A stretch of DNA of 64,000 nucleotides. Origin: an uncultured Coprobacillus sp. Its GTDB lineage: Bacteria > Bacillota_I > Bacilli_A > ML615J-28 > CAG-698. Both the position numbers and the translations under genes were made by a program. The notes beneath the pieces are model-generated. The model was not told the origin of the DNA. It ran no database searches and worked only from the letters and a program-made list of their open reading frames with translations. This document shows, one piece after another, positions 1-64,000 of the stretch; within the stretch, counting starts at the first letter, position 1; the number at the start of each line of letters is the position of its first letter. The DNA is taken from NCBI GenBank assembly GCA_964385755.1, contig CAYLPZ010000006.1:7468-71467 (forward strand), in the 5' to 3' direction.

Positions 1-1381
1 TTGTAAAGCCAATTTCTTCTCCAACTTTAAATTTATCTTCACTAATTAACTTTATGTTTTTACCATCAACTAATACTTCAACATCATATTTTCCACTATT
101 AAATACACATGAATTGATTGTTCCAATAAATTTCGCATTATCAATAGAGCATACATCGAAGTCGCTCTTATCTACAATAACTTGGATTGGATCATTAGGC
201 ATAAAATTATGAGTTAATACTTTAAAAGTTTTATTAAGCATATTAACTCTACGAGACTCAGGAAGAACACCTCTAATGATATTTGCGTCACCAATAAAAG
301 AAGCTACAAATTTATTTGCTGGTTTGTTATAGATTTCTTCTGGGTGTCCCATTTGTTGGATTTCTCCCTTATCCATAACTACAACAGTGTCACTCATTAC
401 CATTGCTTCTTCTTGGTCGTGTGTTACATAGATAAATGTTATACCTAATTTTCTTTGCATGTCACGAAGCTCAAGGCGCATACTTTTCTTCAAAAGTAAA
501 TCAAGAGCAGATAATGGTTCATCTAAAAGAAGAATTCTTGGTTTATTAACAATAGCCCTCGCAATAGCTACCCTTTGCATTTGTCCTCCAGATAATGAGG
601 AAATGTTTCTATTTTCATACCCTTCTAGATTAACAAATTTTAATGATTTTAAAACTTCATTATGAATAACATCTTCTTTAAATGACTTTTTATTTAATTT
701 TTGTAACATTTGATAGTAAACATCATTTATTGATAATCTATCTAATAATGCTTTTTTCCATTCTTTATAGTTTTTTGCTTTTATATTTGAATTTAAAACA
801 AGCTTATTAGATACTAATAATTCTTCAATCTCTTCGATTTTTGAATCTATTTCTTTTTTACTATAGTTCTTTTCTATTTCTTTTAATGAATTTTTTACAT
901 TAAAATAGACTGATCTTATTGTTAAATATTCTGTTATATATTTCTTAACATCTTTTGGTTTTTCAATTAAAGATAAGGTCTTATTTAATGTATCTATTTC
1001 CTCTTCATCAAAGCCATTTTCTTCCATCATATTCATAATACCAATGTCATAAACATTTGAATAAATATTATTTCGCAGTCCAAAGGCAATATTATCATAA
1101 ACATTTAAATGTGGAAAGAGTTCATGTTTTTGAAACACTGTGTTAATTGGTCTTTTATGGGCTTGCAAGTTTTGTATTTCTACACCATCGAGGAGTAGTT
1201 GTCCTTCTTGCATTGTCTCAAAGCCACCAATAATACGAAGGGTAGTAGTTTTTCCACAACCAGATGGTCCTAGCAAAGTAACAAACTCATCTTCATTGAT
1301 TGATAAATTAAAGTCTTTTAGTATTACTTGATCACCAAATTTTTTGTTTATTCCTTTTAATTCTAATATTTTACGAACCAT
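1..1381 (-). CDS. potA: Spermidine/putrescine ABC transporter ATP-binding subunit with a large internal insertion; 3' end runs off the window (absent from the ORF track)
   Basis: Hand translation from ATG at 1381 gives MVRKILELKGINKKFGDQVIL..., Walker A GPSGCGKTT, LFPHLNVYDNIAFGL, signature LSGGQMQRVAIARA, Walker B LLLDEPLSALD, YVTHDQEEAM and FVASFIG. Open frame to base 2. Confidence 0.85.
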   Translation of the reverse strand, partial: MVRKILELKGINKKFGDQVILKDFNLSINEDEFVTLLGPSGCGKTTTLRIIGGFETMQEGQLLLDGVEIQNLQAHKRPINTVFQKHELFPHLNVYDNIAFGLRNNIYSNVYDIGIMNMMEENGFDEEEIDTLNKTLSLIEKPKDVKKYITEYLTIRSVYFNVKNSLKEIEKNYSKKEIDSKIEEIEELLVSNKLVLNSNIKAKNYKEWKKALLDRLSINDVYYQMLQKLNKKSFKEDVIHNEVLKSLKFVNLEGYENRNISSLSGGQMQRVAIARAIVNKPRILLLDEPLSALDLLLKKSMRLELRDMQRKLGITFIYVTHDQEEAMVMSDTVVVMDKGEIQQMGHPEEIYNKPANKFVASFIGDANIIRGVLPESRRVNMLNKTFKVLTHNFMPNDPIQVIVDKSDFDVCSIDNAKFIGTINSCVFNSGKYDVEVLVDGKNIKLISEDKFKVGEEIGFT

Positions 1382-1422
1382 TTTTTTACTCCCTTTTATT
1401 TAAAAATAAATAAGTATAAGAT

Positions 1423-1451
1423 ATTATAGCAAACACTTATAATAATGTCTA
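1423..1451 (-). promoter_or_regulatory. Sigma-A type promoter for potA
   Basis: Minus strand TAGACA - 17 nt - TATAAT with an extended -10 TG (TGcTATAAT), about 40 nt upstream of the potA start. Confidence 0.65.
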
Positions 1452-1493
1452 AATATTTCGAAAAATAATTGATTTGCGTAACGTTTTCAAAAA

Positions 1494-1518
1494 AACCACA
1501 GGTTGTTAATCTGTGGTT
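1494..1518 (-). terminator. Intrinsic terminator after bsh
   Basis: Inverted repeat aaccacag/ctgtggtt followed by a T run on the minus strand, 15 nt after the bsh stop. Confidence 0.7.
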
Positions 1519-1533
1519 AATTTAAATTATTTA

Positions 1534-2511
1534 TTAATTTTGATAGTTGATATGTTCATTAACTAGGAGTTTATATCTTATTAAATTACTACTATCTAAG
1601 TTTTCCTTGTGCATATCAACGCAAGTTATTTGATGGTTATTATATGTTGTGTAGTAGTATAATCCTTTAGTTGCATTACAACATGATGTATAAATTGTTA
1701 TTTCATATTTTCCATTATCAACCTCACAACAACCCCTTTGTTGATCAACAGAGTTTAGAATGTGAAAAAATTGACTTACACTATCTTCTTCTATTTCTTG
1801 TGATAGAGAATTCATCTTCACAAAAGCAACACGGACAAATCTTGATTGTGATGATAAATCACCTGGAAGCCCTATTCCGCCCATTCCTCTACTATACGCA
1901 TCAAGCTCTATTTCTCTTGAAAACTTATTATCAGGATTCTTTGAACTTAAATTTCGATAATTATTTAAATTAAATAACTGTTTATCAAATGGTGGATTAT
2001 TAGTTAGCACACCAACTGGATTTTCATAAATTTTAATTCCATCTTTTGTTGATTCTAATGTGACTTTTCTATTCTCGTCCGCAATTATCCAATGAAGCTG
2101 TGCTGTTTTTAAATATTCATTATAATCCTTACTTAAAATATTAATCCTATCAAATAGTTTTACTGCTTCATCTACATTCTTAGCTTGTGATAAAACCCAT
2201 AAGATAAGCTCATATTGCGCAACGTTATCTTTTCCTAAAGCAGTTTTTTCACTATATTTTGCATTTCCAACAAAGTTTAATCCTGCCATCCCTAGTCCCT
2301 TTTCGTTGATTGCATCATAGTAAAGAGGAAAATCATCAACTACATATGCCATACCGATAATTGCATAATGATTTTTCATCTTTCCCATATTTGAATAATT
2401 AATTTCATAATTACGAGGAGTAACTGTTACCTCTTCGTTATATGAATATTCATAATCTAATGTTCTACCAAAATAAAAATCTTTTGTTTTGTAAGTTGCA
2501 GCTGTACACAT
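1534..2511 (-). CDS. bsh: Choloylglycine hydrolase / bile salt hydrolase (Ntn-hydrolase)
   Basis: N-terminal nucleophile Cys2 (MCTAATY), GRTLDYE, YYDAINEKGLGMAGLNF, LTNNPPF, GLPGDLSSQSRFVR; 325 aa. Confidence 0.92.
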   Translation of the reverse strand: MCTAATYKTKDFYFGRTLDYEYSYNEEVTVTPRNYEINYSNMGKMKNHYAIIGMAYVVDDFPLYYDAINEKGLGMAGLNFVGNAKYSEKTALGKDNVAQYELILWVLSQAKNVDEAVKLFDRINILSKDYNEYLKTAQLHWIIADENRKVTLESTKDGIKIYENPVGVLTNNPPFDKQLFNLNNYRNLSSKNPDNKFSREIELDAYSRGMGGIGLPGDLSSQSRFVRVAFVKMNSLSQEIEEDSVSQFFHILNSVDQQRGCCEVDNGKYEITIYTSCCNATKGLYYYTTYNNHQITCVDMHKENLDSSNLIRYKLLVNEHINYQN

Positions 2512-2520
2512 ATTTCACCA

Positions 2521-3996
2521 CTATTTCTTGTTATTATTACTACCAAAAATTACATCATAGTTTTTATACAAAAAGCCAAAAATCTCTTTTGAAGAAGGAG
2601 TAGTACGATTATCATTATAAAACTGTTCAAACATTGCTTTAGATAATTTTTCTACTTTTATGTCTCCCTCATAACTACTATAATTTGCATTTTCTTTTTG
2701 TTTGCTTAATACTCTCGCAATCAAATCTAAATTGACTTTGCTGTCAATTGTTTTACTCATTTCTTTTTTGTCACCATCTGTTAAAACAGTCTTATTTTTT
2801 TTCTTATCTTTTTGTTCATTTGATAATATTTCAATTTTATGTTCATCTAAGAAAACCTGAACAATATCTTCATCTTGTGCTTCAATAATATCGTCAAAAT
2901 CAATTATTCCTAAAGCTAAAACTTCCATCTTAGTATTATATGGTTCTAAACCAGCACCTAAATAATAAACTTTATAAAATCTTTCACAAAACTTATAATC
3001 ATTAGATTCAGATAATAGTTTATAACTATTAATTTCATTCATATGATTTGTGTTTAATATTTCTTCACAAAACTCACGGTATACAGTATTAATCATCTTG
3101 CTATTAAACTCATCGATTTCATTATTAAAACTACCTAATGTTGAAATAGGCTGGTAAGAGCCTGCAGGGACAACATGGATTTTATTAGGAGATTCCATTA
3201 TTTTATCGTTTCTTGCGTGAAGAATAAGATAATTTCTTTTTTGAGATGAATCTGTACGTTTTCTAACATTTTTAATAATTGTTAAACAGTTTATACCAAT
3301 ACCCGCGTGTCTATTTGTTAAATCTAAAATATCAATTTCAAGCTTTTTGTTTTTTTCTTTTGATTCATATAATAATTCTAAAGATTTACATGTATTAAGA
3401 AAATTATAATAGTTTGTTTTGTATACATCAAAAATAGGAACTTGTTTATTTTCTTCATTTATTTCTATTTTAATGTCTTTTGCGGCGTATAAATCACCAT
3501 TAAATAAATAAACAGATTTCTCATTGTGTTTTAGAAAGTTATATACATATGTTTGTTCAGATTTATTTTTGGTAAAAATATTATGATTTGGATATACTTT
3601 TAGTGAAGGTATTTTAGCATTGGTAACATATCCTTTAGATATATCATTTACTTTTACTTCTTTTAATTCTATTAATTCACTGATATTATTTATCTTAGAA
3701 TCTTTATATAATTCCCATTTTTTATCAATGATTAAACCAAAAGAATCGGTAATTTTATCTTTATATTTTTCCTCATAAAACACTTTATTTTCAATAGTGC
3801 TAAGAGAACGCATTTTGTCAACTTTTAAAAGACGACTTTTAAAACCATCTATTTTACGATCTTTACGATTGTGTATTCCTGAAATAACAAGTGAAATTAC
3901 TCCCACTAAAGCAGTCGGTAAACCAACTAATTTTAGTATTATTTCTATTGTGTTACTAAATTCTGAACAATCTAAAAAAGATAAAAACTCAAACAT
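2521..3996 (-). CDS. Membrane-anchored protein with a divergent Nudix-like domain
   Basis: One N-terminal hydrophobic helix (IILKLVGLPTALVGVISLVISGI); the C-terminal half has YLILHARN...IHVVPAGSYQP...YREFCEEIL, retaining the REUXEE end of the Nudix box. Confidence 0.55.
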   Translation of the reverse strand: MFEFLSFLDCSEFSNTIEIILKLVGLPTALVGVISLVISGIHNRKDRKIDGFKSRLLKVDKMRSLSTIENKVFYEEKYKDKITDSFGLIIDKKWELYKDSKINNISELIELKEVKVNDISKGYVTNAKIPSLKVYPNHNIFTKNKSEQTYVYNFLKHNEKSVYLFNGDLYAAKDIKIEINEENKQVPIFDVYKTNYYNFLNTCKSLELLYESKEKNKKLEIDILDLTNRHAGIGINCLTIIKNVRKRTDSSQKRNYLILHARNDKIMESPNKIHVVPAGSYQPISTLGSFNNEIDEFNSKMINTVYREFCEEILNTNHMNEINSYKLLSESNDYKFCERFYKVYYLGAGLEPYNTKMEVLALGIIDFDDIIEAQDEDIVQVFLDEHKIEILSNEQKDKKKNKTVLTDGDKKEMSKTIDSKVNLDLIARVLSKQKENANYSSYEGDIKVEKLSKAMFEQFYNDNRTTPSSKEIFGFLYKNYDVIFGSNNNKK

Positions 3997-4005
3997 TGTA
4001 TTCTC

Positions 4006-4896
4006 CTATTTATTAAATATTTTTTTATATCTTTCTTCTATTTCTTTGTATGTTGAAACGTAACATTTGAAAAATCCTTGTGTGTCTTCTTTAATTATTT
4101 TTTCTTTATTCTCTAGTTTTGCTATTTTTTCAAAATCGTATGGCCCATTTACTTTCCATCCTTGTAAAAAACCTATGTTAATTGCATCTTTTGGGCAGTA
4201 AAAAGAGCATCTCATACACATTAAACAGTTATGATGAAATTTTATTTTTCCTTTTTTATTTCGATAAATATTTTGGGTAGGACAATTTTGAATGCATTTA
4301 TCACAGTTAACACATTTATCCTTATCTACTTTATATAGAAAGGAATTTACATTTCCACCAATGTATTGTATTTTAACAACAAATGTTATAAGACGATTGA
4401 TAAGTTTATACTTCTTAATATTAGTTACATTAGAAAGAACCTCTTTAACTAATATATCTAGTAACATATCATCATATCCAAGCATTTCTTTGATTAATGG
4501 CTCTTCAAAGCGAAAATGAATATTATATGGCATAATGAAATGATATTCATTTTCAATTATTGCTTTATCTTTTCTAACCTTCTTTACAATACTAATACTT
4601 GATGCCTCATTAGCGTCATAAGTTTCTCCTGAATTTTTGTAAATAAATACTTTTTGATTAGCTAAAAACTTTTGCTTTTTAATAAACTTAACAAATGGAC
4701 AAGGAGCGTTGAAACCATAGATTGGATAACCTAAGCCTATCAAATCATAATCTTGCAAATTTAATTTTTCATAGTTAAGTGGATTGATTTCATATATATC
4801 TACCTGAACATTTTCTTTTTCTAGTTTTTGTTTTAATAATTTTGTTAAATATCTAGTATTAAATGTACCTGTGTAATATATTAACAAACATTTCAT
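4006..4896 (-). CDS. EFR1-family flavodoxin-ferredoxin protein
   Basis: Flavodoxin-like start (IYYTGTFNT, GLGYPIYGFNAP) plus two 4Fe-4S motifs, CVNCDKCIQNCP and CLMCMRCSFYCP. Confidence 0.85.
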   Translation of the reverse strand: MKCLLIYYTGTFNTRYLTKLLKQKLEKENVQVDIYEINPLNYEKLNLQDYDLIGLGYPIYGFNAPCPFVKFIKKQKFLANQKVFIYKNSGETYDANEASSISIVKKVRKDKAIIENEYHFIMPYNIHFRFEEPLIKEMLGYDDMLLDILVKEVLSNVTNIKKYKLINRLITFVVKIQYIGGNVNSFLYKVDKDKCVNCDKCIQNCPTQNIYRNKKGKIKFHHNCLMCMRCSFYCPKDAINIGFLQGWKVNGPYDFEKIAKLENKEKIIKEDTQGFFKCYVSTYKEIEERYKKIFNK

Positions 4897-4898
4897 TA

Positions 4899-5492
4899 TT
4901 AATTTTTCCTTTTTTTCTCTATTTCATATTCATAAAAGTATTTACCATACTCACCAAGGTCTTCTTTTGCTTCTTTCTTTCTTTGGTCAAGAAATGTCGT
5001 TTTCTTTAAAGTACATAAGTTAATTAATCCTCTTGCTTCCATATATTCAAATCCTCTTTTATAACCAATTGATGAAATAAGCCATTTACCATTCTCTTTA
5101 CGATATTTTACCTGGTAAATTGCGGTTCCATGTAGTTTCATCTTATATGTTTTGTGTAGCAAAAAATCCTCCAAATACCACTTTGCTTCCGCATTTTCTT
5201 CATCTAGTATATCTATCTCTCCTCCATGAATTAAATGACATGAGGGCATTTTCAAGGTCATAACGGAGCATAGAAACTTAATTATCGCATCTTTACCTTG
5301 ATAGTTCATTGTATCATTTCCATAAGATGATACCGCATCTATTGTGAAGCATGATGCTAATTCATCAAAGCATCTTTCATCTAAACATCTTTGATATTTT
5401 GCTTGCAAGTATCTTATGGCTTCAATACTTTCCAAACGATCTATTCTTTTTTCCAAGTCTTCAAGTTTTTTTATTTCTTCTACTTTATTCAT
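4899..5492 (-). CDS. NTF2-like/SnoaL-family dehydratase, BaiE-like
   Basis: IEAIRYLQAKYQRCLD, SCHLIH, AKWYLED and YRKENGKWLISSIGYKR match the pattern of bile acid 7alpha-dehydratase/SnoaL_4 proteins. Confidence 0.75.
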   Translation of the reverse strand: MNKVEEIKKLEDLEKRIDRLESIEAIRYLQAKYQRCLDERCFDELASCFTIDAVSSYGNDTMNYQGKDAIIKFLCSVMTLKMPSCHLIHGGEIDILDEENAEAKWYLEDFLLHKTYKMKLHGTAIYQVKYRKENGKWLISSIGYKRGFEYMEARGLINLCTLKKTTFLDQRKKEAKEDLGEYGKYFYEYEIEKKRKN

Positions 5493-5496
5493 AGTT

Positions 5497-6237
5497 TTAC
5501 TTTATAACCTTATTTTTATTTTTAATTTGCTTGTATAAATACAAAAAGATAATTAATAATATAATGCTAACAGTTCCAACGAAATACCAACTAGAAATTA
5601 CTGGAATACTTTTTAAAAGTGGATCATCAATCATCATTGATTTAGGAAAATGTAGTGCATCTTTTAAGAACAAACCGTAAAGCATTAAAAATGATAAGCC
5701 AATGGGATAGTTTATAAATTTACTAAATCTTGGTTTTAAATAACCAGTTGCTATACATACTATTGTTGCGTAAACCATTATTGTATGATGAAGTAGTCCA
5801 GTAAATGATCTTATATCAAAAAATGTTTGTGACTCCAAAAAGTCTGGATAACAAATTGTTAAAATTCCACCAAAAAAGCCTAAGTAAGAAATAAAATGCA
5901 AAACATTATTATCCTTTTTGCCAAAAATTAATGCAAAAGAATAAATAAAAGATGAAGTTCCACAAACGGTGTATGGTAGTAGATTAAGCCATGAATATCC
6001 TTCTCTTTTATTTACAACTACATCATAATATGTTACTGATATTCTATTTGTTAAAATAACACCTAGCAATATTATTCCAGTAATTCTCATAATTACTGTC
6101 ATTTTATTCTCATCATTCTGAACTCTTTTTGTATTAATAACGCCTATTACCATTAAAATAATACAAATAGCTAAATATAAAATATGTTCAATTCCATAAA
6201 CACCTGGATAATTTACTAAAAACATTTTTTCCTCCAT
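5497..6237 (-). CDS. YwaF/TMEM164-family integral membrane protein; likely start at the second Met (6225)
   Basis: Six to seven hydrophobic helices, LLPYTVCG (LPLHLC-like) and GLLHH; GGAGG RBS 6 nt before the ATG at 6225. Confidence 0.7.
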   Translation of the reverse strand: MEEKMFLVNYPGVYGIEHILYLAICIILMVIGVINTKRVQNDENKMTVIMRITGIILLGVILTNRISVTYYDVVVNKREGYSWLNLLPYTVCGTSSFIYSFALIFGKKDNNVLHFISYLGFFGGILTICYPDFLESQTFFDIRSFTGLLHHTIMVYATIVCIATGYLKPRFSKFINYPIGLSFLMLYGLFLKDALHFPKSMMIDDPLLKSIPVISSWYFVGTVSIILLIIFLYLYKQIKNKNKVIK

Positions 6238-6284
6238 TAATATATTATTATTTTATCATATTTTTTATCTTAATTAAAGAAAAA

Positions 6285-6301
6285 AAGGCATTAAATGCCT
6301 T
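6285..6301 (-). terminator. Terminator after thioredoxin
   Basis: aaggca-ttaaa-tgcctt hairpin followed by a T run on the minus strand. Confidence 0.55.
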
Positions 6302-6602
6302 ATAAATATTTCTTAAAGCTATCAACCAAAACATCTTTTGGAATAAATCCTACTATTCTTTCTTGCACTTTACCATCTTTTACAATTATTAAAGCAGGGA
6401 TATTTGTAATCTTATACTCCATAGCTAGTTTTGTGTTTTCATCAACATCAGCACTAATAAATTCTATTTCTGTTAGTTCTTCACTAATTTCATCAATCAC
6501 TGGCTTTAACATTTTACATGGCATACACCAAGTAGCATTAAAATCAATTACTGATACTTTTTTTTCAAAAGTTAAATTGTTTTCTTTAATTTCTCTTAAC
6601 AT
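6300..6602 (-). CDS. trxA: Thioredoxin
   Basis: IDFNATWCMPCK active site, cis-Pro loop ITNIPALI; 100 aa. Confidence 0.9.
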   Translation of the reverse strand: MLREIKENNLTFEKKVSVIDFNATWCMPCKMLKPVIDEISEELTEIEFISADVDENTKLAMEYKITNIPALIIVKDGKVQERIVGFIPKDVLVDSFKKYL

Positions 6603-6608
6603 TTATTT

Positions 6609-7478
6609 CTATCCTTTCTTTGATAAATATTGTAAACATGAAATTGCGGCAACATTTCCTTCTCCTGCTGCTTTTATGTACTGGTAAGGAGCACCCGTTA
6701 TATCTCCACAAGCAAATAAGCCTTTGATATTAGTTTCCATTTTTTTATTTGTTAACACATGTTTATCATCCATTTCTAACCCTGGAACAAGATGTGATGT
6801 TGCAACAGCACTTCGTAAAATAAATAAACCATCAAAAGTAATTTCTTCACCATTATCAACTACTAGTTTATTTGCTAGAGTAGAATTCTTATCTCCTTTT
6901 ATTTCTTTTGGTGTTACTCTTAACACTTTCACATTATCTATTTTAACATCATCAGGATATAGTGGGATATAGATCACACTTCCACATACTCCTGCAAGAT
7001 ATCTTACTTCATCTTCCTCTTCCTTGTTTGCACCAATAACAACTACTTTTTTATTTCTATATAAAAGTCCATCACATGTTGCGCAATAACTTACTCCTAA
7101 ACCTAAATATTCTTCTTCGCCAGGGTATGTTTTCACCTGAGAAACCCCCGTTGCTAAAACGACAGTTTTTGCTTCTATAAATTCATTACTTTTTGTAATA
7201 ATTGTAAAATGAGTAGAAAGATTATATATTGATATTACTTGTGAATCTTTTATTTCAATATTTAATCTCTTGACATGTTCAAACATTTTACTTGCCAACT
7301 CTTCACCACTAATTTTTGGGAATCCTAAATAATTATTGATTTCTTGGGCTTTTATCACTTTTGATGAAACATTTGTATTTCCAATTAATAAAATATCTTT
7401 ATTTCTAATTTTTAAAGTGATAGCACATTCAAGACCAGCTGGTCCTGTACCAATTATAATTGTATCTAACATAAACAC
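6609..7478 (-). CDS. trxB: Thioredoxin reductase-like flavoprotein, probably NADPH-independent (ferredoxin-linked) type
   Basis: FAD motif IIGTGPAG, GVSYCATCDG, C-terminal FACGDITG; the NADPH-binding GGGxxA and HRR motifs are absent (VIGANKEEEDE, IPLY); adjacent to trxA. Confidence 0.85.
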   Translation of the reverse strand: MFMLDTIIIGTGPAGLECAITLKIRNKDILLIGNTNVSSKVIKAQEINNYLGFPKISGEELASKMFEHVKRLNIEIKDSQVISIYNLSTHFTIITKSNEFIEAKTVVLATGVSQVKTYPGEEEYLGLGVSYCATCDGLLYRNKKVVVIGANKEEEDEVRYLAGVCGSVIYIPLYPDDVKIDNVKVLRVTPKEIKGDKNSTLANKLVVDNGEEITFDGLFILRSAVATSHLVPGLEMDDKHVLTNKKMETNIKGLFACGDITGAPYQYIKAAGEGNVAAISCLQYLSKKG

Positions 7479-7553
7479 TCCATTGATTAATATATATTTA
7501 TTATATCACACAATATGAAAATAATTTATCTAATTTTTAAAATAATAAAAAAT

Positions 7554-7576
7554 GCTGTAAAAATATTTTTTACAGC
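7554..7576 (-). terminator. Terminator after the orphan gene
   Basis: gctgtaaaaa/tttttacagc inverted repeat with a downstream T run on the minus strand. Confidence 0.6.
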
Positions 7577-7580
7577 CCTT

Positions 7581-8417
7581 TTAAATCCCTAAATAATAAA
7601 TTGATTTATTATTAATTATACAAGAGTCTACAAATTTAAGTAGTATTTCATAGTCAATTGGTTTTGATAGAAGCAATTGTTTTTTAATCTCTTTCAAATC
7701 TTCAACATTAAAATAATCAAAATCAAAGATGGATATTATATTTTTATTTACCTTTGTGAATATTTTTAGATATTGATTTACAAAAAGGCTATTTGAATCT
7801 CCCTCAATATATAATGATGTTTTATTAAAGTGTCTTATTTTTTTCTTAAGTGCATCATCACGTGATATATTGTCCGCAATTTGTAGCTCTATAAATCCAG
7901 TTCCTTTTCTTTTTTGGTCATAGGTAAGAAAGATATTACTATATCTTTTTGCTTTATCTTCATCAAATTCTTCATTAAGAATACTAGGAATATTTTTATA
8001 TAAAATATCATATGTTTCACTATAATCTTTATTTATTATATTTGCAAGAAATGAATTATGATTATATATAAAATCATATCCTTTAAAGTTTTCTATCTGA
8101 TGTATTGAAATATATGGTGATTCACAGTTATATTCACTTTCGAATTTATCAATTGAAATCCATTTTAGATCTTTATTATATTCTTTAGATATTACATCTT
8201 TTTTATTTACAAGTACTAATTCTTTTAATAGATGTTTCCAAGGTATATATACTAAAATCCAATCATTAATTGTTACTTTTGAAACAACCTTATTAAAATT
8301 AAAGAACAATACCTTTTTCTTTTTTACCAAAGGCCAGTTTTCAGTTAATGTAAATTCTGCTAAAGCAATTCCTCTTACGATTATACCACCATAATTAAAT
8401 GTAATATAATTATACAT
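7581..8417 (-). CDS. Hypothetical protein
   Basis: 278-aa open frame starting 2 nt after the upstream stop and followed by a terminator; no motif recognised. Confidence 0.6.
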   Translation of the reverse strand: MYNYITFNYGGIIVRGIALAEFTLTENWPLVKKKKVLFFNFNKVVSKVTINDWILVYIPWKHLLKELVLVNKKDVISKEYNKDLKWISIDKFESEYNCESPYISIHQIENFKGYDFIYNHNSFLANIINKDYSETYDILYKNIPSILNEEFDEDKAKRYSNIFLTYDQKRKGTGFIELQIADNISRDDALKKKIRHFNKTSLYIEGDSNSLFVNQYLKIFTKVNKNIISIFDFDYFNVEDLKEIKKQLLLSKPIDYEILLKFVDSCIINNKSIYYLGI

Positions 8418-8419
8418 TT

Positions 8420-17670: not shown

Positions 17671-18279
17671 CTAATTTTTATAGATTAATGTTTCAGGATG
17701 AGAAAAATTAAGTATTATTTTCTTCTTAGGGTTTATTAATAAATTCATAGTTCCTTGTTCTTTTGTGTTCATTAATGTATCCATTGTTAGAGATCTATAT
17801 GGTTTAAAACCACATTTTTCTTGTACTCTTTTTGATTGATTATTGAAATTAAAATAACCACAAGTAAGAAAATCATAATTTAAATCATTAAATAAATAAT
17901 CAATTACCGCTTTGACTGCTTCAGCCATTAACCCATGTCCCCAATAATCTTTACTTAATACAAAACCGATTTCTCTGCCTTGATAACCATTAAATTCAGT
18001 TAATGTATCTTCCATTCCATATTTTTCAATGCCGAGGGAACCAATTACTTTATTTTTTGATTTGATTATGATTGCGAAAACCTTATCTTCTTTTATGAAT
18101 ATTTCAAGTATTTCTCTTGATTTTTCAATATTCTCATGATGGTTCCAACCAGCCATCTCTCCTACTCCAGCTTCTTTAGCGTATTCATAAAAATCATCTA
18201 AATCATCATAATTAAAACTTCTTAAAATAAGTCTTTCTGTTTCTATTACTTTTCCATTTATATTAAATTTTGCATTCAT
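17671..18279 (-). CDS. GNAT N-acetyltransferase (RimJ/RimL type)
   Basis: IETERLILR, EIGFVLSKDYWGHGLMAEA, NNQSKRVQEKCGF. Confidence 0.85.
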   Translation of the reverse strand: MNAKFNINGKVIETERLILRSFNYDDLDDFYEYAKEAGVGEMAGWNHHENIEKSREILEIFIKEDKVFAIIIKSKNKVIGSLGIEKYGMEDTLTEFNGYQGREIGFVLSKDYWGHGLMAEAVKAVIDYLFNDLNYDFLTCGYFNFNNQSKRVQEKCGFKPYRSLTMDTLMNTKEQGTMNLLINPKKKIILNFSHPETLIYKN

Positions 18280-18314
18280 TTTATAATCCTTTTTTATATC
18301 TATATTAAATAAAA

Positions 18315-18336
18315 ACTTCCTATTTATAAAGGAAGT
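18315..18336 (-). terminator. Terminator after lipoprotein
   Basis: acttcct/aggaagt stem with a minus-strand T run. Confidence 0.55.
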
Positions 18337-18337
18337 C

Positions 18338-19285
18338 TTATTTCAAAGAAATGGTAAAAGTAGCTGGGAAAGATGTTGCTTTAGAAACTAGTACTAAGAA
18401 ATAATATGTTTTTCCAGCTTCTACAGTAAACTTATAAGTGAAATTGATATTACTTTCTATATTACCAGAAACATCAGCCAAGCCAAGATTATAGTTTTCT
18501 AAGTCATTTGTTGTTCCGATAAATCCAAGGTATGGATCTATTTCATTTACCGCAAGCACCTCAGTTGCTAAAGAAGCGATAGTTACTTCTCCACTCTTTT
18601 CTGCTTTATAACTAAAGTATTTAGAATTAACAACTCCTGCACCTTCAAAGGTAACTTCGTACATACCAAGTGCTATTTCATATGGGTTTTGTTTAGTCCC
18701 ACTTCCAGTTAAGACACATATTGGTTCTATATAAATTGTTAAATGCTTATTTTCTTTTGTGGCAACATATGCATTTGGATCATATGTATACCCTTCTGGT
18801 AATCCTTCTAAATGTACAAAATAATTACCATCTTCTAAATCTTTTTCAGCATATCCTTTATCATTAACAACAACAGGTAAAAAACAATTAGTAGCAGAGC
18901 ACCACTGCACAGCAACACCAGTTACAACACTTCCATTTGTATATTTTACTTCCACGCTGTAATTATTATTTTTAACTTCAATATTTACACTAGTAGTAAA
19001 GTTTAAATAAGTAATTTTTACTTGATGTGTCCCACTAGTTTTTAAGGCTTCATAATCAGCAGAATCTATCATTTCTTTTGTTACATTTACTTTTTCTTCT
19101 TCTTTATTATTGTAAACAACTAATAATTGTAGCTTTAGTATTTCAGTTTCAACATTTTCTACTGTAAAAGAATCTGCTATTGATTCATTTACAACGGAAA
19201 TTGATTCAACTTTTTTATCATTACATGAAATCATGCAAAATGTGCAAAGTAGCATAAATATTATACCAATAATTTTTTTTGCCAT
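18338..19285 (-). CDS. Lipoprotein with Ig-like, transthyretin-like and beta-sandwich modules
   Basis: Lipobox MISC; Big_3-like start (VESISV..LLVVY..GTHQVKITY), QWCSATNC, LEGLPEGYTYDP; paralogous to 22040 and 34012. Confidence 0.7.
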   Translation of the reverse strand: MAKKIIGIIFMLLCTFCMISCNDKKVESISVVNESIADSFTVENVETEILKLQLLVVYNNKEEEKVNVTKEMIDSADYEALKTSGTHQVKITYLNFTTSVNIEVKNNNYSVEVKYTNGSVVTGVAVQWCSATNCFLPVVVNDKGYAEKDLEDGNYFVHLEGLPEGYTYDPNAYVATKENKHLTIYIEPICVLTGSGTKQNPYEIALGMYEVTFEGAGVVNSKYFSYKAEKSGEVTIASLATEVLAVNEIDPYLGFIGTTNDLENYNLGLADVSGNIESNINFTYKFTVEAGKTYYFLVLVSKATSFPATFTISLK

Positions 19286-19382
19286 AATTACTCCCCTTTT
19301 TCTATATTATATAATAAAAATCTATATAATATTTTACTATTTTTATGATATTATTTCAAGTAATATATTTATATAAAATAAA

Positions 19383-19417
19383 AGACTTAACTTCAAAATA
19401 ATAATGAAATTAAGTCT
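19383..19417 (-). terminator. Stem-loop/terminator after the 813-aa lipoprotein
   Basis: agacttaa.ttca / tgaa.ttaagtct inverted repeat flanked by A and T runs. Confidence 0.55.
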
Positions 19418-19484
19418 ATTTTTTTTAATTAATTTGTTTTTGCCTTATTAACTTTTTAGTTTTTCAAGGTATACAATTGTTTAA

Positions 19485-21926
19485 TTATTTTGTGAAAACA
19501 TTTGTTTCTTCACCATATGTAAGTGTAATAGCACCATCAGCTAATGTACCTGAAAGTTCGATAGCTTCAGTATCATAAAGTGGAGTAACATTACTAAATG
19601 TTAATACACCATCAGCTAATTCCCAAGTGAATTCTCCTTGATACATACCAGCAGCAGAAGTAATGCTATATGAACCTGTTCCATCACTATTTAATGTTAC
19701 AGAACTTTCAATTTCCATACCAAATTTATTAGTAGTAACATAAATGTAATCACCAGAAACATCATCACTTTCAACTTTTGTTAAGAAACCAATTTCCCAA
19801 CCATCACCATAAGCAGCAAATAATTGTGTACCACCAACTAATGTAAATACATAATCATTCATTCCATCTAATACTGTACCATCTGTTGAAGTACAAGTAA
19901 CTGTTGTACCATCAATAGTATATAAATAATTATAATTAGTTACATTTCCCCAGTCATCTACAGAAACACTATATGTTCCATCAGCATTGATAACATAAGT
20001 GAAAATTTGAGAGTAAGCATCATATACCCATGTACCAACAACTAAATCAGTAACTTTAGGAGCTTCTGTAACAGTAATTACAATTGTAGAAGTTAAATCA
20101 GGATTAACTTTAGAAGTTAATTTAACCTCATATGTACCTTCAACAGTTGCAGTGAATGTACAAGTTGTAAATGAAGAATCAGAAACCAATGTAGCAGAAG
20201 AATCACCAGAAACTAATGTAGCTTCGAATGATGCATCAGCAAATTGGTTAACAGCAGCACCTAAAACTAAACCAGATCCAATATATGCTGTTGCTTGGCT
20301 AGAAGCAGTTACTTCACCATTGATATTAACTCCAGCTTCAAATGATGATAATGTTGGAGCAGTAACATTTAATGTAAATGTCTTAGAAACTTTTGCAGAT
20401 GAAATCGTAACCTTATAAGTACCTAAAACATACGCACCAATATTAACAACACCATCATAATAACTTCCATAAGCGTTCCAAGTTGAATTACCATCAGCAT
20501 CAGTAATTTCAACTTTAATTTGATCAACATCTGTACTAGCTGTTTCAGGGGTAAAATTAGAAATAACTATATTTAATGCTCCACCTTTTTCCATTGCTAA
20601 AGTAGCACCATTAACATCGCTACCATCAACTGTAGCATCAAATCCTTGTAATAAATACTTAGAAGCAGTATGCTCATTTACAAATGTTCTTTCACCATCT
20701 TCTTGATATACTCCAACAGAATAAGTATAATCAGCTTCAGCAAATAGTGATGATAAACCGATAATATTACCTTCTTCATCTTTTTCTAAAGATTCTTCAC
20801 TGTAATAAACATCAATAATTACATAAGAATCAGTAACGCTTCCTTTTTCACTTAAAGAAAATTCAACTGAAACAGCTTTTACTTGACCATTTTCTATTAC
20901 TAAGTAAGAGAATGAATATCTACTTGGGTTACCACAAGAAACACAATAGTCAATTGTTTCAAAATATAGTTTTGCTTCTTCGCTTTGAGATTGTTCAAAT
21001 AAATAATCTATTAATGATTCAATACCATTAATTTGTGCAGCATAGTTAATTACACTACTAAAACTAACACCTTTTAATGATTCTTCAGTTGTTTCAAGAA
21101 CTAATGATGCATTTCCTTGTTCGTCAACTGTAACACCAAATACTGAACCATCTTCTTCTAATTGATAATATGCATTTTCAGTATAATATTCAGAAGTAAA
21201 AATTACATTTAAACAATTTTGTCCAAATTCATAAGCATAAGCATTTTCATTACCAGATAAACCAATTACAGCACTACCATATTTAACGTTATTTGCGTTA
21301 GCAACAGCAGAATCAATAGCTTCTTCAATAGTCTCATAACCTTTTGCTCCAACTTTTACATTATAAGATACAGTTTGATCATTGTATGAAACTTTAACTT
21401 CATATGAACCAATTGTTGTAAATGATTCAACTTTTTCGCCTTTATCATTTAGTACTTCAAAAGTACAAGCACTTAATTCAACTTTTTCAAGTTTTTCACC
21501 TTTGATTTCATAAACTACTAAACCAGTTGTGTCTAAAGATTCACCAACAACATATGTTAATTTAGTACCAACAATGTTTAATGCAAGTTCAGGATCAACA
21601 GGATTTTCAGCTGGTAATACAACATTTACTTGATAAGCAGCTGATTGTCCACCAAATGAAACAATAACAGCATATGTTCCAGCGGCACTTAATGATTTAG
21701 GAGCATCTACATTTGCTTCAGCTGTTACATCCTTTTCAGATTCATCTGAATATTTTGCAACAACTTTTAAATCACCTTTAGAGAATGCATCTCCAACAAC
21801 GAATTCTGTTTTTTGACCAGATAATTCAAGTTCTGTAACAGTAGGAAAAGTATCACCACATGAAACAAAACATAACATACCTAGTAAAAAAACTAATGAT
21901 AATATTATTTTTTTCATACTTTTCAT
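19485..21926 (-). CDS. Large lipoprotein with tandem bacterial Ig-like (Big_3) domains and two C-terminal beta repeats
   Basis: Lipobox FVSC; KTEFVVGD..DLKVVAKYSD and KLTYVVGESLDTTGLVV Ig repeats; C-terminal VGTWVY..ADGTY and GDYIY..SDGTG repeats. Confidence 0.75.
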   Translation of the reverse strand: MKSMKKIILSLVFLLGMLCFVSCGDTFPTVTELELSGQKTEFVVGDAFSKGDLKVVAKYSDESEKDVTAEANVDAPKSLSAAGTYAVIVSFGGQSAAYQVNVVLPAENPVDPELALNIVGTKLTYVVGESLDTTGLVVYEIKGEKLEKVELSACTFEVLNDKGEKVESFTTIGSYEVKVSYNDQTVSYNVKVGAKGYETIEEAIDSAVANANNVKYGSAVIGLSGNENAYAYEFGQNCLNVIFTSEYYTENAYYQLEEDGSVFGVTVDEQGNASLVLETTEESLKGVSFSSVINYAAQINGIESLIDYLFEQSQSEEAKLYFETIDYCVSCGNPSRYSFSYLVIENGQVKAVSVEFSLSEKGSVTDSYVIIDVYYSEESLEKDEEGNIIGLSSLFAEADYTYSVGVYQEDGERTFVNEHTASKYLLQGFDATVDGSDVNGATLAMEKGGALNIVISNFTPETASTDVDQIKVEITDADGNSTWNAYGSYYDGVVNIGAYVLGTYKVTISSAKVSKTFTLNVTAPTLSSFEAGVNINGEVTASSQATAYIGSGLVLGAAVNQFADASFEATLVSGDSSATLVSDSSFTTCTFTATVEGTYEVKLTSKVNPDLTSTIVITVTEAPKVTDLVVGTWVYDAYSQIFTYVINADGTYSVSVDDWGNVTNYNYLYTIDGTTVTCTSTDGTVLDGMNDYVFTLVGGTQLFAAYGDGWEIGFLTKVESDDVSGDYIYVTTNKFGMEIESSVTLNSDGTGSYSITSAAGMYQGEFTWELADGVLTFSNVTPLYDTEAIELSGTLADGAITLTYGEETNVFTK

Positions 21927-21988
21927 ATATTCCTCTTTCCTTCCTTTTAAGATATATTATTTTATCATTTTTTTACATTTTTTTCAAT

Positions 21989-22022
21989 AAAAACGTTCCA
22001 TTTGCTGAAAATGAAACGTTTT
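21989..22022. terminator. Intergenic stem-loop/terminator
   Basis: aaaacgtt..cattt / aaatg..aacgtttt inverted repeat with flanking A and T runs. Confidence 0.5.
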
Positions 22023-22039
22023 CTTTTTTTATACATATT

Positions 22040-23428
22040 TTATTTTTCTACGTAATAACCACAAGCGAATAACCACTGATCTTCCTCTTTGGCATATACA
22101 TCAGCCATTTCTACGAAACCATATCCATCGAAGAATAACCTTTGTGATAAACTAAACTTTTGTAAAAATTCTTTAAGTTCCATTGTAACATAACATACAC
22201 CATCGGAATTACATACTGCTGCATATTCATTTTCAATGAATAATTTATAATTTTCTGTGCCATCTGATACTGTTAAGTCATTATTCCCATTATACTCAAT
22301 AATATTTAATCCTTGGTCATAATAAGCACATGGAGCAGTAATTTTAGCACATAATGCAGGGCCAAAAGTATTAGTTACGCTGTCATATACATGCCAAAGT
22401 TTTGTTTCTTCGTTATACTTAAAATTATTACCATTTAATAGACCTGTTCCATTAGTTAATCCACTATAATAACTTCCTGTTCCACCATCTGAGTTAATAT
22501 ATTTATGAGTAGATGTAGAATATTTATCTGGTACTCTAGCAAGTTCACATTCCTTTGCAACCATCAATTTAACATCTGGATGATCAAGTTCATATTTATC
22601 ATAATATTCAATTGTAAAATCAATAGTAAGTGGGTATAAATCAATTTTTGATTCCGCAAATACAACAAATGTAAATACACTACCAATTTGTTCATCAGCT
22701 AAGCTTAACTTCCATTTGAAGTTTTTTGTGTAGCCTCCACTTTTACTAGCTCCGCCGTCATTATATGTTTTATCAAAGAATTTCGCCGCAAATGATCCAT
22801 TCCAAACATCAAGCTTTGGATTAATGATATCTTCATTGATATTTACATGTGATTCTACTATATATGTTCCAGATTTCTTTGGAGCATATTCGTAATATAC
22901 TTTATGCGATTTAGAAGTTAAAATAGTTCTATATGTTCCAGTTGTAGTGATTTCATACTCTTTGTATAATGCTGTTCCACTACCTTTACTTATTTTTCCA
23001 ACCTTTACTAGTTCAATCTCTACAGTACTGTTTTCATTATCTGCATTATAAATATTAGGATTATATGAGTAATTTTCAGGAGCACTCTCTAGATACACGT
23101 TATATGAACCATCTAATTTTATTTTCGCATAACCATTACTATCAATTACTGCTGAATATTGTGAATAATCATCAGCCCAAATGACAGTAATCTTCTCACC
23201 ATTTGTTGGAATATATATTTTCTTATTATATATTAATGATACACAAAACTCTGTTTTTTCATCGACTGGTTCATCTTGTTTTTTATCGTCTTCATCTTCA
23301 TTAGGATCTTTATTTTCATCATCTGAGATATCAATATCAGGAGGATTATCATCTATCACTTGTCCACATGAAATAAACATAAATAATAGAATAAAAATTA
23401 ATGATATACTAAATAATTTATTTTTCAT
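22040..23428 (-). CDS. Lipoprotein of unknown function, paralog of the 18338 and 34012 modules
   Basis: Lipobox FISC, acidic linker, YLESAPENYSYNP, YAPKKSGTY, C-terminal VTMELKEFL...QWLFACGYY. Confidence 0.7.
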   Translation of the reverse strand: MKNKLFSISLIFILLFMFISCGQVIDDNPPDIDISDDENKDPNEDEDDKKQDEPVDEKTEFCVSLIYNKKIYIPTNGEKITVIWADDYSQYSAVIDSNGYAKIKLDGSYNVYLESAPENYSYNPNIYNADNENSTVEIELVKVGKISKGSGTALYKEYEITTTGTYRTILTSKSHKVYYEYAPKKSGTYIVESHVNINEDIINPKLDVWNGSFAAKFFDKTYNDGGASKSGGYTKNFKWKLSLADEQIGSVFTFVVFAESKIDLYPLTIDFTIEYYDKYELDHPDVKLMVAKECELARVPDKYSTSTHKYINSDGGTGSYYSGLTNGTGLLNGNNFKYNEETKLWHVYDSVTNTFGPALCAKITAPCAYYDQGLNIIEYNGNNDLTVSDGTENYKLFIENEYAAVCNSDGVCYVTMELKEFLQKFSLSQRLFFDGYGFVEMADVYAKEEDQWLFACGYYVEK

Positions 23429-23446
23429 TTTCTTCCTCCTCCTTTT

Positions 23447-26071
23447 CTATCTATTTTTCTTAACTTTCTTAAATAATGCTTTGATATCTTGTAATCTTAA
23501 TTTTCTCACCATAATATCTACAACAAAAAGACCTGCAGCCAATGCTAAAAACAATGCGGTAAAATCAAAAACATACTTTTGTACATTTGAAAGGTTATTT
23601 ACCAAAACAAGGTTACCATCTTCAGACACCTTACCATTCACACTTACCATATAATAAAGGTTAGATGCTTCATATATTGTAAATGCGTCATATTCTGGAA
23701 GGTATGATACATTATATTTATACTCTGCTTTATAATTTAGTTCTCCAAGAGAGTATGATAACTCAAGAACATAACTACCGACTTGGGAAGTAGAAATTTC
23801 CGTCATATATTTTTGAACATTTGCATCAATAATACTTGCTAGTATTTTTTCTTCAGATGTTCCATCGGGATATGTCACTTTAATTTTAATTAATGAATCT
23901 TTGTTTAAAGTTGGTGCAGTAACAACCACTTCTGCTATTGTTCCTTTATTGTTACATTCTAATATGAATGCAGTATCTATTCTTTCACTAGGAATATTTG
24001 TAGTTACTATGTTGCTTAATACTTGTTTTTCCTGAACACTTTCCCATAAAGATATCCAATCACCAGAGATAGTTGAAGCAAAAGAAGAAACTTTTCCATT
24101 ACCATAATCCCAATAACTATACAATGGAATATTATACTCTACATCATCAATATCTGTATATGTAGCTTGTAAAACAACCTTAGCACTTAATTTTGCACTA
24201 TTATTATAAATACCTTTTACATTATTTAAAGTAGTTATGTTATTTACAAAACTATCTTTTTCTTTAACTATTGTTACAGGCATATCCTGATTTTCAAGAA
24301 CAACTTCATTTAATGAATTAAATACTTCATTATAGATTGTATCTTTAACATCATCAACTTCATGAATATAATGATAATATCCTTTACCAATTGAAGCTAA
24401 ATCTTTCATTAGCTGAATAGCATCAAGGTCATTTGTACAAGTTTGAATAGTTGATAAAATAATATTAGCTTCTCTCATAAGCGTAGCATAACGTCGTGAT
24501 ACTGATGTTTGTTCTTTATAAGGAAGTCCATCAGATATTAAGATTACTTCATTTTTGAAGTTTTCTTGTTCTAATAACGTTTTATAAGTATATCCTAAAG
24601 CTTCGCCTAAAAATGTTCCCTGATATGCTTCATGTTTATTAATCATTTCTTTAAGTTCATTACGATTAGAAGCATCTTTTAAGGTGAAAAGAGTTTCTAC
24701 CTCACCATAAAAAACTATGCAAGATACTTTAACATCATCTTCAAGTTTATCTAAGATCTCACAAGCAGCTTTTTTCGCAATTATCAATCGCCCAACTTGT
24801 TCCATACTTCTTGAAACATCTAAAAGAATAGTAACTGTTTTATTATTATCATCATTACCAAATTTTGTTGGTAAAAGATCACTTAATGCTTGTAATACTT
24901 CATCATCTTCATTATTTTGAATATATGTATTACCTATAGTAACTAAACTCTTACAAAATTCAGAAACTAATGTATTTAAACTGCTAACTAGTTTTGTATG
25001 ATTATAGAACTTTCTTATATCAACATTGGAAATTACAAATTCATCATAAATGCACAGTTCTTCAACTGTAAAAGGTACTTCATAGTTTCCAATATAAAAT
25101 GTTATATCAGCATCAGGATATAAAGCAAGTGCTGCTTCCTTATCAGATAAGTTATCTCCTAGAAATAATACTTTTACTTTTTCTGCCACATTTTGTGCGA
25201 ATGTATAATTGTTATTTATTTCTAATTCATCATCATCAGATGTTACTGTTACTCTATAACGATGTTCCCCTGCTGTAAGTGTGTTAAGCTTAAACGCTAC
25301 ACTATTATAACCCTTTTGTAATGTTTGAGCAGTTGAGTCATATTCTTCACCATCACAAAATAGTTTGACAATTACTCTTGATTCGCTATTTGCTTGTAAA
25401 TATACACTAACACTTTCATCATAATTAATGTATGTTGAAACAGTGTAAGATACTGAATTAATTTGTACTTCTTTAGTATCTTCCTTTATATTATTATCTA
25501 AATAAATTGCATCAACATATATATCATCATTTGCAAGTGCTTCAACTATTCCAACTAAGTCACTTTCATTTGTCTCTTCGCCATCAGATATTAAAACTAT
25601 CCTTTTAATCACATTATCTGTAAATAAGTTGGAAGCAAAGGAAAGAGCAGATGCAATGTCTGTTTGACTATCATCAACTGTAGATTCTTTTACACTTTTA
25701 AGTTTTTCTCCAATGTTTACTAAAACCTGTTGATCTTTTCCAAAACAAATAACTCCTATTTTTGAATTTCTAGGACTGTTATCTTTTAGATTTTCAATGT
25801 ATTCATCAATTAAATCTAAATTTTTATTTGAAGAATAAGATACATCAGCTAAAACATAAATATTTGTTTCAGTTATTACTTTTTCATATGTTGTTTTCAC
25901 TAATGCTAAACTAACTAAAATAACGATAACTATATGTAATATGAATGAAACAATATTATTTTTAGATTTATTATCCTTATTAACAGAAATTACAAAAGAA
26001 ACAACAACAATTATCAAAAGAGCTAATAATACAAATAATAAATATGGTCTATCGAAGCTGACGTTGCTCAT
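23447..26071 (-). CDS. Membrane-anchored double-VWA domain protein; start at 26071
   Basis: MSNVSFDRPYLLF.. with two N-terminal TMs, MIDAS motifs ADVSYSS and LDVSRSM, LISDG twice, C-terminal TM. Confidence 0.85.
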   Translation of the reverse strand: MSNVSFDRPYLLFVLLALLIIVVVSFVISVNKDNKSKNNIVSFILHIVIVILVSLALVKTTYEKVITETNIYVLADVSYSSNKNLDLIDEYIENLKDNSPRNSKIGVICFGKDQQVLVNIGEKLKSVKESTVDDSQTDIASALSFASNLFTDNVIKRIVLISDGEETNESDLVGIVEALANDDIYVDAIYLDNNIKEDTKEVQINSVSYTVSTYINYDESVSVYLQANSESRVIVKLFCDGEEYDSTAQTLQKGYNSVAFKLNTLTAGEHRYRVTVTSDDDELEINNNYTFAQNVAEKVKVLFLGDNLSDKEAALALYPDADITFYIGNYEVPFTVEELCIYDEFVISNVDIRKFYNHTKLVSSLNTLVSEFCKSLVTIGNTYIQNNEDDEVLQALSDLLPTKFGNDDNNKTVTILLDVSRSMEQVGRLIIAKKAACEILDKLEDDVKVSCIVFYGEVETLFTLKDASNRNELKEMINKHEAYQGTFLGEALGYTYKTLLEQENFKNEVILISDGLPYKEQTSVSRRYATLMREANIILSTIQTCTNDLDAIQLMKDLASIGKGYYHYIHEVDDVKDTIYNEVFNSLNEVVLENQDMPVTIVKEKDSFVNNITTLNNVKGIYNNSAKLSAKVVLQATYTDIDDVEYNIPLYSYWDYGNGKVSSFASTISGDWISLWESVQEKQVLSNIVTTNIPSERIDTAFILECNNKGTIAEVVVTAPTLNKDSLIKIKVTYPDGTSEEKILASIIDANVQKYMTEISTSQVGSYVLELSYSLGELNYKAEYKYNVSYLPEYDAFTIYEASNLYYMVSVNGKVSEDGNLVLVNNLSNVQKYVFDFTALFLALAAGLFVVDIMVRKLRLQDIKALFKKVKKNR

Positions 26072-27926
26072 AGCAATACACCATCCAATCCGCAATAAAT
26101 ACAATAATTAAAATAATGAAGAATACTAATAAATCATCATATATACCATTAATATATATATCTTTGTTGTCTCCAATTAAACTTAGACTTTCAACTTCAG
26201 GGAAAGTATTACTTTCCTCTTCTGGCATATTAACATATAGTAAGAATTCTTTTGTCTCATCGCCTATTTTAATTAATACTTTATATGTACCTACTTCATT
26301 TAATTTTAATTCTGCTCTTGCAACTTTAGTACTTAAATAAGAAATATCTCCGCTTGGGCTTTCTACTCTAATACTATCAAAATTAGAAGCTACATTAATT
26401 GTGGCTATATCACCACAAACAAACATTGACTTTTCCATTATATTTGGAAATGAATAATTAAGTAAATTTCTTGATAATACAATGTAATCCATAAGTAGTG
26501 GTAAATTTGAATCATGTAGATCAAATGCGAAAACTACCTCAATATTACCAGCATCAGTTGAACCGGTAAAAATAACAGGATTACCATCGTGAGTTAATAA
26601 TGTGGTAAATTTACGATATAATCCATACTTAGCATATTTTGCTACATATATTTCATCATCATTTTTCCCTTTAACTAAGTTTTTAAATTCTGCAGTTGAA
26701 TTTTTTGGATAAGTAAGAAGCATTCCACCATTTACTGTATTTTCTTCTTGGTTTTCTTCTTCATAACCTTCTATCATCACAACATCCTGAACGCTAAAAC
26801 CAGAGCCTTCAATGTTATTCATTATACCAAATAGCCAAACTGTACCATCAGTTGGCAATTTGCTAGGTGCAAAAGAATCAAAAACATAAAGACTATATCC
26901 TGTATATTCTGTAGTATAGTTTTCTCTAGAAATAACTTCAACTGAAATATTTCCTAAAGTTTTTATTACTGATTCAATATAAAATGGACGATCACTAATT
27001 ATTAAAGCATTATATGAATGTTCTTTTTCAACATTATAAACAATGTTGATATTATCTATCATTAAATTATCTTCATTCTTAATTTCAGTTTTAATTTGCG
27101 TAAAATCTGTTTTAGTACAGATAAAGTTAAATGGAGTTTTTACACCTTTTAACGCATTTACTTCTAAAGTACTTGCTAATGTTTCATCTACATATACACA
27201 AACATTCAAAACTTCATCCTTAGAATATGAGATAACATTACCAGTAATTTTTACTGCACCTGCAATTTCTTCATACTGTGTATCAAAAATTGCATAGTTT
27301 ACTAAATCATTAGTTACATTAATTACTGTAATATTTGTTGTTTCATATTCTCTATCAGTTAATAAATAAGTATCAAGTGAAGGATTGTTATTATATAAGT
27401 TTTGAACGTAATTTATAACATTATTATAATCAACACTTGCACCGGTAGGCTCTGTTTTATTTAATAATTCAATTGCGTTTTCTTTATCAACAGATTTTTC
27501 ATACACCACTTTTGCTTTATCACCAACAAAAACTAATGTATATGTACTACCTTTTCTTGAGTCTAATATTATTTTTTCAATTTCCTTTTTCGCAAGTTCA
27601 TATTTTGATATTCCTGATTCTAAAGCATTCATACTGCCTGAACCATCTAAAATAAAACAATAATCCTTAGCTACATTAGGTATTGTAAATACTGGTTGTG
27701 ATAAAACTAAGGAAAGCAAAATAATGGCAATTATTTGTAATATTAAACTTATGATTCCACTTATTAAACTAACTTGTTTCTTACGTTTTAAAAACTTTTC
27801 ACTTAATGTCCATAAATAAGTTGATGCAACAATTTGTTCAGTATATTTATTTTTGATAATATAAATAATAATAACAATTGGCACCCCAATTAAAGCAAGT
27901 AAACCTAAAGGATATGTAAAACTCAT
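26049..27926 (-). CDS. BatA-domain/VWA protein
   Basis: BatA-type N-terminus (FTYPLGLLALIGVPIVIIIY..VASTYLW), MIDAS LDGSGSM, LLTD, C-terminal TM. Confidence 0.85.
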   Translation of the reverse strand: MSFTYPLGLLALIGVPIVIIIYIIKNKYTEQIVASTYLWTLSEKFLKRKKQVSLISGIISLILQIIAIILLSLVLSQPVFTIPNVAKDYCFILDGSGSMNALESGISKYELAKKEIEKIILDSRKGSTYTLVFVGDKAKVVYEKSVDKENAIELLNKTEPTGASVDYNNVINYVQNLYNNNPSLDTYLLTDREYETTNITVINVTNDLVNYAIFDTQYEEIAGAVKITGNVISYSKDEVLNVCVYVDETLASTLEVNALKGVKTPFNFICTKTDFTQIKTEIKNEDNLMIDNINIVYNVEKEHSYNALIISDRPFYIESVIKTLGNISVEVISRENYTTEYTGYSLYVFDSFAPSKLPTDGTVWLFGIMNNIEGSGFSVQDVVMIEGYEEENQEENTVNGGMLLTYPKNSTAEFKNLVKGKNDDEIYVAKYAKYGLYRKFTTLLTHDGNPVIFTGSTDAGNIEVVFAFDLHDSNLPLLMDYIVLSRNLLNYSFPNIMEKSMFVCGDIATINVASNFDSIRVESPSGDISYLSTKVARAELKLNEVGTYKVLIKIGDETKEFLLYVNMPEEESNTFPEVESLSLIGDNKDIYINGIYDDLLVFFIILIIVFIADWMVYCYEQRQLR

Positions 27927-28807
27927 TTCATTACCTCCATTTCAGGTAATTCTTTTAAGAATATTTCACTTATCGATTTTTCACTTGGTACAAGCATATA
28001 ATTTGCACCTCTTACACGACAATAGTTTGTGATTCTATTAATTGTATAATTTAATGCTTCATTATAAGCTTTAATAATCTCTCTATTAATATTCTTTCGA
28101 TACTCTAAGTTAATGTTTTCCGAATCATAGAAGTGAACTTTTCCACGAATTGTTGGTTTTAGTTCTTCTTTTGATAATATTTGAAAACATATTAAATCTC
28201 TTTTCTTACTAACTAAATGATCAATAGCTGTTTCGTAATCATTGTCAGTTAAAAAATCTGAAATAATAATTGACATACCATCTCCATAACCAACATTAGT
28301 TGGTAGTAAACTTTCAGTGATAAATACATCATCGCCAAATTCAATATTATTCAGTTTACCAATTTCATTATAAAAAGCTTCTTTTCCTATAATTTGTGAT
28401 ACAACTTCGTTTATCCTATTATTTCTAATTGAATAAATAGATACTCTATCCATTTCACAAATTGAGAGGTATGCCAAAGTAGCAGCAATCTTTAAAGCCA
28501 TTTCTGCCTTGTTACTTTGACCATAATCCATTGAATGACTTGCATCAATATAAATTCGTGTATGAACTTGTCTTTCATCTAAATATAGTTTAAGGTACAA
28601 TTTCTCAAGTCTACCATAACAGTTCCAATCTATCTTTGTAATATCATCTCCTGGAATATATTCACGATGATCAACAAATTCACATGATGAACCATGTATC
28701 TTACTTTGGTGATTGCCACCAAACAAGCCTTTCAAATTATTTTTAAGTATTATTTGTAAAGATTCAACCTGCTGTAAAAATTCTTCGTTGATTACATATT
28801 TACTCAT
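27923..28807 (-). CDS. DUF58 domain protein (VWA-like partner of MoxR)
   Basis: GSSCEFVDHREYIPGDDITKIDWN, LYLKLYLDER, IYIDASHSM, IIISDFL. Confidence 0.9.
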   Translation of the reverse strand: MSKYVINEEFLQQVESLQIILKNNLKGLFGGNHQSKIHGSSCEFVDHREYIPGDDITKIDWNCYGRLEKLYLKLYLDERQVHTRIYIDASHSMDYGQSNKAEMALKIAATLAYLSICEMDRVSIYSIRNNRINEVVSQIIGKEAFYNEIGKLNNIEFGDDVFITESLLPTNVGYGDGMSIIISDFLTDNDYETAIDHLVSKKRDLICFQILSKEELKPTIRGKVHFYDSENINLEYRKNINREIIKAYNEALNYTINRITNYCRVRGANYMLVPSEKSISEIFLKELPEMEVMK

Positions 28808-28812
28808 AATGC

Positions 28813-29790
28813 TTATTTAGATAATTTTTTATTCTCCTTAATTAATAATTCAATAACTTTTTCAACATTTAAATGTTCATTTACAGCACTAAAATTAATT
28901 TTTATTCTATGTCTTAAAATAGGAAATGCCAATGCATCAATATCATCAATTGAAACATTATAATTACCATTAATTAATGCACGAATTTTACTTGCGGTAA
29001 TTAAAGCTTGACAAGCACGAGGTGATGCACCATATTTGATATATTTCTTAGCTGTTTCGCTTGTTTTTTCAATTTCAGGATGAGTGTTAGCAACTAAATT
29101 CATTGCGTAATCTAAAACATCTTTCGCAATTGGTACTTCTTTCGCAATTTTTCTCATCTCTAGTATTGTTTTTCCATCAACAACTGCTTCTGCTGTTTCA
29201 TCGAGTGTAATTTGTGTCATATTTACTATATTTGCTAGTTCCTCAGGTTTTGGAAATTCCATAATAACTTTAAACATAAAACGGTCCATTTGTGCCTCAG
29301 GAAGTGGGTAAGTTCCATCTTGTTCAATTGGATTTTCAGTTGCAAGGACAAAGAATGGCTCACTCATCAAGTGAGTTTGTTTACCAACAGTAACTTTATG
29401 TTCTTGCATAACCTCTAAAAGTGATGATTGTGTCTTAGGTGTTGCACGGTTTATTTCATCGCCCAAAATAAGGTTGGCAAAGATTGGACCTTTTTGGAAA
29501 ACTGTATTCATTTTTCCATTTTCATCTTTTTCGATTATATTTGTTCCAGTTACATCAGAAGGCATTAAGTCTGGTGTAAATTGAATTCTTGAAAATGGTA
29601 AAGATAATACTCTACTTAAACTTCTTACAAGACGAGTTTTTCCTACTCCAGGAACACCTTCTAGTAAAACATTCCCTCCAGCAATTATTGCAATGATCAC
29701 GCTATCAATAACATCATCTTGTCCAACTATATCTTTATGAATCTCATTTTTTATTTTTTTTACTGTACTGCTAAAAACTTCAATTTCCAT
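28813..29790 (-). CDS. moxR: MoxR-family AAA+ ATPase (MoxR proper)
   Basis: LLEGVPGVGKT, RIQFTPDLMPSDVTG, LGDEINRATPKTQSSLLEVMQE, ATENPIEQDGTYPLPEAQMDRF, GASPRA. Confidence 0.95.
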   Translation of the reverse strand: MEIEVFSSTVKKIKNEIHKDIVGQDDVIDSVIIAIIAGGNVLLEGVPGVGKTRLVRSLSRVLSLPFSRIQFTPDLMPSDVTGTNIIEKDENGKMNTVFQKGPIFANLILGDEINRATPKTQSSLLEVMQEHKVTVGKQTHLMSEPFFVLATENPIEQDGTYPLPEAQMDRFMFKVIMEFPKPEELANIVNMTQITLDETAEAVVDGKTILEMRKIAKEVPIAKDVLDYAMNLVANTHPEIEKTSETAKKYIKYGASPRACQALITASKIRALINGNYNVSIDDIDALAFPILRHRIKINFSAVNEHLNVEKVIELLIKENKKLSK

Positions 29791-29793
29791 TTT

Positions 29794-31221
29794 TTACTCC
29801 TCGTCTTCTTTTATTCCAAATAATATATCATAGTAATATTCAAAATATTCTTTTAATTCTTCAGGTATTTTTCCTTCTTCTAATCTTCCTAAAATATCAT
29901 TTTGATATTTAGAAATAACATCGCTAAACTCAACCTTTCCTTTTTCAGGATCAAAAAATGAATCATCACTACCAAAGATTATTTCACCAGTACCATAACC
30001 ACCAGAGAAGTCACCATCTTGTGGTGGAGTATTATTTTCTGGCTTTTCTGGTTTTTCATGAGTAACATCTTGACTACCTTCACCCGTATTATTATTAGGA
30101 TCATCTTCATACAAGCTAAATATATATCTTAATTGACTAATAATGTAGTTTGTAATAGATTCATTCATCTTTTGATTTACTGCTGAATTTAGTATTTTCT
30201 CTTTTTCTAAAGAAACGACATTACATACTTCTGTGAATATATCACTAGAATTCTTAGTTACTAATAACTTATCATTAAAGTCAACTAATACTCTATATAA
30301 TTCATCTTCTTTATTGATATTTGATGCTTTTAGAAGCTGTCCAAACTCTATATCTAAGAAAGTAATAGCTTCACTACTTCCACCAATTGTTGTAATAAAT
30401 CCATCAATCGCATTATTAATTGCATCAATATCTAAATCATTAATCTTAAATGCTAGAGTAGTGACTAAAGCGTAATTAGATACTTTTAAAACTTCAAATA
30501 TCTCATTATTTGTATTAATAATATCAAGTTTTAAAGTAATATCCTCAATCACAGTTAATACTGCTGTTTTCATTTCGCTTTCTTTATCAGATTGTTTTAT
30601 TTGTTCTACTAATGTATTAAGTTTTTCTATATCATAAGTTTTTAAATCTTCTTGTAAAGAAGATTCTTCAACATATTTAATTAAATCTTTAAGCGCAATT
30701 AGTGTCCAATCATCAACATTGTAATCTGGATCAATTATCACAATTTCTTCTTCTTTAGGAATAGAAATCGCGGTAATGCAAACAGTTATAGATAATCCAA
30801 AAATAACAAACAAAATAGCACTAAAACGCATTGTTAGGCGTTTTAATGAAATACTTTTAAGTATGTTGTTAGTGTTTTCTCTTTGTTTATTAATGATTAA
30901 TCCTTCTTCATCTTTAAATTCGATCATTGTTTGAACTTTTTCTGCTAAACCTAATCTATTATCGATTTTTTTCGCAGCCTTTTTATCATTTGGTTTTAAT
31001 ATCAAAAATAATACTGTAAAGAGTGCGAAAAACACTCCTAGACCAATGATAATTAAGTAAAGTACATTAAACTTTATTTTCGATAACTTAATGATTAAAT
31101 AAGGTATCGAAAAAGACAAAATTCCGAGTGATGAAGATATTATTAAACATTTAAGAAATACTTCAAGTATAATCTTTCTTTTAAATTTTTCAAATATCTT
31201 TTCCATAATATATTCTCTCAT
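29794..31221 (-). CDS. Membrane protein with three TMs and a long helical C-terminal region (MoxR operon accessory)
   Basis: Three hydrophobic segments; AAKKIDNRLGLAEKVQTM resembles the accessory genes in MoxR/VWA operons; translationally coupled. Confidence 0.65.
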   Translation of the reverse strand: MREYIMEKIFEKFKRKIILEVFLKCLIISSSLGILSFSIPYLIIKLSKIKFNVLYLIIIGLGVFFALFTVLFLILKPNDKKAAKKIDNRLGLAEKVQTMIEFKDEEGLIINKQRENTNNILKSISLKRLTMRFSAILFVIFGLSITVCITAISIPKEEEIVIIDPDYNVDDWTLIALKDLIKYVEESSLQEDLKTYDIEKLNTLVEQIKQSDKESEMKTAVLTVIEDITLKLDIINTNNEIFEVLKVSNYALVTTLAFKINDLDIDAINNAIDGFITTIGGSSEAITFLDIEFGQLLKASNINKEDELYRVLVDFNDKLLVTKNSSDIFTEVCNVVSLEKEKILNSAVNQKMNESITNYIISQLRYIFSLYEDDPNNNTGEGSQDVTHEKPEKPENNTPPQDGDFSGGYGTGEIIFGSDDSFFDPEKGKVEFSDVISKYQNDILGRLEEGKIPEELKEYFEYYYDILFGIKEDEE

Positions 31222-33179
31222 TATTTATTTTCTAATAGTTTCAATATTTCATTTTCTAGTTTTTCTTCATCTAATGAACTAACAATTACATTTCTAATTA
31301 TTCCCTCATCATCAATAATAATTGTATACGGGAATGTATCTTTACCACCAAGAGCATCATAATATGATGCACTATCGCTATCATAACCAAATAAAATTTC
31401 AAAATCATTAAATTGTTTATCAATATAATCCTTAACTCCTTGAGGGTCACTAGCATATAATGCTCCTTCGTGGATCGCAATTACTGAAATTTCATCTTTG
31501 TATTTTTTGTATACTTTATTAAAGTGTGGTAATTCTTTTACACATGGAGTACATGTAGTAAACCAGAAATTAATTATTGTAATCTTACCACGATTTTCAA
31601 ATACACTAAATTCTTTATCTGAACCTATAATTGAAATTGATTTATTAATACACAAATCACCTATTTTATTTCCTATTGATATTCCACTAATTGAAGTTAC
31701 AATTGTTGCAAGGAATTCATTATCTGTGATTAATTTATTTTCTTTTATTTGAATCTTATTATCTAAATCTATGTAAACAGAATATGGATAGAAAGCATCT
31801 TTCACAAATGATTTCAATAACTTATTATTTTGATCTTTTGCAACTTTTATATTATCTATTTTTTTACTGATATCATTATTAGTGATAATAATAATATCAA
31901 GTTTTTCTTTTACAACCTCATAATTAGCATATGATGATAACTTTTCTGCTTCAACGCTATCAATATCATCATCAAAATAAAGTAGTGAAGCTTTGTTATG
32001 ATTCTCATAAACAGTTCCATCATTTAATGTAATTGTCACATGACAAATATCTGATATTTCATATATTTTCTTTTGGACATTTGCATAAATCAAAGCAGCA
32101 ATTAATATTACATTTAGAATAATACCAAATGCTAGTTTAAATCCTCTTTGTTTTTTCTTTTCTTTAATTAAAGAATTTGTATTTATATTTTCAGTATCAT
32201 TTTTCTCACATTCAACTGAAACTTCTATTCCTTGGTCTTTTAATCTTTCAAGTTCTAATTCATGATGTATTTTCTCTTTGATGTGTTTCCATTTGATGGC
32301 ATGATTATGACAAACATCAATACACTCACCACACTGAATACACTCTGAATCCCCTACTGTTTTGATGTCCATTTTACAATGAGCTACACAAGCTCCACAG
32401 TTGTTACATTTATCCTTTTCTACTTTAACACCAATTATTGCAAGTTTATTAAATATTCCATAAATCGCACCAAGTGGGCAGAAGAAACGACAAAATACTC
32501 GGTATACAAACACTGAAGTAACAATAAATAATACTAAAAGTGCAAATTTCCAAGTAAATAATCCTCCAAGCATTGTAAAAAATGGCGTATTATTTGGATT
32601 AGATAGTAATGCTATTGCTCCTTCAAATGTACCAGCTGGGCAAATGTATTTACAAAATGCGGGAAGAGGAATGTTAGCAGTTTGTAAAGCGTATATAAGT
32701 GGTAATATTATTACAAATACAGCTAATATTACATATTTTAGATACGATAAAGCTTTTGTTATTTTACTTTTCTTAAGTTTTGGAGTTTTAATTTTATACA
32801 ATAACTCTTGACCAAGGCCAACAGGACATAGCCAACCACAAATCGTTCTACCAAAAATAATCATATAAAGTAGCAAAATACCTAGAAGATAAGTAGGTAG
32901 TTTTGTTTTACTTTCTGCTAAAGCATTCTGAAGCGAACCTAAAGGACAGGCCCCTATCGCACCAGGGCATGAGTAGCAGTTTAATCCAGGTACACAAACA
33001 TTTTTCGTTGCTTTTTTAAATATTTCACCAGAAATAAAACCCTTAATATGTGCATTGTAAAGTAAGGCGGCATAAAGCTGTATCACTTTTCTTTTAGATG
33101 GTTTTATCTTAGTGAAGAATTTCTTAATTTTACTTTCTTTTTTATTTTCTAAATTATTTAATTTATTACTTTCCATCAT
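31221..33179 (-). CDS. Membrane 4Fe-4S-binding protein (NapH/MauN/RdxB-like) fused to a degenerate redoxin and a TlpA-type redoxin
   Basis: CVPGLNCYSCPGAIGACP, CGWLCP, CKYICP, CRFFCP, CNNCGACVAHC, CIQCGECIDVC; then a TM and INFWFTTCTPCVKELP, FPYTIIID. Confidence 0.85.
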   Translation of the reverse strand: MMESNKLNNLENKKESKIKKFFTKIKPSKRKVIQLYAALLYNAHIKGFISGEIFKKATKNVCVPGLNCYSCPGAIGACPLGSLQNALAESKTKLPTYLLGILLLYMIIFGRTICGWLCPVGLGQELLYKIKTPKLKKSKITKALSYLKYVILAVFVIILPLIYALQTANIPLPAFCKYICPAGTFEGAIALLSNPNNTPFFTMLGGLFTWKFALLVLFIVTSVFVYRVFCRFFCPLGAIYGIFNKLAIIGVKVEKDKCNNCGACVAHCKMDIKTVGDSECIQCGECIDVCHNHAIKWKHIKEKIHHELELERLKDQGIEVSVECEKNDTENINTNSLIKEKKKQRGFKLAFGIILNVILIAALIYANVQKKIYEISDICHVTITLNDGTVYENHNKASLLYFDDDIDSVEAEKLSSYANYEVVKEKLDIIIITNNDISKKIDNIKVAKDQNNKLLKSFVKDAFYPYSVYIDLDNKIQIKENKLITDNEFLATIVTSISGISIGNKIGDLCINKSISIIGSDKEFSVFENRGKITIINFWFTTCTPCVKELPHFNKVYKKYKDEISVIAIHEGALYASDPQGVKDYIDKQFNDFEILFGYDSDSASYYDALGGKDTFPYTIIIDDEGIIRNVIVSSLDEEKLENEILKLLENK

Positions 33180-33182
33180 ATT

Positions 33183-33950
33183 TTATCCTAATCCTATACA
33201 CTCAGTACAAATATTAATAGCTTTATTTAAAACATCAGTAGCTCCACCGTTAATTATTCCTATGATAATTAAAGTAATAGCAAGACAAATAATACATACT
33301 CTAATTATTAATAATTTCTTATTATCATTTTTAATATTTTCTTGATTATTTGCTTTTCCATTCTTATTAATAATCACTTTTATTAATTCAATTGATCTTA
33401 ATGCACTTTTATTTTCATAATAAAAGCAAATAATTAAACTAATAAAAGAAATTACTACCCAAGGCAATAAATGTATAGTCATTTCAACAGCTTGTTTTGC
33501 AAGATTTCCTTGAGAATTGAAATGATTAACATTTAATAAATAAAGTAGACCCATACATGAGCATAGTATAATTATTATTATGTTAATAAGCCAAATATTC
33601 TTTCTTTTACTTTCTTCTTTATTTAACAAAAATAAATCATTATCATTATCAATTTTTGGACACATACCTTCATATATTTTAAGTTTTGCAACATTTGTAA
33701 TTTTACTTACGTTTAAATCTTTTGAATTACTTAATTTATGGTAAATATAACTAGCAATAATTAATGCTACCCAAATTAAAATAACTGGAATAATTTGTAA
33801 AAGATATTTTCCACATATTTCAGCTGTAAATTCTTTTTTGTTACCATAATATATTCTAAGTATTTGAATAATAAAAACTATACCCATTAAAATTGTTTGA
33901 ATTGATACAAGAGATTGAAATAATTTATATAATTTCTTATTTTTTTCCAT
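33183..33950 (-). CDS. Polytopic membrane protein ending in a CD1871A-type CxxC tail
   Basis: About five TMs; C-terminus IGIINGGATDVLNKAINICTECIGLG, immediately upstream of the 4Fe-4S gene. Confidence 0.7.
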   Translation of the reverse strand: MEKNKKLYKLFQSLVSIQTILMGIVFIIQILRIYYGNKKEFTAEICGKYLLQIIPVILIWVALIIASYIYHKLSNSKDLNVSKITNVAKLKIYEGMCPKIDNDNDLFLLNKEESKRKNIWLINIIIIILCSCMGLLYLLNVNHFNSQGNLAKQAVEMTIHLLPWVVISFISLIICFYYENKSALRSIELIKVIINKNGKANNQENIKNDNKKLLIIRVCIICLAITLIIIGIINGGATDVLNKAINICTECIGLG

Positions 33951-33981
33951 TGTATTCTCCTTTCATATATTAAGAAAAGAA

Positions 33982-34001
33982 GGGCCTTAAATTTAAGGCC
34001 C
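33982..34001 (-). terminator. Strong intra-operon stem-loop
   Basis: Perfect gggccttaa-at-ttaaggccc hairpin followed by ttcttttctt on the minus strand. Confidence 0.65.
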
Positions 34002-34011
34002 CTAATTCTTT

Positions 34012-37000
34012 TTATTTATTAACTGGACCTACATATTTATAATAGTAGCAAAGTTTTAACCATGATTCTTCAATTCCTGCAAATAGATATTTATTAATGA
34101 TTAACCATAATACATCAGCAAATTTCTTATCTACTTTAACGCAGCCATAAAGCTCACTTGCTTCATCAGTTATTTTGTTATTTTCGATATACTCTAAAAC
34201 ATACTGTGTAAAATCATAATTTATATTTCCTTCAGGGCGTTTTACATAAGTATACCCATTTTCTTCTGTATATTCACCTTCACCAACTTGCTCTACATAG
34301 TATTCATTACCTTCTTTATCAACACAAACATAGTAACGATGAATATTATTTTCTTCATCTAAAATTGTCATTCTGAAATAATCTTCTTCATCATAAATCA
34401 TTTGACCATATGAATCTTTGTTGAAGTTAAATCCATCATATCTTTCTGAAGCAAGCACACTTAGTGATACTCCTAAGAAACCTACCATATATTCAACATC
34501 ACAGTAAACAAAATCATCTGAAGCATTTGAGTTAATAACATGATAATAACCATCTTCACCTAGCATTACATTGATATGATTTCCTGAAATGATATCAGAC
34601 ATTTCCCCATCAGATGATGTAAAGTATCCAGGAGATGCAAGAGTAAATAATTCTATTCTTTCTCCAACATAAGAAATTGCAACATTTATTGTATCATATA
34701 GTGTTGGATCATAGAAACCCGCTCTAAATAAATATGTTTTTCCTTCTTCTAAGTAAACATAACATTCAAAGTTTGGATCTAGGTTTTCACCATTGCTCAT
34801 TTGAATGAAGTATTTTCTCAATTCAGTTTCTTGTTCATCAACTGCAACACCTTCGTTATCACAAATCCAAGCAGCAGTTTCAATTTCTCCAGTTGAATAG
34901 AATTTATACGCTCCTGATTTTGATGCAGTAAATCCAAAGATTAAACCTCTTGGAAGAATTACACGATCAAATACACCAGAAGCTTGAGCAGGAGAATTAA
35001 TACCATCTCCTTCAAGCATAATTGGTTCAAAGTAACATACACCAATTGTAGGAACACCAAGTTCAACTCCATTTGTACCATACGCATCATAATATACACA
35101 TAACTCAAGCCATTGATTAATGTTATCTCTTGCATTCTCATGGCCTAAAGCTTTTGCTATTTGTTTTAATGCATTAGCAAGTTCTTCAGTTACTGGAGCA
35201 TATCCAACAGTAGAATTATGAGCATAAACTGAATATTTTTCAACAATATCAGTGTAATCTATTCCATCAAGACCAATACATAAACCTTCAAGAGATATAG
35301 TATATAAATCAGAATTACTCCACTTTGTACCGCTTAACATATCAGCTAAAAGTAATGGTCCATTTTTAGTATTAACATGATAATATCCATCTACTTCATT
35401 ATAAACAACTTGTGCATATTTTGGATATGCCATTGTAAGTTCATTATGTTGTCCAATTGCACACTCTCTAAAAATATATGTTTCTTTATCAATGTCTTCT
35501 TTTTTGATAATACGTAAATTAGTTACATAGATGCTATCATCACCACCATTATAAGATGAGTCTTTCATATAACAAAAACCAACTTCAAATGATCCATCTT
35601 CATTTGCAACATATGAATAACATGTATCCCATGCAGAACTTTGTCCAGAAATCTGTGCAACAATAGTTTTATCAAATGTAACATAAAGAAAATCATATTC
35701 TTCACTTGATGCATAATAATCAAATGCAAAGCCTTCACCAGCTTTTAATGTCACATTAACATATACTATTGAATATGATGGATGTTTGTCTTGATTAGAT
35801 GGTTTAATACAGTCTTTTCCTTGATAATTCGTAACAACCCATGGCCAAGAGAAATCTTTATCTTCTTCGTTATATTCAGGGCGATACTCAGTGCTAAATT
35901 TTGAGCCATCATAATTTGTTCCGCTTGCTGCTTGTTCTAATTTGCTAGATTCTTCTTGTGTAATATCAGGTTTTTGATATGTTCCACCTTCACTAACTTG
36001 ACCAGTATATGCAGGAAAATAATCTTCAGCAACATATCTATCAAATGTTTGTGTCCACTTTTCAGTAGCTGTTTGTGCACCTTTTTCAATTTGTGCAATT
36101 AATCCATAACTATCAATTATAACTGTTGTAGGATAATTAGTAACACCAAACATTAGTGTTAATCCTGGTTCCATTGTTAAATTTGTTGGATCACAATCAT
36201 AGTCTGCGGCAACAAAGAATGTAATGCCATTTGCTTCTTTATAATTTGTAATTGAAGCTAAAGTATCGCCATTACCCGCAATCATTGGGTTAACAGCAAT
36301 AATCGCAACTTCATCTTTATAATTAACAGTTTCATTATTAGTATTAGTATAACTTGACTCATAAGCATTTACCATTGCTGGGAACTCATATTGACAGTAT
36401 GCACAAGTAGAAAACCAGAAGTTTAAAATTACTACTTTATACTCTTTTAATAATTCATATAATTTCAATTTATTATTATCTGTATCAGTAAGTGTAAAAT
36501 CATACATTAAATCACCTACTTGATATAAATGACCTTTTTCAGCAATTATTCCTTCTAAAGAGTCAAGTTCGCAAACAACTTCTATTGGAGTTGCAAGTAA
36601 ATCAGTTTGATACATTTCTTGATTTAAATAATAACCTTCACGACCTTCAACCACAACATCATATTTATTAGGCTTTTGACTAGTTGTAAAAGTACCATCT
36701 GTTTTTGTGTAGCCTTCATCAACAATATCATCACCTAAATAGAATGTAACGTAAAAATCAGCTAATGGTTTCCCAGCAATATCCTTAACTTTTATACTAT
36801 AATCTAAGTTCTGTGGGTCAACAATAGGTTTATCATCTTTCTTTTTTGTTGTTATTTGTAAGATTGTCTCACATTCTTCATAAGTAACTGTAATAGTATA
36901 TGTTCCTTCATTTTTAAGATTTTCATAATCACTTGAAGAAACCATCTCTTTAGTAATATTAATTTTCTCACTACTATCGTCAGACTTAATTACATTAATT

Positions 37001-37170
37001 TTAATTGAAGTAATTTTTTGATCTATTTCATCTACATAAATATACTCTGGAACAGAATCTTTTACTACTTCAATGCTCACAACCTTTACATTATCATCTT
37101 TACAAGCACTTAAAGAACATAATGAAATTAATGCTAACAATAGTACAAAATATTTAATAAATTTTTTCAT
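34012..37170 (-). CDS. Large lipoprotein with Ig-like, transthyretin-like and TlpA/redoxin domains plus two copies of an uncharacterised domain
   Basis: Lipobox LSAC; redoxin ILNFWFSTCAYCQYEFP and YPTTVIIDSYG; repeats GYYHV..VTEELANAL..WLELCVYY and GYYHV..VDKKFADVL..WLKLCYYY. Confidence 0.8.
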   Translation of the reverse strand: MKKFIKYFVLLLALISLCSLSACKDDNVKVVSIEVVKDSVPEYIYVDEIDQKITSIKINVIKSDDSSEKINITKEMVSSSDYENLKNEGTYTITVTYEECETILQITTKKKDDKPIVDPQNLDYSIKVKDIAGKPLADFYVTFYLGDDIVDEGYTKTDGTFTTSQKPNKYDVVVEGREGYYLNQEMYQTDLLATPIEVVCELDSLEGIIAEKGHLYQVGDLMYDFTLTDTDNNKLKLYELLKEYKVVILNFWFSTCAYCQYEFPAMVNAYESSYTNTNNETVNYKDEVAIIAVNPMIAGNGDTLASITNYKEANGITFFVAADYDCDPTNLTMEPGLTLMFGVTNYPTTVIIDSYGLIAQIEKGAQTATEKWTQTFDRYVAEDYFPAYTGQVSEGGTYQKPDITQEESSKLEQAASGTNYDGSKFSTEYRPEYNEEDKDFSWPWVVTNYQGKDCIKPSNQDKHPSYSIVYVNVTLKAGEGFAFDYYASSEEYDFLYVTFDKTIVAQISGQSSAWDTCYSYVANEDGSFEVGFCYMKDSSYNGGDDSIYVTNLRIIKKEDIDKETYIFRECAIGQHNELTMAYPKYAQVVYNEVDGYYHVNTKNGPLLLADMLSGTKWSNSDLYTISLEGLCIGLDGIDYTDIVEKYSVYAHNSTVGYAPVTEELANALKQIAKALGHENARDNINQWLELCVYYDAYGTNGVELGVPTIGVCYFEPIMLEGDGINSPAQASGVFDRVILPRGLIFGFTASKSGAYKFYSTGEIETAAWICDNEGVAVDEQETELRKYFIQMSNGENLDPNFECYVYLEEGKTYLFRAGFYDPTLYDTINVAISYVGERIELFTLASPGYFTSSDGEMSDIISGNHINVMLGEDGYYHVINSNASDDFVYCDVEYMVGFLGVSLSVLASERYDGFNFNKDSYGQMIYDEEDYFRMTILDEENNIHRYYVCVDKEGNEYYVEQVGEGEYTEENGYTYVKRPEGNINYDFTQYVLEYIENNKITDEASELYGCVKVDKKFADVLWLIINKYLFAGIEESWLKLCYYYKYVGPVNK

Positions 37171-37192
37171 TTTTTACTCCTTTTTATAATGC

Positions 37193-37429
37193 TTAATTTA
37201 GCCAAAAATATATTATAACCATTGCTATTAGAAAGCAAAGGAGGATTAATAATACTCTAGGTAAATAAGCTATTAATGCGGACATAATTATTTGCCTTTT
37301 TTCTTCTTTAGAAACACTTACATTTGTTTCTTCATTTGTTTTTTTTCCTCTACTCCAATATGCGTCAACATTCATATTAAATATTGTATGACCATCATCT
37401 TCGTATTTTCTTTGTTTTTTCTTTTTCAT
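37193..37429 (-). CDS. Small membrane protein
   Basis: 78 aa, YEDDGHTIFNMNVD motif and a C-terminal TM; coupled to oppF (1-nt gap). Confidence 0.6.
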   Translation of the reverse strand: MKKKKQRKYEDDGHTIFNMNVDAYWSRGKKTNEETNVSVSKEEKRQIIMSALIAYLPRVLLILLCFLIAMVIIYFWLN

Positions 37430-37430
37430 A

Positions 37431-38600
37431 TTAGATTTTGTCTACCATTGATAATTTCTCATTTATTTTTTCTAAAGTGATTTTTATCTTCTCATTATTT
37501 TCTTTTTTATCAATGTTTTTATTTTTTTTGTTGTTTTCCAATTCTTTTAACTCATTGTTCAAAGCATCAAGTTCTAAAGAAAGTTTATCATATTCTTCTT
37601 TCTTATCAATTACTTCTTTATCAAACAAATGGCAAGCAACAAAATGATTTTGAGTATTTTCAATATATCTAGGTTGCTTTAATGCACATACTTTCATACA
37701 ACTTGAGCATCTTGTGTGAAACTTACATCCTTTTGGTGGATTAGCTGGAGATGGAATATCTCCTTTTAAAATCACTCTATTCATTTTCACATCAGGATCA
37801 GGTACTGGAACAGCACTAAATAATGCCTTAGTATATGGATGAAGAGGGTTTGCAAATAAATCTTCTGTATCACCATATTCCATAACATTTCCTAAATACA
37901 TAACAACAATTTGATTAGTGATATATTTTACAACAGATAAATCATGAGAAATAAATAAATATGTTAATCCCATTGTATTCTGTAAATCTTTAAGTAAATT
38001 GATAATTTGAGCTTGAATAGATACATCTAAGGCACTAACTGGTTCATCACATATTACAAGTTCTGGATTAACTGCTAATGCTCTTGCAATACAAATTCTT
38101 TGTCTTTGCCCACCACTAAACTCATGTGGATAACGATCATAATAATTAGGATTAAGACCGCACTTTTTCATAATATCAATAACATAATCAACTACTTTAT
38201 CTTTAGGTACAATATGATGTACTTTTACTGCTTCGCCAATTATATTCCCAATTGTCATTCTAGGCGATAAACTAGAATATGGGTCTTGAAAAATAAGCTG
38301 CATTTTAGTACGATATTTCATCATTTCTTTTTTTGATAGTTTAGTAATATCTTCACCATTAAAAATTATTTGTCCACCATCAGCATCATAGAGTTTAAGA
38401 ATAGTTCTTCCTAAAGTAGTTTTACCACAACCACTTTCACCTACTATACCAATAGCACTACCCTTCTTCACTTTAAAGCTAATATCATCTACTGCTTTTA
38501 AATATTTTAACGGTTTTCCAAATAGATTTTTGTCTATCACAAAGTACTTTTTGACATTATTTACTTCTAAAATATACTCTGGTGTTTGTCTATTTTCCAT
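37431..38600 (-). CDS. oppF: Oligopeptide ABC transporter ATP-binding protein
   Basis: GESGCGKTT, QLIFQDPYSSL, YPHEFSGGQRQRI, ICDEPVSALD, oligo_HPY domain (HPYTKAL; CKFHTRC), coiled-coil tail. Confidence 0.92.
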   Translation of the reverse strand: MENRQTPEYILEVNNVKKYFVIDKNLFGKPLKYLKAVDDISFKVKKGSAIGIVGESGCGKTTLGRTILKLYDADGGQIIFNGEDITKLSKKEMMKYRTKMQLIFQDPYSSLSPRMTIGNIIGEAVKVHHIVPKDKVVDYVIDIMKKCGLNPNYYDRYPHEFSGGQRQRICIARALAVNPELVICDEPVSALDVSIQAQIINLLKDLQNTMGLTYLFISHDLSVVKYITNQIVVMYLGNVMEYGDTEDLFANPLHPYTKALFSAVPVPDPDVKMNRVILKGDIPSPANPPKGCKFHTRCSSCMKVCALKQPRYIENTQNHFVACHLFDKEVIDKKEEYDKLSLELDALNNELKELENNKKNKNIDKKENNEKIKITLEKINEKLSMVDKI

Positions 38601-38603
38601 ATC

Positions 38604-39770
38604 CTACACCTCTTTATCATCATATAAATAACATGAAACATAATGTGTATCAGTTATCTTAACTTCTTTTGGATATTTTCCTTTGCATTTACCTATACAC
38701 TTAGTACACCTATTCCTAAAATAACATGTATCAAGTAAATTAATTGGGTTTGGCACTTGTCCAGGAATTGAATATAGTGGCTCATTAGTTTTTGAAGTAA
38801 TAAGTGGTTTGCTTTTCTGTAATCCTATTGTATAAGGATGCAGTGGATTATGGAAAATCTCACTTGCGGTACCTCTTTCAATAACTTTTCCTGCATACAT
38901 TACCACAACTTCATCAGCCATTTCCGCAATTACTCCTAAGTCATGGGTAATAAACATAATTGAGCATCCAGTATTCTTTTGAATTTCTTTTAGTAATTCT
39001 AAAATCTGTGCTTGAATAGTTACATCTAAGGCCGTTGTCGGTTCATCCGCAATTATTAATTTTGGACTCCCTGAAAGTGCCATCGCAATCATGACACGCT
39101 GACGCATACCACCAGAAAGTTCATGTGGATACATATCATATACACGCTCACTGTTGGCAATACCAACCTTTACAAGCATTTCAATACTATGTTTTTTAGC
39201 TTCTTCTTTAGTCATATTCATATGATGTAATGGTACTTCATCAAGTTGATATCCAATCGTAAAAACAGGGTTTAAACTTGTCATTGGTTCTTGGAAGATC
39301 ATTGTAATATCTTTACCTCTAATTTTATACATATCTTTCTTCGGCATTTTTGCAATGTTATATCCAAGCTTTTTACCATTTTCATCATAACCTAAATCAC
39401 TTGTATTAAATCTAATTTCTCCATCAATTATTTGTCCTTGTGGTGCTTGTACAAGTTGCATAATTGATAAACTTGTGACACTTTTCCCACAACCACTTTC
39501 ACCAACTACACCAATAATCTTATTTTTAGGAATATTAAAAGATACTCCATTAACTGACATTACTGTTCCATTATCGGTAAAGAAAACAGTTTTTAAATTA
39601 TCTAATTCAATAATATTATTGTCATCTTTCATTATAGATGTATATTCATCGACACTTACTTTTCGATTTTTAAAACTTTCATAGTATTTCATCTGTTTGA
39701 TGTTATACTTTAATATTTTTCTACTTTCTTTAGAGGAAATATAATTACTATTTTGATTCTTTTTTTTCAT
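38604..39770 (-). CDS. oppD: Oligopeptide ABC transporter ATP-binding protein; start at 39770
   Basis: GESGCGKSVT, MIFQEPMTSLNP, YPHELSGGMRQR, IADEPTTALDV, HPYTIGL; GAGGTGG RBS before MKKKNQ. Confidence 0.92.
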   Translation of the reverse strand: MKKKNQNSNYISSKESRKILKYNIKQMKYYESFKNRKVSVDEYTSIMKDDNNIIELDNLKTVFFTDNGTVMSVNGVSFNIPKNKIIGVVGESGCGKSVTSLSIMQLVQAPQGQIIDGEIRFNTSDLGYDENGKKLGYNIAKMPKKDMYKIRGKDITMIFQEPMTSLNPVFTIGYQLDEVPLHHMNMTKEEAKKHSIEMLVKVGIANSERVYDMYPHELSGGMRQRVMIAMALSGSPKLIIADEPTTALDVTIQAQILELLKEIQKNTGCSIMFITHDLGVIAEMADEVVVMYAGKVIERGTASEIFHNPLHPYTIGLQKSKPLITSKTNEPLYSIPGQVPNPINLLDTCYFRNRCTKCIGKCKGKYPKEVKITDTHYVSCYLYDDKEV

Positions 39771-39783
39771 ATATATCCACCTC

Positions 39784-40848
39784 TTACTTCTTTGCTTTAG
39801 GGTCCATTGCATCACGAAGACCGTCACCAACAAAGTTAAATCCTAGTACCGCAAGTACAATTAGAATACCAGCAGGAAGCCATAAGTTAACATAATTATT
39901 TAATATTTCTGGTGTTTTAGATGCAGAGATCATTGTTCCCCACGCCGCATAAGGAATTTGTACACCTAATCCTAAATAACTAAGTGTAGATTCATATAAG
40001 ATTACACTACCTAAACCTAATGTCATATTAACTATTAATTGTGGTAAAACATTAGGAATCAAGTGAATAAAAATCTTACGCCATGTTGGAAGACCCATTA
40101 CTTCTGTTGCGGTCATAAATTCTTGCTCACGTAAAGATAAAATTTGTCCACGTACTAGTCTTGCACAACCACTCCAGCCAAATACTGTAATAATAATCAT
40201 TAAGAAATAAATCCTATTGGCAGGATCAATAACTTCTGATAATGAATCCAATACTGCAGAAGCAATTAATAGTATAGGAAGCATTGGTATACAATTGAAT
40301 ACATCAACTATTCTCATAATTATTTGATCAGTTTTTCCGCCAAAATAACCAGCTAATCCACCAAGAATTATCCCAATAATTGTTTCTAAAATTACTACAA
40401 TAAAACCAATTGTCAAAGAAATTCTTCCACCATACATTAATCTAACAAAGACATCCATTCCTTTTTCATCAGTTCCAAGTAAATGGTCTTTACTTGGTGG
40501 AGCTTTTAGATTATCTGATAGAATATAAGTTTCCTGAATAATTGTAATTTCCTCACCATATTCATCAGTATATGTATATTCTTCTTCATATACACTGATA
40601 ATAGGTGTTCTATCTACTTCTACTTCTCCCCATTTATTATAAATAACTGGTCCTAAAAATGAGAATAAAAATAGGAATACTATAATAATTAAGCCAACTA
40701 AAGATAATCTAGATCTAAAGAATCTTCTAAAAATTAATTTAATTGGGCTAATCTCTTTATAAGTTTCAACTTCTTCAGTTTCATTGGTAGCATCAGTTTC
40801 TATTATTTGATTTTCTAGATTTTCATTATTTATATCTTTTTCTTCCAT
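39784..40848 (-). CDS. oppC: Oligopeptide ABC transporter permease
   Basis: HLLGTDEKGMDVFVRLMYGGRISL, ARLVRGQILSLREQEF, FNFVGDGLRDAMDP. Confidence 0.92.
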   Translation of the reverse strand: MEEKDINNENLENQIIETDATNETEEVETYKEISPIKLIFRRFFRSRLSLVGLIIIVFLFLFSFLGPVIYNKWGEVEVDRTPIISVYEEEYTYTDEYGEEITIIQETYILSDNLKAPPSKDHLLGTDEKGMDVFVRLMYGGRISLTIGFIVVILETIIGIILGGLAGYFGGKTDQIIMRIVDVFNCIPMLPILLIASAVLDSLSEVIDPANRIYFLMIIITVFGWSGCARLVRGQILSLREQEFMTATEVMGLPTWRKIFIHLIPNVLPQLIVNMTLGLGSVILYESTLSYLGLGVQIPYAAWGTMISASKTPEILNNYVNLWLPAGILIVLAVLGFNFVGDGLRDAMDPKAKK

Positions 40849-40859
40849 AATTCCACCTA

Positions 40860-41867
40860 CTATCTACCAAGTTTTACTCTAGGGTCTACTAGTGAGTACA
40901 TAATGTCTGAAAGTAACGTACCAATAACAGTTAAAACTGCTAAAAACATATTATATCCCATTACAAATGGAATATCGCCACTACTTAATGCATTATATGC
41001 AAGACGTCCAATACCATCAATTGCAAATACTTCTTCAGTAATCATCATTCCACCAAAAAGTGAAGGCAAAATTCCCGCAAGTAATGTAACTAGTGGTATC
41101 ATTGTATTTCTAAAAGCATGTTTATAAATAACTGTGTTTTCTGGTAATCCTTTCGCACGAGCAGTTCTAATATAATCAGCATTTAATACTTCTAATGTAT
41201 TTGTTCTAGTGTAACGCATTAATCCACCAATTGATAAAATAACAGTACAAAAGATTGGAAGTATTAAGTGGTGAATCATATCTAATAATTTAGCCATAAA
41301 ACCGCCAAAGTTATTAGGATAAATTGCGGAAGCAGATATTAGACCAGTCGAAGGAAACCACCCAAGTTCAACCGAGAAGATTTTAATAATAATCGCCGCA
41401 AAGAAATAAGTAGGAAGGGAGATACCAATCATTGTAAAAATAGTAACAATGTAATCTCTTTTTGAATATTGATGCGTTGCACTAGTAATACCAAGTGGGA
41501 TTGCAATAGCAAATTGCAAAACTGTTGCAATTGCAGCTATTGCAAAAGAAACCCACATATTTTCAGATATTACCTGATTAACTGGCTTTTCATACTTAAA
41601 TGAATTTCCCATATCACCTTTCAACATATTTCCAAGCCATTGAAAATATCCTGAGATAATTCCTTTGAATGAATTATCACCTATTCCGTATTGCATTTTA
41701 AATTCTTGGAGTTGTTCTAGTGTTACTGAACCTTGTGCAATTTGTGATGCAAATTTGATATCTAAATAATCATTCGGCATCATTCTTACTAAAGTATATA
41801 TAATAATAGAAACACCAAAAAGAACAAACACGGAAATAAGTAGTCTTTTTACAATATATTTAAACAT
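40860..41867 (-). CDS. oppB: Oligopeptide ABC transporter permease
   Basis: MFKYIVKRLL, GDMGNSF, DYIRTARAKGL, HAFRNTMIP, LSDIMYSLVDPRV. Confidence 0.92.
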   Translation of the reverse strand: MFKYIVKRLLISVFVLFGVSIIIYTLVRMMPNDYLDIKFASQIAQGSVTLEQLQEFKMQYGIGDNSFKGIISGYFQWLGNMLKGDMGNSFKYEKPVNQVISENMWVSFAIAAIATVLQFAIAIPLGITSATHQYSKRDYIVTIFTMIGISLPTYFFAAIIIKIFSVELGWFPSTGLISASAIYPNNFGGFMAKLLDMIHHLILPIFCTVILSIGGLMRYTRTNTLEVLNADYIRTARAKGLPENTVIYKHAFRNTMIPLVTLLAGILPSLFGGMMITEEVFAIDGIGRLAYNALSSGDIPFVMGYNMFLAVLTVIGTLLSDIMYSLVDPRVKLGR

Positions 41868-41882
41868 ATTATTCTCGCTTTA

Positions 41883-44453
41883 CTATTTTGTTGTATTTAA
41901 TCTAACTGTATGAATATCATTTAATAAACCAGAGTATGGAGATAAATCACTATTCAATGATGATTCATCAATTTTATTTACACTATAAGCAAATAAATCA
42001 TCTCTCTGATATGTTGGAAGTTCGATTGCAAGTTGCATTACAATATCTAATGCTTTTGAATAAATTCTTGCACGTTGTTTTTCATCTGTTGTTTCACGGC
42101 CTTGTTCAATTAGTTCTGATAATTCTTCAAGTAATGCAAGTTCTTCATTATATTTTCCACCAACATTAGCAATTATATCTTTATAACCCCAGTTGAGTGT
42201 TGAACTAGCTTTTGAGTCCATATGATATACTTGGTACATATCAGGATCAATTGTTGAACTCCAAGCAGCAGCCCAAACTGCTAAACTACCATTAGCAAGC
42301 TTTGATAATGCTTGTGCATCAGGTAAAACAGTAATCTCAAAATTAATTTCATTTAAGAACTGTGCAGCTTCATAAAATGAGTTGAAAGCTGGGTGATCAG
42401 TTTCAGAGCCTGCAATTGTAAATGTATATTTAAGTTTATTCTTTCCATTTGTATACACACCATCTCCACCGATTGTATATCCAGCATCTTCAACCAAACT
42501 AATAATAAACTCTTGTTGTTGTTCTTTAGTAAGTTTATCACCAGCTTTTAATCCTAATGAAGTTACATAATCAGCATAATCAGGATTTACTACATCTAAG
42601 TTCTCTGGTACTGGTCCACCAATATAAGGATAATATGCTGTTGCACCAGTTGGATATGCCCAGCTAGTAAGAGACATTGAACGATAAATTGCTTTTGCGG
42701 TATTACCATAATAACTTACTGTCTTAGAAGTATCAATTGAATGCATAATAGCTTGACGAACTTTTAAATCGGGTACTTTACCAGCATTAATTCCAATATA
42801 TCCATAACCAGCTGTTTCAATTGACTTGTTATGAATTCCTTCATTTTCTTTTTCTCTTAATTCTTTAATAATATCAGGATTAGAGTTAGGTTGTACATAA
42901 TCAACTTCACCATTATATAGTGCATATAGTAAACTACTAGATGGTACTACTTGATAGTGAAGATATTTAATTTTCGGTGCTCCTAAAATATAATTTTCAT
43001 TTCTAACAAAGTAAATTACATTTTTATTTTTAAAATCACCGGCAGTAACATTTTCAGTTGAATGTTCTGAGTTTGCAGCAACGTAAGGTCCTGCACCAAC
43101 TGGAACACCAATCTTTTCTGGATTCTTAATTACTTTATCCATAAAGTCTTGTGAAGAATATTCTACACCAAAGTTTTCTTCATAATCAAAAGCCTTAATA
43201 TGATCACTATCTGAATAGTAGTACATTGGTGCCACCGCAAAACTAAAGTTCCAAATTGCTTTAGGGTCAACGCCATTAATTGTAATTGATAAAACTTCAT
43301 TACCTTCTTTAACTGAACCATCTTCGTTATATGTTGGAACATTATATGTTACACCATTAACTTTAATTGATTCATGACGATTAATAAACTTAATACCAGA
43401 AATATTTTTGAATTGTCTTTCATTTTCTTCATGGTATTTTTCTAAAGCAGAATTAACTAAATATTCATTTAGTTTAACAGCAGTATTCCAGTATAATGAG
43501 ACTTCTTCTAACGCCATTGGAAGATTATCTTCATAAATTGTTTGAATAGCTTGTTCTTTCTTCCAATTCTTAAGTTCTAAGGGATTATTAGTAAGTGAAG
43601 ATTCAAGTTTTGCTTCACGTTTATTCCAATATAGATATCCTTCATTGTATAAGAACATTTCCACATCAGTTGTTAAAAGGTTAGGATAAGCTGTATCATT
43701 TTCATCTCTAAACTTAACATCTTTGTATTGTCCACCACTAGCATTTTTATAATCAGTTTCAAGTTCTTCTTTAAATAATTCACATACTTTATCAAAATCA
43801 GAAACAATATATTCAAAACCATCATCTTTTGAATAATCTTCTAAATATTCTCTAAACTCAGAAACTGTTAATTCTTCATTTTTGTAATCATCAAAAATAT
43901 ACTCTGCAGCACTTAATAAATATTCTACTCTAGCATCTGCTTCAATATAAAATTGTTCCATAAATCTTTCTTGGGATTTTTCATCTGCTTGTTGTGTCCT
44001 ATATTCCTTTAAACCTACTATATCAGTTGAATAAATTGTACTTGAACCTGTGTATACAGGATCTAAATAAACATATAGATTAAATAAAACATCTTTTATT
44101 GTTAAATAAGATCCATTAGAGAACTTAACATTATTCTTAAGTACTAAATAATAAGTCGTTGTGTCTTCATATTCATCATAAATTTCTTCCTTATCAAGAA
44201 CTACAACACCTTCATCTTCACCATAAACAACCTTACCCGAACTATCATTGCCAAGCATTCCAATTTGTGTCATACTTACAATTTGACTATCAGGAGCAGA
44301 TGAAGAATAAAATGGATTAAATACACCATCTAACTCTTGTGAAGATAGTAAAAGTGGAGTATCTGCCTTTTCATTGTTTCCACATCCTACTGTAGTAAAT
44401 AAACAACTAATAAAAAGAAAACTTAAAGCCACAATTAAAAACCTTTTTTTCAT
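41883..44453 (-). CDS. oppA: Oligopeptide ABC transporter substrate-binding lipoprotein (family 5) with a large insertion
   Basis: Lipobox TVGC, LDGVFNPFY, VKFSNGSYLTIKDVLF, PVGAGPY, GYGYIGIN, KVRQAIMHSID, DPDMYQVYH. Confidence 0.88.
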   Translation of the reverse strand: MKKRFLIVALSFLFISCLFTTVGCGNNEKADTPLLLSSQELDGVFNPFYSSSAPDSQIVSMTQIGMLGNDSSGKVVYGEDEGVVVLDKEEIYDEYEDTTTYYLVLKNNVKFSNGSYLTIKDVLFNLYVYLDPVYTGSSTIYSTDIVGLKEYRTQQADEKSQERFMEQFYIEADARVEYLLSAAEYIFDDYKNEELTVSEFREYLEDYSKDDGFEYIVSDFDKVCELFKEELETDYKNASGGQYKDVKFRDENDTAYPNLLTTDVEMFLYNEGYLYWNKREAKLESSLTNNPLELKNWKKEQAIQTIYEDNLPMALEEVSLYWNTAVKLNEYLVNSALEKYHEENERQFKNISGIKFINRHESIKVNGVTYNVPTYNEDGSVKEGNEVLSITINGVDPKAIWNFSFAVAPMYYYSDSDHIKAFDYEENFGVEYSSQDFMDKVIKNPEKIGVPVGAGPYVAANSEHSTENVTAGDFKNKNVIYFVRNENYILGAPKIKYLHYQVVPSSSLLYALYNGEVDYVQPNSNPDIIKELREKENEGIHNKSIETAGYGYIGINAGKVPDLKVRQAIMHSIDTSKTVSYYGNTAKAIYRSMSLTSWAYPTGATAYYPYIGGPVPENLDVVNPDYADYVTSLGLKAGDKLTKEQQQEFIISLVEDAGYTIGGDGVYTNGKNKLKYTFTIAGSETDHPAFNSFYEAAQFLNEINFEITVLPDAQALSKLANGSLAVWAAAWSSTIDPDMYQVYHMDSKASSTLNWGYKDIIANVGGKYNEELALLEELSELIEQGRETTDEKQRARIYSKALDIVMQLAIELPTYQRDDLFAYSVNKIDESSLNSDLSPYSGLLNDIHTVRLNTTK

Positions 44454-44464
44454 AATTCCTCCAT

Positions 44465-46162
44465 TTAGTTATTATTTGTAATATTCCAACTTGTGGCATC
44501 ATCAAAAGTTACATTTTCTGTAGCAGAGTACCAAAGTTTATCTGTAATTATTTCCTTTTCACATTCAGGAATTTTTGTTATTGTAATAAATCCTGTCATT
44601 TTACAATTAATTAACTTTGTGTTTGATGCTTTAATTGCTAGAGGAGCAATTAAAATATTTTTAATTCTACTATTTGATGTATTAATATCTACTGAAATAT
44701 TACTAAATATAATATCTTGAATTATTACATCTTTTAATTCAAAGAATAAAGATACATATAAATGATCAGATGAAGATGAAATATCATCAAGTGGACCTTG
44801 AAGACCACTTCGTGAATCATCATAATCAATTACAATATTTGAAACCTTATAACCATTTCCTTTAATTATTCCTGAATAACTATCAAAGCAAATTTCATCA
44901 CCATCAAAGTCAATGTCATTTAATAGATAAATATTTTGTTTTCTTGTTAAGGCATTTCTAAATCCTCGAGCATTAGAAACTAATGTGTATTCTCCTTCGA
45001 TTAAATTTAAGAAAATCTTAACTGCTAAATCACTATCACCACCAGGATGAGTAAATGTTTCATCCCATGGGTTTCCTTGTTCATCTAAATAACCAAGCGA
45101 AGTAAATCCTTCTACAGTTTTGTTGTCCATAAATAAATCGTAGAATTTTTCTCCCTCTTCTACTTCATAACTATCTAAAAATACCTCTTCGCCACTAGCA
45201 TTTAAGTAATATAACTCATATGTATATAATCGATTTATCTCCCATTTAGCATATAAAGTTACGCCATCAATAGTCATCTTATCATTTTCAAAGTCCCATT
45301 TATCAGCATATTCAACACTGCCATCATCATTTGTAATTTTATTGCGATACCATCCTTCAATATGAAAACCACTTTTGATTATTTGTTCATTAGGATTTGT
45401 TTCTAAGACATTTGGATCAACAATTTTAACATCTATTTTAGTTCCATCAAACTTATATAAATATGATACATAGTCTTTAGAGTTTTTACATGTTCCTTCT
45501 TCTAAATAGAATATAGCTCTACCAAAACCTTCCATTGCATAATAATAATTTGTTTCTATTTCCACATCAAAACCATTTTGTGATGTATAACTGGCTTTAA
45601 ATGTAGATAAATTGTTTTTTGTAATTACTATTTCAATTTCAAGATTTGTTATATTACCAATACTTTTATTTAAAAATAATGAACTTGCTTTATTATCTAA
45701 AACCTTTGCTTTTAAAGTATAATTGTCATCAATTACTTCTAAAGTATATCCTTCTTGTAAGAATTCAACAGAAATAACAAATGTTAAATAATATGTAGGC
45801 ATCTCATATGGGTTTTCATATGTAACACCGCCTACTTCTACATATTTAATATCATCAACAGTTACATATGATGATTTGGTTTCATCATAAACTGAAGAAC
45901 CAGAAGTTGATAGTTTTCGTTCAGTAATATTTACTTCTGATTTAATTTTTTCCCCACGTGAAATAACAAAATCAGTGTTTTTATTATAAACTTCAAAACC
46001 ATCATCAAACATCTTTGTAAGTTCGTTATAACCTGCTATTCTTTCTTCGGAGTCATAAACATTACTTACAAGTTTCTCAAAATCTGTTCTATTATCTTTT
46101 TTACAAGATGCAAAGCATAAAGTAAATAAAATAATAGTAAAAATCATATATATTTTCTTCAT
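44465..46162 (-). CDS. Lipoprotein with InlB B-repeat (Listeria-Bacteroides) domains and a short beta-helix
   Basis: Lipobox FASC; GFHIEGWY..WDFENDKM..TLYAKWE; LLNDIDFDG..IKGNGYKVSNI. Confidence 0.7.
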   Translation of the reverse strand: MKKIYMIFTIILFTLCFASCKKDNRTDFEKLVSNVYDSEERIAGYNELTKMFDDGFEVYNKNTDFVISRGEKIKSEVNITERKLSTSGSSVYDETKSSYVTVDDIKYVEVGGVTYENPYEMPTYYLTFVISVEFLQEGYTLEVIDDNYTLKAKVLDNKASSLFLNKSIGNITNLEIEIVITKNNLSTFKASYTSQNGFDVEIETNYYYAMEGFGRAIFYLEEGTCKNSKDYVSYLYKFDGTKIDVKIVDPNVLETNPNEQIIKSGFHIEGWYRNKITNDDGSVEYADKWDFENDKMTIDGVTLYAKWEINRLYTYELYYLNASGEEVFLDSYEVEEGEKFYDLFMDNKTVEGFTSLGYLDEQGNPWDETFTHPGGDSDLAVKIFLNLIEGEYTLVSNARGFRNALTRKQNIYLLNDIDFDGDEICFDSYSGIIKGNGYKVSNIVIDYDDSRSGLQGPLDDISSSSDHLYVSLFFELKDVIIQDIIFSNISVDINTSNSRIKNILIAPLAIKASNTKLINCKMTGFITITKIPECEKEIITDKLWYSATENVTFDDATSWNITNNN

Positions 46163-46172
46163 GCTTCACCTC

Positions 46173-49100
46173 CTATAACCAAAAACGCTTTTTAATAAAT
46201 ACAAATAGCACAACTAAACTTGCTAAAGCAGTAACTGCTGTAGCAGCTAAACCTACTTTGTTAACATTAGTTGTTGGTAATGTATTAATTTCATTTACAA
46301 CATCAATATCTTCATTTAAATTACTAAAGTATTCATCAAAACCTTTTTTGAAGCTATCAACTGTTTTCGTATCAAGATATTTCTTGTCATCTCTATCAAC
46401 AATCTTTAATGCTTCAACTATTTCATAATAAGTTGAAAGTTTATTAAAGTCATATGTAGGACCAAGATTATTAATGTTTTCAATAATATGACTATAATTC
46501 TTATTAATTCTAATCATATTAATTTCATTCCATTTAGCTTCTGCGTTTTCAAGTCTTTCTAATAAACTATCAAGATATTCTTTTGTATATCCATATTGTG
46601 TTAAATCTTGAGTAACTAAATTATAAGCTGTTCTCGCATCTTTGATAATTTGTTCATCTCCAATCTTAACATCGTCAGGAATTAAACTTACTTTATCTAA
46701 ATAGTTTATTGATTTACTATCTAATGCCACATAATCACTTTTTATTACATTATCAACATTAAAATATAATCTGTAAAGCATATCTTTATATGTTTCATCT
46801 ATAGCATTTGTTGGAATAATTAGATTCATCTTTTCAGCTAAACCAATCATATCTTTAAATTGACCATAATAAAGTGGTGTTGCACCATTAAATAAGAAAT
46901 ATTTATTTAATTCTTTATAGATTTCTGAACTTGTGTCATATGATATATCATTAGTAGTGATTGTTCCTTCTAAAATTGGAGCAGTAGTTGACTTAAACTC
47001 AATAGTTTTTAGATTAACACTACCATAAAATGCCATATTACCAATTAACTTTAAAGTATCTGGGAAAATTAGTTTAATAATTCTACGATTAAAATATCCA
47101 GCATATTCACTAATTCTAACGGTATTAAATAGTACTTCATAAGTCTCTGATGGTTTTGCGGTTGGATATGCACTTAGTGAATATTTCCCGTTTTCATTTG
47201 TTGTATAAAGAACACCATCATCTAATCTTACATAATCATTTATTACACATGTATCATTTCTAGATAAATCTGTAAATCTAACTTGATTTACATTGTAGTA
47301 GAATGCTGTAGGAGCAATATACTTAACTGTACTTGGTAAGTTTATCTCACTTACCGCAATGCAGCTTAATGCCTGAGCATCAATTACTTCTACTTTTGGC
47401 ATGTATACAGCTTCAAGATTAGCACAAGATAAGAAACTACCAGGTGCAAGTTTAATGACATTTGGAAGATTAACAGTAATTAATGATTCGCATTTATTAA
47501 ATGCTTGCATCGATATTTCAATTACACTATCAAGTGATATTTCTTTTAGTGCTACACAGTTCATAAATGCTGCTTCTTTGATATATCTAACATCATTTAT
47601 TATTACACTTTGTAATTTTTCATCATCAAGAAATGTTCCTTCATTTATGCATTCTAAAATACTAGTTGTTTCAAATGTTTCTAGAGACAAACAACCAGAG
47701 AACGCATAACTTCCAATAGTATTTAAGCCCTTTCCGATTGTTACATTAGATAGCATATCTGCATAAGAGAATGCATAATCACCAATAATCTTTAGTGTAT
47801 CAGGAAGAGCAATAGCAGTTATTATATTTCCTCTTGCTTGATTTACCCCCGCAAACGCATAAGACCCAATTTCTTCAATGTTAGGAATATTAATACTTTC
47901 TAAATTTACACAGTCTGAAAAAGCATAATTACCTATTACTTTTACTTCTTCTAAATAAATATTTATTAAATTAATACATCCAAAGAAAGCTCCTTCTAAG
48001 ATTTCTTTGGTTTTTCTTAATGATACTGAACTTAAAGATTCATCATTATAAAAAGCATGAGCACCCACAGTATTTACTTCTAAATCTACACTACTTAAAT
48101 TTTTACAATTTGCAAAAGCTTCGTTTCCAAGGCTCTCAATTTTTCCTGTTACCTTTGTTAGGTTTTGACAGTCCATAAATGCAGCTTGTGAAATGATTAC
48201 ATCATCATTAAATTTAATAGATTCTAGTTTTGTTTTCGCAAAGCAATATGGAGCAAAATATAAAACCTTGTCAATATTTACACAATTTACTAATCCACTT
48301 TCTTCGAAAGCAGATTCGTTTAAAGTTACATTTTCAGCCAATATTACGTTTTCTAAATTATTGCAATTAGCAAAGGCATTACTACCAATTACTTTTACAT
48401 TAGCTAAATCAATAGAATATAGATTATCAAGTCCACTAAAAGCACCTTCATAAATCTCTTCTACTTTACTATCTAAAGTTACAAATTTATTATCTAATGC
48501 TTTTGGAGCTACTAAATATATAACTTTATTGTCTTTTGAGAGTAGATAACCACCATTAAAATTATAATATTGGTTTTCTAAAGAAACATCAAAAGTACTT
48601 AAGTTATTTGAGCCACTGAATACTTCACCATAGTTCTTAGTTATTCTTGTGTTATTATTTATTGTTACAATTTCTAAATGAGGGCAATTTGCGAAAGCAC
48701 GTTTCTCTAAAACCACATCACTATTCGGCATTGTAACTTTTTGTAAATTACTACAATTTTCAAATGCAGATTCATAAATAAATTCACAAGAAACATCTTC
48801 AAATATTACTTCTTCTAAAGCATCGCAATCATTAAATGCTTTAGAGCCAACGTATACTAAATTATTGTGAATAGTTACTTTTGTAAGTAAATCACAATTT
48901 TCGAAACAATTACTTGGGATTCTATCATTATAAATATCAAGTATAGATATACTTGTATTTGCAAACATTAAGTCAGCTAAATTTGTATATTTACCGATTA
49001 TTACCTCTTTTAAATTAATACAGTTATTGAAAGATTCAATACCACCATTAATTAATGAAGTAATGTCAACAAATGTTAAACTTTCACAATCTTTAAATGC

Positions 49101-52100
49101 TGCCTCACCAATTGCATACACGCTAGTTAAATTAACTGAAGAAAGTGCTTTACAGCCCATGAAAGCAAAAGAACCAATCAACTCAACATCATCAAGATTA
49201 ATGTCTGTTAATTTTTCATCCCCCGCAAAAGCATATTCTTTGATAAATGGACAAGATGTACCATCATTATCTTTTAAGAAATTAACTCTTTCTAGTGCTG
49301 TACAATTATAAAAAGCATATTTTCTCACTTCTTTAACATCAGCAGGGATAGTTACACTTATAACTGTATCATTTGTACAAGGAGTTTTCGCAGAATCATA
49401 ATCATCATTTTTAATTTCTATTTCATAATCTGTTGTATATAGTGAAAATGCAAAAGCACCAATGTATAAAATGCCTTCATCATCAGGGATTACTACATTT
49501 CCACCAATACCTTTATATGCTACTAATACATTACTTTCAACAATAAATTCATTTTTAACAACTACTTTTGTAGAAGCCATTAAAGTTGATTGTCTTCCTC
49601 CTACTTTTACCTTTAAAGAGATAGTCGCATTACCTTCTTTAAGAGCAGTCACTACACCATTTTCATCTACTGTCGCAACTTTTTCATTTGTAGAAGACCA
49701 AATTAGTTCATAGTCTTTTAAGTTCCAAGGTTTTAATTCATAATTTAGTTTTACCTGTTCGCTTGGATAGAATGACACAAATTCCTTATCCGTAAAGAAG
49801 AAATGATCACCAGCTTCACCAATCTCTGATTCTTCTGGTCCATTAGCAAAAGCTTTGATTGTTTCAAAGTAAGTAAAGTTAATATCTGTAAGCTTATCTG
49901 CACCAGTTTCAACTTCCTTATCTCTTACTTTAATTTTCAAATTAACTGAATAAGAATATCCATCACTTGCAAGCGCGTAACAACTAATTGTTGCAGTACC
50001 AGAACCAACTGCTTCAATTTCTCCATTATTTACTTTTATTATATTTTCATCTGATGTTGTCCATTTTAATGTTGAAAAATATTTATTTTGATTATCTACA
50101 TCACTAGAAATAGTTGGATCATCAGATGTCAACATTTCATTTAAATTTAAAATATCACCGACAGAAATATTTTTAAAATATTGATAAGTGTTACCTGATA
50201 CACTTGAGTAGTACTTTTCTTGATATTTAATGTTTTGTGAATTAGTACCTGGAAGTGTAACAAAGGCATAACTTTGATTTAATGCATAATCATCAACAAA
50301 AAATCCAAGACCATTAGATAAGTTGACATTTTTATCTTCCATTGAACTATATTGAATTAAATCCATATAATCCGTTATTTCTACAGTCACTTTTGTCTCT
50401 TCATTCTTTTCGCTATAAACAGGTATTGCGTAATCACCAAGTGATACTACTTTTCCATCAATTAATGTGAATGGTCTAATAGATTGAGTATAGTGATTAT
50501 CATATACATAAACATCAACATAATAGCGATAATCTTTTAATGATTTATCATACTTAGTGTAGAACTGTGCGTCAGTAATTGTAGGAGCTTGATAATCCAC
50601 ATAGAACGAGAATTCAAATGTGTTATTAAGATTTGTATTTAGTCCACCATCTTGATAATCAAGTTCTGCTACCATACTGAATGAATATTTTGTATTATTT
50701 TCTAAACCAAGCTCAGCAGCAGTTACATTCAATATTTCATAGTTTGGAACTATTGATCCACTAAAATATGCTTTACGAGCATCGTATTTAATATGTTCAT
50801 AAACTTCTTCACCGGTATACTCATTAATTATTTTATATGTTACCTTTTTAGCATTTCTTAAAAGACCAGCATACACTGTGGTAACTCCATTAATCGTATC
50901 TAAGTAATATCCCACAGCAGCATGCTCTTCTGATGCAGGAATCTTATCATATTTACTTTCATCAATTTCATATACATATGTTCCTAAAGGAATAACATAA
51001 CTATAATAGTATCTTCCTAAAGGAGTTGAAGCGTAATAATCAGCTTTAAGTTTATCTTCTTCATCAATTGCGCCATTATATGCTTCACTTTCAACTTCAT
51101 AGTATGTTTTATCAAACATTGGTGCAGCTGTCCAATCGCCAAAGAATGCAAGATAAGGAATTGATAAATCAATACCATCTTCATTAAGTGACTCTAAAAC
51201 ACCATAACCTTCTACATACATTCCGTTAATAAATGATTTTCTAATGTATGCTTTTTCATCATCAGTTAGTTTAATCGTATATGTAACTTTTACAGTTCCA
51301 TTTTCATTAACAGTTAGAATATCTCCATCTAATACACCATCACCTGTAATTTGTGCTAAAGTATTTGGGTTTAACATATATGCTTTTTCAGCAACGTATT
51401 CTGGGTCTGATGTTGATAAAGATTCTGTCATTGTTAAATCTGTAAGTTTATATTTTAATTTTTCATTTGATGTATTATGAACATTGAAATTAAGTACATA
51501 AACTCCAGTTTCTTCTTTATCATCTTTTAATTCTAGTTTTGGTTTTGTTTGGCCATCAACTGATAAATAAGCTTTTGTGTTAACAGCATACTCAAGATTC
51601 CCAAGACCAGATCCTTGCTTTCTAGGTGAATAAGGATTACCTTCTTCATTAAGAATAATAGTTGCGGTTGACATTAAAAGCGAGTTTGCCATATTTGTAA
51701 GTTCTGGAGAAGTCATATATGGATATCTTTCTTTTAAAGCTTGTTTTACTAAAATAACAACGCCACAAAGATTTGGGCTAGCCATAGATGTTCCAGATAT
51801 TTTATCATATCCTCCACCTGGGACAGATGAAGTAATTGATCCTCCATGAGCAGTAATTTCTGGTTTTAATGCTAAATCAGATACAGGTCCCCAGCTTGAG
51901 AAATCAGACATAAAAGGACCAGCTAGATAGCTCTTATCAAATGTAAGAGTTCCACTACTCTTAGCTGCTAGATATTCACCATCATCTTTTGAGATAGAAC
52001 AAAGTGGAATATCTAAATGACTTCCAGCATTCATATATACATCACCGGAAATATTATTATAAATAATACAACCAATCGCTCCTTGTGCTAAAGCAATTTG

Positions 52101-53636
52101 TGCTTTTTCCTCAAAACTAGTTTCACCACGCTTAACTAAAGCAATCTTCCCCTTAACATTTATACTTGAATAGTTAACTTTTTTTCCAACTCCTGGCACA
52201 GTAACATATTCAAGTTTTATAACTTCTTTTGTGGTATTTACTTTATCAAATAACATCTCATAGAAATCATAAGGATTGCCTGCACTGCTATTTGCATTAT
52301 TAAAGAAAAATGTATAACCATTTTCATCAACGATATATTTACTCTTTTCACCACTAATTGAAGCAACAGAAATAGTCGATGGATAAGTAGAAGGTGATCC
52401 AACTGTTGCGGAGTCAGGATTAGATGCTTTATTTGTATTACTATTAGCACCTCCATAGCCAGATGAATAATCATTGCTCGCCGCAACAACTAAAGAAATA
52501 CCAGCTTTTTCAATGTTGTTATATACAACATTTACATAGTCATTCTCACGAGAACTAGAAAAGCCACAAGCAGTTCCTAATGATAAGTTAATTGCATCAA
52601 CACCAATCAAAATAGCATCTTCCAAAGCAGCTAGAATATCAGATTCTATTGCACCTTGATTAAAATCACCAAATACTTTCATTAATACAAGTTGAGTATT
52701 AATAGCAACACCAGTAATTACGTCATCTTTACCACCAATGATCCCCGCAACATGTGTACCATGGTTAGAATCATAAGGAGACACATCACTATCTTTATCA
52801 GCATAGTCATAAGCAAATGGAATTTTAGCGTTCATATATACATCTTGAACTTTGATATTTTCAAAATATCTATAAGCTCTTGTGTTTTGTAATATACTAT
52901 CAATATAATTCATTGAAAGCATTGTTTCTTCTGGCATGTTTTGAAATACAGTATGGTGAATATCAAAGCCAGAGTCAAGAATCGCAACAGATGTATTAGA
53001 GCCATCAAAATCTACATTACTTGAATCGAAGATACCAGTGTCATATACTTTCACAAAGTTAGTTACAGCATCATAACTACTAGTTCCATCATCTTCAGTA
53101 GTTTGATAATCAGGTTCTGAATACACTTCAGAAATAAATGCATTAATATTATAATCGCTACTCATTAATTTCTTATACTGTCCATAAGTTGTTTGAGCAG
53201 AAAAACCGCTTAAAATAGTAGTAAATGAATGATCAACACTTTGGATGTAATTCTCACTTATTAGCTTTTCTGCTAATGTATTTTGTTCAGAGAACATTTT
53301 TTCTTTGAGATAATTAGCATAGTCACTTGTAACATAATCTCTTACATTACTATAACCGTTATTATCATTATTATAACGATCTAACAAACTAATAGATTTA
53401 GTAGTGATAACAATATTAATCTTATCACCATCATCAAGTTCATTAAGTTCATATAAATATTCTTTATTAAGATACTTAGTGTTATCTGTCATCTCCGCAA
53501 TCAAATCAGCGTGCTCGACATTTAAACTAATTTTATCATTAACTTTTTCACTTACATCATTAATTCCACAAGAGATACAAACAAATCCTAAAAATATAGT
53601 TAGTACTAGTAATGTAATCTTTCTTTTAAACTTCAT
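46173..53636 (-). CDS. Cell-surface S8 (lactocepin/C5a-peptidase-like) serine protease with I9 propeptide, PA, Fn3/Ig, a long BspA-type LRR stalk and a C-terminal TM
   Basis: Catalytic triad AILDSG, NHGTHVAG, SGTSMASP; PA domain KGKIALVKRGE..FEEKA; SSWGP..KPEITAHG; many IGxxAFxxCxxL repeats; lipobox CISC; C-terminal hydrophobic helix plus KKR. Confidence 0.92.
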   Translation of the reverse strand: MKFKRKITLLVLTIFLGFVCISCGINDVSEKVNDKISLNVEHADLIAEMTDNTKYLNKEYLYELNELDDGDKINIVITTKSISLLDRYNNDNNGYSNVRDYVTSDYANYLKEKMFSEQNTLAEKLISENYIQSVDHSFTTILSGFSAQTTYGQYKKLMSSDYNINAFISEVYSEPDYQTTEDDGTSSYDAVTNFVKVYDTGIFDSSNVDFDGSNTSVAILDSGFDIHHTVFQNMPEETMLSMNYIDSILQNTRAYRYFENIKVQDVYMNAKIPFAYDYADKDSDVSPYDSNHGTHVAGIIGGKDDVITGVAINTQLVLMKVFGDFNQGAIESDILAALEDAILIGVDAINLSLGTACGFSSSRENDYVNVVYNNIEKAGISLVVAASNDYSSGYGGANSNTNKASNPDSATVGSPSTYPSTISVASISGEKSKYIVDENGYTFFFNNANSSAGNPYDFYEMLFDKVNTTKEVIKLEYVTVPGVGKKVNYSSINVKGKIALVKRGETSFEEKAQIALAQGAIGCIIYNNISGDVYMNAGSHLDIPLCSISKDDGEYLAAKSSGTLTFDKSYLAGPFMSDFSSWGPVSDLALKPEITAHGGSITSSVPGGGYDKISGTSMASPNLCGVVILVKQALKERYPYMTSPELTNMANSLLMSTATIILNEEGNPYSPRKQGSGLGNLEYAVNTKAYLSVDGQTKPKLELKDDKEETGVYVLNFNVHNTSNEKLKYKLTDLTMTESLSTSDPEYVAEKAYMLNPNTLAQITGDGVLDGDILTVNENGTVKVTYTIKLTDDEKAYIRKSFINGMYVEGYGVLESLNEDGIDLSIPYLAFFGDWTAAPMFDKTYYEVESEAYNGAIDEEDKLKADYYASTPLGRYYYSYVIPLGTYVYEIDESKYDKIPASEEHAAVGYYLDTINGVTTVYAGLLRNAKKVTYKIINEYTGEEVYEHIKYDARKAYFSGSIVPNYEILNVTAAELGLENNTKYSFSMVAELDYQDGGLNTNLNNTFEFSFYVDYQAPTITDAQFYTKYDKSLKDYRYYVDVYVYDNHYTQSIRPFTLIDGKVVSLGDYAIPVYSEKNEETKVTVEITDYMDLIQYSSMEDKNVNLSNGLGFFVDDYALNQSYAFVTLPGTNSQNIKYQEKYYSSVSGNTYQYFKNISVGDILNLNEMLTSDDPTISSDVDNQNKYFSTLKWTTSDENIIKVNNGEIEAVGSGTATISCYALASDGYSYSVNLKIKVRDKEVETGADKLTDINFTYFETIKAFANGPEESEIGEAGDHFFFTDKEFVSFYPSEQVKLNYELKPWNLKDYELIWSSTNEKVATVDENGVVTALKEGNATISLKVKVGGRQSTLMASTKVVVKNEFIVESNVLVAYKGIGGNVVIPDDEGILYIGAFAFSLYTTDYEIEIKNDDYDSAKTPCTNDTVISVTIPADVKEVRKYAFYNCTALERVNFLKDNDGTSCPFIKEYAFAGDEKLTDINLDDVELIGSFAFMGCKALSSVNLTSVYAIGEAAFKDCESLTFVDITSLINGGIESFNNCINLKEVIIGKYTNLADLMFANTSISILDIYNDRIPSNCFENCDLLTKVTIHNNLVYVGSKAFNDCDALEEVIFEDVSCEFIYESAFENCSNLQKVTMPNSDVVLEKRAFANCPHLEIVTINNNTRITKNYGEVFSGSNNLSTFDVSLENQYYNFNGGYLLSKDNKVIYLVAPKALDNKFVTLDSKVEEIYEGAFSGLDNLYSIDLANVKVIGSNAFANCNNLENVILAENVTLNESAFEESGLVNCVNIDKVLYFAPYCFAKTKLESIKFNDDVIISQAAFMDCQNLTKVTGKIESLGNEAFANCKNLSSVDLEVNTVGAHAFYNDESLSSVSLRKTKEILEGAFFGCINLINIYLEEVKVIGNYAFSDCVNLESINIPNIEEIGSYAFAGVNQARGNIITAIALPDTLKIIGDYAFSYADMLSNVTIGKGLNTIGSYAFSGCLSLETFETTSILECINEGTFLDDEKLQSVIINDVRYIKEAAFMNCVALKEISLDSVIEISMQAFNKCESLITVNLPNVIKLAPGSFLSCANLEAVYMPKVEVIDAQALSCIAVSEINLPSTVKYIAPTAFYYNVNQVRFTDLSRNDTCVINDYVRLDDGVLYTTNENGKYSLSAYPTAKPSETYEVLFNTVRISEYAGYFNRRIIKLIFPDTLKLIGNMAFYGSVNLKTIEFKSTTAPILEGTITTNDISYDTSSEIYKELNKYFLFNGATPLYYGQFKDMIGLAEKMNLIIPTNAIDETYKDMLYRLYFNVDNVIKSDYVALDSKSINYLDKVSLIPDDVKIGDEQIIKDARTAYNLVTQDLTQYGYTKEYLDSLLERLENAEAKWNEINMIRINKNYSHIIENINNLGPTYDFNKLSTYYEIVEALKIVDRDDKKYLDTKTVDSFKKGFDEYFSNLNEDIDVVNEINTLPTTNVNKVGLAATAVTALASLVVLFVFIKKRFWL

Positions 53637-53831
53637 ATTTACTCCTTTTTAAAAGCTATTTATCAATTTGTCAAAAATAGAGTATATTGGTCTCTATTCT
53701 AATTATTTTATCATATTTTGCAATAAAATTCAATCATTAATAATTTATGTAAAATATTCATAATTAAATGATATTATTAATAAACAAATATTTCCGTTTT
53801 ATTTAATATATTTCATTAAATAATATAAAAA

Positions 53832-53852
53832 AAATGCTCATAATCAGCATTT
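53832..53852 (-). terminator. Weak terminator-like hairpin upstream of the protease operon
   Basis: aaatgct/agcattt stem with a minus-strand T run. Confidence 0.35.
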
Positions 53853-54035
53853 ATATTAAGACTTTGAATTGGAATAAAAAGACAACATCATTAAAGATGC
53901 GATAACTTCAGGGGAAGATTATTTTAAATTAAAATGATTATTAGTATTTTCCTATTTCTTTATATTATTTAACAAAAGCTTAGATCAAAATTCTCACTTT
54001 CCATAATCTTCCTCTTTTCATAAAACAATAAAAAA

Positions 54036-54061
54036 AGCATCTACCATTTTTGATAGATGCT
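54036..54061 (-). terminator. Intrinsic terminator
   Basis: agcatcta.ca / tg.tagatgct stem followed by T6 on the minus strand. Confidence 0.7.
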
Positions 54062-54383
54062 AAATTTCTAACACGATTTTTTATTCAAACATGGCTAGTT
54101 TCTTCGCTGAACATCTCCTTTTGACTTCCTTTATATCTTTTTTATCGGATTTATCATCGCTTTTTACTAGTCTTCTAATGGGCATTTAAATAAGGGATAT
54201 TAAAAGGACAATAGATATGCATAGACAATAGTCTATCATCCTTATTTATTATAAGCAAATTGTCATATACGCAGGAATACAAATAATTCCTTTTTCTCTA
54301 ATTTTTAAATTTTTAGGATGAATAATATAACAAGCACTTATTTTTTTAAAAAAACATTGAACTAAATCTTTTAAGTTAAGTTG

Positions 54384-54630
54384 TTAGTATTCTTTTGAAA
54401 TTTTAGCTTCAATTGAAGATATCTTTACATTTGTTTTATCTCCACTAATAATTATAAAGTCTATTTCTGTGTCGTTTCTATGTTTTTCTTCATTGTAATA
54501 ATTATAAAAATAGAGCCTGCTAGTCGTATCCAATGAAATAATTTTTACTCTTTTATTTTCATCTATTTTTGCAAAGGTTGTAATAATGATTTTTCGAACA
54601 ATACCTTCGCAAAAACTTTTTTTATAATTA
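54384..54630 (-). pseudogene. Remnant of an AAA/DUF4143-type protein C-terminus
   Basis: Start-less open frame ...SRLYFYNYYNEEKHRNDTEIDFIIISGDKTNVKISSIEAKISKEY*, resembling the LYYY..EIDF..PIEVK nuclease-like tail. Confidence 0.35.
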
Positions 54631-54681
54631 TTAAATATAGCCTAAAAATTCAATAAATATGCAAAATAAATATGCATCTTT

Positions 54682-55533
54682 TTATTTAATCGAAATAATA
54701 TTACTAAACCCTGTTAGATTTAATATATCAATTATGTTTTCATTTGCGTTAATTATTTCTAATGTTTTGTTTACACATTTTTTCTTAAGTTTCAATATAA
54801 CTCGAAGACCAGCACTAGAAATATATCTTAAATCTTTCGCGTTAATAATAACACTATCCAGAATATTTGCTTCTGTTATTACTTTTTCAAATTCATCTGC
54901 ATTAGTTGCATCAACATTACCAACTAGAGTAATTAAAGTGATGTTATTATCATATGCAATGTTCATTTGATTATTATTTTCTTTTTTGTAAATTTCTTTT
55001 TTTCCAAATACTTCATCAAATTGTTGTTTTAATTCCTGATACATTTTTAAATGGTTAAAGCGTTTAAAAACTTGAAGATATTCTAAATATAGCCACTCTT
55101 GTTTTTCTTTTCCTCTTTTAAATAAACTCCAAACGCTATCACCATCTTTTTGTAAGGCATAATTAATATCTAAAATATTTGATAATTTATCAGCTAAGAT
55201 TAGCATTGCACAATCATCATCACAACTTTCTAATGCTTTTAAAGTTGTTGTTTTTCTTTCTTCCCATGTTTTTGATTTATCTTCAGTATCAAACATTACA
55301 ATGTTATATACTTTTTCACCAAATTCTTTTTTTATTACATCCGGTGATACATGAGCATCTTCTACTGTATCATGTAAAAATCCCGCCGCAACAACTTCAT
55401 TACTAGCCCCATTTTCAAGTAGTATCATTCCAACAGAAACAGGATGTAGAATATATGGAAGACCACCTTTCCTTACTTCCCCTTTATGTACATTTGAAGC
55501 AAATAACAATGCTTTACGTTTTATATCATTCAT
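54682..55533 (-). CDS. RelA/SpoT-type HD hydrolase (Mesh1/SAH-like) fused to a STAS anti-anti-sigma domain
   Basis: HKGEVRK..PYILHP, LHDTVED, ADKLSN; C-terminal GNVDATNA..YISSAGLRVIL..LTGF. Confidence 0.85.
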   Translation of the reverse strand: MNDIKRKALLFASNVHKGEVRKGGLPYILHPVSVGMILLENGASNEVVAAGFLHDTVEDAHVSPDVIKKEFGEKVYNIVMFDTEDKSKTWEERKTTTLKALESCDDDCAMLILADKLSNILDINYALQKDGDSVWSLFKRGKEKQEWLYLEYLQVFKRFNHLKMYQELKQQFDEVFGKKEIYKKENNNQMNIAYDNNITLITLVGNVDATNADEFEKVITEANILDSVIINAKDLRYISSAGLRVILKLKKKCVNKTLEIINANENIIDILNLTGFSNIISIK

Positions 55534-55542
55534 AATTAGTTA

Positions 55543-56718
55543 TTAGAAATATAGTTTATCTACCTTTCCCACATTATTTTCTATTTTATTTATATAAAAT
55601 TTTAGAAGTTCTTTTCCTTCCTCTGTATTTTCAAGATTATATTTATGAACTCTACGAATAATACGTGCACCAGTTAACATTTCAATTTTTGTGACTACAT
55701 CATCAATTAATTGCTTATTATTATCAAAATAAACATTTAAAAATTTATTCCACATTTTAACAGTTGTTTCATAAGTTAAACCATAAAAATCAAGGGCATT
55801 TTGATGATTAAACATTGAATAACCAACAAATCCCGCATATACACTTGCTAGATCAAATATAGGATGACCAACAGATACTGTATCCATATCAATAAGTATT
55901 GGTCCATCTTCATCATACATTACATTATTTGTATGATAATCACCATGTATTAATACTTCTGAAACTGGTATTTCAGAGACTAATTTACTTAGCTTTTCAT
56001 AAGACTTTTCTGAGATAATTCCTTTTGTTGCCTTAACCCAAGTAATACCTTCTTCTTTAATTGATGGAAACTCATCAGTAGTTGCTTTTACCTCATGAAT
56101 TTTCTTCAAAAACTTAGCAAATATTTCCACGTAATAATCCAGTTTTTCACTATCTTTCGCAATTAATTTACTAATTGATTTTGCATTTAATAGTTCAACT
56201 ACATTGCCATAGAAATCTCCAACTTTAACAATATCATAAGGGATTGCGGAATTGATACCTTTCATAAATACTTTTCTACATAACTCACGTTCATTTTTGA
56301 TTTCTTCTAGTGGTGAGTTCTTATAAAATACTTTAACAATCGTCTCAGCATCATAACGATATATTCTTCCTTTTGCTCCTTGCGCAATTACTTCACATCC
56401 TTCAATTGATAATTTTCTAAATGCTTTTTCTACTGTTAATAATTCTACAAAACCTGTCATATCAAAGATATTATATATCTCATTTGAAACATTGATTACT
56501 TTTAATTCACTAACAGTTTTACGAAGTCTTAATAAAACACGGAGCCCAGCACTTGAGATGTACTCTAAGTTTTCAGCGTCAATAACAAATTCTTTGCCTT
56601 CATTTTCTTTAACTAGCGTTCTTATTCTATCTTCTGCTTCATTTGCGTTTGTTGCATCTATGCGACCAATTAACTCAATTACTAATAATTCATTTTCTAT
56701 TCTTCCTTTAATTTCCAT
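55543..56718 (-). CDS. STAS domain fused to an aminoglycoside/choline kinase-like phosphotransferase
   Basis: GRIDATNA..YISSAGLRVLL..MTGF; then IAQGAKGRIY, IVKVF, LIHGDYHTNNVM, LIDMD. Confidence 0.85.
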   Translation of the reverse strand: MEIKGRIENELLVIELIGRIDATNANEAEDRIRTLVKENEGKEFVIDAENLEYISSAGLRVLLRLRKTVSELKVINVSNEIYNIFDMTGFVELLTVEKAFRKLSIEGCEVIAQGAKGRIYRYDAETIVKVFYKNSPLEEIKNERELCRKVFMKGINSAIPYDIVKVGDFYGNVVELLNAKSISKLIAKDSEKLDYYVEIFAKFLKKIHEVKATTDEFPSIKEEGITWVKATKGIISEKSYEKLSKLVSEIPVSEVLIHGDYHTNNVMYDEDGPILIDMDTVSVGHPIFDLASVYAGFVGYSMFNHQNALDFYGLTYETTVKMWNKFLNVYFDNNKQLIDDVVTKIEMLTGARIIRRVHKYNLENTEEGKELLKFYINKIENNVGKVDKLYF

Positions 56719-56728
56719 ATATACTCCT

Positions 56729-58387
56729 TTATTTTCTCTTTATGACAAGCATTGTAATATCGTCAAATTGTGGAGTTTCCCCACAAAAACTATCAATTGA
56801 AGTTTTAATGTTATTTACAAGTTCCTTTGTAGAATTGCATATATTATTATTACTTACTTCCAAAATACCTTTTATTCCAAATTGTTCATTTTTATGATTA
56901 ATTGCTTCGGTAACACCATCCGTATATACTAAAAGCATTTCGTCTTTTTCTAATGTATATTCATGATTTTTATATTTCATATTAGGAAAACACCCAATAG
57001 CTAACCCATGTTTAGTTTCATACACTTTGGCTTTTCTATCTTTTGATATTATAATTGGGTCTTCATGTCCAGCGTTTGCAGCGATGACTTTACCTGTTGA
57101 TATTTCCAAAATAGCAAACCATACAGTAACAAACATATCCTCTTGGTTGTTGTTAGAAATCTTATTGTTTAACTCTTCTAATACCTTAGCAGGGTCATTT
57201 ATTAAAGTAGCAAGATTACTTGTTAATATCTTAGTTACCATCATAAATAACGCTGCTGGAACACCTTTTCCAGATACATCACCAATAGTGAGTGCTAAAT
57301 GATCTTCATCAAGAAGATAAAAATCAAAATAATCACCACCAACTTCTTTTGCTGGGGACATTAACCCAAATAAATCAATGTCATTGCGCTCAGGGAATGG
57401 TGGAAATACACTTGGTATCATCGTTTGTTGAATTTTTGTTGCTAGGTTCAATTCTGCTGCTATTCTTTCTCTTTCACTAGTTAACTTCTCTAGTGTTTTT
57501 ACACTGTTAACAACATCTGTTTCCAAGTGACGAAGTGATTTCCATATTGTATTTAATTCGGTAATTTTACTTATTGTACTAATATTTTCTTCTGAAATAG
57601 TTCCACTACCAGCAAAACGTTTTGCTTCCAAAATTATTTTCTTAACTGGATTAGAAAATTGTTTAATACAATATAATATTCCTAAGCAAACTAAAATTAC
57701 TAAGTTTCCAAGCATAGTTAATGTATTTATTCGCAAAAAATTTGATATTAAGCTTTGTAACCCACTCATTTCTCTTTGTACACAAGTTATTGCCACTACA
57801 TCACCATTATTATCCAAAACTGGAGATAAAGCTGTAATGTGGGGTGGTTTACCATTTAAATTGCTTGTTCTTACAACTAAACCATTTTCAATATTCTTTT
57901 CATATAAATCTTGATATATCTCTATATAATCACTCGTACTTTCACGACTAAATCCTAATTCCCATGGTGTATAGCCATATGGATTGTTCTCTATCACTAC
58001 ATTAAACACACTATAGAAATTATTATAATTATTCCCTTTAAAAGTTATAACATATAAAAGAGTTACTTCTTGCTTCTGACATAAATGATCAAGGTTTTCT
58101 AGTGTTTCTAAATAATTGCTATCATTTTTATAATATTCAGTATCTGATATATATTTTTCTATATTGCTGCCATCAATAAAATCATTTGCGGTATTTGCTA
58201 CATTAAGAGCATATTCGAAATATACATCTTTCATTGATTTATTAATTTCCACATAACCAATAATACAAGCAACAGCATTAGAAAACAATAAAATCATTAT
58301 TATGAAGAAAATAAGCCTAAAGTTTATACTATTTACTATTTTTTTTACTTTCATTTTTTTCGTATTTTTCTTCATACTTTTAATCAC
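56729..58387 (-). CDS. Membrane sensor PP2C/SpoIIE (RsbU-like) phosphatase with a HAMP domain; start may be 58375
   Basis: TM - extracellular domain - TM - HAMP; ELNLATKIQ, PAKEVGGDYFD, IGDVSGKGVPAALFM, FVTVW, NAGHEDP, YTDGVTEA, FDDITML. Confidence 0.9.
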   Translation of the reverse strand: MIKSMKKNTKKMKVKKIVNSINFRLIFFIIMILLFSNAVACIIGYVEINKSMKDVYFEYALNVANTANDFIDGSNIEKYISDTEYYKNDSNYLETLENLDHLCQKQEVTLLYVITFKGNNYNNFYSVFNVVIENNPYGYTPWELGFSRESTSDYIEIYQDLYEKNIENGLVVRTSNLNGKPPHITALSPVLDNNGDVVAITCVQREMSGLQSLISNFLRINTLTMLGNLVILVCLGILYCIKQFSNPVKKIILEAKRFAGSGTISEENISTISKITELNTIWKSLRHLETDVVNSVKTLEKLTSERERIAAELNLATKIQQTMIPSVFPPFPERNDIDLFGLMSPAKEVGGDYFDFYLLDEDHLALTIGDVSGKGVPAALFMMVTKILTSNLATLINDPAKVLEELNNKISNNNQEDMFVTVWFAILEISTGKVIAANAGHEDPIIISKDRKAKVYETKHGLAIGCFPNMKYKNHEYTLEKDEMLLVYTDGVTEAINHKNEQFGIKGILEVSNNNICNSTKELVNNIKTSIDSFCGETPQFDDITMLVIKRK

Positions 58388-58802
58388 TTTCTTTTAAAAA
58401 CTTCTTTATTCTTAAAACGTTCTTATTATCTAAATAATTATATATAACTTCATCCATTAGATTTTTAACCATATAAATTCCTAAGCCACCGATAGGTCTA
58501 TCTTCAAGTGGTATATCAAAGTTTGGATCATCTTTTAAAAGTGGATTATATTCTACTCCTTCATCAATAAAAGTAATTTCAACCACATCATCATCACAAT
58601 TAACTTCAATATATACCTTACCATCACCTTGCAAATAAGCATATTTTGCTATGTTTACAAATATTTCCTCTGCTGCTTCTTCTAACGCAAATCTTTCTTT
58701 GAAATTGCAACTAGTATCATCTAATATTTCATTTAAAAACATTAATACAGAGCTAAGATTTTCAACTTTTGCATTTATTTCTAGTTTTTTTGCTATACTC
58801 AT
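58380..58802 (-). CDS. Anti-sigma factor / Ser kinase (RsbW/SpoIIAB-like HATPase); start at 58802
   Basis: EEIFVNIAKYAY (N box), IDEGVEYNP, GGLGIYMV; GAGG RBS before MSIAKK. Confidence 0.88.
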   Translation of the reverse strand: MSIAKKLEINAKVENLSSVLMFLNEILDDTSCNFKERFALEEAAEEIFVNIAKYAYLQGDGKVYIEVNCDDDVVEITFIDEGVEYNPLLKDDPNFDIPLEDRPIGGLGIYMVKNLMDEVIYNYLDNKNVLRIKKFLKESD

Positions 58803-58815
58803 ATTTATATCTTCC

Positions 58816-59118
58816 TCAATTAATAGTAACAATATCAATAAAACCAGTAAGTTTGAATACATTAATTATTTCATTAGGCATATTTACAATTTCAAATTTT
58901 ATATTCATTTTTTTAGTTTGTTTTACAAATAACAATACCACTCTAAGACCAGCACTTGAAATATAATGAAGTTTAGTAAAATCAAAAATTAATGATGTTA
59001 TATCATCTGTTAAAATATCATTTACTCTTTCTTCAAGAAGCATGTAGGTCTGAGTATCTAATCTTCCATCTAAATAAACTTTACAAACTTGATTTTCTCT
59101 TTCTATAATTATATTCAT
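58816..59118 (-). CDS. Stand-alone STAS anti-sigma-factor antagonist (RsbV/SpoIIAA-like)
   Basis: GRLDTQT, LHYISSAGLRVVL, VFKLTGF; 100 aa. Confidence 0.9.
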   Translation of the reverse strand: MNIIIERENQVCKVYLDGRLDTQTYMLLEERVNDILTDDITSLIFDFTKLHYISSAGLRVVLLFVKQTKKMNIKFEIVNMPNEIINVFKLTGFIDIVTIN

Positions 59119-59142
59119 ATTTATACCTTCTTCTTATTACTT

Positions 59143-59171
59143 ATTATATCACACTTTGAAAATAAACTCAA
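59143..59171 (-). promoter_or_regulatory. Sigma-A promoter of the partner-switching operon
   Basis: Minus strand TTGAGT - 17 nt - TATAAT with an extended TG (TGaTATAAT). Confidence 0.7.
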
Positions 59172-59430
59172 AAAGTAAACTAGCGTTGATAAAAATAATA
59201 ATTAATTGTTAAAATTTATGTCATCTAATAATATCATCATTACACTCTTTTAAAAGTGGAAAATTGGTTATCACATCATAGTAAAGCAATATAAGATGAT
59301 CTATCAGTTTCGCAAAATATTGCACGCATTGATTCAAATGGTACATTAGATATTTGGCTATTTAATAAAATAAAATATCAGCACCATACTTAACAAAACC
59401 CGTACACTTTTTATTGTTTATTAAAATAAA

Positions 59431-59465
59431 ATCCGATTCATAATCAAATAACTATGTAATCGGAT
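59431..59465 (-). terminator. Terminator after the CotH-family gene
   Basis: atccgatt.cata / tatg.aatcggat-type imperfect inverted repeat with A/T flanks. Confidence 0.55.
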
Positions 59466-59472
59466 ATTTTTT

Positions 59473-61137
59473 TTATTTCTTTCTATTAAATGTTGCAACT
59501 TTCAAAGTCATATAAACTTCAATACTTAGATTCCAATCACCATAAGGTTCATTATTTTCTGTTAAGCTAAATAAAACATCATCATTAATAAATAAATCTC
59601 CTAATGTTAGATCATCATTATAATGAGTGGATACAAGATTATAATAATTTTTAAAATTATCAATACTCATTAATCCTTTATTAATTACTTCTTCAATTTT
59701 TTCAATATAATCAGCTTTAATTTGACTATTTCCTTTATTAACTCCATCACCACTATCAATGATAGTTTTATGGAATAACGGATTATATGTTCGAGAGTAA
59801 CCTGTTTGTGGAGAAGCAGGTCCGTTGTCGGTACAAAAGTCACCAGTAGGATTACCACCTGGTCCTCCAGTTGAACCAAATGCTCTATCGTGATCTGTTG
59901 GAATAAAGATTATTTTATTTACTTTTCCTTCTTGAGGAACAAAATACACATATGTATTATTGTGATTTCCTCTTAGATCATCCGGGTCACCAATTAAATA
60001 TGATAACGCCAAATATGTTACATAATAATCATAGTAACTATACTGCGTCATAACATTATAAATAGTAGATGAATTTGCATTAACTAAACATTTAATGAAG
60101 TTCTTTATATCAACATGAGTTGATGTCTTTTTGTTTGTTTTTAAATCATATGGGTATTTTTTAGCGTAAAACGTCCCATCATTATTAGCAAATTGTTTTT
60201 CAACTCCAAACAAATAATCATCATATCTTTCAAAGGTTGCTCCTTCATTACTCCATCCAAGTTTATATAAATCACCAGAAGTATAATCTTTTAACATATT
60301 TCTTTTTAAGAAATCTTTATCAATGGTTTCAACCATTAAATACACTCCCGCATTTTGTTTATCACCACTAATATTCATAGTAACATTAGCAAGATTAGTT
60401 CTTGGTGCTAAAAGGCCCATAGCACGATACAGTTCATATGCGTATGCTTCCTTTAGATATGTTGCATCCTTATTTCGATTAAATCTAATATCTATTTTCT
60501 TAAGTCCAAAAAGAGATCTTTCTTCAAGGTAAGCAAGTAAATCATCACTCAAATCATAACTATCTTTTCTGTAATCATCATCAAAAGTTTCTGAAAAACT
60601 AAGTTTATAGTGCCTCAATTGTATTTTTCCATCATTAGTTACGATTTCTCCTCGTGAAGTATTTCCTTTTTGTCTTATTCCAACATTTTCAAAATGAATA
60701 ATAATATTATTAAAAGCAATGTCTACTGAACAAATGCGATACGACTCCTCATTTTTAACTAAATGATAATCAGACATTTTTTTAAGTTCACCTTTTGTTA
60801 TATTAATATTAAACTTAACTTCATTATTAAAATCAAATAAATCCAATAATCCTTGCTTGTATTTTGTTTGGAAAATGTCATTCATTTTGCCTTTTACTTC
60901 TTCACATAATTTATCATAATTATATTTTAATTTACTTTCACTAATATTTTTTAATGTGGCAATATAATCTCCATACCCCAATTCATACTTTACAACATTT
61001 TCTAAGGTATCAGGGATAACAGGTTCTTCCTTTTCATCATTAGAATCGTTATTAGATAAATTACATCCAGCTAATAATATATAAGTAACTACTATCAGTA
61101 GATATAATAGATATTTTTTAATTTTTCTTATTTTCAT
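59473..61137 (-). CDS. CotH-family atypical kinase, lipoprotein
   Basis: Lipobox LAGC; GIRQKGNTSR, HYKLSF, LKEAYAYELYRAMG..APR, GVYLMVETIDKDFL, NNTYVY, IPTDHDRAFG. Confidence 0.85.
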   Translation of the reverse strand: MKIRKIKKYLLYLLIVVTYILLAGCNLSNNDSNDEKEEPVIPDTLENVVKYELGYGDYIATLKNISESKLKYNYDKLCEEVKGKMNDIFQTKYKQGLLDLFDFNNEVKFNINITKGELKKMSDYHLVKNEESYRICSVDIAFNNIIIHFENVGIRQKGNTSRGEIVTNDGKIQLRHYKLSFSETFDDDYRKDSYDLSDDLLAYLEERSLFGLKKIDIRFNRNKDATYLKEAYAYELYRAMGLLAPRTNLANVTMNISGDKQNAGVYLMVETIDKDFLKRNMLKDYTSGDLYKLGWSNEGATFERYDDYLFGVEKQFANNDGTFYAKKYPYDLKTNKKTSTHVDIKNFIKCLVNANSSTIYNVMTQYSYYDYYVTYLALSYLIGDPDDLRGNHNNTYVYFVPQEGKVNKIIFIPTDHDRAFGSTGGPGGNPTGDFCTDNGPASPQTGYSRTYNPLFHKTIIDSGDGVNKGNSQIKADYIEKIEEVINKGLMSIDNFKNYYNLVSTHYNDDLTLGDLFINDDVLFSLTENNEPYGDWNLSIEVYMTLKVATFNRKK

Positions 61138-61179
61138 AGTACTTTTTTATCCTTTCACAATAATTCATATATTTTATTA

Positions 61180-61950
61180 TTAACTTTGAATCAATAACCA
61201 TTCTAATAATTGAGCTAAAAAACAATAAATATTATTCACTTGTAACATATTTACTTGATCTATTGTATCACGACTTGTGTGCATATAATAAGCAAAGTCA
61301 GGTATAATTTCCGGTTTTTTATTTTTTGCATATTCATTAAACCACTGTAAATCTTTTGTGGTTGAACTAACTATATAATAAGTTTCGATTCCTTTTTCAA
61401 TAAAAGAACTAGCATCACCAGGTGGTAATAATTCAATTTGTTTAACATCAAATTTCTCAAATGAATTAATAAAATACAAAAAATTATCTTTTTTTATCTT
61501 ATTTAAATTACTTATATTTACTAAAACATGTTTACCACTTCCGCACATATCTAAATTAATAGCACTTTTAATTTTATTTATATTTTGGCTACAATAGAAA
61601 CTACTTCCAATCAAACCTTTTTCTTCTAAATCAGTAAACACAAAATCTATATTCGCGTTAATTTTTTCTTTATAGTCAATTATTAAATTTAATAAAATAG
61701 CGCATGCACAGGCATTATCAATAGCACCAGGATTATTAAGAATATTATCGTAATGAGCACAAAACACTATTTTCTTATCATTAATATTTTTTTCATTATA
61801 AAAAGGTACAATAATATTACCAAGACTATCATAATTTATAATTTTTTGAATAATGTATTTAACATTATTTCTTTCAAGATTAGTTATTATTGCCTCAAAT
61901 CTCTCTTTTTTGTTTGTCTTAGCGATTTGCTCTATATATTTTTTCATCAT
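61180..61950 (-). CDS. M28-family metallopeptidase
   Basis: CAHYD, GAIDNA, DLEEKGLIGS, INLDM, YMHTSRD; the zinc ligands are present. Confidence 0.85.
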   Translation of the reverse strand: MMKKYIEQIAKTNKKERFEAIITNLERNNVKYIIQKIINYDSLGNIIVPFYNEKNINDKKIVFCAHYDNILNNPGAIDNACACAILLNLIIDYKEKINANIDFVFTDLEEKGLIGSSFYCSQNINKIKSAINLDMCGSGKHVLVNISNLNKIKKDNFLYFINSFEKFDVKQIELLPPGDASSFIEKGIETYYIVSSTTKDLQWFNEYAKNKKPEIIPDFAYYMHTSRDTIDQVNMLQVNNIYCFLAQLLEWLLIQS

Positions 61951-62076
61951 CTACCCCAAATGCATTCTAAATAAATTAATAATCATATTATACCATATTA
62001 TTATTCATAATATAATTGTAAAATAGTTTTATTGCATTATTTTCTCAAATGAATAAAACACTAATGTAATTAAAAA

Positions 62077-62103
62077 CTGAATTGTTAGTTTTTAACAATT
62101 CAG
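62077..62103 (-). terminator. Strong terminator after the TIR-LRR gene
   Basis: Perfect 11-bp stem ctgaattgtta/taacaattcag with A/T flanks. Confidence 0.8.
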
Positions 62104-62120
62104 ATTTTTTTTATAAAAAT

Positions 62121-63698
62121 TTATTTTGTAGTGTAAGGAATACCTTTTGACTCACAATATTTTGCGGCAGGAGAATTGTTATTGCACACAACAGTTACAT
62201 TGTTACAACCGCTTAACATACCCCAACCATATTCAATAACACTATCTGGGATAACAAATCTCTTAAGTGATGAACATCCACGAAAAGCAGAATCATCAAT
62301 GCGTATAATTGAATCAGGTAATACAAGTTCTTCTAGTTCTGTACAGTTACAAAATGCGCCTTCACCAATTTCTGTTACACTATCAGGAATTATTATATGT
62401 TTCAAATTGCTACCATAAAATGCCCAGTCACAAATTAGCATAACAGAATCAGGTATTTCATAGAAATCTTCACCATCATTTACAGCATAGGAAATAAGAG
62501 AAGATTTATTCTTATTAAATAGTACGTTATTTACTGTTTTAAAGAATTTATTTTTACTATCGACTTCAACAGATCTAAGGCTTGTACAACCACGGAAAAC
62601 GCCATAACCTATATTATTTACTTTTTGTGGAATATAAATATCTAATAAACTTTGGCAATCCTTAAAAGCATTCTTACCAATTTTATTTAAATCAGAGTTA
62701 AGCTTGATTGTTTGTAAATTCAAACATCCACTAAACACCATATCATCAATCTTGGTAACAGGATCAGGAATAACAATTTCTTTTAATTGTGCACAATCAG
62801 CAAATGCACTTTCTCCTAAAATTGTAAGCTTTTCAGGTAGTTTTATTGTTTCAAGTGATTTACAACTATTAAATACACCACTATATAGTTCTGTTATACT
62901 ATTTTCAAGTTCTATATTTTTTAAAGAAGCACAGTTTTCAAAACAACGTTCACTAATTTCTAATCCATCACCAACTACAGTAAGTGACTTAAGAGATACA
63001 CAATCACGGAATGCACTTTCTCCTACCTTTTTTATATTGCTTGGTAAATAAACAGATTTTAAAGACTTGCAACCACGAAAAGCTTCTTTATTGATTTGTG
63101 CTACTTCTTGACCAAAATCAATTTTTTCTAAGCTTTCACAATTCTTAAATGCATTATTTCCGATAATGCGTACACCTGAAGGAATAGCTAGAGAAGTACT
63201 ACCATCCTTGCATTTTACAAGTACATCTCCTTCAGTTTGTAAGCTACGCATTGTCTCTATTGGTAACCCAGAAATCAATTTATAAATATATTTTTCATCA
63301 TTTTGATTTTTTAAGTGTTGAAGATTTTCTAAAATCATTTTTAGTGGTGCAGGGATCTGTACTGATTCATTAAGATACACTGGGTAGATTTTTTTATCAT
63401 ATTTGTATGCGGTAATAATTTCCATTCCACAATATTTTGAAGCCATAGAAGCATCAGATATAAAGATTAAAAACGCAGAACAATTTACTATTCGGCTACG
63501 TAATTCTTCACGAAAATCTTCTCCAATTTCCATTGTATCATCATACCAAAATCTATACTTTTCTTTCTCAATTATTTTCAATATCTTATACACTTCTTTT
63601 GTATCCGCATGAGAATAGCTAACAAATATATATGGTTCATTACCATCATACGAATCAAGATTCAACTGAGTTATTTCTTTGTTTAAATTTTCAACCAT
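62121..63698 (-). CDS. TIR domain fused to about 13 BspA-type leucine-rich repeats; start at 63698
   Basis: GGAGGGG RBS; TIR IFVSYSHAD..FWYD..FLIFIS..SKYCGMEI..IYPVYL; 23-aa repeats of the type IPxxVxxIGxxAFxxCxSL; no signal peptide or TM. Confidence 0.88.
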   Translation of the reverse strand: MVENLNKEITQLNLDSYDGNEPYIFVSYSHADTKEVYKILKIIEKEKYRFWYDDTMEIGEDFREELRSRIVNCSAFLIFISDASMASKYCGMEIITAYKYDKKIYPVYLNESVQIPAPLKMILENLQHLKNQNDEKYIYKLISGLPIETMRSLQTEGDVLVKCKDGSTSLAIPSGVRIIGNNAFKNCESLEKIDFGQEVAQINKEAFRGCKSLKSVYLPSNIKKVGESAFRDCVSLKSLTVVGDGLEISERCFENCASLKNIELENSITELYSGVFNSCKSLETIKLPEKLTILGESAFADCAQLKEIVIPDPVTKIDDMVFSGCLNLQTIKLNSDLNKIGKNAFKDCQSLLDIYIPQKVNNIGYGVFRGCTSLRSVEVDSKNKFFKTVNNVLFNKNKSSLISYAVNDGEDFYEIPDSVMLICDWAFYGSNLKHIIIPDSVTEIGEGAFCNCTELEELVLPDSIIRIDDSAFRGCSSLKRFVIPDSVIEYGWGMLSGCNNVTVVCNNNSPAAKYCESKGIPYTTK

Positions 63699-63746
63699 AA
63701 TTCCCCTCCAAAAAATTAACATATATATTTAATGGTTTACATTTAG

Positions 63747-63774
63747 TTAATAATTATAAATTAATAATTATAAA
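63747..63774. repeat. 14-bp tandem duplication (ttaataattataaa x2) in the intergenic gap
   Basis: Exact direct repeat at 63747-63760 and 63761-63774. Confidence 0.8.
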
Positions 63775-64000
63775 TTATAGAAAGACAAGATATAATGCAC
63801 CTAAAGCAACGAAAAGTGTTGGTATTGCGACACTCACACCCATTTTGATAAAATCAAGATAACTAAATTTTTCACCATGCTTATTAAGAATTGAACTCCA
63901 CATGATACCTGCTAAAGCACCTATAGGTGTCAAGAACGCACCAATATTTGAACCAAATATGGTTGCGAAAACTGCAGGTAAACTAGCATTTGCATTTGTA
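63775..64000 (-). CDS. C-terminus of an ArsB/NhaD/SLC13-type membrane transporter (5' part outside the window)
   Basis: Hand translation ..FATIFGSNIGAFLTPIGALAGIMW..GEKFSYLDFIKMG..LYLVFL*, a typical ion-transporter superfamily C-terminus. Confidence 0.7.
   Translation of the reverse strand, partial: TNANASLPAVFATIFGSNIGAFLTPIGALAGIMWSSILNKHGEKFSYLDFIKMGVSVAIPTLFVALGALYLVFL

Follow-up and report, generated by a model that had tools for sequence, protein, structure and literature searches.

Bile salt hydrolases (BSH) are N-terminal-nucleophile enzymes that act on glycine- or taurine-conjugated bile salts by nucleophilic attack of Cys2 on the amide bond, and a known operon of Lactobacillus johnsonii 100-100 combines bsh with the transporter genes cbsT1 and cbsT2. 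The classical bai operon (baiB-CD-E-A-F-G-H-I), which is found in a few Clostridia and codes for the Hylemon-Björkhem pathway, contains the NTF2-fold dehydratase BaiE and follows a logic of oxidation, dehydration and reduction, with OYE-type BaiCD and BaiH proteins of ca. 640 amino acids as redox partners. The Tyr/Asp/His arrangement of the NTF2 fold is also found in other dehydratases of cyclic hydroxy-ketones. Moreover, an NTF2 dehydratase of Comamonas testosteroni, SteC, removes the 12β-hydroxyl group of a steroid-degradation intermediate (PMC13101464), setting a precedent for the reuse of this fold in steroid dehydrations outside bai operons. Here, we compare these systems with a five-gene cluster ending in bsh (genes g1 to g5), which was found in a 64-kb window, i.e., the whole stretch of DNA analysed, from an uncultured low-GC (28%) member of the Bacillota from pig gut.

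The cluster consists of five ORFs packed within positions 6237..1534 of the minus strand (Table 1). The neighbours from g1 to g5 are spaced by 4, 2, 9 and 9 nt, and a terminator scan found no terminator between any two of them. Terminator hairpins flank the cluster on both sides, the one downstream of bsh being stronger than that at 6301..6285 (−12.3 vs. −7.0 kcal/mol). The ORF positions and hairpins agree with those of the initial annotation, and the cluster is operon-like in spacing, strand and terminators. All five gene labels were upheld when tested by HMM, PDB sequence and fold searches, and all five genes are native in composition. Terminator-like sites are over-represented in the first 9 kb of the window (6 found vs. 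1.6 expected). Promoter-like sites occur at chance level (67 vs. 65.7 expected); the candidate site upstream of g1 is therefore plausible, yet it does not count as evidence. Past the bsh terminator follows a strong promoter-like site of the next gene (1451..1423).

Table 1. Features of the five-gene cluster and its boundaries, in the order of transcription.
Feature	Position	Strand	Properties
Terminator hairpin of thioredoxin gene (upstream boundary)	6285..6301	-	7-bp stem and U-run, −7.0 kcal/mol, z −2.25
Candidate promoter-like site TTAAGA-18-AATAAT	6244..6273	-	9/12 positions match; in 60-nt AT-rich spacer 5' of g1
g1, TMEM164/YwaF-family polytopic membrane protein	5497..6237	-	246 aa; PF14808, 56.1 bits (cutoff 25)
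g2, BaiE-like NTF2/SnoaL_4 protein, predicted dehydratase	4899..5492	-	197 aa; PF13577, 84 bits
g3, EFR1-family flavodoxin-like and two-[4Fe-4S] ferredoxin domains	4006..4896	-	296 aa; NF038196, 122.6 bits (cutoff 75)
Direct repeat CAATGTTTGA, copy 1	3989..3998	-	across g4 start codon; one end of 1362-nt deletion
g4, membrane-anchored NUDT22-like Nudix-fold protein	2521..3996	-	491 aa; AF2 and Foldseek
Direct repeat CAATGTTTGA, copy 2	2627..2636	-	in g4 3' end; other end of 1362-nt deletion
g5, bile salt hydrolase (choloylglycine hydrolase)	1534..2511	-	325 aa; NF038245 equivalog, 483.7 bits (cutoff 350)
Intrinsic terminator 3' of bsh (downstream boundary)	1494..1518	-	8-bp G+C-containing stem and UUUUUUU, −12.3 kcal/mol, z −4.55

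Judged by its sequence, the g5 product is a canonical bile salt hydrolase, matching PF02275 (E 8e-105) as well as the BSH structure 4wl3 (E 2e-130) and containing all catalytic residues (C2, R16, D19, N79, N171 and R224). The protein resembles the enzymes of Enterococcus faecalis (4wl3) and Lactobacillus/Ligilactobacillus (5hke, 7sve) with nothing notable about it, and its only unusual feature compared to known BSHs is its genomic neighbourhood. The initial annotation had regarded bsh genes as usually stand-alone, which does not hold for the close relatives: 27 of 75 have a co-directional ORF at most 40 nt upstream, and such an ORF follows downstream in 14 of 76. At the other end of the cluster, g1 shares the full-length profile of the TMEM164/Bacillus YwaF family (residues 14–235), and a crude hydropathy scan revealed four separate hydrophobic segments. 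The bacterial members of this family are uncharacterised; to our knowledge, an acyltransferase role has been established for human TMEM164 alone.

The BaiE likeness of g2 proved to be real and specific. BaiE is the sole close solved relative (4l8p/4leh/4l8o, E 2e-25 to 5e-23, next PDB match 3e-4), sharing the SnoaL_4/NTF2 fold and ca. 36–40% identity over ca. 140 residues. Using the residue roles reported for BaiE (PMC11110704), we mapped six of its seven functional residues onto g2: the catalytic Tyr30, Asp35 and His83, the substrate-binding Asp106 and Arg146, and Tyr126 align with Y33, D38, H86, D109, R146 and Y126, which are all invariant across the g2 family. The seventh, Tyr115, which stacks on the CoA adenine in BaiE, is replaced by Met118, and g2 carries a conserved C-terminal extension of ca. 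45 residues which is absent from BaiE. The g2 family represents a separate, tight subfamily: its closest sequence neighbours in a library of 1.8 billion proteins are BaiE-like proteins, but the g2 profile scores BaiE's own cluster with 116 bits vs. 240–296 bits for g2 members. Unlike BaiE, g2 never occurs inside a bai operon and nearly always precedes an EFR1 protein. SteC, compared with g2 by description only, is likewise a BaiE-like NTF2 dehydratase acting on a steroid-ring hydroxyl, but is part of an aerobic catabolic pathway of a proteobacterium.

The g3 protein contains an invariant FMN loop (T9-G10-T11-x-N13-T14) and two complete motifs of eight invariant cluster cysteines (C195/198/201/205 and C224/227/230/234), confirming its flavodoxin-ferredoxin label. 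In a fold search with its AF2 model (pLDDT 85), the N-domain resembled flavodoxin, WrbA and SsuE, and the matches also included a flavodoxin-fold ene-reductase, the flavone reductase 7d38. Our literature search found no published function for any member of the EFR1 family (NF038196). A reductase role of g3 may be proposed from its functional analogues, namely flavone reductase FLR (7d38) and the archaeal DmrX-type FMN/2x[4Fe-4S] reductases (TIGR02700), rather than by homology to a characterised reductase; alternatively, the protein could do no more than deliver electrons to an enzyme whose gene is located elsewhere. Conservation across phyla is unusually high for both families, with mean column identities of 68% for g2 and 70% for g3.

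No match to g4 was found by Pfam and PDB sequence searches, and its Nudix fold was recognised from the AF2 model (pLDDT 82.6), for which Foldseek returned human NUDT22 (E 6e-10, probability 1.0, TMt 0.66). The protein shares with this UDP-glucose/galactose hydrolase (5lf9, 5lor) the two-domain Nudix-type fold and the RExxEE metal-binding motif (R307-E308-x-x-E311-E312), of which E308, E311 and E312 are invariant and R307 is at least 90% conserved. However, the identity is only ca. 10%, a Pfam NUDIX match is missing, and g4 differs by its length, a long helix and an N-terminal membrane anchor (residues 16–42). In contigs from two independent studies, a 1362-nt deletion between the 10-nt repeats has removed most of g4: in contigs X7 and X6, positions 2626/2637 are fused to 3989/4000 with an overlap of 10 letters, which leaves an in-frame remnant of 37 codons, while g1–g3 and bsh are retained. 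Because of this natural deletion, and because the 33 homologues found elsewhere stand alone in unrelated contexts, g4 is accessory and dispensable.

Gene order in relatives, a check proposed in the initial annotation, was conserved only for g2 and g3. The five-gene order occurs solely in pig-gut contigs of ca. 99% identity (L020–L022, X1 and X3). In contrast, g3 immediately follows g2 in 48 of 60 other g2-bearing genomes; at the remaining 12 loci, it is located elsewhere in the locus, it is absent despite sufficient room, or the contig ends (four cases each). The pair is widespread among Bacteroidales, Bacilli and Clostridia MAGs of herbivore, pig and human guts and is commonest in Bacteroidales of herbivore hindgut and rumen; wherever a host or sample is named, the source is a vertebrate gut. 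Within a distance of 7 kb, all 60 genomes lack bsh, g1 and g4, searches of the 671 ORFs of the pair loci with tblastn and phmmer gave no homologue of bsh, TMEM164 or g4, and, conversely, g1–g4 are absent from all 80 closest bsh loci. The proposed linkage of bsh to the pair is therefore not borne out beyond this lineage. The single relative of g1 found elsewhere has unrelated neighbours, and neither g1 nor g4 has a conserved link to bsh or g2-g3. The evolutionarily real unit is the uncharacterised g2-g3 pair, and the cluster mixes a canonical BSH, this ancient and tightly conserved module and two accessory membrane proteins. Since the full order is confined to nearly identical contigs and the pair alone is conserved, we regard the operon-like cluster as probably a lineage-specific mosaic rather than a conserved five-gene pathway, with g2-g3 acting as a putative dehydration/reduction module.

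For this module, we infer that g2 would remove water from a hydroxyl group in β- or vinylogous position to a ring ketone, yielding a conjugated enone or dienone, and that g3 would pass low-potential electrons via its two [4Fe-4S] clusters to FMN for the reduction of the newly formed C=C bond. Overall, a free, non-CoA substrate of the steroid or bile-acid type would be reductively dehydroxylated, the predicted substrate class being an oxo-activated hydroxylated ring. Such enone chemistry is supported by the 7d38 fold match and by the neighbours of the pair in other genomes. SDR genes form its third commonest neighbour family (23 loci by family clustering) and are located near the pair in 21 of 55 loci with g2 called, in 15 of them within two genes. 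In about 10 genomes, a YqjM-like ene-reductase (OYE) and a second SDR accompany the pair. If the model is right, the module would share the oxidise/dehydrate/reduce logic of the bai operon. The cluster is nevertheless clearly distinct from this operon, as initially claimed: the 296-aa g3 takes the place of the large OYE-type redox partners, the pair occurs in Bacteroidales and Bacilli, and the 64-kb window contains neither baiA, baiB, baiCD, baiF, baiG or baiH nor an HSDH or BaiCD-like enzyme able to produce a 3-oxo-Δ4 substrate. Because the oxidising steps are not encoded nearby, other parts of the genome or other members of the community would have to provide them.

Among possible substrates, bile acids are plausible, and in this lineage bsh could supply g2-g3 with deconjugated bile acids. 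Because the Tyr/Asp/His arrangement serves other cyclic hydroxy-ketone dehydratases, the substrate is not necessarily a steroid, and plant metabolites are as likely as bile acids for the pair in herbivore hindgut and rumen Bacteroidales. It is conceivable, if doubtful, that the substrate is a plant-derived or xenobiotic cyclic hydroxy-ketone and that the proximity to bsh is an accident of neutral rearrangement. The prevalence of the pair in gut Bacteroidales, Bacilli and Clostridia of horses, ruminants and pigs, its separation from bsh elsewhere and the loss of BaiE Tyr115 would fit this explanation. The same applies to the SDR adjoining the pair, which is generic by PDB comparison, and to the genomes with ene-reductase and SDRs, which add a rifampin-phosphotransferase-like kinase, HypA/HypB and a Fer4 protein but no bai gene. 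However, among characterised proteins BaiE is the nearest relative by a wide margin, with its substrate-binding residues retained, SteC acts on a steroid ring, and all named sources are vertebrate guts.

Co-transcription of the cluster is weakly indicated by RNA contigs spanning the g3/g4 junction (X24, 3977–4153, 177 nt) and the g4/bsh junction (X18, 2428–2698), which are shallow (depth 2–3) and may contain DNA carry-over, and we infer a single transcript. Four metatranscriptomes contained bsh contigs but none of g1 or g2, and g3 was represented only by the 177-nt contig; bsh may therefore use its own promoter. A tentative alternative is thus that an internal promoter drives bsh, and perhaps g4, separately from g1–g3 and without regulatory coupling. 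The AT-rich g4 contains many promoter-like sites (e.g., 3431..3403), and a search for runs holding the g1–g3 stretch gave none recorded as RNA. Against separate transcripts stand the 9-nt gap between g4 and bsh, the lack of internal terminators and the contigs crossing both junctions, and assembled contigs are ill suited to show that a transcript is absent.

An unlikely explanation is that the five genes together constitute a single dedicated and co-regulated pathway of bile salt deconjugation and subsequent modification of the steroid nucleus or side chain, in which g1 would serve as an acyltransferase or a transporter and g4 would be one of the enzymes: the compact single-strand layout between terminators, the joint presence of BSH and a BaiE-like enzyme, the two RNA-crossed junctions and the Nudix genes adjoining bsh in a related bsh clade speak for it, but the order is not kept beyond one species, natural variants lose g4, the relatives of g1 and g4 sit among unrelated neighbours, and a nearby oxidoreductase for the 3-oxo-Δ4 substrate is absent. 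Of the bile-acid modification unit initially proposed, the operon-like arrangement, the BaiE-like protein and the true BSH have thus stood, whereas gene order and the need for g4 have not; under the favoured mosaic interpretation, the cluster is a lead towards a possible bile-acid pathway rather than a conserved system.

As a minor observation, the second ATG of g1, at 6225, is the more probable true start, resulting in a protein of 242 aa, because it is preceded by GGAGG at a distance of 5 nt and the gene is annotated with this length in contigs L020–L022.

The cluster comprises five open reading frames, namely g1 (a TMEM164/YwaF-family membrane protein), g2 (a BaiE-like protein), g3 (an EFR1-family flavodoxin-ferredoxin), g4 (a membrane-anchored, NUDT22-like protein of Nudix fold) and g5 or bsh (a bile salt hydrolase). 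We recovered the same ORFs as the initial annotation, together with its gaps of 4, 2, 9 and 9 nt and its two flanking terminators, of which the one following bsh is the better hairpin. A terminator scan found no such site between the five genes, and the layout is therefore that of an operon, with one direction, short gaps, terminators at both ends and none inside. The true start of g1 is more likely the second ATG at 6225, because it is preceded by GGAGG and because the same start, yielding a protein of 242 aa, is called in near-identical contigs. The window contains no Rfam family and no tRNA, and therefore no riboswitch or leader. Because the GC content of all five genes falls inside the range of the window, their composition is native, which rules out that the cluster is a horizontally acquired island.

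Positions of the genes, signals and related loci considered in the analysis (window coordinates unless a locus is named)
Feature	Position	Strand	Remarks
g1	6237..5497	minus	ORF
g2	5492..4899	minus	ORF
g3	4896..4006	minus	ORF
g4	3996..2521	minus	ORF
g5 (bsh)	2511..1534	minus	ORF
Hairpin with U-run	6301..6285	minus	-7.0 kcal/mol, z -2.25; short, 7-bp, ends the upstream thioredoxin gene
Terminator after bsh	1518..1494	minus	-12.3 kcal/mol, z -4.55
g2 extension and Lys-rich tail	4899-5041		residues ~149-197
Direct repeat copies CAATGTTTGA	3998..3989 and 2636..2627		bracket the g4 deletion
Loci with the recurrent gene set	around the g2 match, e.g. L073:1-14498		L073, L076, L079, L083, L087, L023, L052, L038, L047, L058, L077, L078, L080

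The initial annotation had treated the five genes as one unit and proposed a synteny search, which we ran. The full five-gene order occurred only in contigs of about 99% identity from gut metagenomes, which represent the same species and are in several cases labelled as pig. A pattern scan derived from the g2-family alignment retrieved 60 loci from 185,579 species-representative genomes, all in MAGs of Bacteroidales, Bacilli and Clostridia, with record titles naming horse faeces, the guts of ruminants (yak, buffalo, goat) or human-gut MAG catalogues. In 48 of these loci, g2 is immediately followed by g3; in 4, g3 is located elsewhere in the locus, in another 4 it is missing despite sufficient room, and in the remaining 4 the contig ends. 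Homologues of bsh, TMEM164 or g4 were detected in none of the 60 loci, either by tblastn or by phmmer against all 671 ORFs, and conversely none of the 80 closest bsh loci (65-73% identity) contains g1, g2, g3 or g4 within 7 kb of bsh. Because g1, g4 and bsh are absent from the loci of the pair and the pair is absent from those of bsh, the conserved gene order expected for a five-gene unit is refuted. The five-gene arrangement is a mosaic of a single lineage, and the conserved unit is the g2-g3 pair, which is present in dozens of uncultured gut species from three bacterial classes and two phyla, with mean column identities across phyla of 68% for the g2 family and 70% for the g3 family.

Transcription was assessed from assembled contigs. 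Contigs on bsh were present in four gut metatranscriptomes, and contigs from two sets run from g4 into bsh (X18, 2428-2698) and from g3 into g4 (X24, 3977-4153), all of them being shallow assemblies in which DNA carry-over is possible. No contig of the four gut metatranscriptomes covers g1 or g2, and a run search returned no run with the g1-g3 stretch that was recorded as RNA. Co-transcription of the distal half of the cluster is plausible, with only the g3/g4 and g4/bsh junctions being crossed. Alternatively, bsh may be transcribed from an internal promoter; the promoter scan is uninformative on such promoters, for or against, since it returned promoter-like sites at chance frequency (67 vs. 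65.7 expected in the window DNA of 28% G+C). Genes for a thioredoxin reductase-like protein and a thioredoxin lie directly upstream of the cluster (6300-7478), and both are covered by metatranscriptome contigs from X18. Read-through from these genes into the g1 cluster is possible, with only a weak 7-bp terminator in between.

Judged by its sequence, g5 is a genuine bile salt hydrolase. It scored 483.7 bits against the bile salt hydrolase equivalog NF038245, above the curated cutoff of 350, and matched PF02275 (E 8e-105) and the BSH structure of Enterococcus faecalis (E 2e-130). The score against the penicillin V amidase model was low (230.9 bits vs. a cutoff of 600), which argues for BSH. The protein carries the N-terminal nucleophile Cys2 directly after Met1 and, in addition, Arg16, Asp19, Asn79, Asn171 and Arg224, which we take to be the active-site residues from the Lactobacillus BSH structures. 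The view that bsh is usually a stand-alone gene did not hold, as a co-directional ORF is located at most 40 nt upstream in 27 of 75 bsh relatives. In the ten-species clade with the closest bsh relatives (L093-L102, L110, L116, L128, L143), bsh is directly followed by Nudix genes, coding for a MutT-like protein (157 aa) and a Nudix-methyltransferase fusion (368 aa). The Nudix-fold gene of the window, g4, is located directly upstream of bsh and is unrelated to the Nudix genes of this clade; the adjacency of BSH and Nudix genes in both may represent a recurrent link or a coincidence.

The g2 protein adopts a SnoaL_4/NTF2 fold (PF13577, 84.3 bits), and its best PDB matches are three BaiE 7-alpha-dehydratases with E-values of 2e-25 to 5e-23, the next PDB match following at 3e-4. 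Using the residue roles summarised for BaiE in a review (PMC11110704) and applying the JCSG tag offset of 19 residues, Tyr33, Asp38 and His86 of g2 correspond to the catalytic Tyr30, Asp35 and His83 of BaiE, while Asp109, Tyr126 and Arg146 correspond to the substrate-binding or assisting Asp106, Tyr126 and Arg146; none of these six residues varies among the 32 family members aligned. In contrast, Tyr115 of BaiE, whose proposed role is stacking on the CoA-thioester adenine (PMC11110704), is not kept, and g2 has Met118 at that alignment position. The protein is 36-40% identical to BaiE and does not group with verified BaiE sequences; query BaiEs were chosen at an identity of at least 50% in PMC9426597. 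In a search of 1.84 billion representatives with the g2 profile, only about three full-length clusters (at 50% identity) scored higher than 240 bits, followed by a drop in score to BaiE-like proteins of 160-170 aa, and the cluster of BaiE itself (57-59% identical to the PDB fragments) reached only 116 bits. Because of this gap, we assign g2 to a sister family of BaiE that is distinct from BaiE itself. An exact-protein look-up of g2 found no record. The family further differs from BaiE by a conserved C-terminal extension (residues 149-167) without counterpart in the latter, in which Glu152, Arg154, Asn158 and Lys164 are invariant; this extension may serve for docking to the EFR1 partner. Unlike BaiE, g2 is not part of a bai operon: baiB, baiCD, baiA, baiF, baiG and baiH are absent from the 64-kb window, as are any SDR/HSDH, OYE-type BaiCD/BaiH, CoA ligase or transferase, BaiG-type transporter or further gene resembling a bile-acid gene.

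The partner protein g3 scored 122.6 bits against the EFR1 family ferredoxin model NF038196 (cutoff 75) and consists of a flavodoxin-like N-domain and a domain with two [4Fe-4S] clusters. The flavodoxin phosphate (FMN) loop T9-G10-T11-x-N13-T14 and the eight cluster Cys are invariant in the family. In the AlphaFold model (pLDDT 85), the N-domain shows a flavodoxin fold matching flavodoxins, WrbA and SsuE, with a weaker match, 277 columns long, to 7d38, a flavone ene-reductase of flavodoxin fold. We found no literature on the EFR1 family, on the g2-g3 pair or on a bile-acid module of NTF2 and ferredoxin proteins, and consider this pair as the main lead of the analysis.

Among the 60 loci related to g2, no bai-operon genes recur as neighbours. 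Family clustering ranked third among the neighbours of the pair an SDR (23 loci), which gave only generic SDR/FabG-like matches and was rejected as a recognisable HSDH. The pair is embedded, in about ten genomes, in a recurrent gene set coding for an SDR, a DUF7064/65 protein, a rifampin-phosphotransferase-like PPDK_N/PEP-utilizer kinase, HypA, HypB, a 364-aa Fer4 protein, a YqjM-like OYE ene-reductase and a second SDR. This set persists around the pair even where its orientation changes. Its part with the kinase, HypAB, Fer4, OYE and SDR genes was observed in Prevotellaceae and may hold a clue to the native substrate.

For g4, sequence searches returned no Pfam, NCBIfam or PDB match, and the family was resolved by fold search only. 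Its model (pLDDT 82.6) matched human NUDT22 in Foldseek with E 6e-10 and probability 1.0, followed by other Nudix enzymes at E 3e-3 or weaker. The RExxEE motif (307-312) is conserved, with E308, E311 and E312 being invariant, and together with the NUDT22 match this bears out the earlier label of g4 as Nudix-like. Compared with the Nudix box GX5EX7REUXEEXGU, the upstream Gly is 28 rather than 14 residues away, and there is no Pfam NUDIX match. Residues 16-42 form a predicted membrane anchor. The gene is dispensable, as seen from a natural deletion of 1362 nt between two copies of the 10-nt direct repeat CAATGTTTGA, which leaves an in-frame stub of 37 codons between g3 and bsh. A direct junction of 2626/2637 to 3989/4000 occurs in contigs of two independent studies, namely X7 (a pig metagenome) and X6, and X6 contains both forms in one run, the deleted one at the higher depth (11.7) and full-length fragments at low depth. 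The family of g4 is small, with 33 members, and the ones looked at are located in unrelated neighbourhoods. A role as a defence gene was discarded, as PADLOC models match none of the five genes. The g1 protein gave a full-length match to PF14808 (TMEM164/YwaF; 56.1 bits, cutoff 25, residues 14-235); among metagenome contigs, only one distant relative was found, with phosphate-transport genes downstream of it.

If one substrate class had to be named for g2 and g3, a steroid or bile-acid nucleus would be the best guess, because the substrate-contact residues of BaiE named in the literature are kept except for Tyr115, because NTF2 dehydratases have been reused beyond BaiE on steroid rings, as in SteC (PMC13101464), and because every source genome with a host or sample in its title comes from a vertebrate gut. 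The loss of the CoA-stacking Tyr suggests that this substrate would be a free acid or neutral. A plant compound or xenobiotic is well in play as the alternative, in line with the herbivore bias of the genomes containing the pair and with its neighbours elsewhere, which are not bai genes. In the most likely mechanism, Tyr33 of g2 would serve as general acid on a ring carbonyl and His86, tuned by Asp38, as base and acid, with a hydroxyl beta or vinylogous to the carbonyl being eliminated in the manner of BaiE. The two clusters of g3 would then take up low-potential electrons, and its FMN would reduce the newly formed conjugated C=C bond. In the lineage of the window, bsh could feed deconjugated bile acids to the pair, and enzymes encoded elsewhere would have to oxidise these to a 3-oxo-delta4 intermediate. 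In its most far-reaching form, which we regard as improbable, this proposal would make the pair a self-contained, CoA-independent module for reductive dehydroxylation of bile acids or steroids, in which a dehydratase of BaiE type docks onto an FMN ene-reductase fed by ferredoxin, and which has spread horizontally among the gut Bacteroidales, Bacilli and Clostridia of pigs, horses, ruminants and humans.

Of the bile-acid modification unit distinct from bai that had initially been proposed, the gene labels and the distinction from bai stand, whereas the five-gene unit is unconserved, and a bile-acid role of the cluster beyond deconjugation may be taken as a lead only. The formation of secondary bile acids is credited to a handful of Clostridia with a full bai operon. 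BaiE-like genes outside bai operons are usually dismissed (e.g., PMC9426597). If the dehydroxylation proposal were true, the operon with bsh in the window would give the first hint from gene context at the substrate of the pair, and 7-dehydroxylation, or that at positions 6 or 12 (e.g., to hyodeoxycholate in pigs), would extend beyond the few Clostridia with bai operons. Activity of the pair on bile acids or steroids would mean that more organisms shape the bile-acid pool of livestock and humans; if it acts on neither, pipelines that count BaiE-like matches or read tight spacing as a pathway over-call bile-acid metabolism.

The neighbours of the cluster code for thioredoxin, thioredoxin reductase, a CNNM transporter, surface proteins, a MoxR-VWA-BatA set and an Opp system. 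The best relative of the CNNM/CorC-type transporter gene (8420-9820) among 185,579 species-representative genomes shows only 40% identity, and therefore the source lineage is poorly represented in reference collections. Further along the window, we observed a set of MoxR AAA, DUF58, BatA/VWA and VWA genes (23447-29790), an ORF of 2487 aa (46173-53636) and a partner-switching-like set of a SpoIIE-type phosphatase, a STAS-APH kinase-like protein and an HD-STAS protein (54682-58387).

Follow-up and report, generated by a model that had tools for sequence, protein, structure and literature searches.

Thiol-redox genes and a set of MoxR, DUF58 and VWA genes lie end to end at positions 22040-37170 of the 64-kb window (the whole stretch of DNA analysed here), raising the question of whether they work as one system. 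The first-pass annotation proposed that they do, the redox genes forming a relay that would supply the missing redox partner of MoxR/Bat modules. We find that this 15-kb region consists of two autonomous modules, Y (the redox trio) and Z (the MoxR/VWA genes), which are joined here as part of a 31.6-kb co-directional array. The reading that we favour, and to which we give an even chance, is that a reductive relay that supports proteolysis at the cell surface and the uptake of peptides has been fused with a Bat-like module in one lineage, with facultative coupling and no dedicated chaperone-client pair.

Organization of the array

All nine ORFs of the first-pass annotation were recovered on the minus strand with the same coordinates, and family matches bore out the domains assigned to them, including the four intact MIDAS DxSxS motifs (D88 in the DUF58 protein, D94 in BatA, D87 and D429 in the 2xVWA protein). 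Its description of the spacing, with overlaps or gaps of at most 18 nt except at one hairpin, agrees with the measured -56 to +18 nt and a single gap of 61 nt, which separates the LipoRedoxin and CxxC-tail genes and contains the hairpin. The array continues upstream past 37170, as far as 53636, with gaps of at most 22 nt, through the protease and Opp importer genes of a third module, X. Its features are as follows.

46173..53636, minus strand: X, 2487-aa cell-envelope-proteinase-like S8 subtilase with PA, Fn3_5, Big_2 and BspA-type LRR (Pfam)
37193..46162, minus strand: X, 565-aa lipoprotein, 856-aa family-5 solute-binding lipoprotein, OppB, OppC, OppD, OppF and a conserved 78-aa single-TM membrane protein (Pfam), with overlaps or gaps of 1-15 nt
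34012..37170, minus strand: Y1, LipoRedoxin, surface lipoprotein of 1052 aa (family matches and model)
33980..34003, minus strand: terminator-like hairpin and T-run between the LipoRedoxin and CxxC-tail genes
33183..33950, minus strand: Y2, CxxC-tail protein, 255 aa, five predicted TM helices, tail C248/C251 (NF040920, hydropathy)
31221..33179, minus strand: Y3, NapH fusion, 652 aa (family matches, motif positions)
29794..31221, minus strand: Z1, TM475, three TM helices, large helical extracytoplasmic domain, acidic tail
28813..29790, minus strand: Z2, MoxR AAA+ ATPase (AAA_3, 1.4e-60; AAA_lid_2)
27923..28807, minus strand: Z3, DUF58 protein with DxSxS and no TM helix (DUF58, 2.1e-26)
26049..27926, minus strand: Z4, BatA-type protein, N-terminal double-TM domain, VWA (MIDAS), C-terminal TM helix (BatA_N and VWA)
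23447..26104, minus strand: Z5, 2xVWA protein, two MIDAS, N-terminal double TM, C-terminal TM helix
22040..23428, minus strand: Z6, Lipo462, lipoprotein (hhalign, Cys conservation)
21989..22023, minus strand: terminator hairpin and T-run closing the array (-14.4 kcal/mol, z = -4.9)

The S8 protease gene is the first of the array; near it lie a promoter-like site with a TG-extended -10 (53733-53705) and the terminator of the preceding unit (54061-54036). At the other end, a TG-extended promoter-like site (21987-21959) follows the closing hairpin, ahead of the next lipoprotein gene. The only intergenic terminator-like sites within the array are 34003-33980 and 22023-21989. Two weaker matches fall inside genes. 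The former site has the canonical shape of an intrinsic terminator, a 10-bp stem with five G-C pairs and a T-run (-18.3 kcal/mol, z = -3.1; none of 200 shuffles folds equally well), and all ten relatives examined have a stable hairpin, of different stem sequence, in this gap. To judge from the sequences, LipoRedoxin is thus set apart from the downstream genes by a positionally conserved terminator-like hairpin. No terminator is found at the Y-Z junction, where the NapH fusion gene follows the CxxC-tail gene after 3 nt and overlaps TM475 by 1 nt. Relatives whose NapH fusion is as little as 53% identical still keep the whole gene order; the arrangement therefore exceeds chance.

The redox trio

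Module Y comprises LipoRedoxin, the 5-TM CxxC-tail protein and a fusion of NapH-like, 2x[4Fe-4S] and ResA-like parts. LipoRedoxin carries a lipobox and contains, besides a ResA-like redoxin domain with the CxxC pair C256/C259, an Ig-like domain, a beta-sandwich and a pair of C-terminal modules that both terminate in W-L-x-x-C-x-Y-Y. Its redoxin domain matches AhpC-TSA (1.8e-9) and the ResA subfamily NF002854 (3.5e-14), and a profile search of PDB returns ResA with E ~1e-23. In Foldseek, the AlphaFold2 model (pLDDT 87) matches ResA (TMt 0.85-0.89) and also DipZ C-terminal domains; neither search gave a recognisable fold match for the C-terminal modules. C256, C259 and C691 are invariant in all 31 sequences, and C1041 is present in 29. 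The C-terminus of the CxxC-tail protein is a CD1871A-family CxxC domain (NF040920, 39.4 bits versus a cutoff of 32), predicted by the positive-inside rule to face outward.

The NapH fusion begins with Cx5Cx2Cx6C, followed by a NapH-like membrane domain with three CX3CP motifs (Fer4_5, 5.7e-19), two [4Fe-4S] motifs (CxxCxxCxxxC) and one TM helix. Its outer part, an extracytoplasmic linker domain and a ResA-like redoxin domain (C543/C546; 5.5e-13), yields a confident AlphaFold2 model that matches ResA (TMt 0.89, rmsd 1.8 Å). Both redoxin domains of the trio are closest, in sequence and fold, to the reductive ResA/CcmG/TlpA class and carry the signature C-x-x-C-x-x-E-[FL]-P. Searches of Pfam and NCBIfam families found no nitrate reductase, cytochrome or FMN-binding partner among the nine genes.

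The first-pass view of these genes as a relay holds in that they form a coherent conserved set across about 80 species: none of the 18 Cys of the NapH-like domain varies in 85 of 85 sequences, the redoxin CxxC of the fusion is kept in 80 of 85 and the tail CxxC in 84 of 85. Module Y would be a reductive thiol-disulfide relay in which a NapH-like iron-sulfur membrane protein stands in for CcdA/DsbD. Electrons would enter at the cytoplasmic ferredoxin-type clusters of the NapH fusion, pass to the membrane-proximal invariant cysteines (the three CX3CP motifs and the partner's CxxC tail) and then through the fused outward-facing ResA-like domain to that of LipoRedoxin. AlphaFold2 models the NapH-like membrane domain with low confidence (pLDDT <50), so this transmembrane path is a conjecture. 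We know of no NapH-like family member for which a thiol-reducing function has been demonstrated.

Distribution and neighbours of module Y

The relay is widespread and uncharacterised: the NapH fusion occurs in at least 598 GTDB species (Firmicutes), with the CxxC-tail gene directly upstream in 86 of 89 loci. Orthologues of the module X genes at 37193-46162 (49-89% identity) accompany the trio in relatives and in several Clostridia, and among 77 loci of other Firmicutes 20 have a full-length homologue of the S8 protease (32-39% identity over ~7 kb) upstream of, and divergent from, the CxxC-tail/NapH pair. Among 40 loci from outside the lineage with at least 8 kb of flank on either side, S8 or Opp orthologues are found in 20, LipoRedoxin in 26, any of these in 30 and Z genes in none; the S8/Opp association thus covers only about half of these loci. 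The conserved neighbours of Y outside the lineage are, therefore, the S8 protease/Opp cluster and LipoRedoxin, and S8 and Opp genes also precede Y in this window. Since these partners are a giant S8 protease and the Opp importer, a role in proteolysis and peptide uptake is the most likely one for Y. It would aid them by reducing disulfide bonds of the proteins or peptides that serve as extracellular substrates, or by maintaining the surface lipoprotein family's single invariant cysteines in the reduced state.

The MoxR/VWA module

Module Z is an autonomous six-gene unit of TM475, MoxR, DUF58, BatA-VWA, 2xVWA and Lipo462. TM475 has no family match in Pfam or NCBIfam, yet its family numbers 1104 representatives (E <= 1e-3), and every locus that reaches past MoxR on its upstream side has TM475 there, invariably as the first gene of the module. 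MoxR carries Walker A (GVPGVGKT) and Walker B (LILGDE) motifs. Hydropathy predicts the VWA domain of BatA to face outward, in line with experimental precedent in BB0173 (PMC5700661). In the source-contig gene call, the 2xVWA gene starts 11 codons later. Lipo462 follows that gene wherever the locus extends past it, and its C456 is invariant within W-x-x-A-C-x-Y-Y. Aligned with hhalign to the LipoRedoxin scaffold (probability 98.5%, E = 1.8e-15; second match 95%, E = 3.9e-8), it is a paralogue without the redoxin domain. Lipo462-like genes also adjoin LipoRedoxin in Clostridia without Z.

Z stays constant at six genes, down to 25-28% TM475 identity, wherever the locus is long enough on both sides. 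It would form a Bat-like envelope module in which the AAA+ and DUF58 proteins are the engine on the cytoplasmic side, three membrane proteins expose domains to the outside (VWA/MIDAS in two of them) and a lipoprotein belongs to the module itself. Z stands apart from Y in six or more related contexts (L103/104, L106, L112, L115/116, L130-132 and L133/134), where its flanks are housekeeping or unrelated genes. Such lineages could still have Y elsewhere in the genome, with cooperation in trans.

Relationship between the modules

Y and Z lie side by side in some ten lineage clusters of Acholeplasmatales-like Bacilli (mycoplasma-like gut bacteria), via three tight junction types: NapH to TM475 (clade A), Lipo462-like to LipoRedoxin with a gap of 17 nt (L004), and NapH to TM475 through two Big_3 lipoproteins (L110). 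The orders X-Y-Z, Z-Y-X and Y-lipoproteins-Z-...-X all occur, none with gaps longer than about 17 nt, and X directly adjoins Z in L090. The three types may stem from one ancestral juxtaposition followed by local shuffling, which makes them weaker evidence for selection than they appear. The first-pass joining of the redox and MoxR halves is sound for the tight, terminator-free junction and its recurrence within the lineage; elsewhere the modules are separable, and at the loci examined across the wide range of the relay the two are not adjacent. A general partnership finds no support, with no MoxR, DUF58, BatA, VWA or TM475 gene within 10 kb of Y in any of the 77 other Firmicute loci.

MoxR-VWA pairs are maturation factors for metalloenzymes, and the Z proteins could likewise be a chaperone dedicated to assembling or remodelling the relay, itself the missing redox partner in the export of "reducing power" by Bat proteins. 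The junction from NapH through TM475 to MoxR, the adjacency kept via three junction types and the paralogy of Lipo462 with LipoRedoxin speak for this, as does the Bat operon reducing-power hypothesis already on record (summarised in PMC3557215). We nevertheless consider it unlikely: Y lacks Z at all 77 loci above and in the close relative L087, which has the redox trio and no MoxR module, and Z does without Y in the six or more contexts named. The VWA domains are predicted to lie outside and the Fe-S domain in the cytoplasm, so the MIDAS domains could not reach the clusters, and deletion of the Leptospira Bat proteins gave no redox phenotype (PMC3557215).

It is somewhat more plausible, if still doubtful, that Y and Z are functionally unlinked and that an ancestral juxtaposition has persisted in a clade whose genomes are strand-biased and rearrange slowly. 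Each module stands on its own elsewhere, Y itself is already split by the conserved hairpin, and all but one of the genes of at least 120 aa share one strand of the window and are closely spaced, which makes tight spacing the genomic norm. Against this, the adjacency outlasts at least two rearrangements with gaps that stay short, X lies beside Z in L090, a lipoprotein family is common to both modules, and about four of some ten Z contexts are beside X or Y, far above the ~1% of random placement if the contexts are independent. A reversed or other role for Y, whether in thiol oxidation or disulfide formation, in redox sensing or as a quinol dehydrogenase of the respiratory, NapH-like type, seems to us very improbable. 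NapH proper is a subunit of a quinol dehydrogenase, the TIGR02163 match of the fusion is real though under the cutoff (90.6 versus 213 bits), and the reductive direction is one that we infer; however, both redoxin domains best match a reductive class, none of the nitrate reductase, cytochrome or FMN-binding partners sought was found, and the hosts appear to be gut anaerobes with ferredoxin-based metabolism. The favoured reading, a relay for proteolysis and peptide uptake, would have Z fused into the array of Y in one clade, the Acholeplasmatales-like gut Bacilli, by a facultative link that probably runs via the common Lipo462/LipoRedoxin family.

Comparison with known systems

Like the CcdA/DsbD-ResA pathways of Firmicutes (CcmG, StoA, Etrx), the relay has tethered or lipoprotein thioredoxin folds with CxxC on the outer face and a membrane protein encoded alongside, and pneumococcal Etrx1/2 similarly include a surface lipoprotein reductase. 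However, the DsbD/CcdA-family (PF02683) transporter is absent, replaced by the redoxin-fused NapH-like polyferredoxin membrane domain and its partner, the 5-TM CxxC-tail protein. A multidomain lipoprotein of 1052 aa would serve as terminal reductase, and the conserved neighbours are protease and Opp genes instead of cytochrome c maturation, sporulation or Msr genes. With NapH/MauN/NosR/PceC-type proteins the fusion shares a Fer4_5 membrane domain with CX3CP followed by two [4Fe-4S] motifs, a proposed conduit from cytoplasmic or membrane electron pools to an extracytosolic redox module. NapH-like membrane iron-sulfur proteins have been described as modular extracytosolic electron-transfer units (Meheust et al. 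2021, PMC8238504). Here the extracytosolic module is a thioredoxin fold, whereas there it is a flavinylated FMN-binding domain; the fusion also has three CX3CP and the extra N-terminal Cx5Cx2Cx6C, scores under the NapH/MauN family cutoff and has no Nap, Nos or Pce type reductase nearby.

Module Z resembles Bacteroides BatI, Borrelia bb0170-0176, Leptospira bat and Rhizobium cmdA-D, in which MoxR, DUF58, BatA_N/VWA and a second VWA share one operon and VWA is predicted outside the cytoplasmic membrane. Unlike these, it lacks BatC (TPR), BatD and BatE (SH3), adds TM475 upstream and Lipo462 downstream as constant members, has two VWA domains in its second VWA protein, and occurs in wall-less-type Bacilli, here fused to a thiol relay. 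Finally, module X parallels lactococcal PrtP and Opp in pairing a giant S8 subtilase (PA, Fn3_5) with a family-5 binding protein and OppBCDF. We found no description of a protease/Opp association with a disulfide-reducing relay in the literature searched. In contrast to the lactococcal system, X is coupled to such a surface relay and to extra lipoproteins, and its protease bears BspA-type LRRs.

Layout and transcription signals of the array

Every large open reading frame of the window from 19 kb to 54 kb lies on the minus strand. All nine genes named in the first-pass annotation are present with the domains assigned to them, and direct checks confirmed the tight spacing (−56 to +18 nt, with a single 61-nt gap), the four DxSxS motifs and the Walker motifs of MoxR. 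The array starts further upstream than 37170. A protease/Opp block with successive gaps of at most 22 nt runs into the gene of LipoRedoxin, the first member of the redox trio. The G+C content of the window is ~28%, and its named relatives are metagenome-assembled genomes of Bacilli, Anaeroplasmataceae or Acholeplasmatales. The organism itself is uncultured and represented by metagenome contigs only (Logan; SRR6824193 and SRR6824180 are among the source runs).

Features of the array (window positions)
54061-54036: terminator before the protease gene
53733-53705: TG-extended promoter-like site before the protease gene
37193-53636, minus strand: protease/Opp block (S8/PA/Fn3_5/LRR protease of 2487 aa, 565-aa lipoprotein, 856-aa family-5 binding lipoprotein, OppFDCB, conserved 78-aa TM protein)
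34012-37170, minus strand: LipoRedoxin (redox trio)
34003-33980, minus strand: hairpin after LipoRedoxin (-18.3 kcal/mol, z = -3.1)
33183-33950, minus strand: five-TM protein with CxxC tail (redox trio)
31221-33179, minus strand: NapH-like/2x[4Fe-4S]/ResA-like fusion (NapH fusion; redox trio)
29794-31221, minus strand: TM475, first gene of the MoxR module
22040-23428, minus strand: Lipo462, last gene of the MoxR module
22023-21989, minus strand: hairpin after Lipo462 (-14.4 kcal/mol, z = -4.9)
21987-21959: TG-extended promoter-like site of the next gene
19485-21926, minus strand: large surface lipoprotein gene after the MoxR module

The two hairpins are the only convincing minus-strand terminators between the promoter-like site of the protease gene and 21.9 kb. 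The position of the first, in the gap between the LipoRedoxin and CxxC-tail genes, is kept in ten relatives of both clades (loci L003, L004, L005, L083, L084, L086-L089 and L092) while its stem differs in each lineage, and conservation of position despite varying sequence argues that it is a real element. It may set stoichiometry, either as a leaky terminator or by stabilising the transcript. By sequence criteria, the predicted protease/Opp unit ends with LipoRedoxin, and the CxxC-tail gene, the NapH fusion and the MoxR module would form the next stretch, reached via read-through or a weak promoter. Neither a scan nor inspection by eye found a promoter between this hairpin and the CxxC-tail gene, so that read-through is indistinguishable from weak internal initiation. 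Large surface lipoproteins (800-1270 aa, some with Big_3 domains) regularly follow the MoxR module, as in the window and loci L103, L112, L130 and L133; in L110 they precede it instead (2674-6698).

The redox trio is a widespread and strictly conserved unit

LipoRedoxin has a lipobox and its best match is the ResA subfamily. The ResA model NF002854 matches both redoxin domains of the trio (3.5e-14 and 6.4e-16), and a ResA-like fold is predicted for both (Foldseek TMt 0.85-0.89 to 4nmu and 1su9). Fold and PDB-sequence searches explained the redoxin domain of LipoRedoxin only, its C-terminal modules being without a match. The NapH fusion is a protein of 652 aa composed of a NapH-like Fer4_5 domain (PF12801, 68.3 bits versus a cutoff of 22), two CxxCxxCxxxC motifs, a further TM helix and a ResA-like redoxin. 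The three CX3CP and two CxxCxxCxxxC motifs are invariant in 85/85 sequences, as are all 18 cysteines of the NapH-like part (Cx5Cx2Cx6C, the three CX3CP and the two cluster motifs). The CxxC of the fused redoxin is kept in 80 of the 85, and the tail CxxC of the five-TM partner in 84/85. Relatives of the NapH-redoxin fusion number in the thousands; at least 598 GTDB species representatives encode a copy, and the CxxC-tail gene lies directly upstream in 86 of 89 loci (the best 80 loci of the NapH fusion plus close relatives).

The 255-aa CxxC-tail protein passes the CD1871A-family model NF040920 at residues 218-255 (39.4 bits versus 32), a model that spans just the last 38 residues, namely a TM helix and the CxxC, and is silent on the five-TM body. 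The gene from which the family takes its name, CD18710 of C. difficile, has been put under 'conjugative transposon' (PMC12772354). Since this is the sole mention of the CD1871 neighbourhood in the literature searched, the family name provides no functional clue. The tail also gives a weak match to the conjugal pilin-like family NF045849 (E = 0.008). Topology predicted from hydropathy and the positive-inside rule puts the cluster motifs on the cytoplasmic side, and the CxxC tail and the two redoxin domains on the outer side. In the AlphaFold2 model of the NapH fusion, pLDDT is below 50 over the membrane and Fe-S part, and the geometry of the cysteines therefore cannot be inferred from it.

The genomic company of the trio was counted in those 40, out of 77 loci from Clostridia and other Firmicutes, whose flanks reach 8 kb or more on both sides. 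A LipoRedoxin homologue is present at 26 of them, usually downstream on the opposite strand, and is followed in five by a Lipo462-like gene. At half of the loci (20/40), the giant S8 protease has a full-length homologue divergently upstream, or SBP-OppBCDF orthologues lie directly upstream, and at least one of LipoRedoxin, S8 protease and SBP-OppBCDF is found at 30/40. On these counts, the relay is conserved in a setting of surface proteolysis and peptide import, as it is in the window; in many Clostridia, orthologues of the protease/Opp block flank the CxxC-tail/NapH pair. In the one close relative that lacks the MoxR module, L087 (52% NapH identity), the trio is followed by a Lipo462-like protein of 1086 aa. 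L087 also has an ApbE flavin transferase gene (2459-3427) ~2.8 kb upstream of the trio, with unrelated genes in between.

The MoxR module is autonomous and joins the trio in some lineages

The MoxR protein (AAA_3, 1.4e-60) has intact Walker A (GVPGVGKT) and Walker B (LILGDE) motifs, and the adjacent genes encode DUF58 (2.1e-26), BatA (6.7e-11) and VWA_2 domains with the four DxSxS motifs. Family searches found no match to BatC (TPR), BatD or BatE (SH3) in any gene of the array. The constant opening gene of the module encodes TM475, a three-TM protein for which neither Pfam nor NCBIfam has a matching model; its family comprises 1104 representatives at E <= 1e-3 (50%-identity clusters). The unit TM475-MoxR-DUF58-BatA-2xVWA-Lipo462 is constant at loci that extend far enough on both sides, and the six-gene order holds down to 25-28% TM475 identity. 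Assignment to anti-phage defence or to a MoxR-vWA-beta-propeller ternary system was rejected, bpMoxR scoring 65 bits versus 203 for AAA_3; no beta-propeller partner is present, and PADLOC returned weak P-loop matches only.

Homology search with the BatA-VWA protein of the window listed only close relatives from clade A, the group in which the module follows the trio. Contexts of the module were collected by a metagenome scan seeded with the BatA-VWA protein of Anaeroplasma and by look-ups of distant TM475 relatives, and were dereplicated.

Arrangements of the three gene sets
Trio, MoxR module (clade A): the window and relatives with 53-70% NapH identity
MoxR module, trio, protease/Opp block: Clostridium sp. 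CAG:307-like, Anaeroplasma and L088 lineages
Trio, two Big_3 lipoproteins, MoxR module, ..., protease/Opp block: L110, tightly packed throughout
Protease/Opp block, MoxR module, trio not between: L090
MoxR module alone: at least six contexts, among housekeeping or unrelated genes

In locus L004, an example of the second arrangement, 17 nt separate the Lipo462-like gene from LipoRedoxin. The first-pass annotation had taken the relay for the missing redox partner of the bat operon. The two sets are indeed physically joined in the lineage of the window, but the coupling is not general: in none of 77 loci from Clostridia and other Firmicutes is a MoxR, DUF58, BatA, VWA or TM475 gene found within 10 kb of the trio. 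Adjacency holds across clade A and in the second and third arrangements; elsewhere, the module stands alone or beside the protease/Opp block, and the trio occurs without it. The MoxR module is thus autonomous, and its fusion to the relay is a lineage-specific, facultative addition. The novelty of general reach lies in the Fe-S/thioredoxin relay and its link to protease and Opp genes.

The only concrete thread joining trio and module is a common lipoprotein family. By profile-profile comparison, Lipo462 and the scaffold of LipoRedoxin are homologues, Lipo462 being without the redoxin insert (probability 98.5%, E = 1.8e-15), with a second match onto the repeated C-terminal module of LipoRedoxin (probability 95%). 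BLASTP between the two proteins is not significant (best E = 0.15), and a tblastn cross-hit in locus L040 also displays the kinship. The repeated extracellular module, present in two copies in LipoRedoxin and one in Lipo462, ends in W-L-x-x-C-x-Y-Y with one invariant cysteine. In Clostridia without the MoxR module, Lipo462-like genes accompany LipoRedoxin.

Comparison with known systems and proposed mechanism

CcdA/DsbD proteins are considered the basis of disulfide reduction outside the cytoplasm of Gram-positive bacteria. The trio resembles the CcdA-ResA and CcdA-Etrx pathways in its extracytoplasmic CxxC redoxins of the ResA/CcmG class, but has a NapH-like domain in place of the DsbD/CcdA-family transporter (PF02683) that defines those pathways and matches no gene of the array. 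With the NapH/MauN family it shares Fer4_5, CX3CP and two [4Fe-4S] motifs, yet the NapH fusion scores below the family cutoffs (TIGR02163, 90.6 bits versus 213; NF007013, 72.5 versus 234). Family searches found no Nap, Nos or FMN_bind genes near it, and the trio is also without an FMN-binding domain, which is typical of NapH-like systems in the survey of Meheust et al. (PMC8238504). The MoxR module is of the Bat type, but differs from Bat operons in the absence of BatC, BatD and BatE and in two constant extra members. The idea that Bat proteins provide "reducing power" is on record, with a negative test in Leptospira (PMC3557215). In the literature searched, including the topics CD1871A, NapH-thioredoxin and the protease-disulfide link, neither the trio, the module nor their association is described.

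The trio is most likely a reductive relay. Its parts list and the conservation of these parts are observed directly; we infer direction, path and substrates from the ResA/CcmG class of the redoxins, NapH topology and the protease/Opp neighbourhood. Electrons would leave the cytoplasmic [4Fe-4S] clusters for cysteines at the membrane edge and for the CxxC tail of the partner, then travel via the fused ResA-like domain to that of LipoRedoxin and finally to extracellular disulfides. The first-pass annotation had the MoxR/VWA proteins mature or remodel the relay. An outward VWA domain has been demonstrated experimentally for Borrelia BB0173 (PMC5700661), and those of the MoxR module are predicted to face outward as well; so placed, they could not service cytoplasmic clusters. 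Any contact between module and trio would be at the surface, via the Lipo462/LipoRedoxin family.

A bolder reading, which we regard as possible rather than probable, is that the trio, carried by at least 598 Firmicute species, is a transmembrane disulfide reductase of a new class that feeds protease/Opp foraging. Using cytoplasmic [4Fe-4S] clusters and cysteines at the membrane edge, a NapH-like Fe-S protein would drive a surface thioredoxin cascade with chemistry like that of ferredoxin:thioredoxin reductase or of heterodisulfide reductase and unlike the Cys-only relay of DsbD/CcdA, and gut anaerobes would thereby unfold host or dietary proteins rich in disulfides, for the giant protease of the cell envelope and for uptake by Opp. 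The Bat-like MoxR/VWA module would, in Acholeplasmatales-like bacteria, dock onto surface lipoproteins of the LipoRedoxin/Lipo462 type. Such a NapH-like alternative to CcdA/DsbD would add a new route for reducing power across the membrane and tie it to protein foraging by abundant gut Firmicutes. To our knowledge, the function of Bat/MoxR-VWA operons has been obscure for 25 years, and this reading, if true, would give a Bat-type operon its first concrete redox context. The lineage of the window is a natural case, in which a Bat-type module is joined to an explicit thiol relay with a lipoprotein family in common; the old "reducing power" idea thereby becomes testable, even if the coupling is not general.

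Other genes in the window

A partner-switching set (54682-61137) comprises HD/STAS, STAS-kinase-like, SpoIIE phosphatase and HATPase_c_2 anti-sigma-type kinase proteins; a CotH-kinase-domain protein is encoded ~0.6 kb past it, and the product of 62121-63722 carries a TIR domain at its N terminus, joined to leucine-rich repeats of the BspA type. The genes at 1534-2511, 4006-4896, 6609-7478 and 15528-17629 include that of a choloylglycine (bile salt) hydrolase, suggestive of an origin in the gut, together with those of a flavodoxin-ferredoxin fusion, a thioredoxin-reductase-like flavoprotein, a TM1586-type nitroreductase and a DAO-Rieske fusion. The latter are possible cytoplasmic redox partners, although their genes are unlinked to the locus.

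Follow-up and report, generated by a model that had tools for sequence, protein, structure and literature searches.

The RsbU/RsbV/RsbW-SigB and SpoIIE/SpoIIAA/SpoIIAB-SigF switches of Bacillus subtilis are built from a STAS antagonist carrying a phosphorylatable serine, a GHKL serine kinase and a SpoIIE-type PP2C phosphatase, the same protein families as in the locus described here. Partner switches that are independent of a sigma factor also exist, HsbA-HsbD being one of them. SiaABCD of Pseudomonas aeruginosa is another (PMC7647112; discussed in PMC9239204) and resembles the present locus in joining a membrane sensor PP2C and a partner kinase to an enzyme of nucleotide-messenger metabolism. 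The nearest precedent in terms of logic comes from Anabaena, where a SpoIIE-type PP2C phosphatase (HenR) and a kinase of the RsbW type (Alr3423) control the STAS-glycosyltransferase All4160 by acting, free of any sigma factor, on the STAS domain fused to the N-terminus of this enzyme (bioRxiv 10.64898/2026.04.08.717354). In the CapK/CapS pair, the STAS-domain protein that receives the phosphate from an anti-sigma-type kinase doubles as the effector (PMC13373217).

The locus lies in a 64-kb stretch of DNA from an uncultured Coprobacillus sp. (64,000 nucleotides, hereafter the window). Its sequence makes it probable that the locus is a self-contained, sigma-independent cassette of the partner-switching type, in which a kinase and a PP2C would set the phosphorylation state of STAS domains fused to two enzymes and thereby control both.

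Anatomy of the five-gene operon

The initial annotation had placed five genes on the minus strand, and profile searches matched the domains of each accordingly. The features of the operon and its borders are as follows.

59118-54682, minus strand: whole operon, five genes
58816..59118, minus strand: free STAS protein, 100 aa (PF01740 62 bits; TIGR00377 62.7 bits)
58380..58802, minus strand: RsbW-like GHKL serine kinase (HATPase_c_2), 140 aa (PF13581 77 bits)
56729..58375, minus strand: membrane PP2C/SpoIIE phosphatase, 548 aa, two TM (PF07228 172 bits)
55543..56718, minus strand: STAS plus APH-fold (protein-kinase-like) phosphotransferase, STAS-APH, 391 aa (PF01740 51.5 bits; PF01636 67.3 bits, cutoff 23.2)
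54682..55533, minus strand: RelA/SpoT-type HD hydrolase (small-alarmone-hydrolase-like, residues 1-185) plus C-terminal STAS, HD-STAS, 283 aa (PF13328 52.5 bits, cutoff 27.2; PF01740 45 bits)
59143..59171, minus strand: sigma-70-type promoter-like site, TTGAGT, 17 nt, extended -10 TGnTATAAT (consensus match alone)
59423..59465, minus strand: terminator-like hairpin and U-tract, 3' of the upstream CotH-like gene (RNA fold z = -2.9)
54565..54616, minus strand: long hairpin without a U-tract, about 65 nt past the last stop codon (z = -2.3)

The genes run in the order STAS, RsbW-like serine kinase, PP2C/SpoIIE, STAS-APH and HD_4-STAS, and the gaps from gene 1 to gene 5, announced as 13 nt or less, measure 13, 4, 10 and 9 nt. 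The kinase was listed as an ORF from 58862, but its true start is the ATG at 58802, which has a GAGGAAG ribosome-binding site and fits the 140-aa gene call. No further STAS, RsbW-like, PP2C, APH or HD_4 gene was found elsewhere in the 64-kb window. As for the promoter of its own that had been ascribed to the operon, a promoter-like site is present (10 of 12 consensus matches plus the TG) and the orthologous operon of the related locus L007 is preceded by a comparable one (...TGTGATATAAT); such sites are, however, not enriched over shuffled sequence in the AT-rich DNA of this region. The hairpin and U-tract that follow the CotH-like gene support the operon as a separate transcription unit. At the other end, the hairpin at 54565..54616 is a possible weak 3' end, at which the terminator scan called no terminator. 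A TIR-LRR gene is located 3 kb upstream of the operon.

The third gene codes for the membrane PP2C sensor that had been anticipated, with two TM segments bracketing a predicted extracytoplasmic domain. Hydropathy and the K/R-rich N-terminus place TM1 at about residues 17-45, the outside domain at about 46-215 and TM2 at about 216-238, followed by a long coiled linker and the PP2C domain (330-548). The outside domain matches dCache_1 only at E = 0.014 and is tentatively considered Cache/PDC-like. The metal-site motifs GGD348, GDVSGKG, TDG487 and DDIT541 are invariant. In Foldseek searches with the AF2 model (pLDDT 86.7), the PP2C matched the PP2C domains of SiaA, RssB, Rv1364c, RsbX and SpoIIE, SiaA being among the best (TMt 0.86); the cutoff of the SiaA equivalog NF038263 was not reached (46.7 vs 700).

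STAS-APH proteins are a large uncharacterised family. The one in the window carries the G-loop GAKG117, K129, E143, HGDYHTNN258-265 and IDMD276-279, and K129, E143, H258-G-D260, N265 and D277 are invariant among 32 sequences. It scores 129.8 bits against TIGR02172, under the cutoff of 228.2 bits; the JGI annotation nevertheless calls relatives 'TIGR02172 family'. The AF2 model is poor at the kinase N-lobe (pLDDT 71) and is therefore silent on the contact of the STAS with the catalytic domain.

The second fused enzyme is a predicted hydrolase of the small alarmone hydrolase (SAH) type, in which all the HD_4 catalytic residues are present (H30, H54-D55, E58-D59, D115..N119). The closest solved relative of its HD domain is Lmo0812 (4yf1, E = 7e-32), followed by the SAHs 7qoe/7qoc and Mesh1. 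Nearly all HD relatives are about 180 aa long; with 283 aa and a C-terminal STAS, HD-STAS thus falls outside the single-domain SAH format (about 180-200 aa). Only three clusters among 1.84 billion representative proteins covered both the HD and STAS domains, and the architecture is rare. The HD domain is 31-56% identical to those of SAHs linked to STAS-APH and 41-49% identical to those of unlinked Bacillus SAHs; judging from these values, the linked SAHs do not form one tight subfamily, which weighs against the reading preferred below.

The predicted acceptor serine and the RsbW-like kinase

All three STAS domains score above the PF01740 and TIGR00377 cutoffs and their motif is of the SpoIIAA/RsbV type. 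YISSAGLR, which the initial annotation had noticed in all three, was retrieved in each of them, and the second serine of ISSAGL aligns with SpoIIAA Ser58. The predicted phospho-acceptors are listed below.

codon 58956-58954, minus strand: Ser55 of the free STAS protein
codon 56553-56551, minus strand: Ser56 of STAS-APH
codon 54816-54814, minus strand: Ser240 of HD-STAS

Across all six translated frames of the 64-kb window, SSAGL is limited to three occurrences, one per STAS domain and always within YISSAGLR. Since the three domains are 33-38% identical pairwise and the YISSAGLR codons differ between copies, the motif is kept by selection and does not stem from a recent DNA duplication. In related loci, the serine is found in 134 of 134 STAS segments (44 free, 71 STAS-APH, 14 STAS-APH-RsbW, 1 HD-STAS-APH and 4 HD-STAS), a count that is partly circular for STAS-APH, LE[YF][LI]SSAGLR being one of the two scan patterns. 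It is invariant in homologue alignments too. The kinase has its N box (E46..N50), G1 (D80-x-G) and G2 (GGLG105) boxes, all conserved in four orthologues, and among proteins of known structure it is closest to RsbW (6m36) and SpoIIAB.

Related loci, proposed mechanism and alternatives

Two other loci, L003 and L008, have the five-gene cassette as well, and L007 has a form of it with four genes; the flanking genes differ each time. The L007 operon has no free STAS gene and its kinase retains every motif, which suggests that the fused STAS domains are the sole local substrates of the kinase there. Eighteen STAS-APH loci have 3 kb or more of flanking sequence to either side of the gene; of these, 12 have an RsbW-like gene, 9 a PP2C and 11 a free STAS, and about two thirds have RsbW-like and/or PP2C genes. 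The same partners recur as fusions: STAS-APH-RsbW (14 loci), PP2C-RsbW (at least 10 loci) and HD-STAS-APH (P0241, P0351 and L067). In 12 loci, the gene directly upstream of STAS-APH encodes a SAH. A search started from the PP2C gives the same partners, and in L089 a sensor-PP2C-RsbW is followed by a SAH and then by STAS-APH. It had been claimed that one kinase/phosphatase pair directly switches two enzymes. The synteny survey, the recurrent fusions, the operon devoid of free STAS and the invariant serine support a direct coupling of the kinase and PP2C to the STAS-fused enzymes; that phosphorylation itself is direct is what we infer.

In the proposed mechanism, the RsbW-like kinase would use ATP to phosphorylate Ser55, Ser56 and Ser240, and the membrane PP2C would strip the phosphate, its activity being set by the extracytoplasmic sensor domain of about 170 residues. 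The phosphorylation state of each fused STAS would then determine the activity of the attached enzyme, i.e. the APH-fold kinase or the SAH-type HD phosphohydrolase, either by allostery or by the kinase staying bound or leaving. By competing with the fused domains for kinase and phosphatase alike, the free STAS would buffer or sharpen the switch. The output would be an altered pool of phosphorylated metabolite or nucleotide instead of the release of a sigma factor, the switch probably controlling enzymes rather than a transcription factor. What the sequences show is the order of the genes, their domains with intact catalytic and acceptor motifs, the topology of the membrane protein and, in other genomes, the recurring linkage and fusions; what we infer is the kinase-target pairing, its consequence for the enzymes, their substrates and the signal.

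As to the role of the free STAS, a sequestration-type switch fits equally well. The kinase would bind the unphosphorylated STAS domains of the enzymes in the place of a sigma factor, holding the enzymes inactive or active until free STAS, freed of its phosphate by the PP2C, takes their place; the fused domains themselves would be phosphorylated secondarily or not at all. The gene set does mirror RsbV/RsbU/RsbW plus a target, three of the four close orthologous operons retain the free STAS, and several STAS-APH-RsbW loci (L023, L028, L036 and L047) still encode it together with the PP2C. However, the L007 and L089 operons are devoid of it, no other gene of the cassette is as poorly conserved among close orthologous operons (57-62% identity), and a mere docking module would need none of the invariant acceptor serines of the fused domains. 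Sequestration is considered rather unlikely.

The locus had also been described as sigma-less, and indeed the scanned ORFs of the 64-kb window yielded no sigma-70 family domain. No sigma family recurred among the 101 flanking ORFs of 21 related loci, and clustering of neighbouring genes gave no sigma-like group. It is nevertheless conceivable, if improbable, that the operon is a classical anti-sigma module whose RsbW-like protein sequesters a distantly encoded alternative sigma factor, with the three STAS domains as antagonists and the enzymes as passengers or feedback elements. The kinase belongs to the RsbW/SpoIIAB superfamily, sigma genes are sometimes unlinked to their partner-switch genes, and the scan was confined to the window and the neighbours of the 21 loci. 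Yet the kinase scores far under the RsbW/SpoIIAB equivalog cutoffs (NF003144, 39.3 vs 145; TIGR01924, 33.6 vs 155; TIGR01925, 21 vs 135). The kinase domain also frequently shares one polypeptide with the PP2C or STAS-APH, which fits a kinase internal to the module better than a diffusible anti-sigma factor.

Many STAS domains are unphosphorylated, e.g. those of SulP/SLC26 transporters and MlaB (PMC8256260, PMC7367683), and both kinase and PP2C are missing nearby at 5 of the 18 well-flanked STAS-APH loci. The fused STAS domains could accordingly be dimerisation or ligand-binding (e.g. nucleotide-binding) modules, linked to the kinase and PP2C by shared expression control. This appears very improbable in view of the SpoIIAA/RsbV-type motif with its invariant serine, the repeated fusion of the domain to the kinase itself, and the AF2/Foldseek superposition of the STAS of STAS-APH, which is best on SpoIIAA from SpoIIAA-kinase complexes. 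That the operon serves as a toxin-antitoxin or anti-phage defence system, its SAH neutralising a toxic nucleotide product, is hardly credible: some SAHs are reported to be antitoxins against toxic alarmone synthetases (PMC9765508), the TIR-LRR gene is close by and the cassette context varies among related genomes, but none of the five operon proteins matches a PADLOC model, no RelA/SpoT synthetase domain was found in the 64-kb window, and the family is chromosomal, widespread and equipped with sensor-type membrane inputs.

If the STAS-fused enzymes are the targets of the switch, as preferred here, they might also share a metabolite. In 9 of the 11 loci with room for it, STAS-APH-RsbW has as its direct neighbour a PHP phosphoesterase related to 3',5'-nucleoside bisphosphate phosphatase, and Oscillospiraceae couple the same module of sensor-PP2C, kinase and STAS to a nucleotide cyclase and to proteins that bind cNMP. 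Together with the SAHs adjacent or fused to STAS-APH, these are indirect hints to a speculative and, on balance, unlikely joint reading: the APH-fold kinase and the linked phosphohydrolase (the SAH here, a PHP-type nucleotide phosphoesterase in a sister clade) would synthesise and degrade a single phosphorylated small molecule, a nucleotide being the most plausible candidate, and be balanced reciprocally by the partner switch via their STAS domains. Were this true, it would point to a messenger or alarmone-like pathway that is hitherto unknown and widespread among gut and rumen anaerobes.

Comparison with described switches

To say that this logic differs from anything known would be an overstatement, since SiaABCD as a sigma-independent switch and All4160 and CapS as phosphorylated STAS-fused effectors were already described. 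Contrary to the SigB and SigF switches of Bacillus subtilis, the locus is devoid of a sigma factor, its kinase is no RsbW/SpoIIAB equivalog, two of its three STAS domains are fused to enzymes and its PP2C has an extracytoplasmic sensor. Rv1364c of Mycobacterium tuberculosis has a link to SigF regulation and is not known to carry an enzyme output. It combines a PP2C and an RsbW-like kinase on one polypeptide (PDB 3ke6), as do the PP2C-RsbW fusions of related loci, whereas the window encodes them as separate genes. Known SAHs (Lmo0812 4yf1, 7qoc/7qoe, Mesh1) have the full catalytic set in common with the HD_4 domain of the window but are single-domain proteins, without its C-terminal STAS. In SiaABCD, the diguanylate cyclase SiaD is bound by SiaC, a protein in its own right (PMC9239204), and nothing is fused; no GGDEF domain was found in the scanned ORFs of the window. 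CapK/CapS belongs to an anti-phage context and, unlike the operon, involves neither a PP2C nor an enzyme output. Of the All4160-type pairing, the window has the architecture and the tight linkage, and a putative functional pairing is read from fusions and synteny. The Anabaena system consists of a glycosyltransferase, dispersed genes and a phosphatase controlled by a receiver domain, whereas the window gathers in one operon two STAS-fused enzymes (APH-fold kinase and SAH), a free STAS and a membrane-sensor phosphatase. Overall, the parts are known, and the proposed wiring of this operon is a variant on the known sigma-independent partner switches and STAS-fused effectors.

Organization of the operon and its surroundings

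Five tightly packed genes occupy positions 59118-54682 of the minus strand.

Products of the operon, in gene order
Minus strand, 100 aa: free STAS protein (PF01740, 62 bits; TIGR00377, 62.7 bits)
Minus strand, start 58802, 140 aa: HATPase_c_2 protein of the RsbW/SpoIIAB superfamily (Pfam, 77 bits)
Minus strand, 548 aa: SpoIIE/PP2C protein (Pfam, 172 bits)
Minus strand, 391 aa: STAS-APH, an N-terminal STAS domain joined to an APH-fold phosphotransferase domain (APH, 67 bits)
Minus strand, 283 aa: HD-STAS, an N-terminal RelA/SpoT-type HD_4 hydrolase joined to a C-terminal STAS domain (Pfam)

The domains assigned by Pfam and NCBIfam bear out the five-gene arrangement described in the initial annotation. 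The mechanical ORF start of the kinase gene is 58862; the ATG at 58802 is preceded by a GAGGAAG ribosome-binding site, and independent gene calls also give the 140-aa product from that start. With it, the intergenic gaps are 13, 4, 10 and 9 nt. The STAS-APH protein scores 130 bits against TIGR02172, below the 228-bit cutoff of this NCBIfam model.

The operon had also been credited with its own promoter. A consensus-like TTGAGT-17-TGnTATAAT does lie at 59171-59143, but it is a candidate promoter only, since sites of this kind show no enrichment in the AT-rich DNA of the window (25-33% G+C). A similar TGTGATATAAT element lies within the 137-nt spacer that separates a glycosidase gene from the kinase gene at a related locus of an uncultured Anaeroplasma MAG (L007); this spacer holds no free STAS gene. 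Upstream, RNA folding places a hairpin and U-tract at 59465-59423, at the end of a CotH-like gene, which fits the operon being a separate transcription unit. Downstream of the last operon gene, a terminator scan found no intrinsic terminator and RNA folding gave a long hairpin devoid of a U-tract. An Rfam scan of the whole window matched no RNA family.

The ORFs of at least 150 aa that are not inside a longer minus-strand ORF are all on the minus strand, except 14578-15039, and all 2-kb bins of the window have a negative GC skew. Both features fit a long series of genes on the complementary strand that run in the direction of replication. The gene immediately preceding the operon (59473-61137, minus strand) encodes a CotH kinase-family protein whose signal sequence is lipoprotein-like; its neighbour encodes an M28 peptidase (61180-61950). 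Further on, a 533-aa protein (62121-63722, minus strand) carries an N-terminal TIR domain and BspA-type leucine-rich repeats; the TIR domain gave weak ThsB-like PADLOC matches, and no ThsA-like partner was seen nearby. On the other side, about 1 kb (53637-54681) in which no ORF reaches 50 aa separates the operon from the following gene. A 49-aa minus-strand fragment at 54384-54533 reads ...EIDFIIISGDKTNVKISSIEAK and looks like the surviving C-terminal part of a decayed gene, perhaps of the ATPase/DUF4143 type. The next gene (46173-53636, minus strand) encodes a 2487-aa predicted surface protein with a lipoprotein-like N-terminus, subtilisin S8, PA and Big_2 domains, many BspA-type leucine-rich repeats and a C-terminal transmembrane anchor. 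A choloylglycine (bile salt) hydrolase family gene at 1534-2511 on the minus strand (CBAH, E = 8e-105) is consistent with an intestinal origin of the organism.

Conserved motifs of the five proteins

The presence of YISSAGLR in all three STAS domains was verified by six-frame translation of the 64 kb, in which each STAS domain accounts for one of exactly three SSAGL matches, every one of them within this octapeptide. The three domains are only 33-38% identical to one another and encode the motif with different codons, which argues that it is kept by selection. Its second serine aligns with Ser58 of SpoIIAA, the known phospho-acceptor (HMMER; 1auz, 1th8), so that the predicted acceptors are Ser55 of the free STAS protein, Ser56 of STAS-APH and Ser240 of HD-STAS. 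The acceptor serine is present in 134 of 134 STAS segments of related loci, an invariance that is partly circular for STAS-APH in this set because the motif was part of one of the two patterns used in the scan; free STAS domains and sequences from homologue searches were not picked by the motif pattern.

The kinase retains its N box (E46..N50), G1 (D80xG) and G2 (GGLG105) motifs, and every metal-binding Asp motif of the PP2C protein is intact. In the latter protein, a K/R-rich N-terminus is accompanied by two hydrophobic segments (about residues 17-45 and 216-238); judging from this pattern, the domain of about 170 residues between them should be extracytoplasmic. The good AF2 model of this protein (pLDDT 86.7) runs from a long helix through an alpha/beta unit to a long coiled linker and, last, the PP2C domain, and the order of secondary structures in the model tentatively suggests a Cache/PDC-like outside domain. 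The sole sequence match in that direction is dCache_1 (E = 0.014), and a Foldseek search with the whole protein was dominated by the PP2C domain.

Both enzyme domains also keep their catalytic motifs. The G-loop, K129, E143, HGDYHTNN and IDMD of the APH domain are invariant across 32 homologues, and the HD domain has intact catalytic residues (H30, H54-D55, E58-D59, D115..N119). The closest solved relatives of the HD domain are small alarmone hydrolases (SAHs), with Lmo0812 first (4yf1, E = 7e-32), followed by 7qoe, 7qoc and Mesh1. For STAS-APH, a profile search of PDB sequences gave nothing closer than a hygromycin kinase (E = 5e-5). Its AF2 model has a pLDDT of 71 and a poorly modelled kinase N-lobe, and Foldseek returned only generic small-molecule kinase folds (MTR kinase, APH(2''), 25-hydroxysteroid kinase), from which no substrate could be assigned.

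Recurrence and rearrangement of the module

Identical proteins were found on contigs from two sequencing runs. A genome-contig search with a single protein returned two loci only, L007 and a Staphylococcaceae-labelled MAG (L008), these nearest genome matches sharing 72-73% identity in STAS-APH. A synteny survey, proposed in the initial annotation, showed the cassette to recur with five genes in L003 and L008 and with four in L007, whose kinase keeps all its motifs; linkage and fusions extend to wider loci. The flanks differ at every locus (an Asd gene, an ABC transporter, a GH31 glycosidase), so that the cassette behaves as an autonomous unit. Conservation among orthologues is highest for STAS-APH (71-74% identity) and PP2C (61-74%) and lowest for the free STAS (57-62%).

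The STAS-APH family is much larger, with at least 578 relatives confirmed in a metagenome scan; those among the matches listed come mostly from gut and rumen samples and span 25-65% G+C. In each of the 120 best clusters (49-99% identity), STAS and APH are combined in about 391 aa. In databases these proteins carry no label beyond 'uncharacterized protein (TIGR02172 family)' or 'anti-anti-sigma factor'. When 88 loci were scanned with the window's own domains, STAS-APH-RsbW triple fusions were found at 14, usually beside PP2C and free STAS genes, PP2C-RsbW fusions at 10 or more, and an SAH gene directly upstream of STAS-APH at 12. HD-STAS-APH triple fusions occur in L067, P0241 and P0351. The 18 loci with at least 3 kb on each side include an RsbW-like domain (12 loci), PP2C (nine), free STAS (11) or SAH (four), and five have none of these. 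Searched from the PP2C side, the full-length sensor phosphatase is a large family in its own right; one locus so found (L089) encodes a sensor-PP2C-RsbW fusion, then an SAH, then STAS-APH. HD-STAS, by contrast, is a rare combination: in a set of 1.84 billion representative proteins, both domains are covered by P0003 (the HD-STAS cluster, at 67% identity), P0241 and P0351 alone. A 235-aa ORF at L094:5372-6079, with a PP2C-RsbW fusion on one side and an HD-STAS-APH triple fusion on the other, matches neither Pfam nor NCBIfam and may be an additional module component.

Three hints point to nucleotide chemistry. First, STAS-APH is repeatedly paired or fused with an SAH. A single dedicated SAH subfamily was not supported, as identities are 31-56%, and the link may thus have arisen more than once. 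Second, a PHP phosphoesterase gene (e.g. L018:8590-9429) adjoins the STAS-APH-RsbW genes in nine of the 11 loci with room for it, abutting the 3' end of the fusion gene and replacing the SAH there (L018, L020, L023, L025, L026, L032, L036, L038, L047); among NCBIfam models, its product matches 3',5'-nucleoside bisphosphate phosphatase and RNase RNM best, though below cutoff. Third, in Oscillospiraceae contigs (L091, L092, L093; e.g. L091:1479-7617), close homologues of the sensor-PP2C (about 42-45% identity) occur with an RsbW-like kinase and a free STAS in a cluster that also encodes a PAS-Guanylate_cyc nucleotide cyclase, an AP_endonuc_2/CbiR-like protein and either one or two cNMP-binding proteins. 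There, the input module of the operon appears connected to another nucleotide output. Taken together, the SAH pairing, the PHP neighbour and the cyclase/cNMP wiring allow the speculation that the kinase and hydrolase act on one phosphorylated nucleotide.

Proposed mechanism and relation to known partner switches

The operon, whose anatomy, motifs, linkage and fusions are directly observed, is best read as a sigma-independent partner-switching-type module. The RsbW-like kinase would phosphorylate the conserved serine of the free and fused STAS domains, and the membrane PP2C, governed by its outside domain, would remove the phosphate. The phosphorylated or kinase-bound state of the fused STAS domains would then set the activity of the APH-fold kinase and the alarmone-hydrolase-type enzyme. 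The original proposal of one kinase/phosphatase pair switching two enzymes is partly supported, and the comparative evidence of linkage and fusions strengthens it; in it we infer the phosphotransfer, its effect on the enzymes, the signal and both substrates.

A sequestration variant of this model is its main rival: the kinase would hold the enzymes by binding their STAS domains, and the enzymes would be displaced by the free STAS. Two operons without a free STAS, one of four genes (L007) and one of three (L089), argue that this protein is not essential. Conventional control of a sigma factor encoded elsewhere in the genome is unlikely. As originally noted for the operon, a sigma factor is missing: no sigma-70 family domain was found there, in the adjacent genes or in the other ORFs of plausible size across the window; no sigma family was matched by two or more members among 101 flanking ORFs of 21 related loci, and neighbour clustering across related loci gave no sigma-like group. 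The window kinase also scores far below the NCBIfam equivalog cutoffs for RsbW and SpoIIAB. A defence-system reading was set aside, none of the five proteins matching a PADLOC model.

The locus thus belongs to a large, unstudied set of modules of gut and rumen anaerobes in which kinase/phosphatase chemistry appears aimed at STAS-bearing enzymes, one of them here a (p)ppGpp-hydrolase-type protein. If confirmed, the proposed sigma-independent switch would couple a signal from outside the cytoplasm to the pools of alarmones or other phospho-metabolites at the post-translational level. It would also assign a role to the 'TIGR02172-like' STAS-APH proteins, which are very common, and offer a small system of five genes in which to study the regulation of a catalytic domain by phosphorylation of the STAS domain attached to it. 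Most interesting are how large the STAS-APH family is, how systematically it is embedded in modules of kinase and PP2C, and its possible connection with alarmone or other nucleotide metabolism. A literature search found no paper on TIGR02172, STAS-APH, STAS-fused SAH or the combination of STAS, APH and SpoIIE.

Partner switching is the textbook mode of sigma-factor control. The claim that the operon follows a different signalling logic is overstated, as sigma-independent switches are established or predicted for SiaABCD and for PP2C/kinase/STAS sets beside c-di-GMP enzymes (PMC9239204, PMC7647112). Direct phosphorylation of a STAS-domain effector is known from CapK/CapS (PMC13373217). A 2021 review of STAS-only proteins gave All4160 as its sole multidomain STAS example outside SulP/SLC26 transporters (PMC8256260). 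This STAS-glycosyltransferase was reported in 2026 to be under the control of a SpoIIE-type phosphatase and an RsbW-type kinase (bioRxiv 10.64898/2026.04.08.717354), the same combination with a STAS-fused enzyme as is proposed for the window operon.

Follow-up and report, generated by a model that had tools for sequence, protein, structure and literature searches.

A bacterial TIR-LRR gene linked to an ion-transporter-superfamily permease: a candidate sensor of a membrane-coupled, Thoeris-like TIR signalling module

The window, that is, the whole 64,000-nt stretch of DNA that was analysed, ends with two neighbouring genes on the minus strand: a gene for a protein with a TIR domain and leucine-rich repeats (TIR-LRR) and, upstream of it, a permease gene cut by the window end. 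The features of this region are as follows.

62077..62103, minus strand: intrinsic terminator hairpin followed by a T-run (terminator scan, RNAfold)
62121..63698, minus strand: TIR-LRR coding sequence, 525 aa plus TAA stop (open-reading-frame list, sequence, Pfam TIR_2 and LRR_5)
62124..63188, minus strand: BspA-type LRR_5 solenoid, aa 171-525, with 12 canonical 23-aa repeats, 2-3 irregular repeats and a C-terminal cap
63261..63650, minus strand: TIR domain, aa 17-146 (Pfam, alignment to 3jrn and 9mud, AF2)
63420..63422, minus strand: Glu93 codon GAA, putative catalytic glutamate in SKYCGMEI (sequence and structure-based alignment)
63699..63774, no strand assigned: 76-nt spacer between permease stop and TIR-LRR start (sequence)
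63703..63709, minus strand: Shine-Dalgarno sequence GGAGGGG, 4 nt before the TIR-LRR ATG (sequence)
63775..64000, minus strand: 3' end of the partner permease (ArsB/CitMHS, ion-transporter superfamily), last 74 codons plus stop, cut by the window end (Pfam ArsB, CitMHS)

The open reading frame listed for TIR-LRR spans 62121-63722 on the minus strand, but the start is likely the ATG at 63698-63696, because all homologues begin there and because GGAGGGG precedes it by 4 nt. Downstream, the initial annotation had placed a strong terminator belonging to this gene. The hairpin and T-run are real (the terminator scan found 2 sites vs. 0.5 expected), but with 11-12 bp, 3 G-C pairs and a folding energy of −13.3 kcal/mol in RNAfold the strength is only moderate. 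The spacer to the permease contains a perfect tandem 14-nt repeat, TTTATAATTATTAA x2 (63747-63774), and the scan reported neither a terminator nor a minus-strand promoter within its 76 nt; in homologue loci with inspected called gene coordinates the corresponding spacer is 12-25 nt. The window carries the two-gene form of the locus, permease plus TIR-LRR.

Domain and structure analyses bear out the earlier description of a cytoplasmic protein with a TIR domain and LRRs. Pfam TIR_2 matches aa 24-132 (E 7e-18), and the TIR part of the AF2 model has a flavodoxin-like beta/alpha pattern at pLDDT of about 80-87. The segment SKYCGMEI aligns with SSWCLDEL of AtTIR (3jrn) and SDWCWDEL of Cat1 (9mud), in which the aligned Glu is the residue that we take to be catalytic. 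Glu93 therefore occupies the catalytic-Glu position and is invariant across 27 TIR-LRR homologues (alignment A1), as expected from the initial annotation, which had that position retained. Pfam LRR_5 matches the protein in three stretches (E 2e-82), with a repeat register of 12 canonical FxxCxxL anchors at a 23-aa period plus 2-3 irregular repeats, for which the previous count of about 13 BspA-type LRRs is fair; the solenoid is modelled at pLDDT above 90, and Foldseek searches with it return 4gt6 (2.6e-17) and 4fs7 (4.6e-16). In the AF2 model about 24 aa, comprising a short helical stretch and a beta-hairpin, connect TIR and LRR, and Pfam gives only TIR_2 and LRR families, with no NB-ARC or STAND NTPase between them. 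Conservation within the protein peaks at a repeat-specific surface strip of the LRR with the pattern GxxAFxxC (dN/dS 0-0.06). That the LRR is a sensor controlling the TIR enzyme, as had been proposed, we judge to be a reasonable reading. Full-length homologues number more than 120, at 57-79% identity.

Kyte-Doolittle values over 19 residues reach at most 1.20 and the N-terminus is hydrophilic, so that TIR-LRR has, by prediction, neither signal peptide nor transmembrane (TM) segment, in agreement with the earlier claim of no export signal. LRRs of the BspA type typify surface proteins that interact with hosts, and mimicry of the TLR pathway has been proposed for bacterial TIR proteins. These two points, and the gut origin of most homologues, would suit a host-directed factor, that is, a released TIR mimic (as proposed for TcpB, TcpC and TirS) with BspA-like LRRs that interferes with animal TLR signalling. 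We consider this extremely improbable: signal peptide and anchor are absent, free-living Gordonia, Nesterenkonia and Patulibacter share the architecture and the operon, and the gene is strictly linked to the permease and RyR/RCK proteins described below. The protein thus shares repeat family and fold with BspA/TpLRR proteins (4gt6, 4fs7, PcpA 4cp6, TpLRR 6mlx) but, unlike those exported or surface proteins, has no export signal and carries a cytoplasmic enzyme domain in the same chain. Like plant TIR-NB-LRR proteins (TNLs) and animal Toll-like receptors (TLRs), it combines TIR and LRR in one polypeptide, with the expected logic that the LRR senses and the TIR executes. Unlike TNLs, it has no NB-ARC/STAND module between the domains; unlike TLRs, it has no TM segment or extracellular LRR, and its order is TIR then LRR. 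Because the LRR is of the bacterial LRR_5 (BspA/TpLRR) type, the likeness to TNLs and TLRs is, on repeat family, convergent rather than homologous.

The neighbouring permease, complete at 418 aa on its own contig (L063 8305-9561), matches Pfam ArsB (1.3e-11) and also CitMHS. Assignment to ArsB proper was rejected: the orthologue at L002 scores 140 bits vs. an NCBIfam ArsB cut-off of 457. By these matches the permease belongs to the ArsB/NhaD/CitMHS superfamily without being an ArsB equivalog. Rfam searches of 7 loci (135 kb) at gathering thresholds gave no riboswitch or RNA leader upstream of the permease that would name its substrate, and matched only unrelated Lys and TPP riboswitches and tRNAs.

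The initial annotation had proposed a single-protein receptor and had noted that the window holds no ThsA or cyclase partner. The latter is correct in that PADLOC found none among the 43 window proteins, but it overlooks a conserved permease partner, cut at the window edge; the former does not survive comparison of the homologues, in which the permease is linked to TIR-LRR in two independent gene orders and three phyla, often with an RyR/TrkA-like protein too. In 51 of the 53 GTDB species loci, an ArsB/CitMHS permease of about 435 aa lies directly upstream of TIR-LRR on the same strand. In the second gene order, seen in Clostridia (L051), Cloacimonadota (L054), Gordonia araii (L055), Patulibacter (L056) and Nesterenkonia (L057), a different, CitMHS/NhaD-like permease of about 375 aa lies downstream, starting a few nt from the TIR-LRR stop or overlapping it. 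The two permease subfamilies are only distantly related (29-37% identity over about 90-130 aa). The divergence of TIR-LRR tracks that of the permease (r = 0.80).

TIR-LRR has the patchy distribution of an accessory gene, which counts in favour of the module reading given below. It is present in only 4 of 71 evaluable permease loci from metagenomes and occurs sporadically in three phyla, and permease orthologues (69-71% identical) mostly lack it and lie in housekeeping contexts. Because domain searches recognise no nucleotide-binding domain in the permease, and because its orthologues mostly live without TIR-LRR in such contexts, it resembles an ordinary transporter more than a dedicated effector. 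On the tree of Clostridia permeases, TIR-LRR presence requires 11 Fitch changes vs. 39 expected at random, and the positive permeases form essentially one clade; we read this tree as one old TIR-LRR gain followed by repeated loss. A decayed TIR-LRR copy is present at L145. Clostridia synteny alone was rejected as proof of function: one old insertion explains it, and the functional argument therefore rests on the second gene order in other phyla. The same tree fits a historical accident, in which TIR-LRR landed once beside the permease in a Clostridia ancestor, was inherited there, and acts alone or with unlinked genes. We regard an accident as very improbable: a second permease subfamily, in the opposite gene order, is found in Actinomycetota, Cloacimonadota and one Clostridia MAG, and ORF clustering of the 55 GTDB flanks shows all other neighbours to be unconserved, the next commonest cluster occurring in at most 4 loci (Pfam annotation covers the separately inspected loci).

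A third protein, a membrane protein with RyR and RCK domains, adjoins the module in 15 of the 55 loci and, with RyR-domain proteins above the Pfam cut-off also at L055 and L056, is found in at least 17 of them. A permease/TIR-LRR/RyR triad is shared by three phyla, Bacillota, Actinomycetota and Cloacimonadota. Its AF2 model, built from database sequences only, comprises about four N-terminal helices (presumed TM), tandem Rossmann domains and a C-terminal RyR domain. The best Foldseek matches are the TrkA gating ring (4j9v 6e-7, 4g65 6.9e-7) and BK/Slo1; in Pfam the TrkA_N similarity is marginal, mostly below cut-off, with one paralogue at 26.2 bits vs. 23.8. The RyR domain matches PDB 3nrt/6uag (E about 1e-5) and has four invariant residues, H549, W552, H574 and D591, with a spacing of +3/+25/+42. 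In the alignment this spacing equals that of the cADPR-isomer-contacting residues of RyDEP, H75/W78/H100/D117 (PMC13232231), and RyR Tad, H129/W132/H154/D171 (10.64898/2026.06.04.730250), phage RyR-domain proteins reported in these two 2026 preprints to bind or cleave cADPR isomers. The residue pattern suggests that the third partner probably binds the TIR product through its RyR domain. Searches by tblastn and HMM found no RyR/RCK partner in the 64-kb window or its contig. The RyR/RCK family is often stand-alone, and TIR and RyR/RCK proteins are associated elsewhere too (L073/L074).

The third partner brings together elements of two known arrangements. The module recalls the animal ADP-ribosyl cyclase/SARM1-cADPR-ryanodine receptor axis, and phage RyDEP and RyR Tad, in that it couples a TIR-type NAD+ enzyme genetically both to an RyR Repeat12-type domain with the H-x-x-W...H...D ligand residues and to ion transport. 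Unlike in ryanodine receptors, the RyR domain here sits on a bacterial TrkA-like gating-ring membrane protein, not on a Ca2+ release channel; and, unlike the third partner, a putative receiver, phage RyDEP and RyR Tad are soluble sponges or glycosidases acting against the host signal. Like TrkA-TrkH and other RCK systems, the third partner has a cytoplasmic part that folds as a TrkA tandem-RCK ring, and its gene adjoins that of a secondary ion transporter. Unlike TrkA-TrkH, it carries N-terminal helices and an RyR domain in the same chain, and the transporter encoded next to it is a member of the IT superfamily rather than TrkH/KtrB. In the literature searched we found no description of a bacterial RyR-domain receiver and nothing specific on a bacterial system of TIR plus permease, TIR-LRR or RyR/TrkA.

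The module as a whole most resembles Thoeris, whose systems with membrane effectors include type II (Macro-TM), type V (DUF2270) and type X (ion-channel effector ThsK) (10.64898/2025.12.03.692087). As in Thoeris, a catalytic-Glu TIR protein is encoded beside a membrane protein: in the window the only conserved neighbour is the permease, in which no nucleotide-binding domain is recognised, and in the at least 17 related loci an RyR/RCK membrane protein adjoins. The partner in these relatives has the RyR fold, known to bind 2'cADPR, 3'cADPR and cADPR, and at L005, L030 and L051 further TIR genes accompany the module, much as Thoeris loci can hold several ThsB genes. Unlike in Thoeris, TIR shares one chain with a long BspA-type LRR, a 10-12-TM ArsB/NhaD/CitMHS secondary transporter takes the place of a small pore-former with a sensor domain as constant partner, and TIR-LRR lies outside defence islands and gives only sub-threshold ThsB HMM matches. 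The accessible parts of the text and supplements of the systematic Thoeris survey (10.64898/2025.12.03.692087) mention no LRR, permease, RyR or TrkA. The two-gene BcTir/BcTpr system of Bacillus cereus, with reported anti-phage activity, is similar, as far as the accessible part of its description goes, in that a small operon pairs a TIR enzyme with a sensing module of solenoid repeats; it differs in that, on the same partial account, the repeat is a TPR on a separate protein and no permease or RyR partner is involved (10.1101/2023.05.26.542521). Unlike the NAD+-depleting TIR effectors of CBASS, Pycsar and SPARTA, TIR-LRR has by Pfam no SAVED/STING, cyclase or pAgo domain, and no Argonaute, SAVED/STING or nucleotide-cyclase family was found among its Pfam-annotated or ORF-clustered neighbours.

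Many bacterial TIR fusions are NAD+-depleting effectors (10.64898/2025.12.03.692087), and TIR-LRR could likewise be a self-contained NADase, with LRR-triggered NAD+ depletion killing or arresting the cell and the permease as guarded protein or membrane anchor; in the guard version, the LRR would monitor, from the cytoplasmic side, a transporter exploited or perturbed by phages. The intact catalytic Glu is consistent with such an enzyme, as is the fact that most loci, the window included, lack an RyR partner in the examined flanks, and the conserved LRR strip would suit a protein partner that stays constant, for example the permease. We nevertheless think it rather unlikely, since an RyR/RCK protein in three phyla with invariant cADPR-contact residues is hard to explain without a signal; moreover, Pfam finds no STAND/NTPase or other oligomerisation module in the protein, and nothing marks the permease as a phage receptor or target. 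The linkage to a permease and an RyR/TrkA-like protein suggests, instead of plain NAD+ depletion, an output by signalling at the membrane.

Genomic context and selection bear on whether that output serves defence or physiology. PADLOC on the 43 window proteins gave a few weak generic matches (mad3, mad8, AriA), outside the neighbouring partner-switching genes, and nothing near the TIR-LRR gene, and a defence island in the window was rejected. The best PADLOC ThsB match of TIR-LRR is below threshold (2.6e-7, 28.5 bits), its SAVED-TIR matches cover the TIR part only (7e-4), and its score with NCBIfam Thoeris type III ThcB4 is 12.3 bits, where the cut-off is 220; PADLOC returned nothing for the permease or RyR protein, and NCBIfam no Thoeris match for the permeases or the third-gene proteins of L054 and L057. 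The defence-island enrichment envisaged in the initial annotation is not seen among homologues, whose flanks in the inspected loci hold housekeeping genes: argS, ilv/leu, rpmH-rnpA-yidC, gyrBA, folA, addAB, PBP and sugar-metabolism genes. At L068 alone, STAND/DUF4062 neighbours lie near TIR-LRR. The IMG/VR scan found no phage-borne TIR-LRR, only LRR-only relatives at 29-37% identity. Nor do the LRRs show the diversification looked for among homologues: pairwise Nei-Gojobori estimates for 51 close pairs, with synonymous sites saturated for most pairs, give dN/dS of 0.01-0.09 for TIR and 0.03-0.16 for LRR, always below 0.17 overall; even the LRR beta-face does not exceed 0.36 and so stays below 0.4 in every pair. 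Selection on TIR-LRR is strongly purifying throughout, with dN/dS as low as for the permease. Because the contexts are housekeeping ones and the LRRs show no diversifying selection, observations that count in part against the earlier proposal, an anti-phage role for TIR-LRR is something that we infer rather than observe.

These observations fit a physiological role for the same wiring, in which TIR-LRR is an accessory input to an ion-homeostasis circuit: the LRR would sense an intracellular cue, and an NAD+-derived messenger would tune the permease, directly or via the RCK/RyR protein, a bacterial parallel to the action of cADPR on ryanodine receptors. The permease and RyR/RCK protein are widespread, conserved and housekeeping-like, usually without TIR-LRR; the permease tree fits long vertical co-inheritance; dN/dS is low; the conserved, repeat-specific LRR strip suggests a constant partner; and TrkA-like gating rings are known to control ion transport under regulation by nucleotides. 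To our knowledge, however, the enzymatic bacterial TIRs characterised to date all function in conflict systems. TIR-LRR is also dispensable, with repeated independent loss on the permease tree and the decayed copy at L145; its scatter across phyla resembles horizontal transfer; and the extra TIR genes beside it, as in multi-ThsB Thoeris loci, and the STAND/DUF4062 genes at L068 have a conflict-system look. A purely physiological role is thus a serious but doubtful alternative.

According to the reading that we favour, tentatively, TIR-LRR is the enzymatic sensor of a conserved, membrane-coupled, Thoeris-like TIR signalling module with membrane ion transport as its output. Engagement of a ligand or partner by the LRR solenoid would release the cytoplasmic protein from an inactive state. 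Glu93 of the TIR domain would then, as in other members of the family, cleave or cyclise NAD+ to an ADP-ribose-type nucleotide. The output would be aimed at membrane ion transport, with the upstream ArsB/NhaD/CitMHS-type permease, whose linkage is observed, as obligate partner; in complete systems, the TrkA-like tandem-RCK membrane protein with its C-terminal RyR domain would probably bind the TIR product; and ion gradients would change or collapse. As to biological purpose, a Thoeris-like abortive-infection or anti-phage role is plausible and, in our analysis, the most likely, slightly ahead of a physiological one. A bolder version, which we think improbable though worth stating, has an LRR-gated TIR cyclase in a housekeeping pathway from TIR through (g)cADPR and RyR/RCK protein to an ArsB/NhaD-type permease, a forerunner of animal cADPR-ryanodine-receptor signalling that would be not (only) antiviral.

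Should this wiring prove correct, a bacterial TIR enzyme gated by an LRR would reproduce the sensor-effector pairing of TLRs and TNLs without an NTPase, a secondary transporter would be the constant partner of a TIR system, and a host-encoded RyR-domain protein would be the likely receiver of a TIR signal. If TIR-LRR instead acts by ordinary NAD+ depletion, it would still be a new, compact TIR-LRR defence architecture, common in gut Clostridia. The module offers a candidate bacterial RyR-domain receiver, and the cultured strains Gordonia araii NBRC 100433, Nesterenkonia alba DSM 19423 and Patulibacter minatonensis DSM 18081 carry the module; a pre-eukaryotic origin of cADPR-to-RyR-domain signalling is therefore directly testable.

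An open reading frame at 63722-62121 (-) of the window encodes the TIR-LRR protein. Its start is plausibly the ATG 63698-63696, which predicts a 525-aa product: GGAGGGG (63709-63703) lies four bases ahead of it, and the aligned homologues all start at its Met. The features concerned are:

Features of the TIR-LRR gene, its product and its surroundings in the window
62077-62103: terminator hairpin of 11-12 bp plus T-run, folding at -13.3 kcal/mol
63422-63420 (-): codon GAA of Glu93, from the sequence
aa 24-132: TIR_2 (Pfam E 7e-18)
three stretches: LRR_5, BspA-type (Pfam E 2e-82)
63775-64000 (-): C-terminus of the permease, ArsB/CitMHS-type, 74 codons, cut by the window end
54682-59118 (-): five-gene partner-switching set

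In a PDB sequence search the aligned counterparts of SKYCGMEI are SSWCLDEL in 3jrn (AT1G72930, a TIR-only protein of plants) and SDWCWDEL in 9mud (Cat1), placing Glu93 at the putative catalytic position, which we take to be that of the catalytic Glu of TIR domains. The solenoid (aa 171-525) consists of 12 canonical repeats of 23 residues, anchored by FxxCxxL, and 2-3 irregular ones, and the hydropathy profile (19-residue maximum 1.20, N-terminus hydrophilic) predicts neither export signal nor transmembrane helix. An AlphaFold2 model from 27 homologues (pLDDT 89, pTM 0.77) shows a TIR of flavodoxin-like fold joined to a long solenoid by a short helical linker that carries a beta-hairpin cap; its top Foldseek matches are the BspA-type LRR surface proteins 4gt6 (2.6e-17) and 4fs7 (4.6e-16), and the sole TIR among the matches listed, at rank 50, is 8spo, one chain from the tetrameric complex of MapSPARTA with NAD+, whose E of 1.5e-3 exceeds the 0.001 line. 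The results show an intact TIR active-site motif joined to a cytoplasmic LRR solenoid. We conclude that the initial annotation's observation of a cytoplasmic protein with a TIR catalytic-Glu position, about 13 BspA-type repeats, no export signal and its own terminator is confirmed, with cosmetic corrections only. The solenoid is bona fide LRR_5, yet, unlike BspA-type LRR_5 proteins, not exported. The same genome also fuses BspA-type LRRs to other domains, in a 2487-aa protein (46173-53636 (-); S8 subtilase, PA, fn3_5 and Big_2, with six LRR_5 stretches, E 3.6e-117) whose make-up would be usual for an exported surface protein.

The TIR-LRR family is tight. Its homologues form more than 120 database clusters with 57-79% identity over the full length, 520-540 aa throughout and one common architecture, named only "leucine-rich repeat protein" or "TIR domain-containing protein" in the sources and drawn from Clostridia/Ruminococcaceae MAGs; in a 27-sequence alignment mean column identity is 73%, with WYDDTMEIGEDFR and SKYCGMEI as invariant motifs. 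In a library of representatives at 50% identity the family reduces to a handful of ~555-aa entries, and the next-nearest TIR domains are those of multi-TIR tandem proteins. Scanning a single genome for each GTDB species gave 55 loci, a lower bound, like all counts from our collection scans, which used exact peptide patterns. About 50 of these are gut Clostridia MAGs labelled, in the sequence records that supply all MAG taxonomy here, Christensenella, Christensenellaceae, Oscillospiraceae or Clostridia; one is a Cloacimonadota MAG (TIR-LRR identity 51%), and three are cultured Actinomycetota with 44-45% full-length identity (Gordonia araii NBRC 100433, Patulibacter minatonensis DSM 18081 and Nesterenkonia alba DSM 19423). 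No copy was found in the phage contigs scanned. That the protein is a TIR mimic directed at a host is scarcely credible, being contradicted by the cytoplasmic location and by free-living carriers.

The initial annotation had inferred a single-protein receptor and noted no ThsA or cyclase partner in the window; the reading without a partner does not hold, since the window cuts a permease gene that lies upstream on the same strand in 51/53 GTDB loci. On the organism's own contig (L063) the complete gene, 418 aa, occupies 8305-9561, immediately upstream of TIR-LRR, and every individually inspected homologue context has the order permease, then TIR-LRR, on one strand with 12-25-nt gaps. The third partner described below aside, the pair has no other conserved neighbour, the next cluster occurring in at most 4 loci. 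Five loci lack an upstream permease: L051 (Clostridia MAG), L054 (Cloacimonadota), L055 (Gordonia), L056 (Patulibacter) and L057 (Nesterenkonia). In all five a ~375-aa CitMHS/NhaD-like permease lies downstream, starting a few nt from the TIR-LRR stop codon or overlapping it, with only 29-37% identity over ~90-130 residues to the upstream-type permease of Clostridia. TIR-LRR and permease of this second type diverge together (identities 41-59% and 41-67%, respectively); within the first type their pairwise identities correlate with r = 0.80. Accidental adjacency is very improbable, contradicted as it is by a second gene order in other phyla, and functional coupling is the economical explanation for a pairing that recurs in three phyla, in two gene orders and with two subfamilies of a single permease superfamily. 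We conclude that linkage of TIR-LRR to an ion-transporter-superfamily permease is obligate. Assignment of the permease as ArsB proper was rejected: it belongs to the same ArsB/NhaD/CitMHS superfamily, and its score, 140 bits, is far below the ArsB cut-off of 457.

Two stretches beside the permease gene may be recorded here. One base past its stop codon, inside the 76-nt spacer ahead of TIR-LRR, begins a perfect tandem 14-nt repeat, TTTATAATTATTAA x2 (window 63747-63774), which may serve as an operator or -10-like element or may reflect AT-rich chance. Outside the window, the ~945 nt (L063 7361-8304) that separate the permease gene from an acyltransferase gene hold no called gene and match no Rfam family; a comparable 1.4-kb gap in another locus (L065) contains two tRNA genes.

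The linkage runs in one direction. Orthologues of the window permease (69-71% identity) stand alone after pyrG or amid other housekeeping genes, and TIR-LRR lies downstream in only 4/71 evaluable metagenome permease loci, with two further contigs ending within TIR-LRR. A neighbour-joining tree built from 118 permeases groups the 54 TIR-LRR-linked ones in a single large clade, within which several TIR-less members are nested; TIR-LRR presence requires 11 parsimony changes vs ~39 at random, a pattern that we read as a single old gain with repeated loss afterwards. One locus (L145 1295-1698) has, between permease and RyR/RCK gene, ~135 aa of TIR-LRR-like sequence (TIR fragment 67 aa, LRR fragment 58 aa) that looks like a decayed copy. 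From the solitary orthologues, the locus counts, the tree and this remnant, we conclude that TIR-LRR is an accessory gene, docked at the permease whenever present.

A third partner, the ~600-720-aa RyR/RCK protein, adjoins the module in 15/55 loci, as counted by adjacency within flanks of 4-10 kb. Its gene usually directly follows TIR-LRR (gap 11-33 nt) and sometimes lies before, or divergent from, the permease; it is absent from the window and its contig. The protein has no strong Pfam match (C-terminal RyR at most 27.8 bits, cut-off 27.4; TrkA_N marginal), and its RyR part matches 3nrt/6uag, "putative ryanodine receptor" structures from Bacteroides thetaiotaomicron, at E ~1e-5. The gene next to the permease in Gordonia and Patulibacter encodes proteins of 962 and 1237 aa, respectively, with RyR above cut-off (37.2 and 30.2 bits), the latter also matching TrkA_N. 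An AlphaFold2 model (pLDDT 87) has ~4 N-terminal helices, presumed transmembrane, then two Rossmann-like domains and, at the C-terminus, a helical one; its top Foldseek matches are the TrkA gating ring 4j9v (6e-7), 4g65 and TrkH-TrkA complexes, with BK/Slo1 channels next. H549, W552, H574 and D591 are invariant in a 24-sequence alignment, and their spacing (+3, +25, +42) coincides exactly with that of the residues contacting 3'cADPR/ADPR in the phage glycosidase RyDEP (H75, W78, H100, D117; PMC13232231) and of the corresponding ligand contacts in the phage sponge RyR Tad (H129, W132, H154, D171; 10.64898/2026.06.04.730250). The results show that linkage of TIR-LRR to a membrane RCK/RyR protein retaining cADPR-contact residues is frequent.

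The RyR/RCK family (1275 matches) is often solitary in ordinary contexts, and members also occur in other TIR-rich clusters, such as that around a 596-aa member in L073 (1363-12423) and L074:

Other genes of the L073/L074 cluster
TIR_2-FHA, 602 aa
two AAA and an FtsH-like protease, 1124 aa
RCK paralogue without RyR, 659 aa
stand-alone RyR, 94 aa
TIR, 110 aa

L073 shares its metagenome sample of origin with L005, where no RyR gene adjoins TIR-LRR, a hint that a RyR/RCK gene may lie elsewhere in genomes in which none is adjacent. In a Lachnospiraceae MAG (L072 8882-9400) the RyR/RCK gene is directly followed by one for a protein of 172 aa, in which LRR_4/LRR_1 repeats of the classical kind accompany a weak TIR fragment at the N-terminus, a second, independent TIR/LRR-RyR adjacency. 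The self-contained NADase of the initial annotation, amended so that the permease would be its guarded target or anchor, leaves the RyR partner unexplained, and we regard it as unlikely.

Selection was assessed by pairwise dN/dS on close pairs, an analysis limited by saturation of synonymous sites in most pairs:

Pairwise dN/dS
TIR domain: 0.01-0.09
whole LRR: 0.03-0.16
solvent-facing beta-strand positions of the LRR: 0.04-0.36
GxxAFxxC strip of the LRR: 0-0.06
permease: 0.03-0.13

By per-position entropy, the canonical concave-face LRR positions are the protein's most variable (2.2-2.65 bits), and the repeat-specific strip around FxxC, non-core positions included, is almost frozen (0.3-0.5 bits), which suggests a constant protein partner of the LRR. 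Neither measure gives an arms-race signature in TIR-LRR. Of the two homologue checks named in the initial annotation, LRR diversification gave purifying selection instead, and defence-island enrichment gave housekeeping flanks. Homologue loci have argS, ung, ilv/leu, rpmH-rnpA-yidC, gyrB-gyrA, folA, addAB, PBP and sugar-utilisation genes as neighbours; the window has an M28 peptidase, CotH and the partner-switching set, and PADLOC finds no defence gene near TIR-LRR and no model matching the permease or RyR protein. That the circuit proposed below serves a physiological rather than immune role agrees with these contexts, with purifying selection and with the ordinary, widely conserved look of permease and RyR/RCK protein; we consider it a serious if rather doubtful alternative. 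The sole clearly defence-like neighbourhood among loci seen is L068, with two giant NLR-like genes (1-1855 and 12383-17908) less than 8 kb from the module, encoding a DUF4062-AAA_16-LRR_5 protein (1902 aa), whose DUF4062 is presumably a TIR-like NADase, and an nSTAND1 protein (1841 aa). Extra TIR genes adjoin the module in a few loci:

Extra TIR genes and their neighbours
L005 2943-6499: TIR_2 (302 aa), TIR-like (449 aa), HAD_SAK_2, metallophosphatase
L030 4173-5540: TIR_2 (455 aa)
L051 8707-11050: TIR_2 (386 aa), then a transglutaminase-like protein

Across all 43 window proteins PADLOC reports mad3 (2 proteins, 5.5e-27), mad8 (2 proteins, 4.4e-14), ATPase-Toprim, AriA, subtilase, DolB and AbiLi; none of these matches falls on the partner-switching genes (a 100-aa STAS protein, an anti-sigma-type kinase of the HATPase_c_2 type, a SpoIIE/PP2C phosphatase that has a membrane region at its N-terminus, and two fusions, STAS-APH kinase and HD_4-STAS).

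We tentatively favor LRR-gated TIR signalling that switches ion transport, Thoeris-like in an immune setting, a mechanism that beyond domain content and gene linkage is inferential. The LRR would gate the TIR, the TIR would turn NAD+ into an ADPR-type nucleotide, the RyR/RCK protein, and possibly also the permease itself, would read that nucleotide, and ion transport would be switched as output. In an immune setting gradients would be dissipated and infection aborted, as is thought for Thoeris systems with membrane or ion-channel effectors (10.64898/2025.12.03.692087). Thoeris is the known system closest in working; however, several membership tests failed: ThsB models match TIR-LRR below threshold only, the module has no defence-island association, and the window has no recognised effector domain. 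Likeness to TLRs and plant TNLs is limited to the pairing of TIR and LRR, TIR-LRR differing in having no NTPase, no TM helix and an LRR of bacterial type. We found no description of TIR-LRR with permease, with or without RyR/RCK, in the searchable literature, nor any mention in the text or available supplements of the systematic Thoeris survey. On these grounds we class the module with TIR-based signalling or effector systems, of which it would be a previously undescribed form with a putative function.
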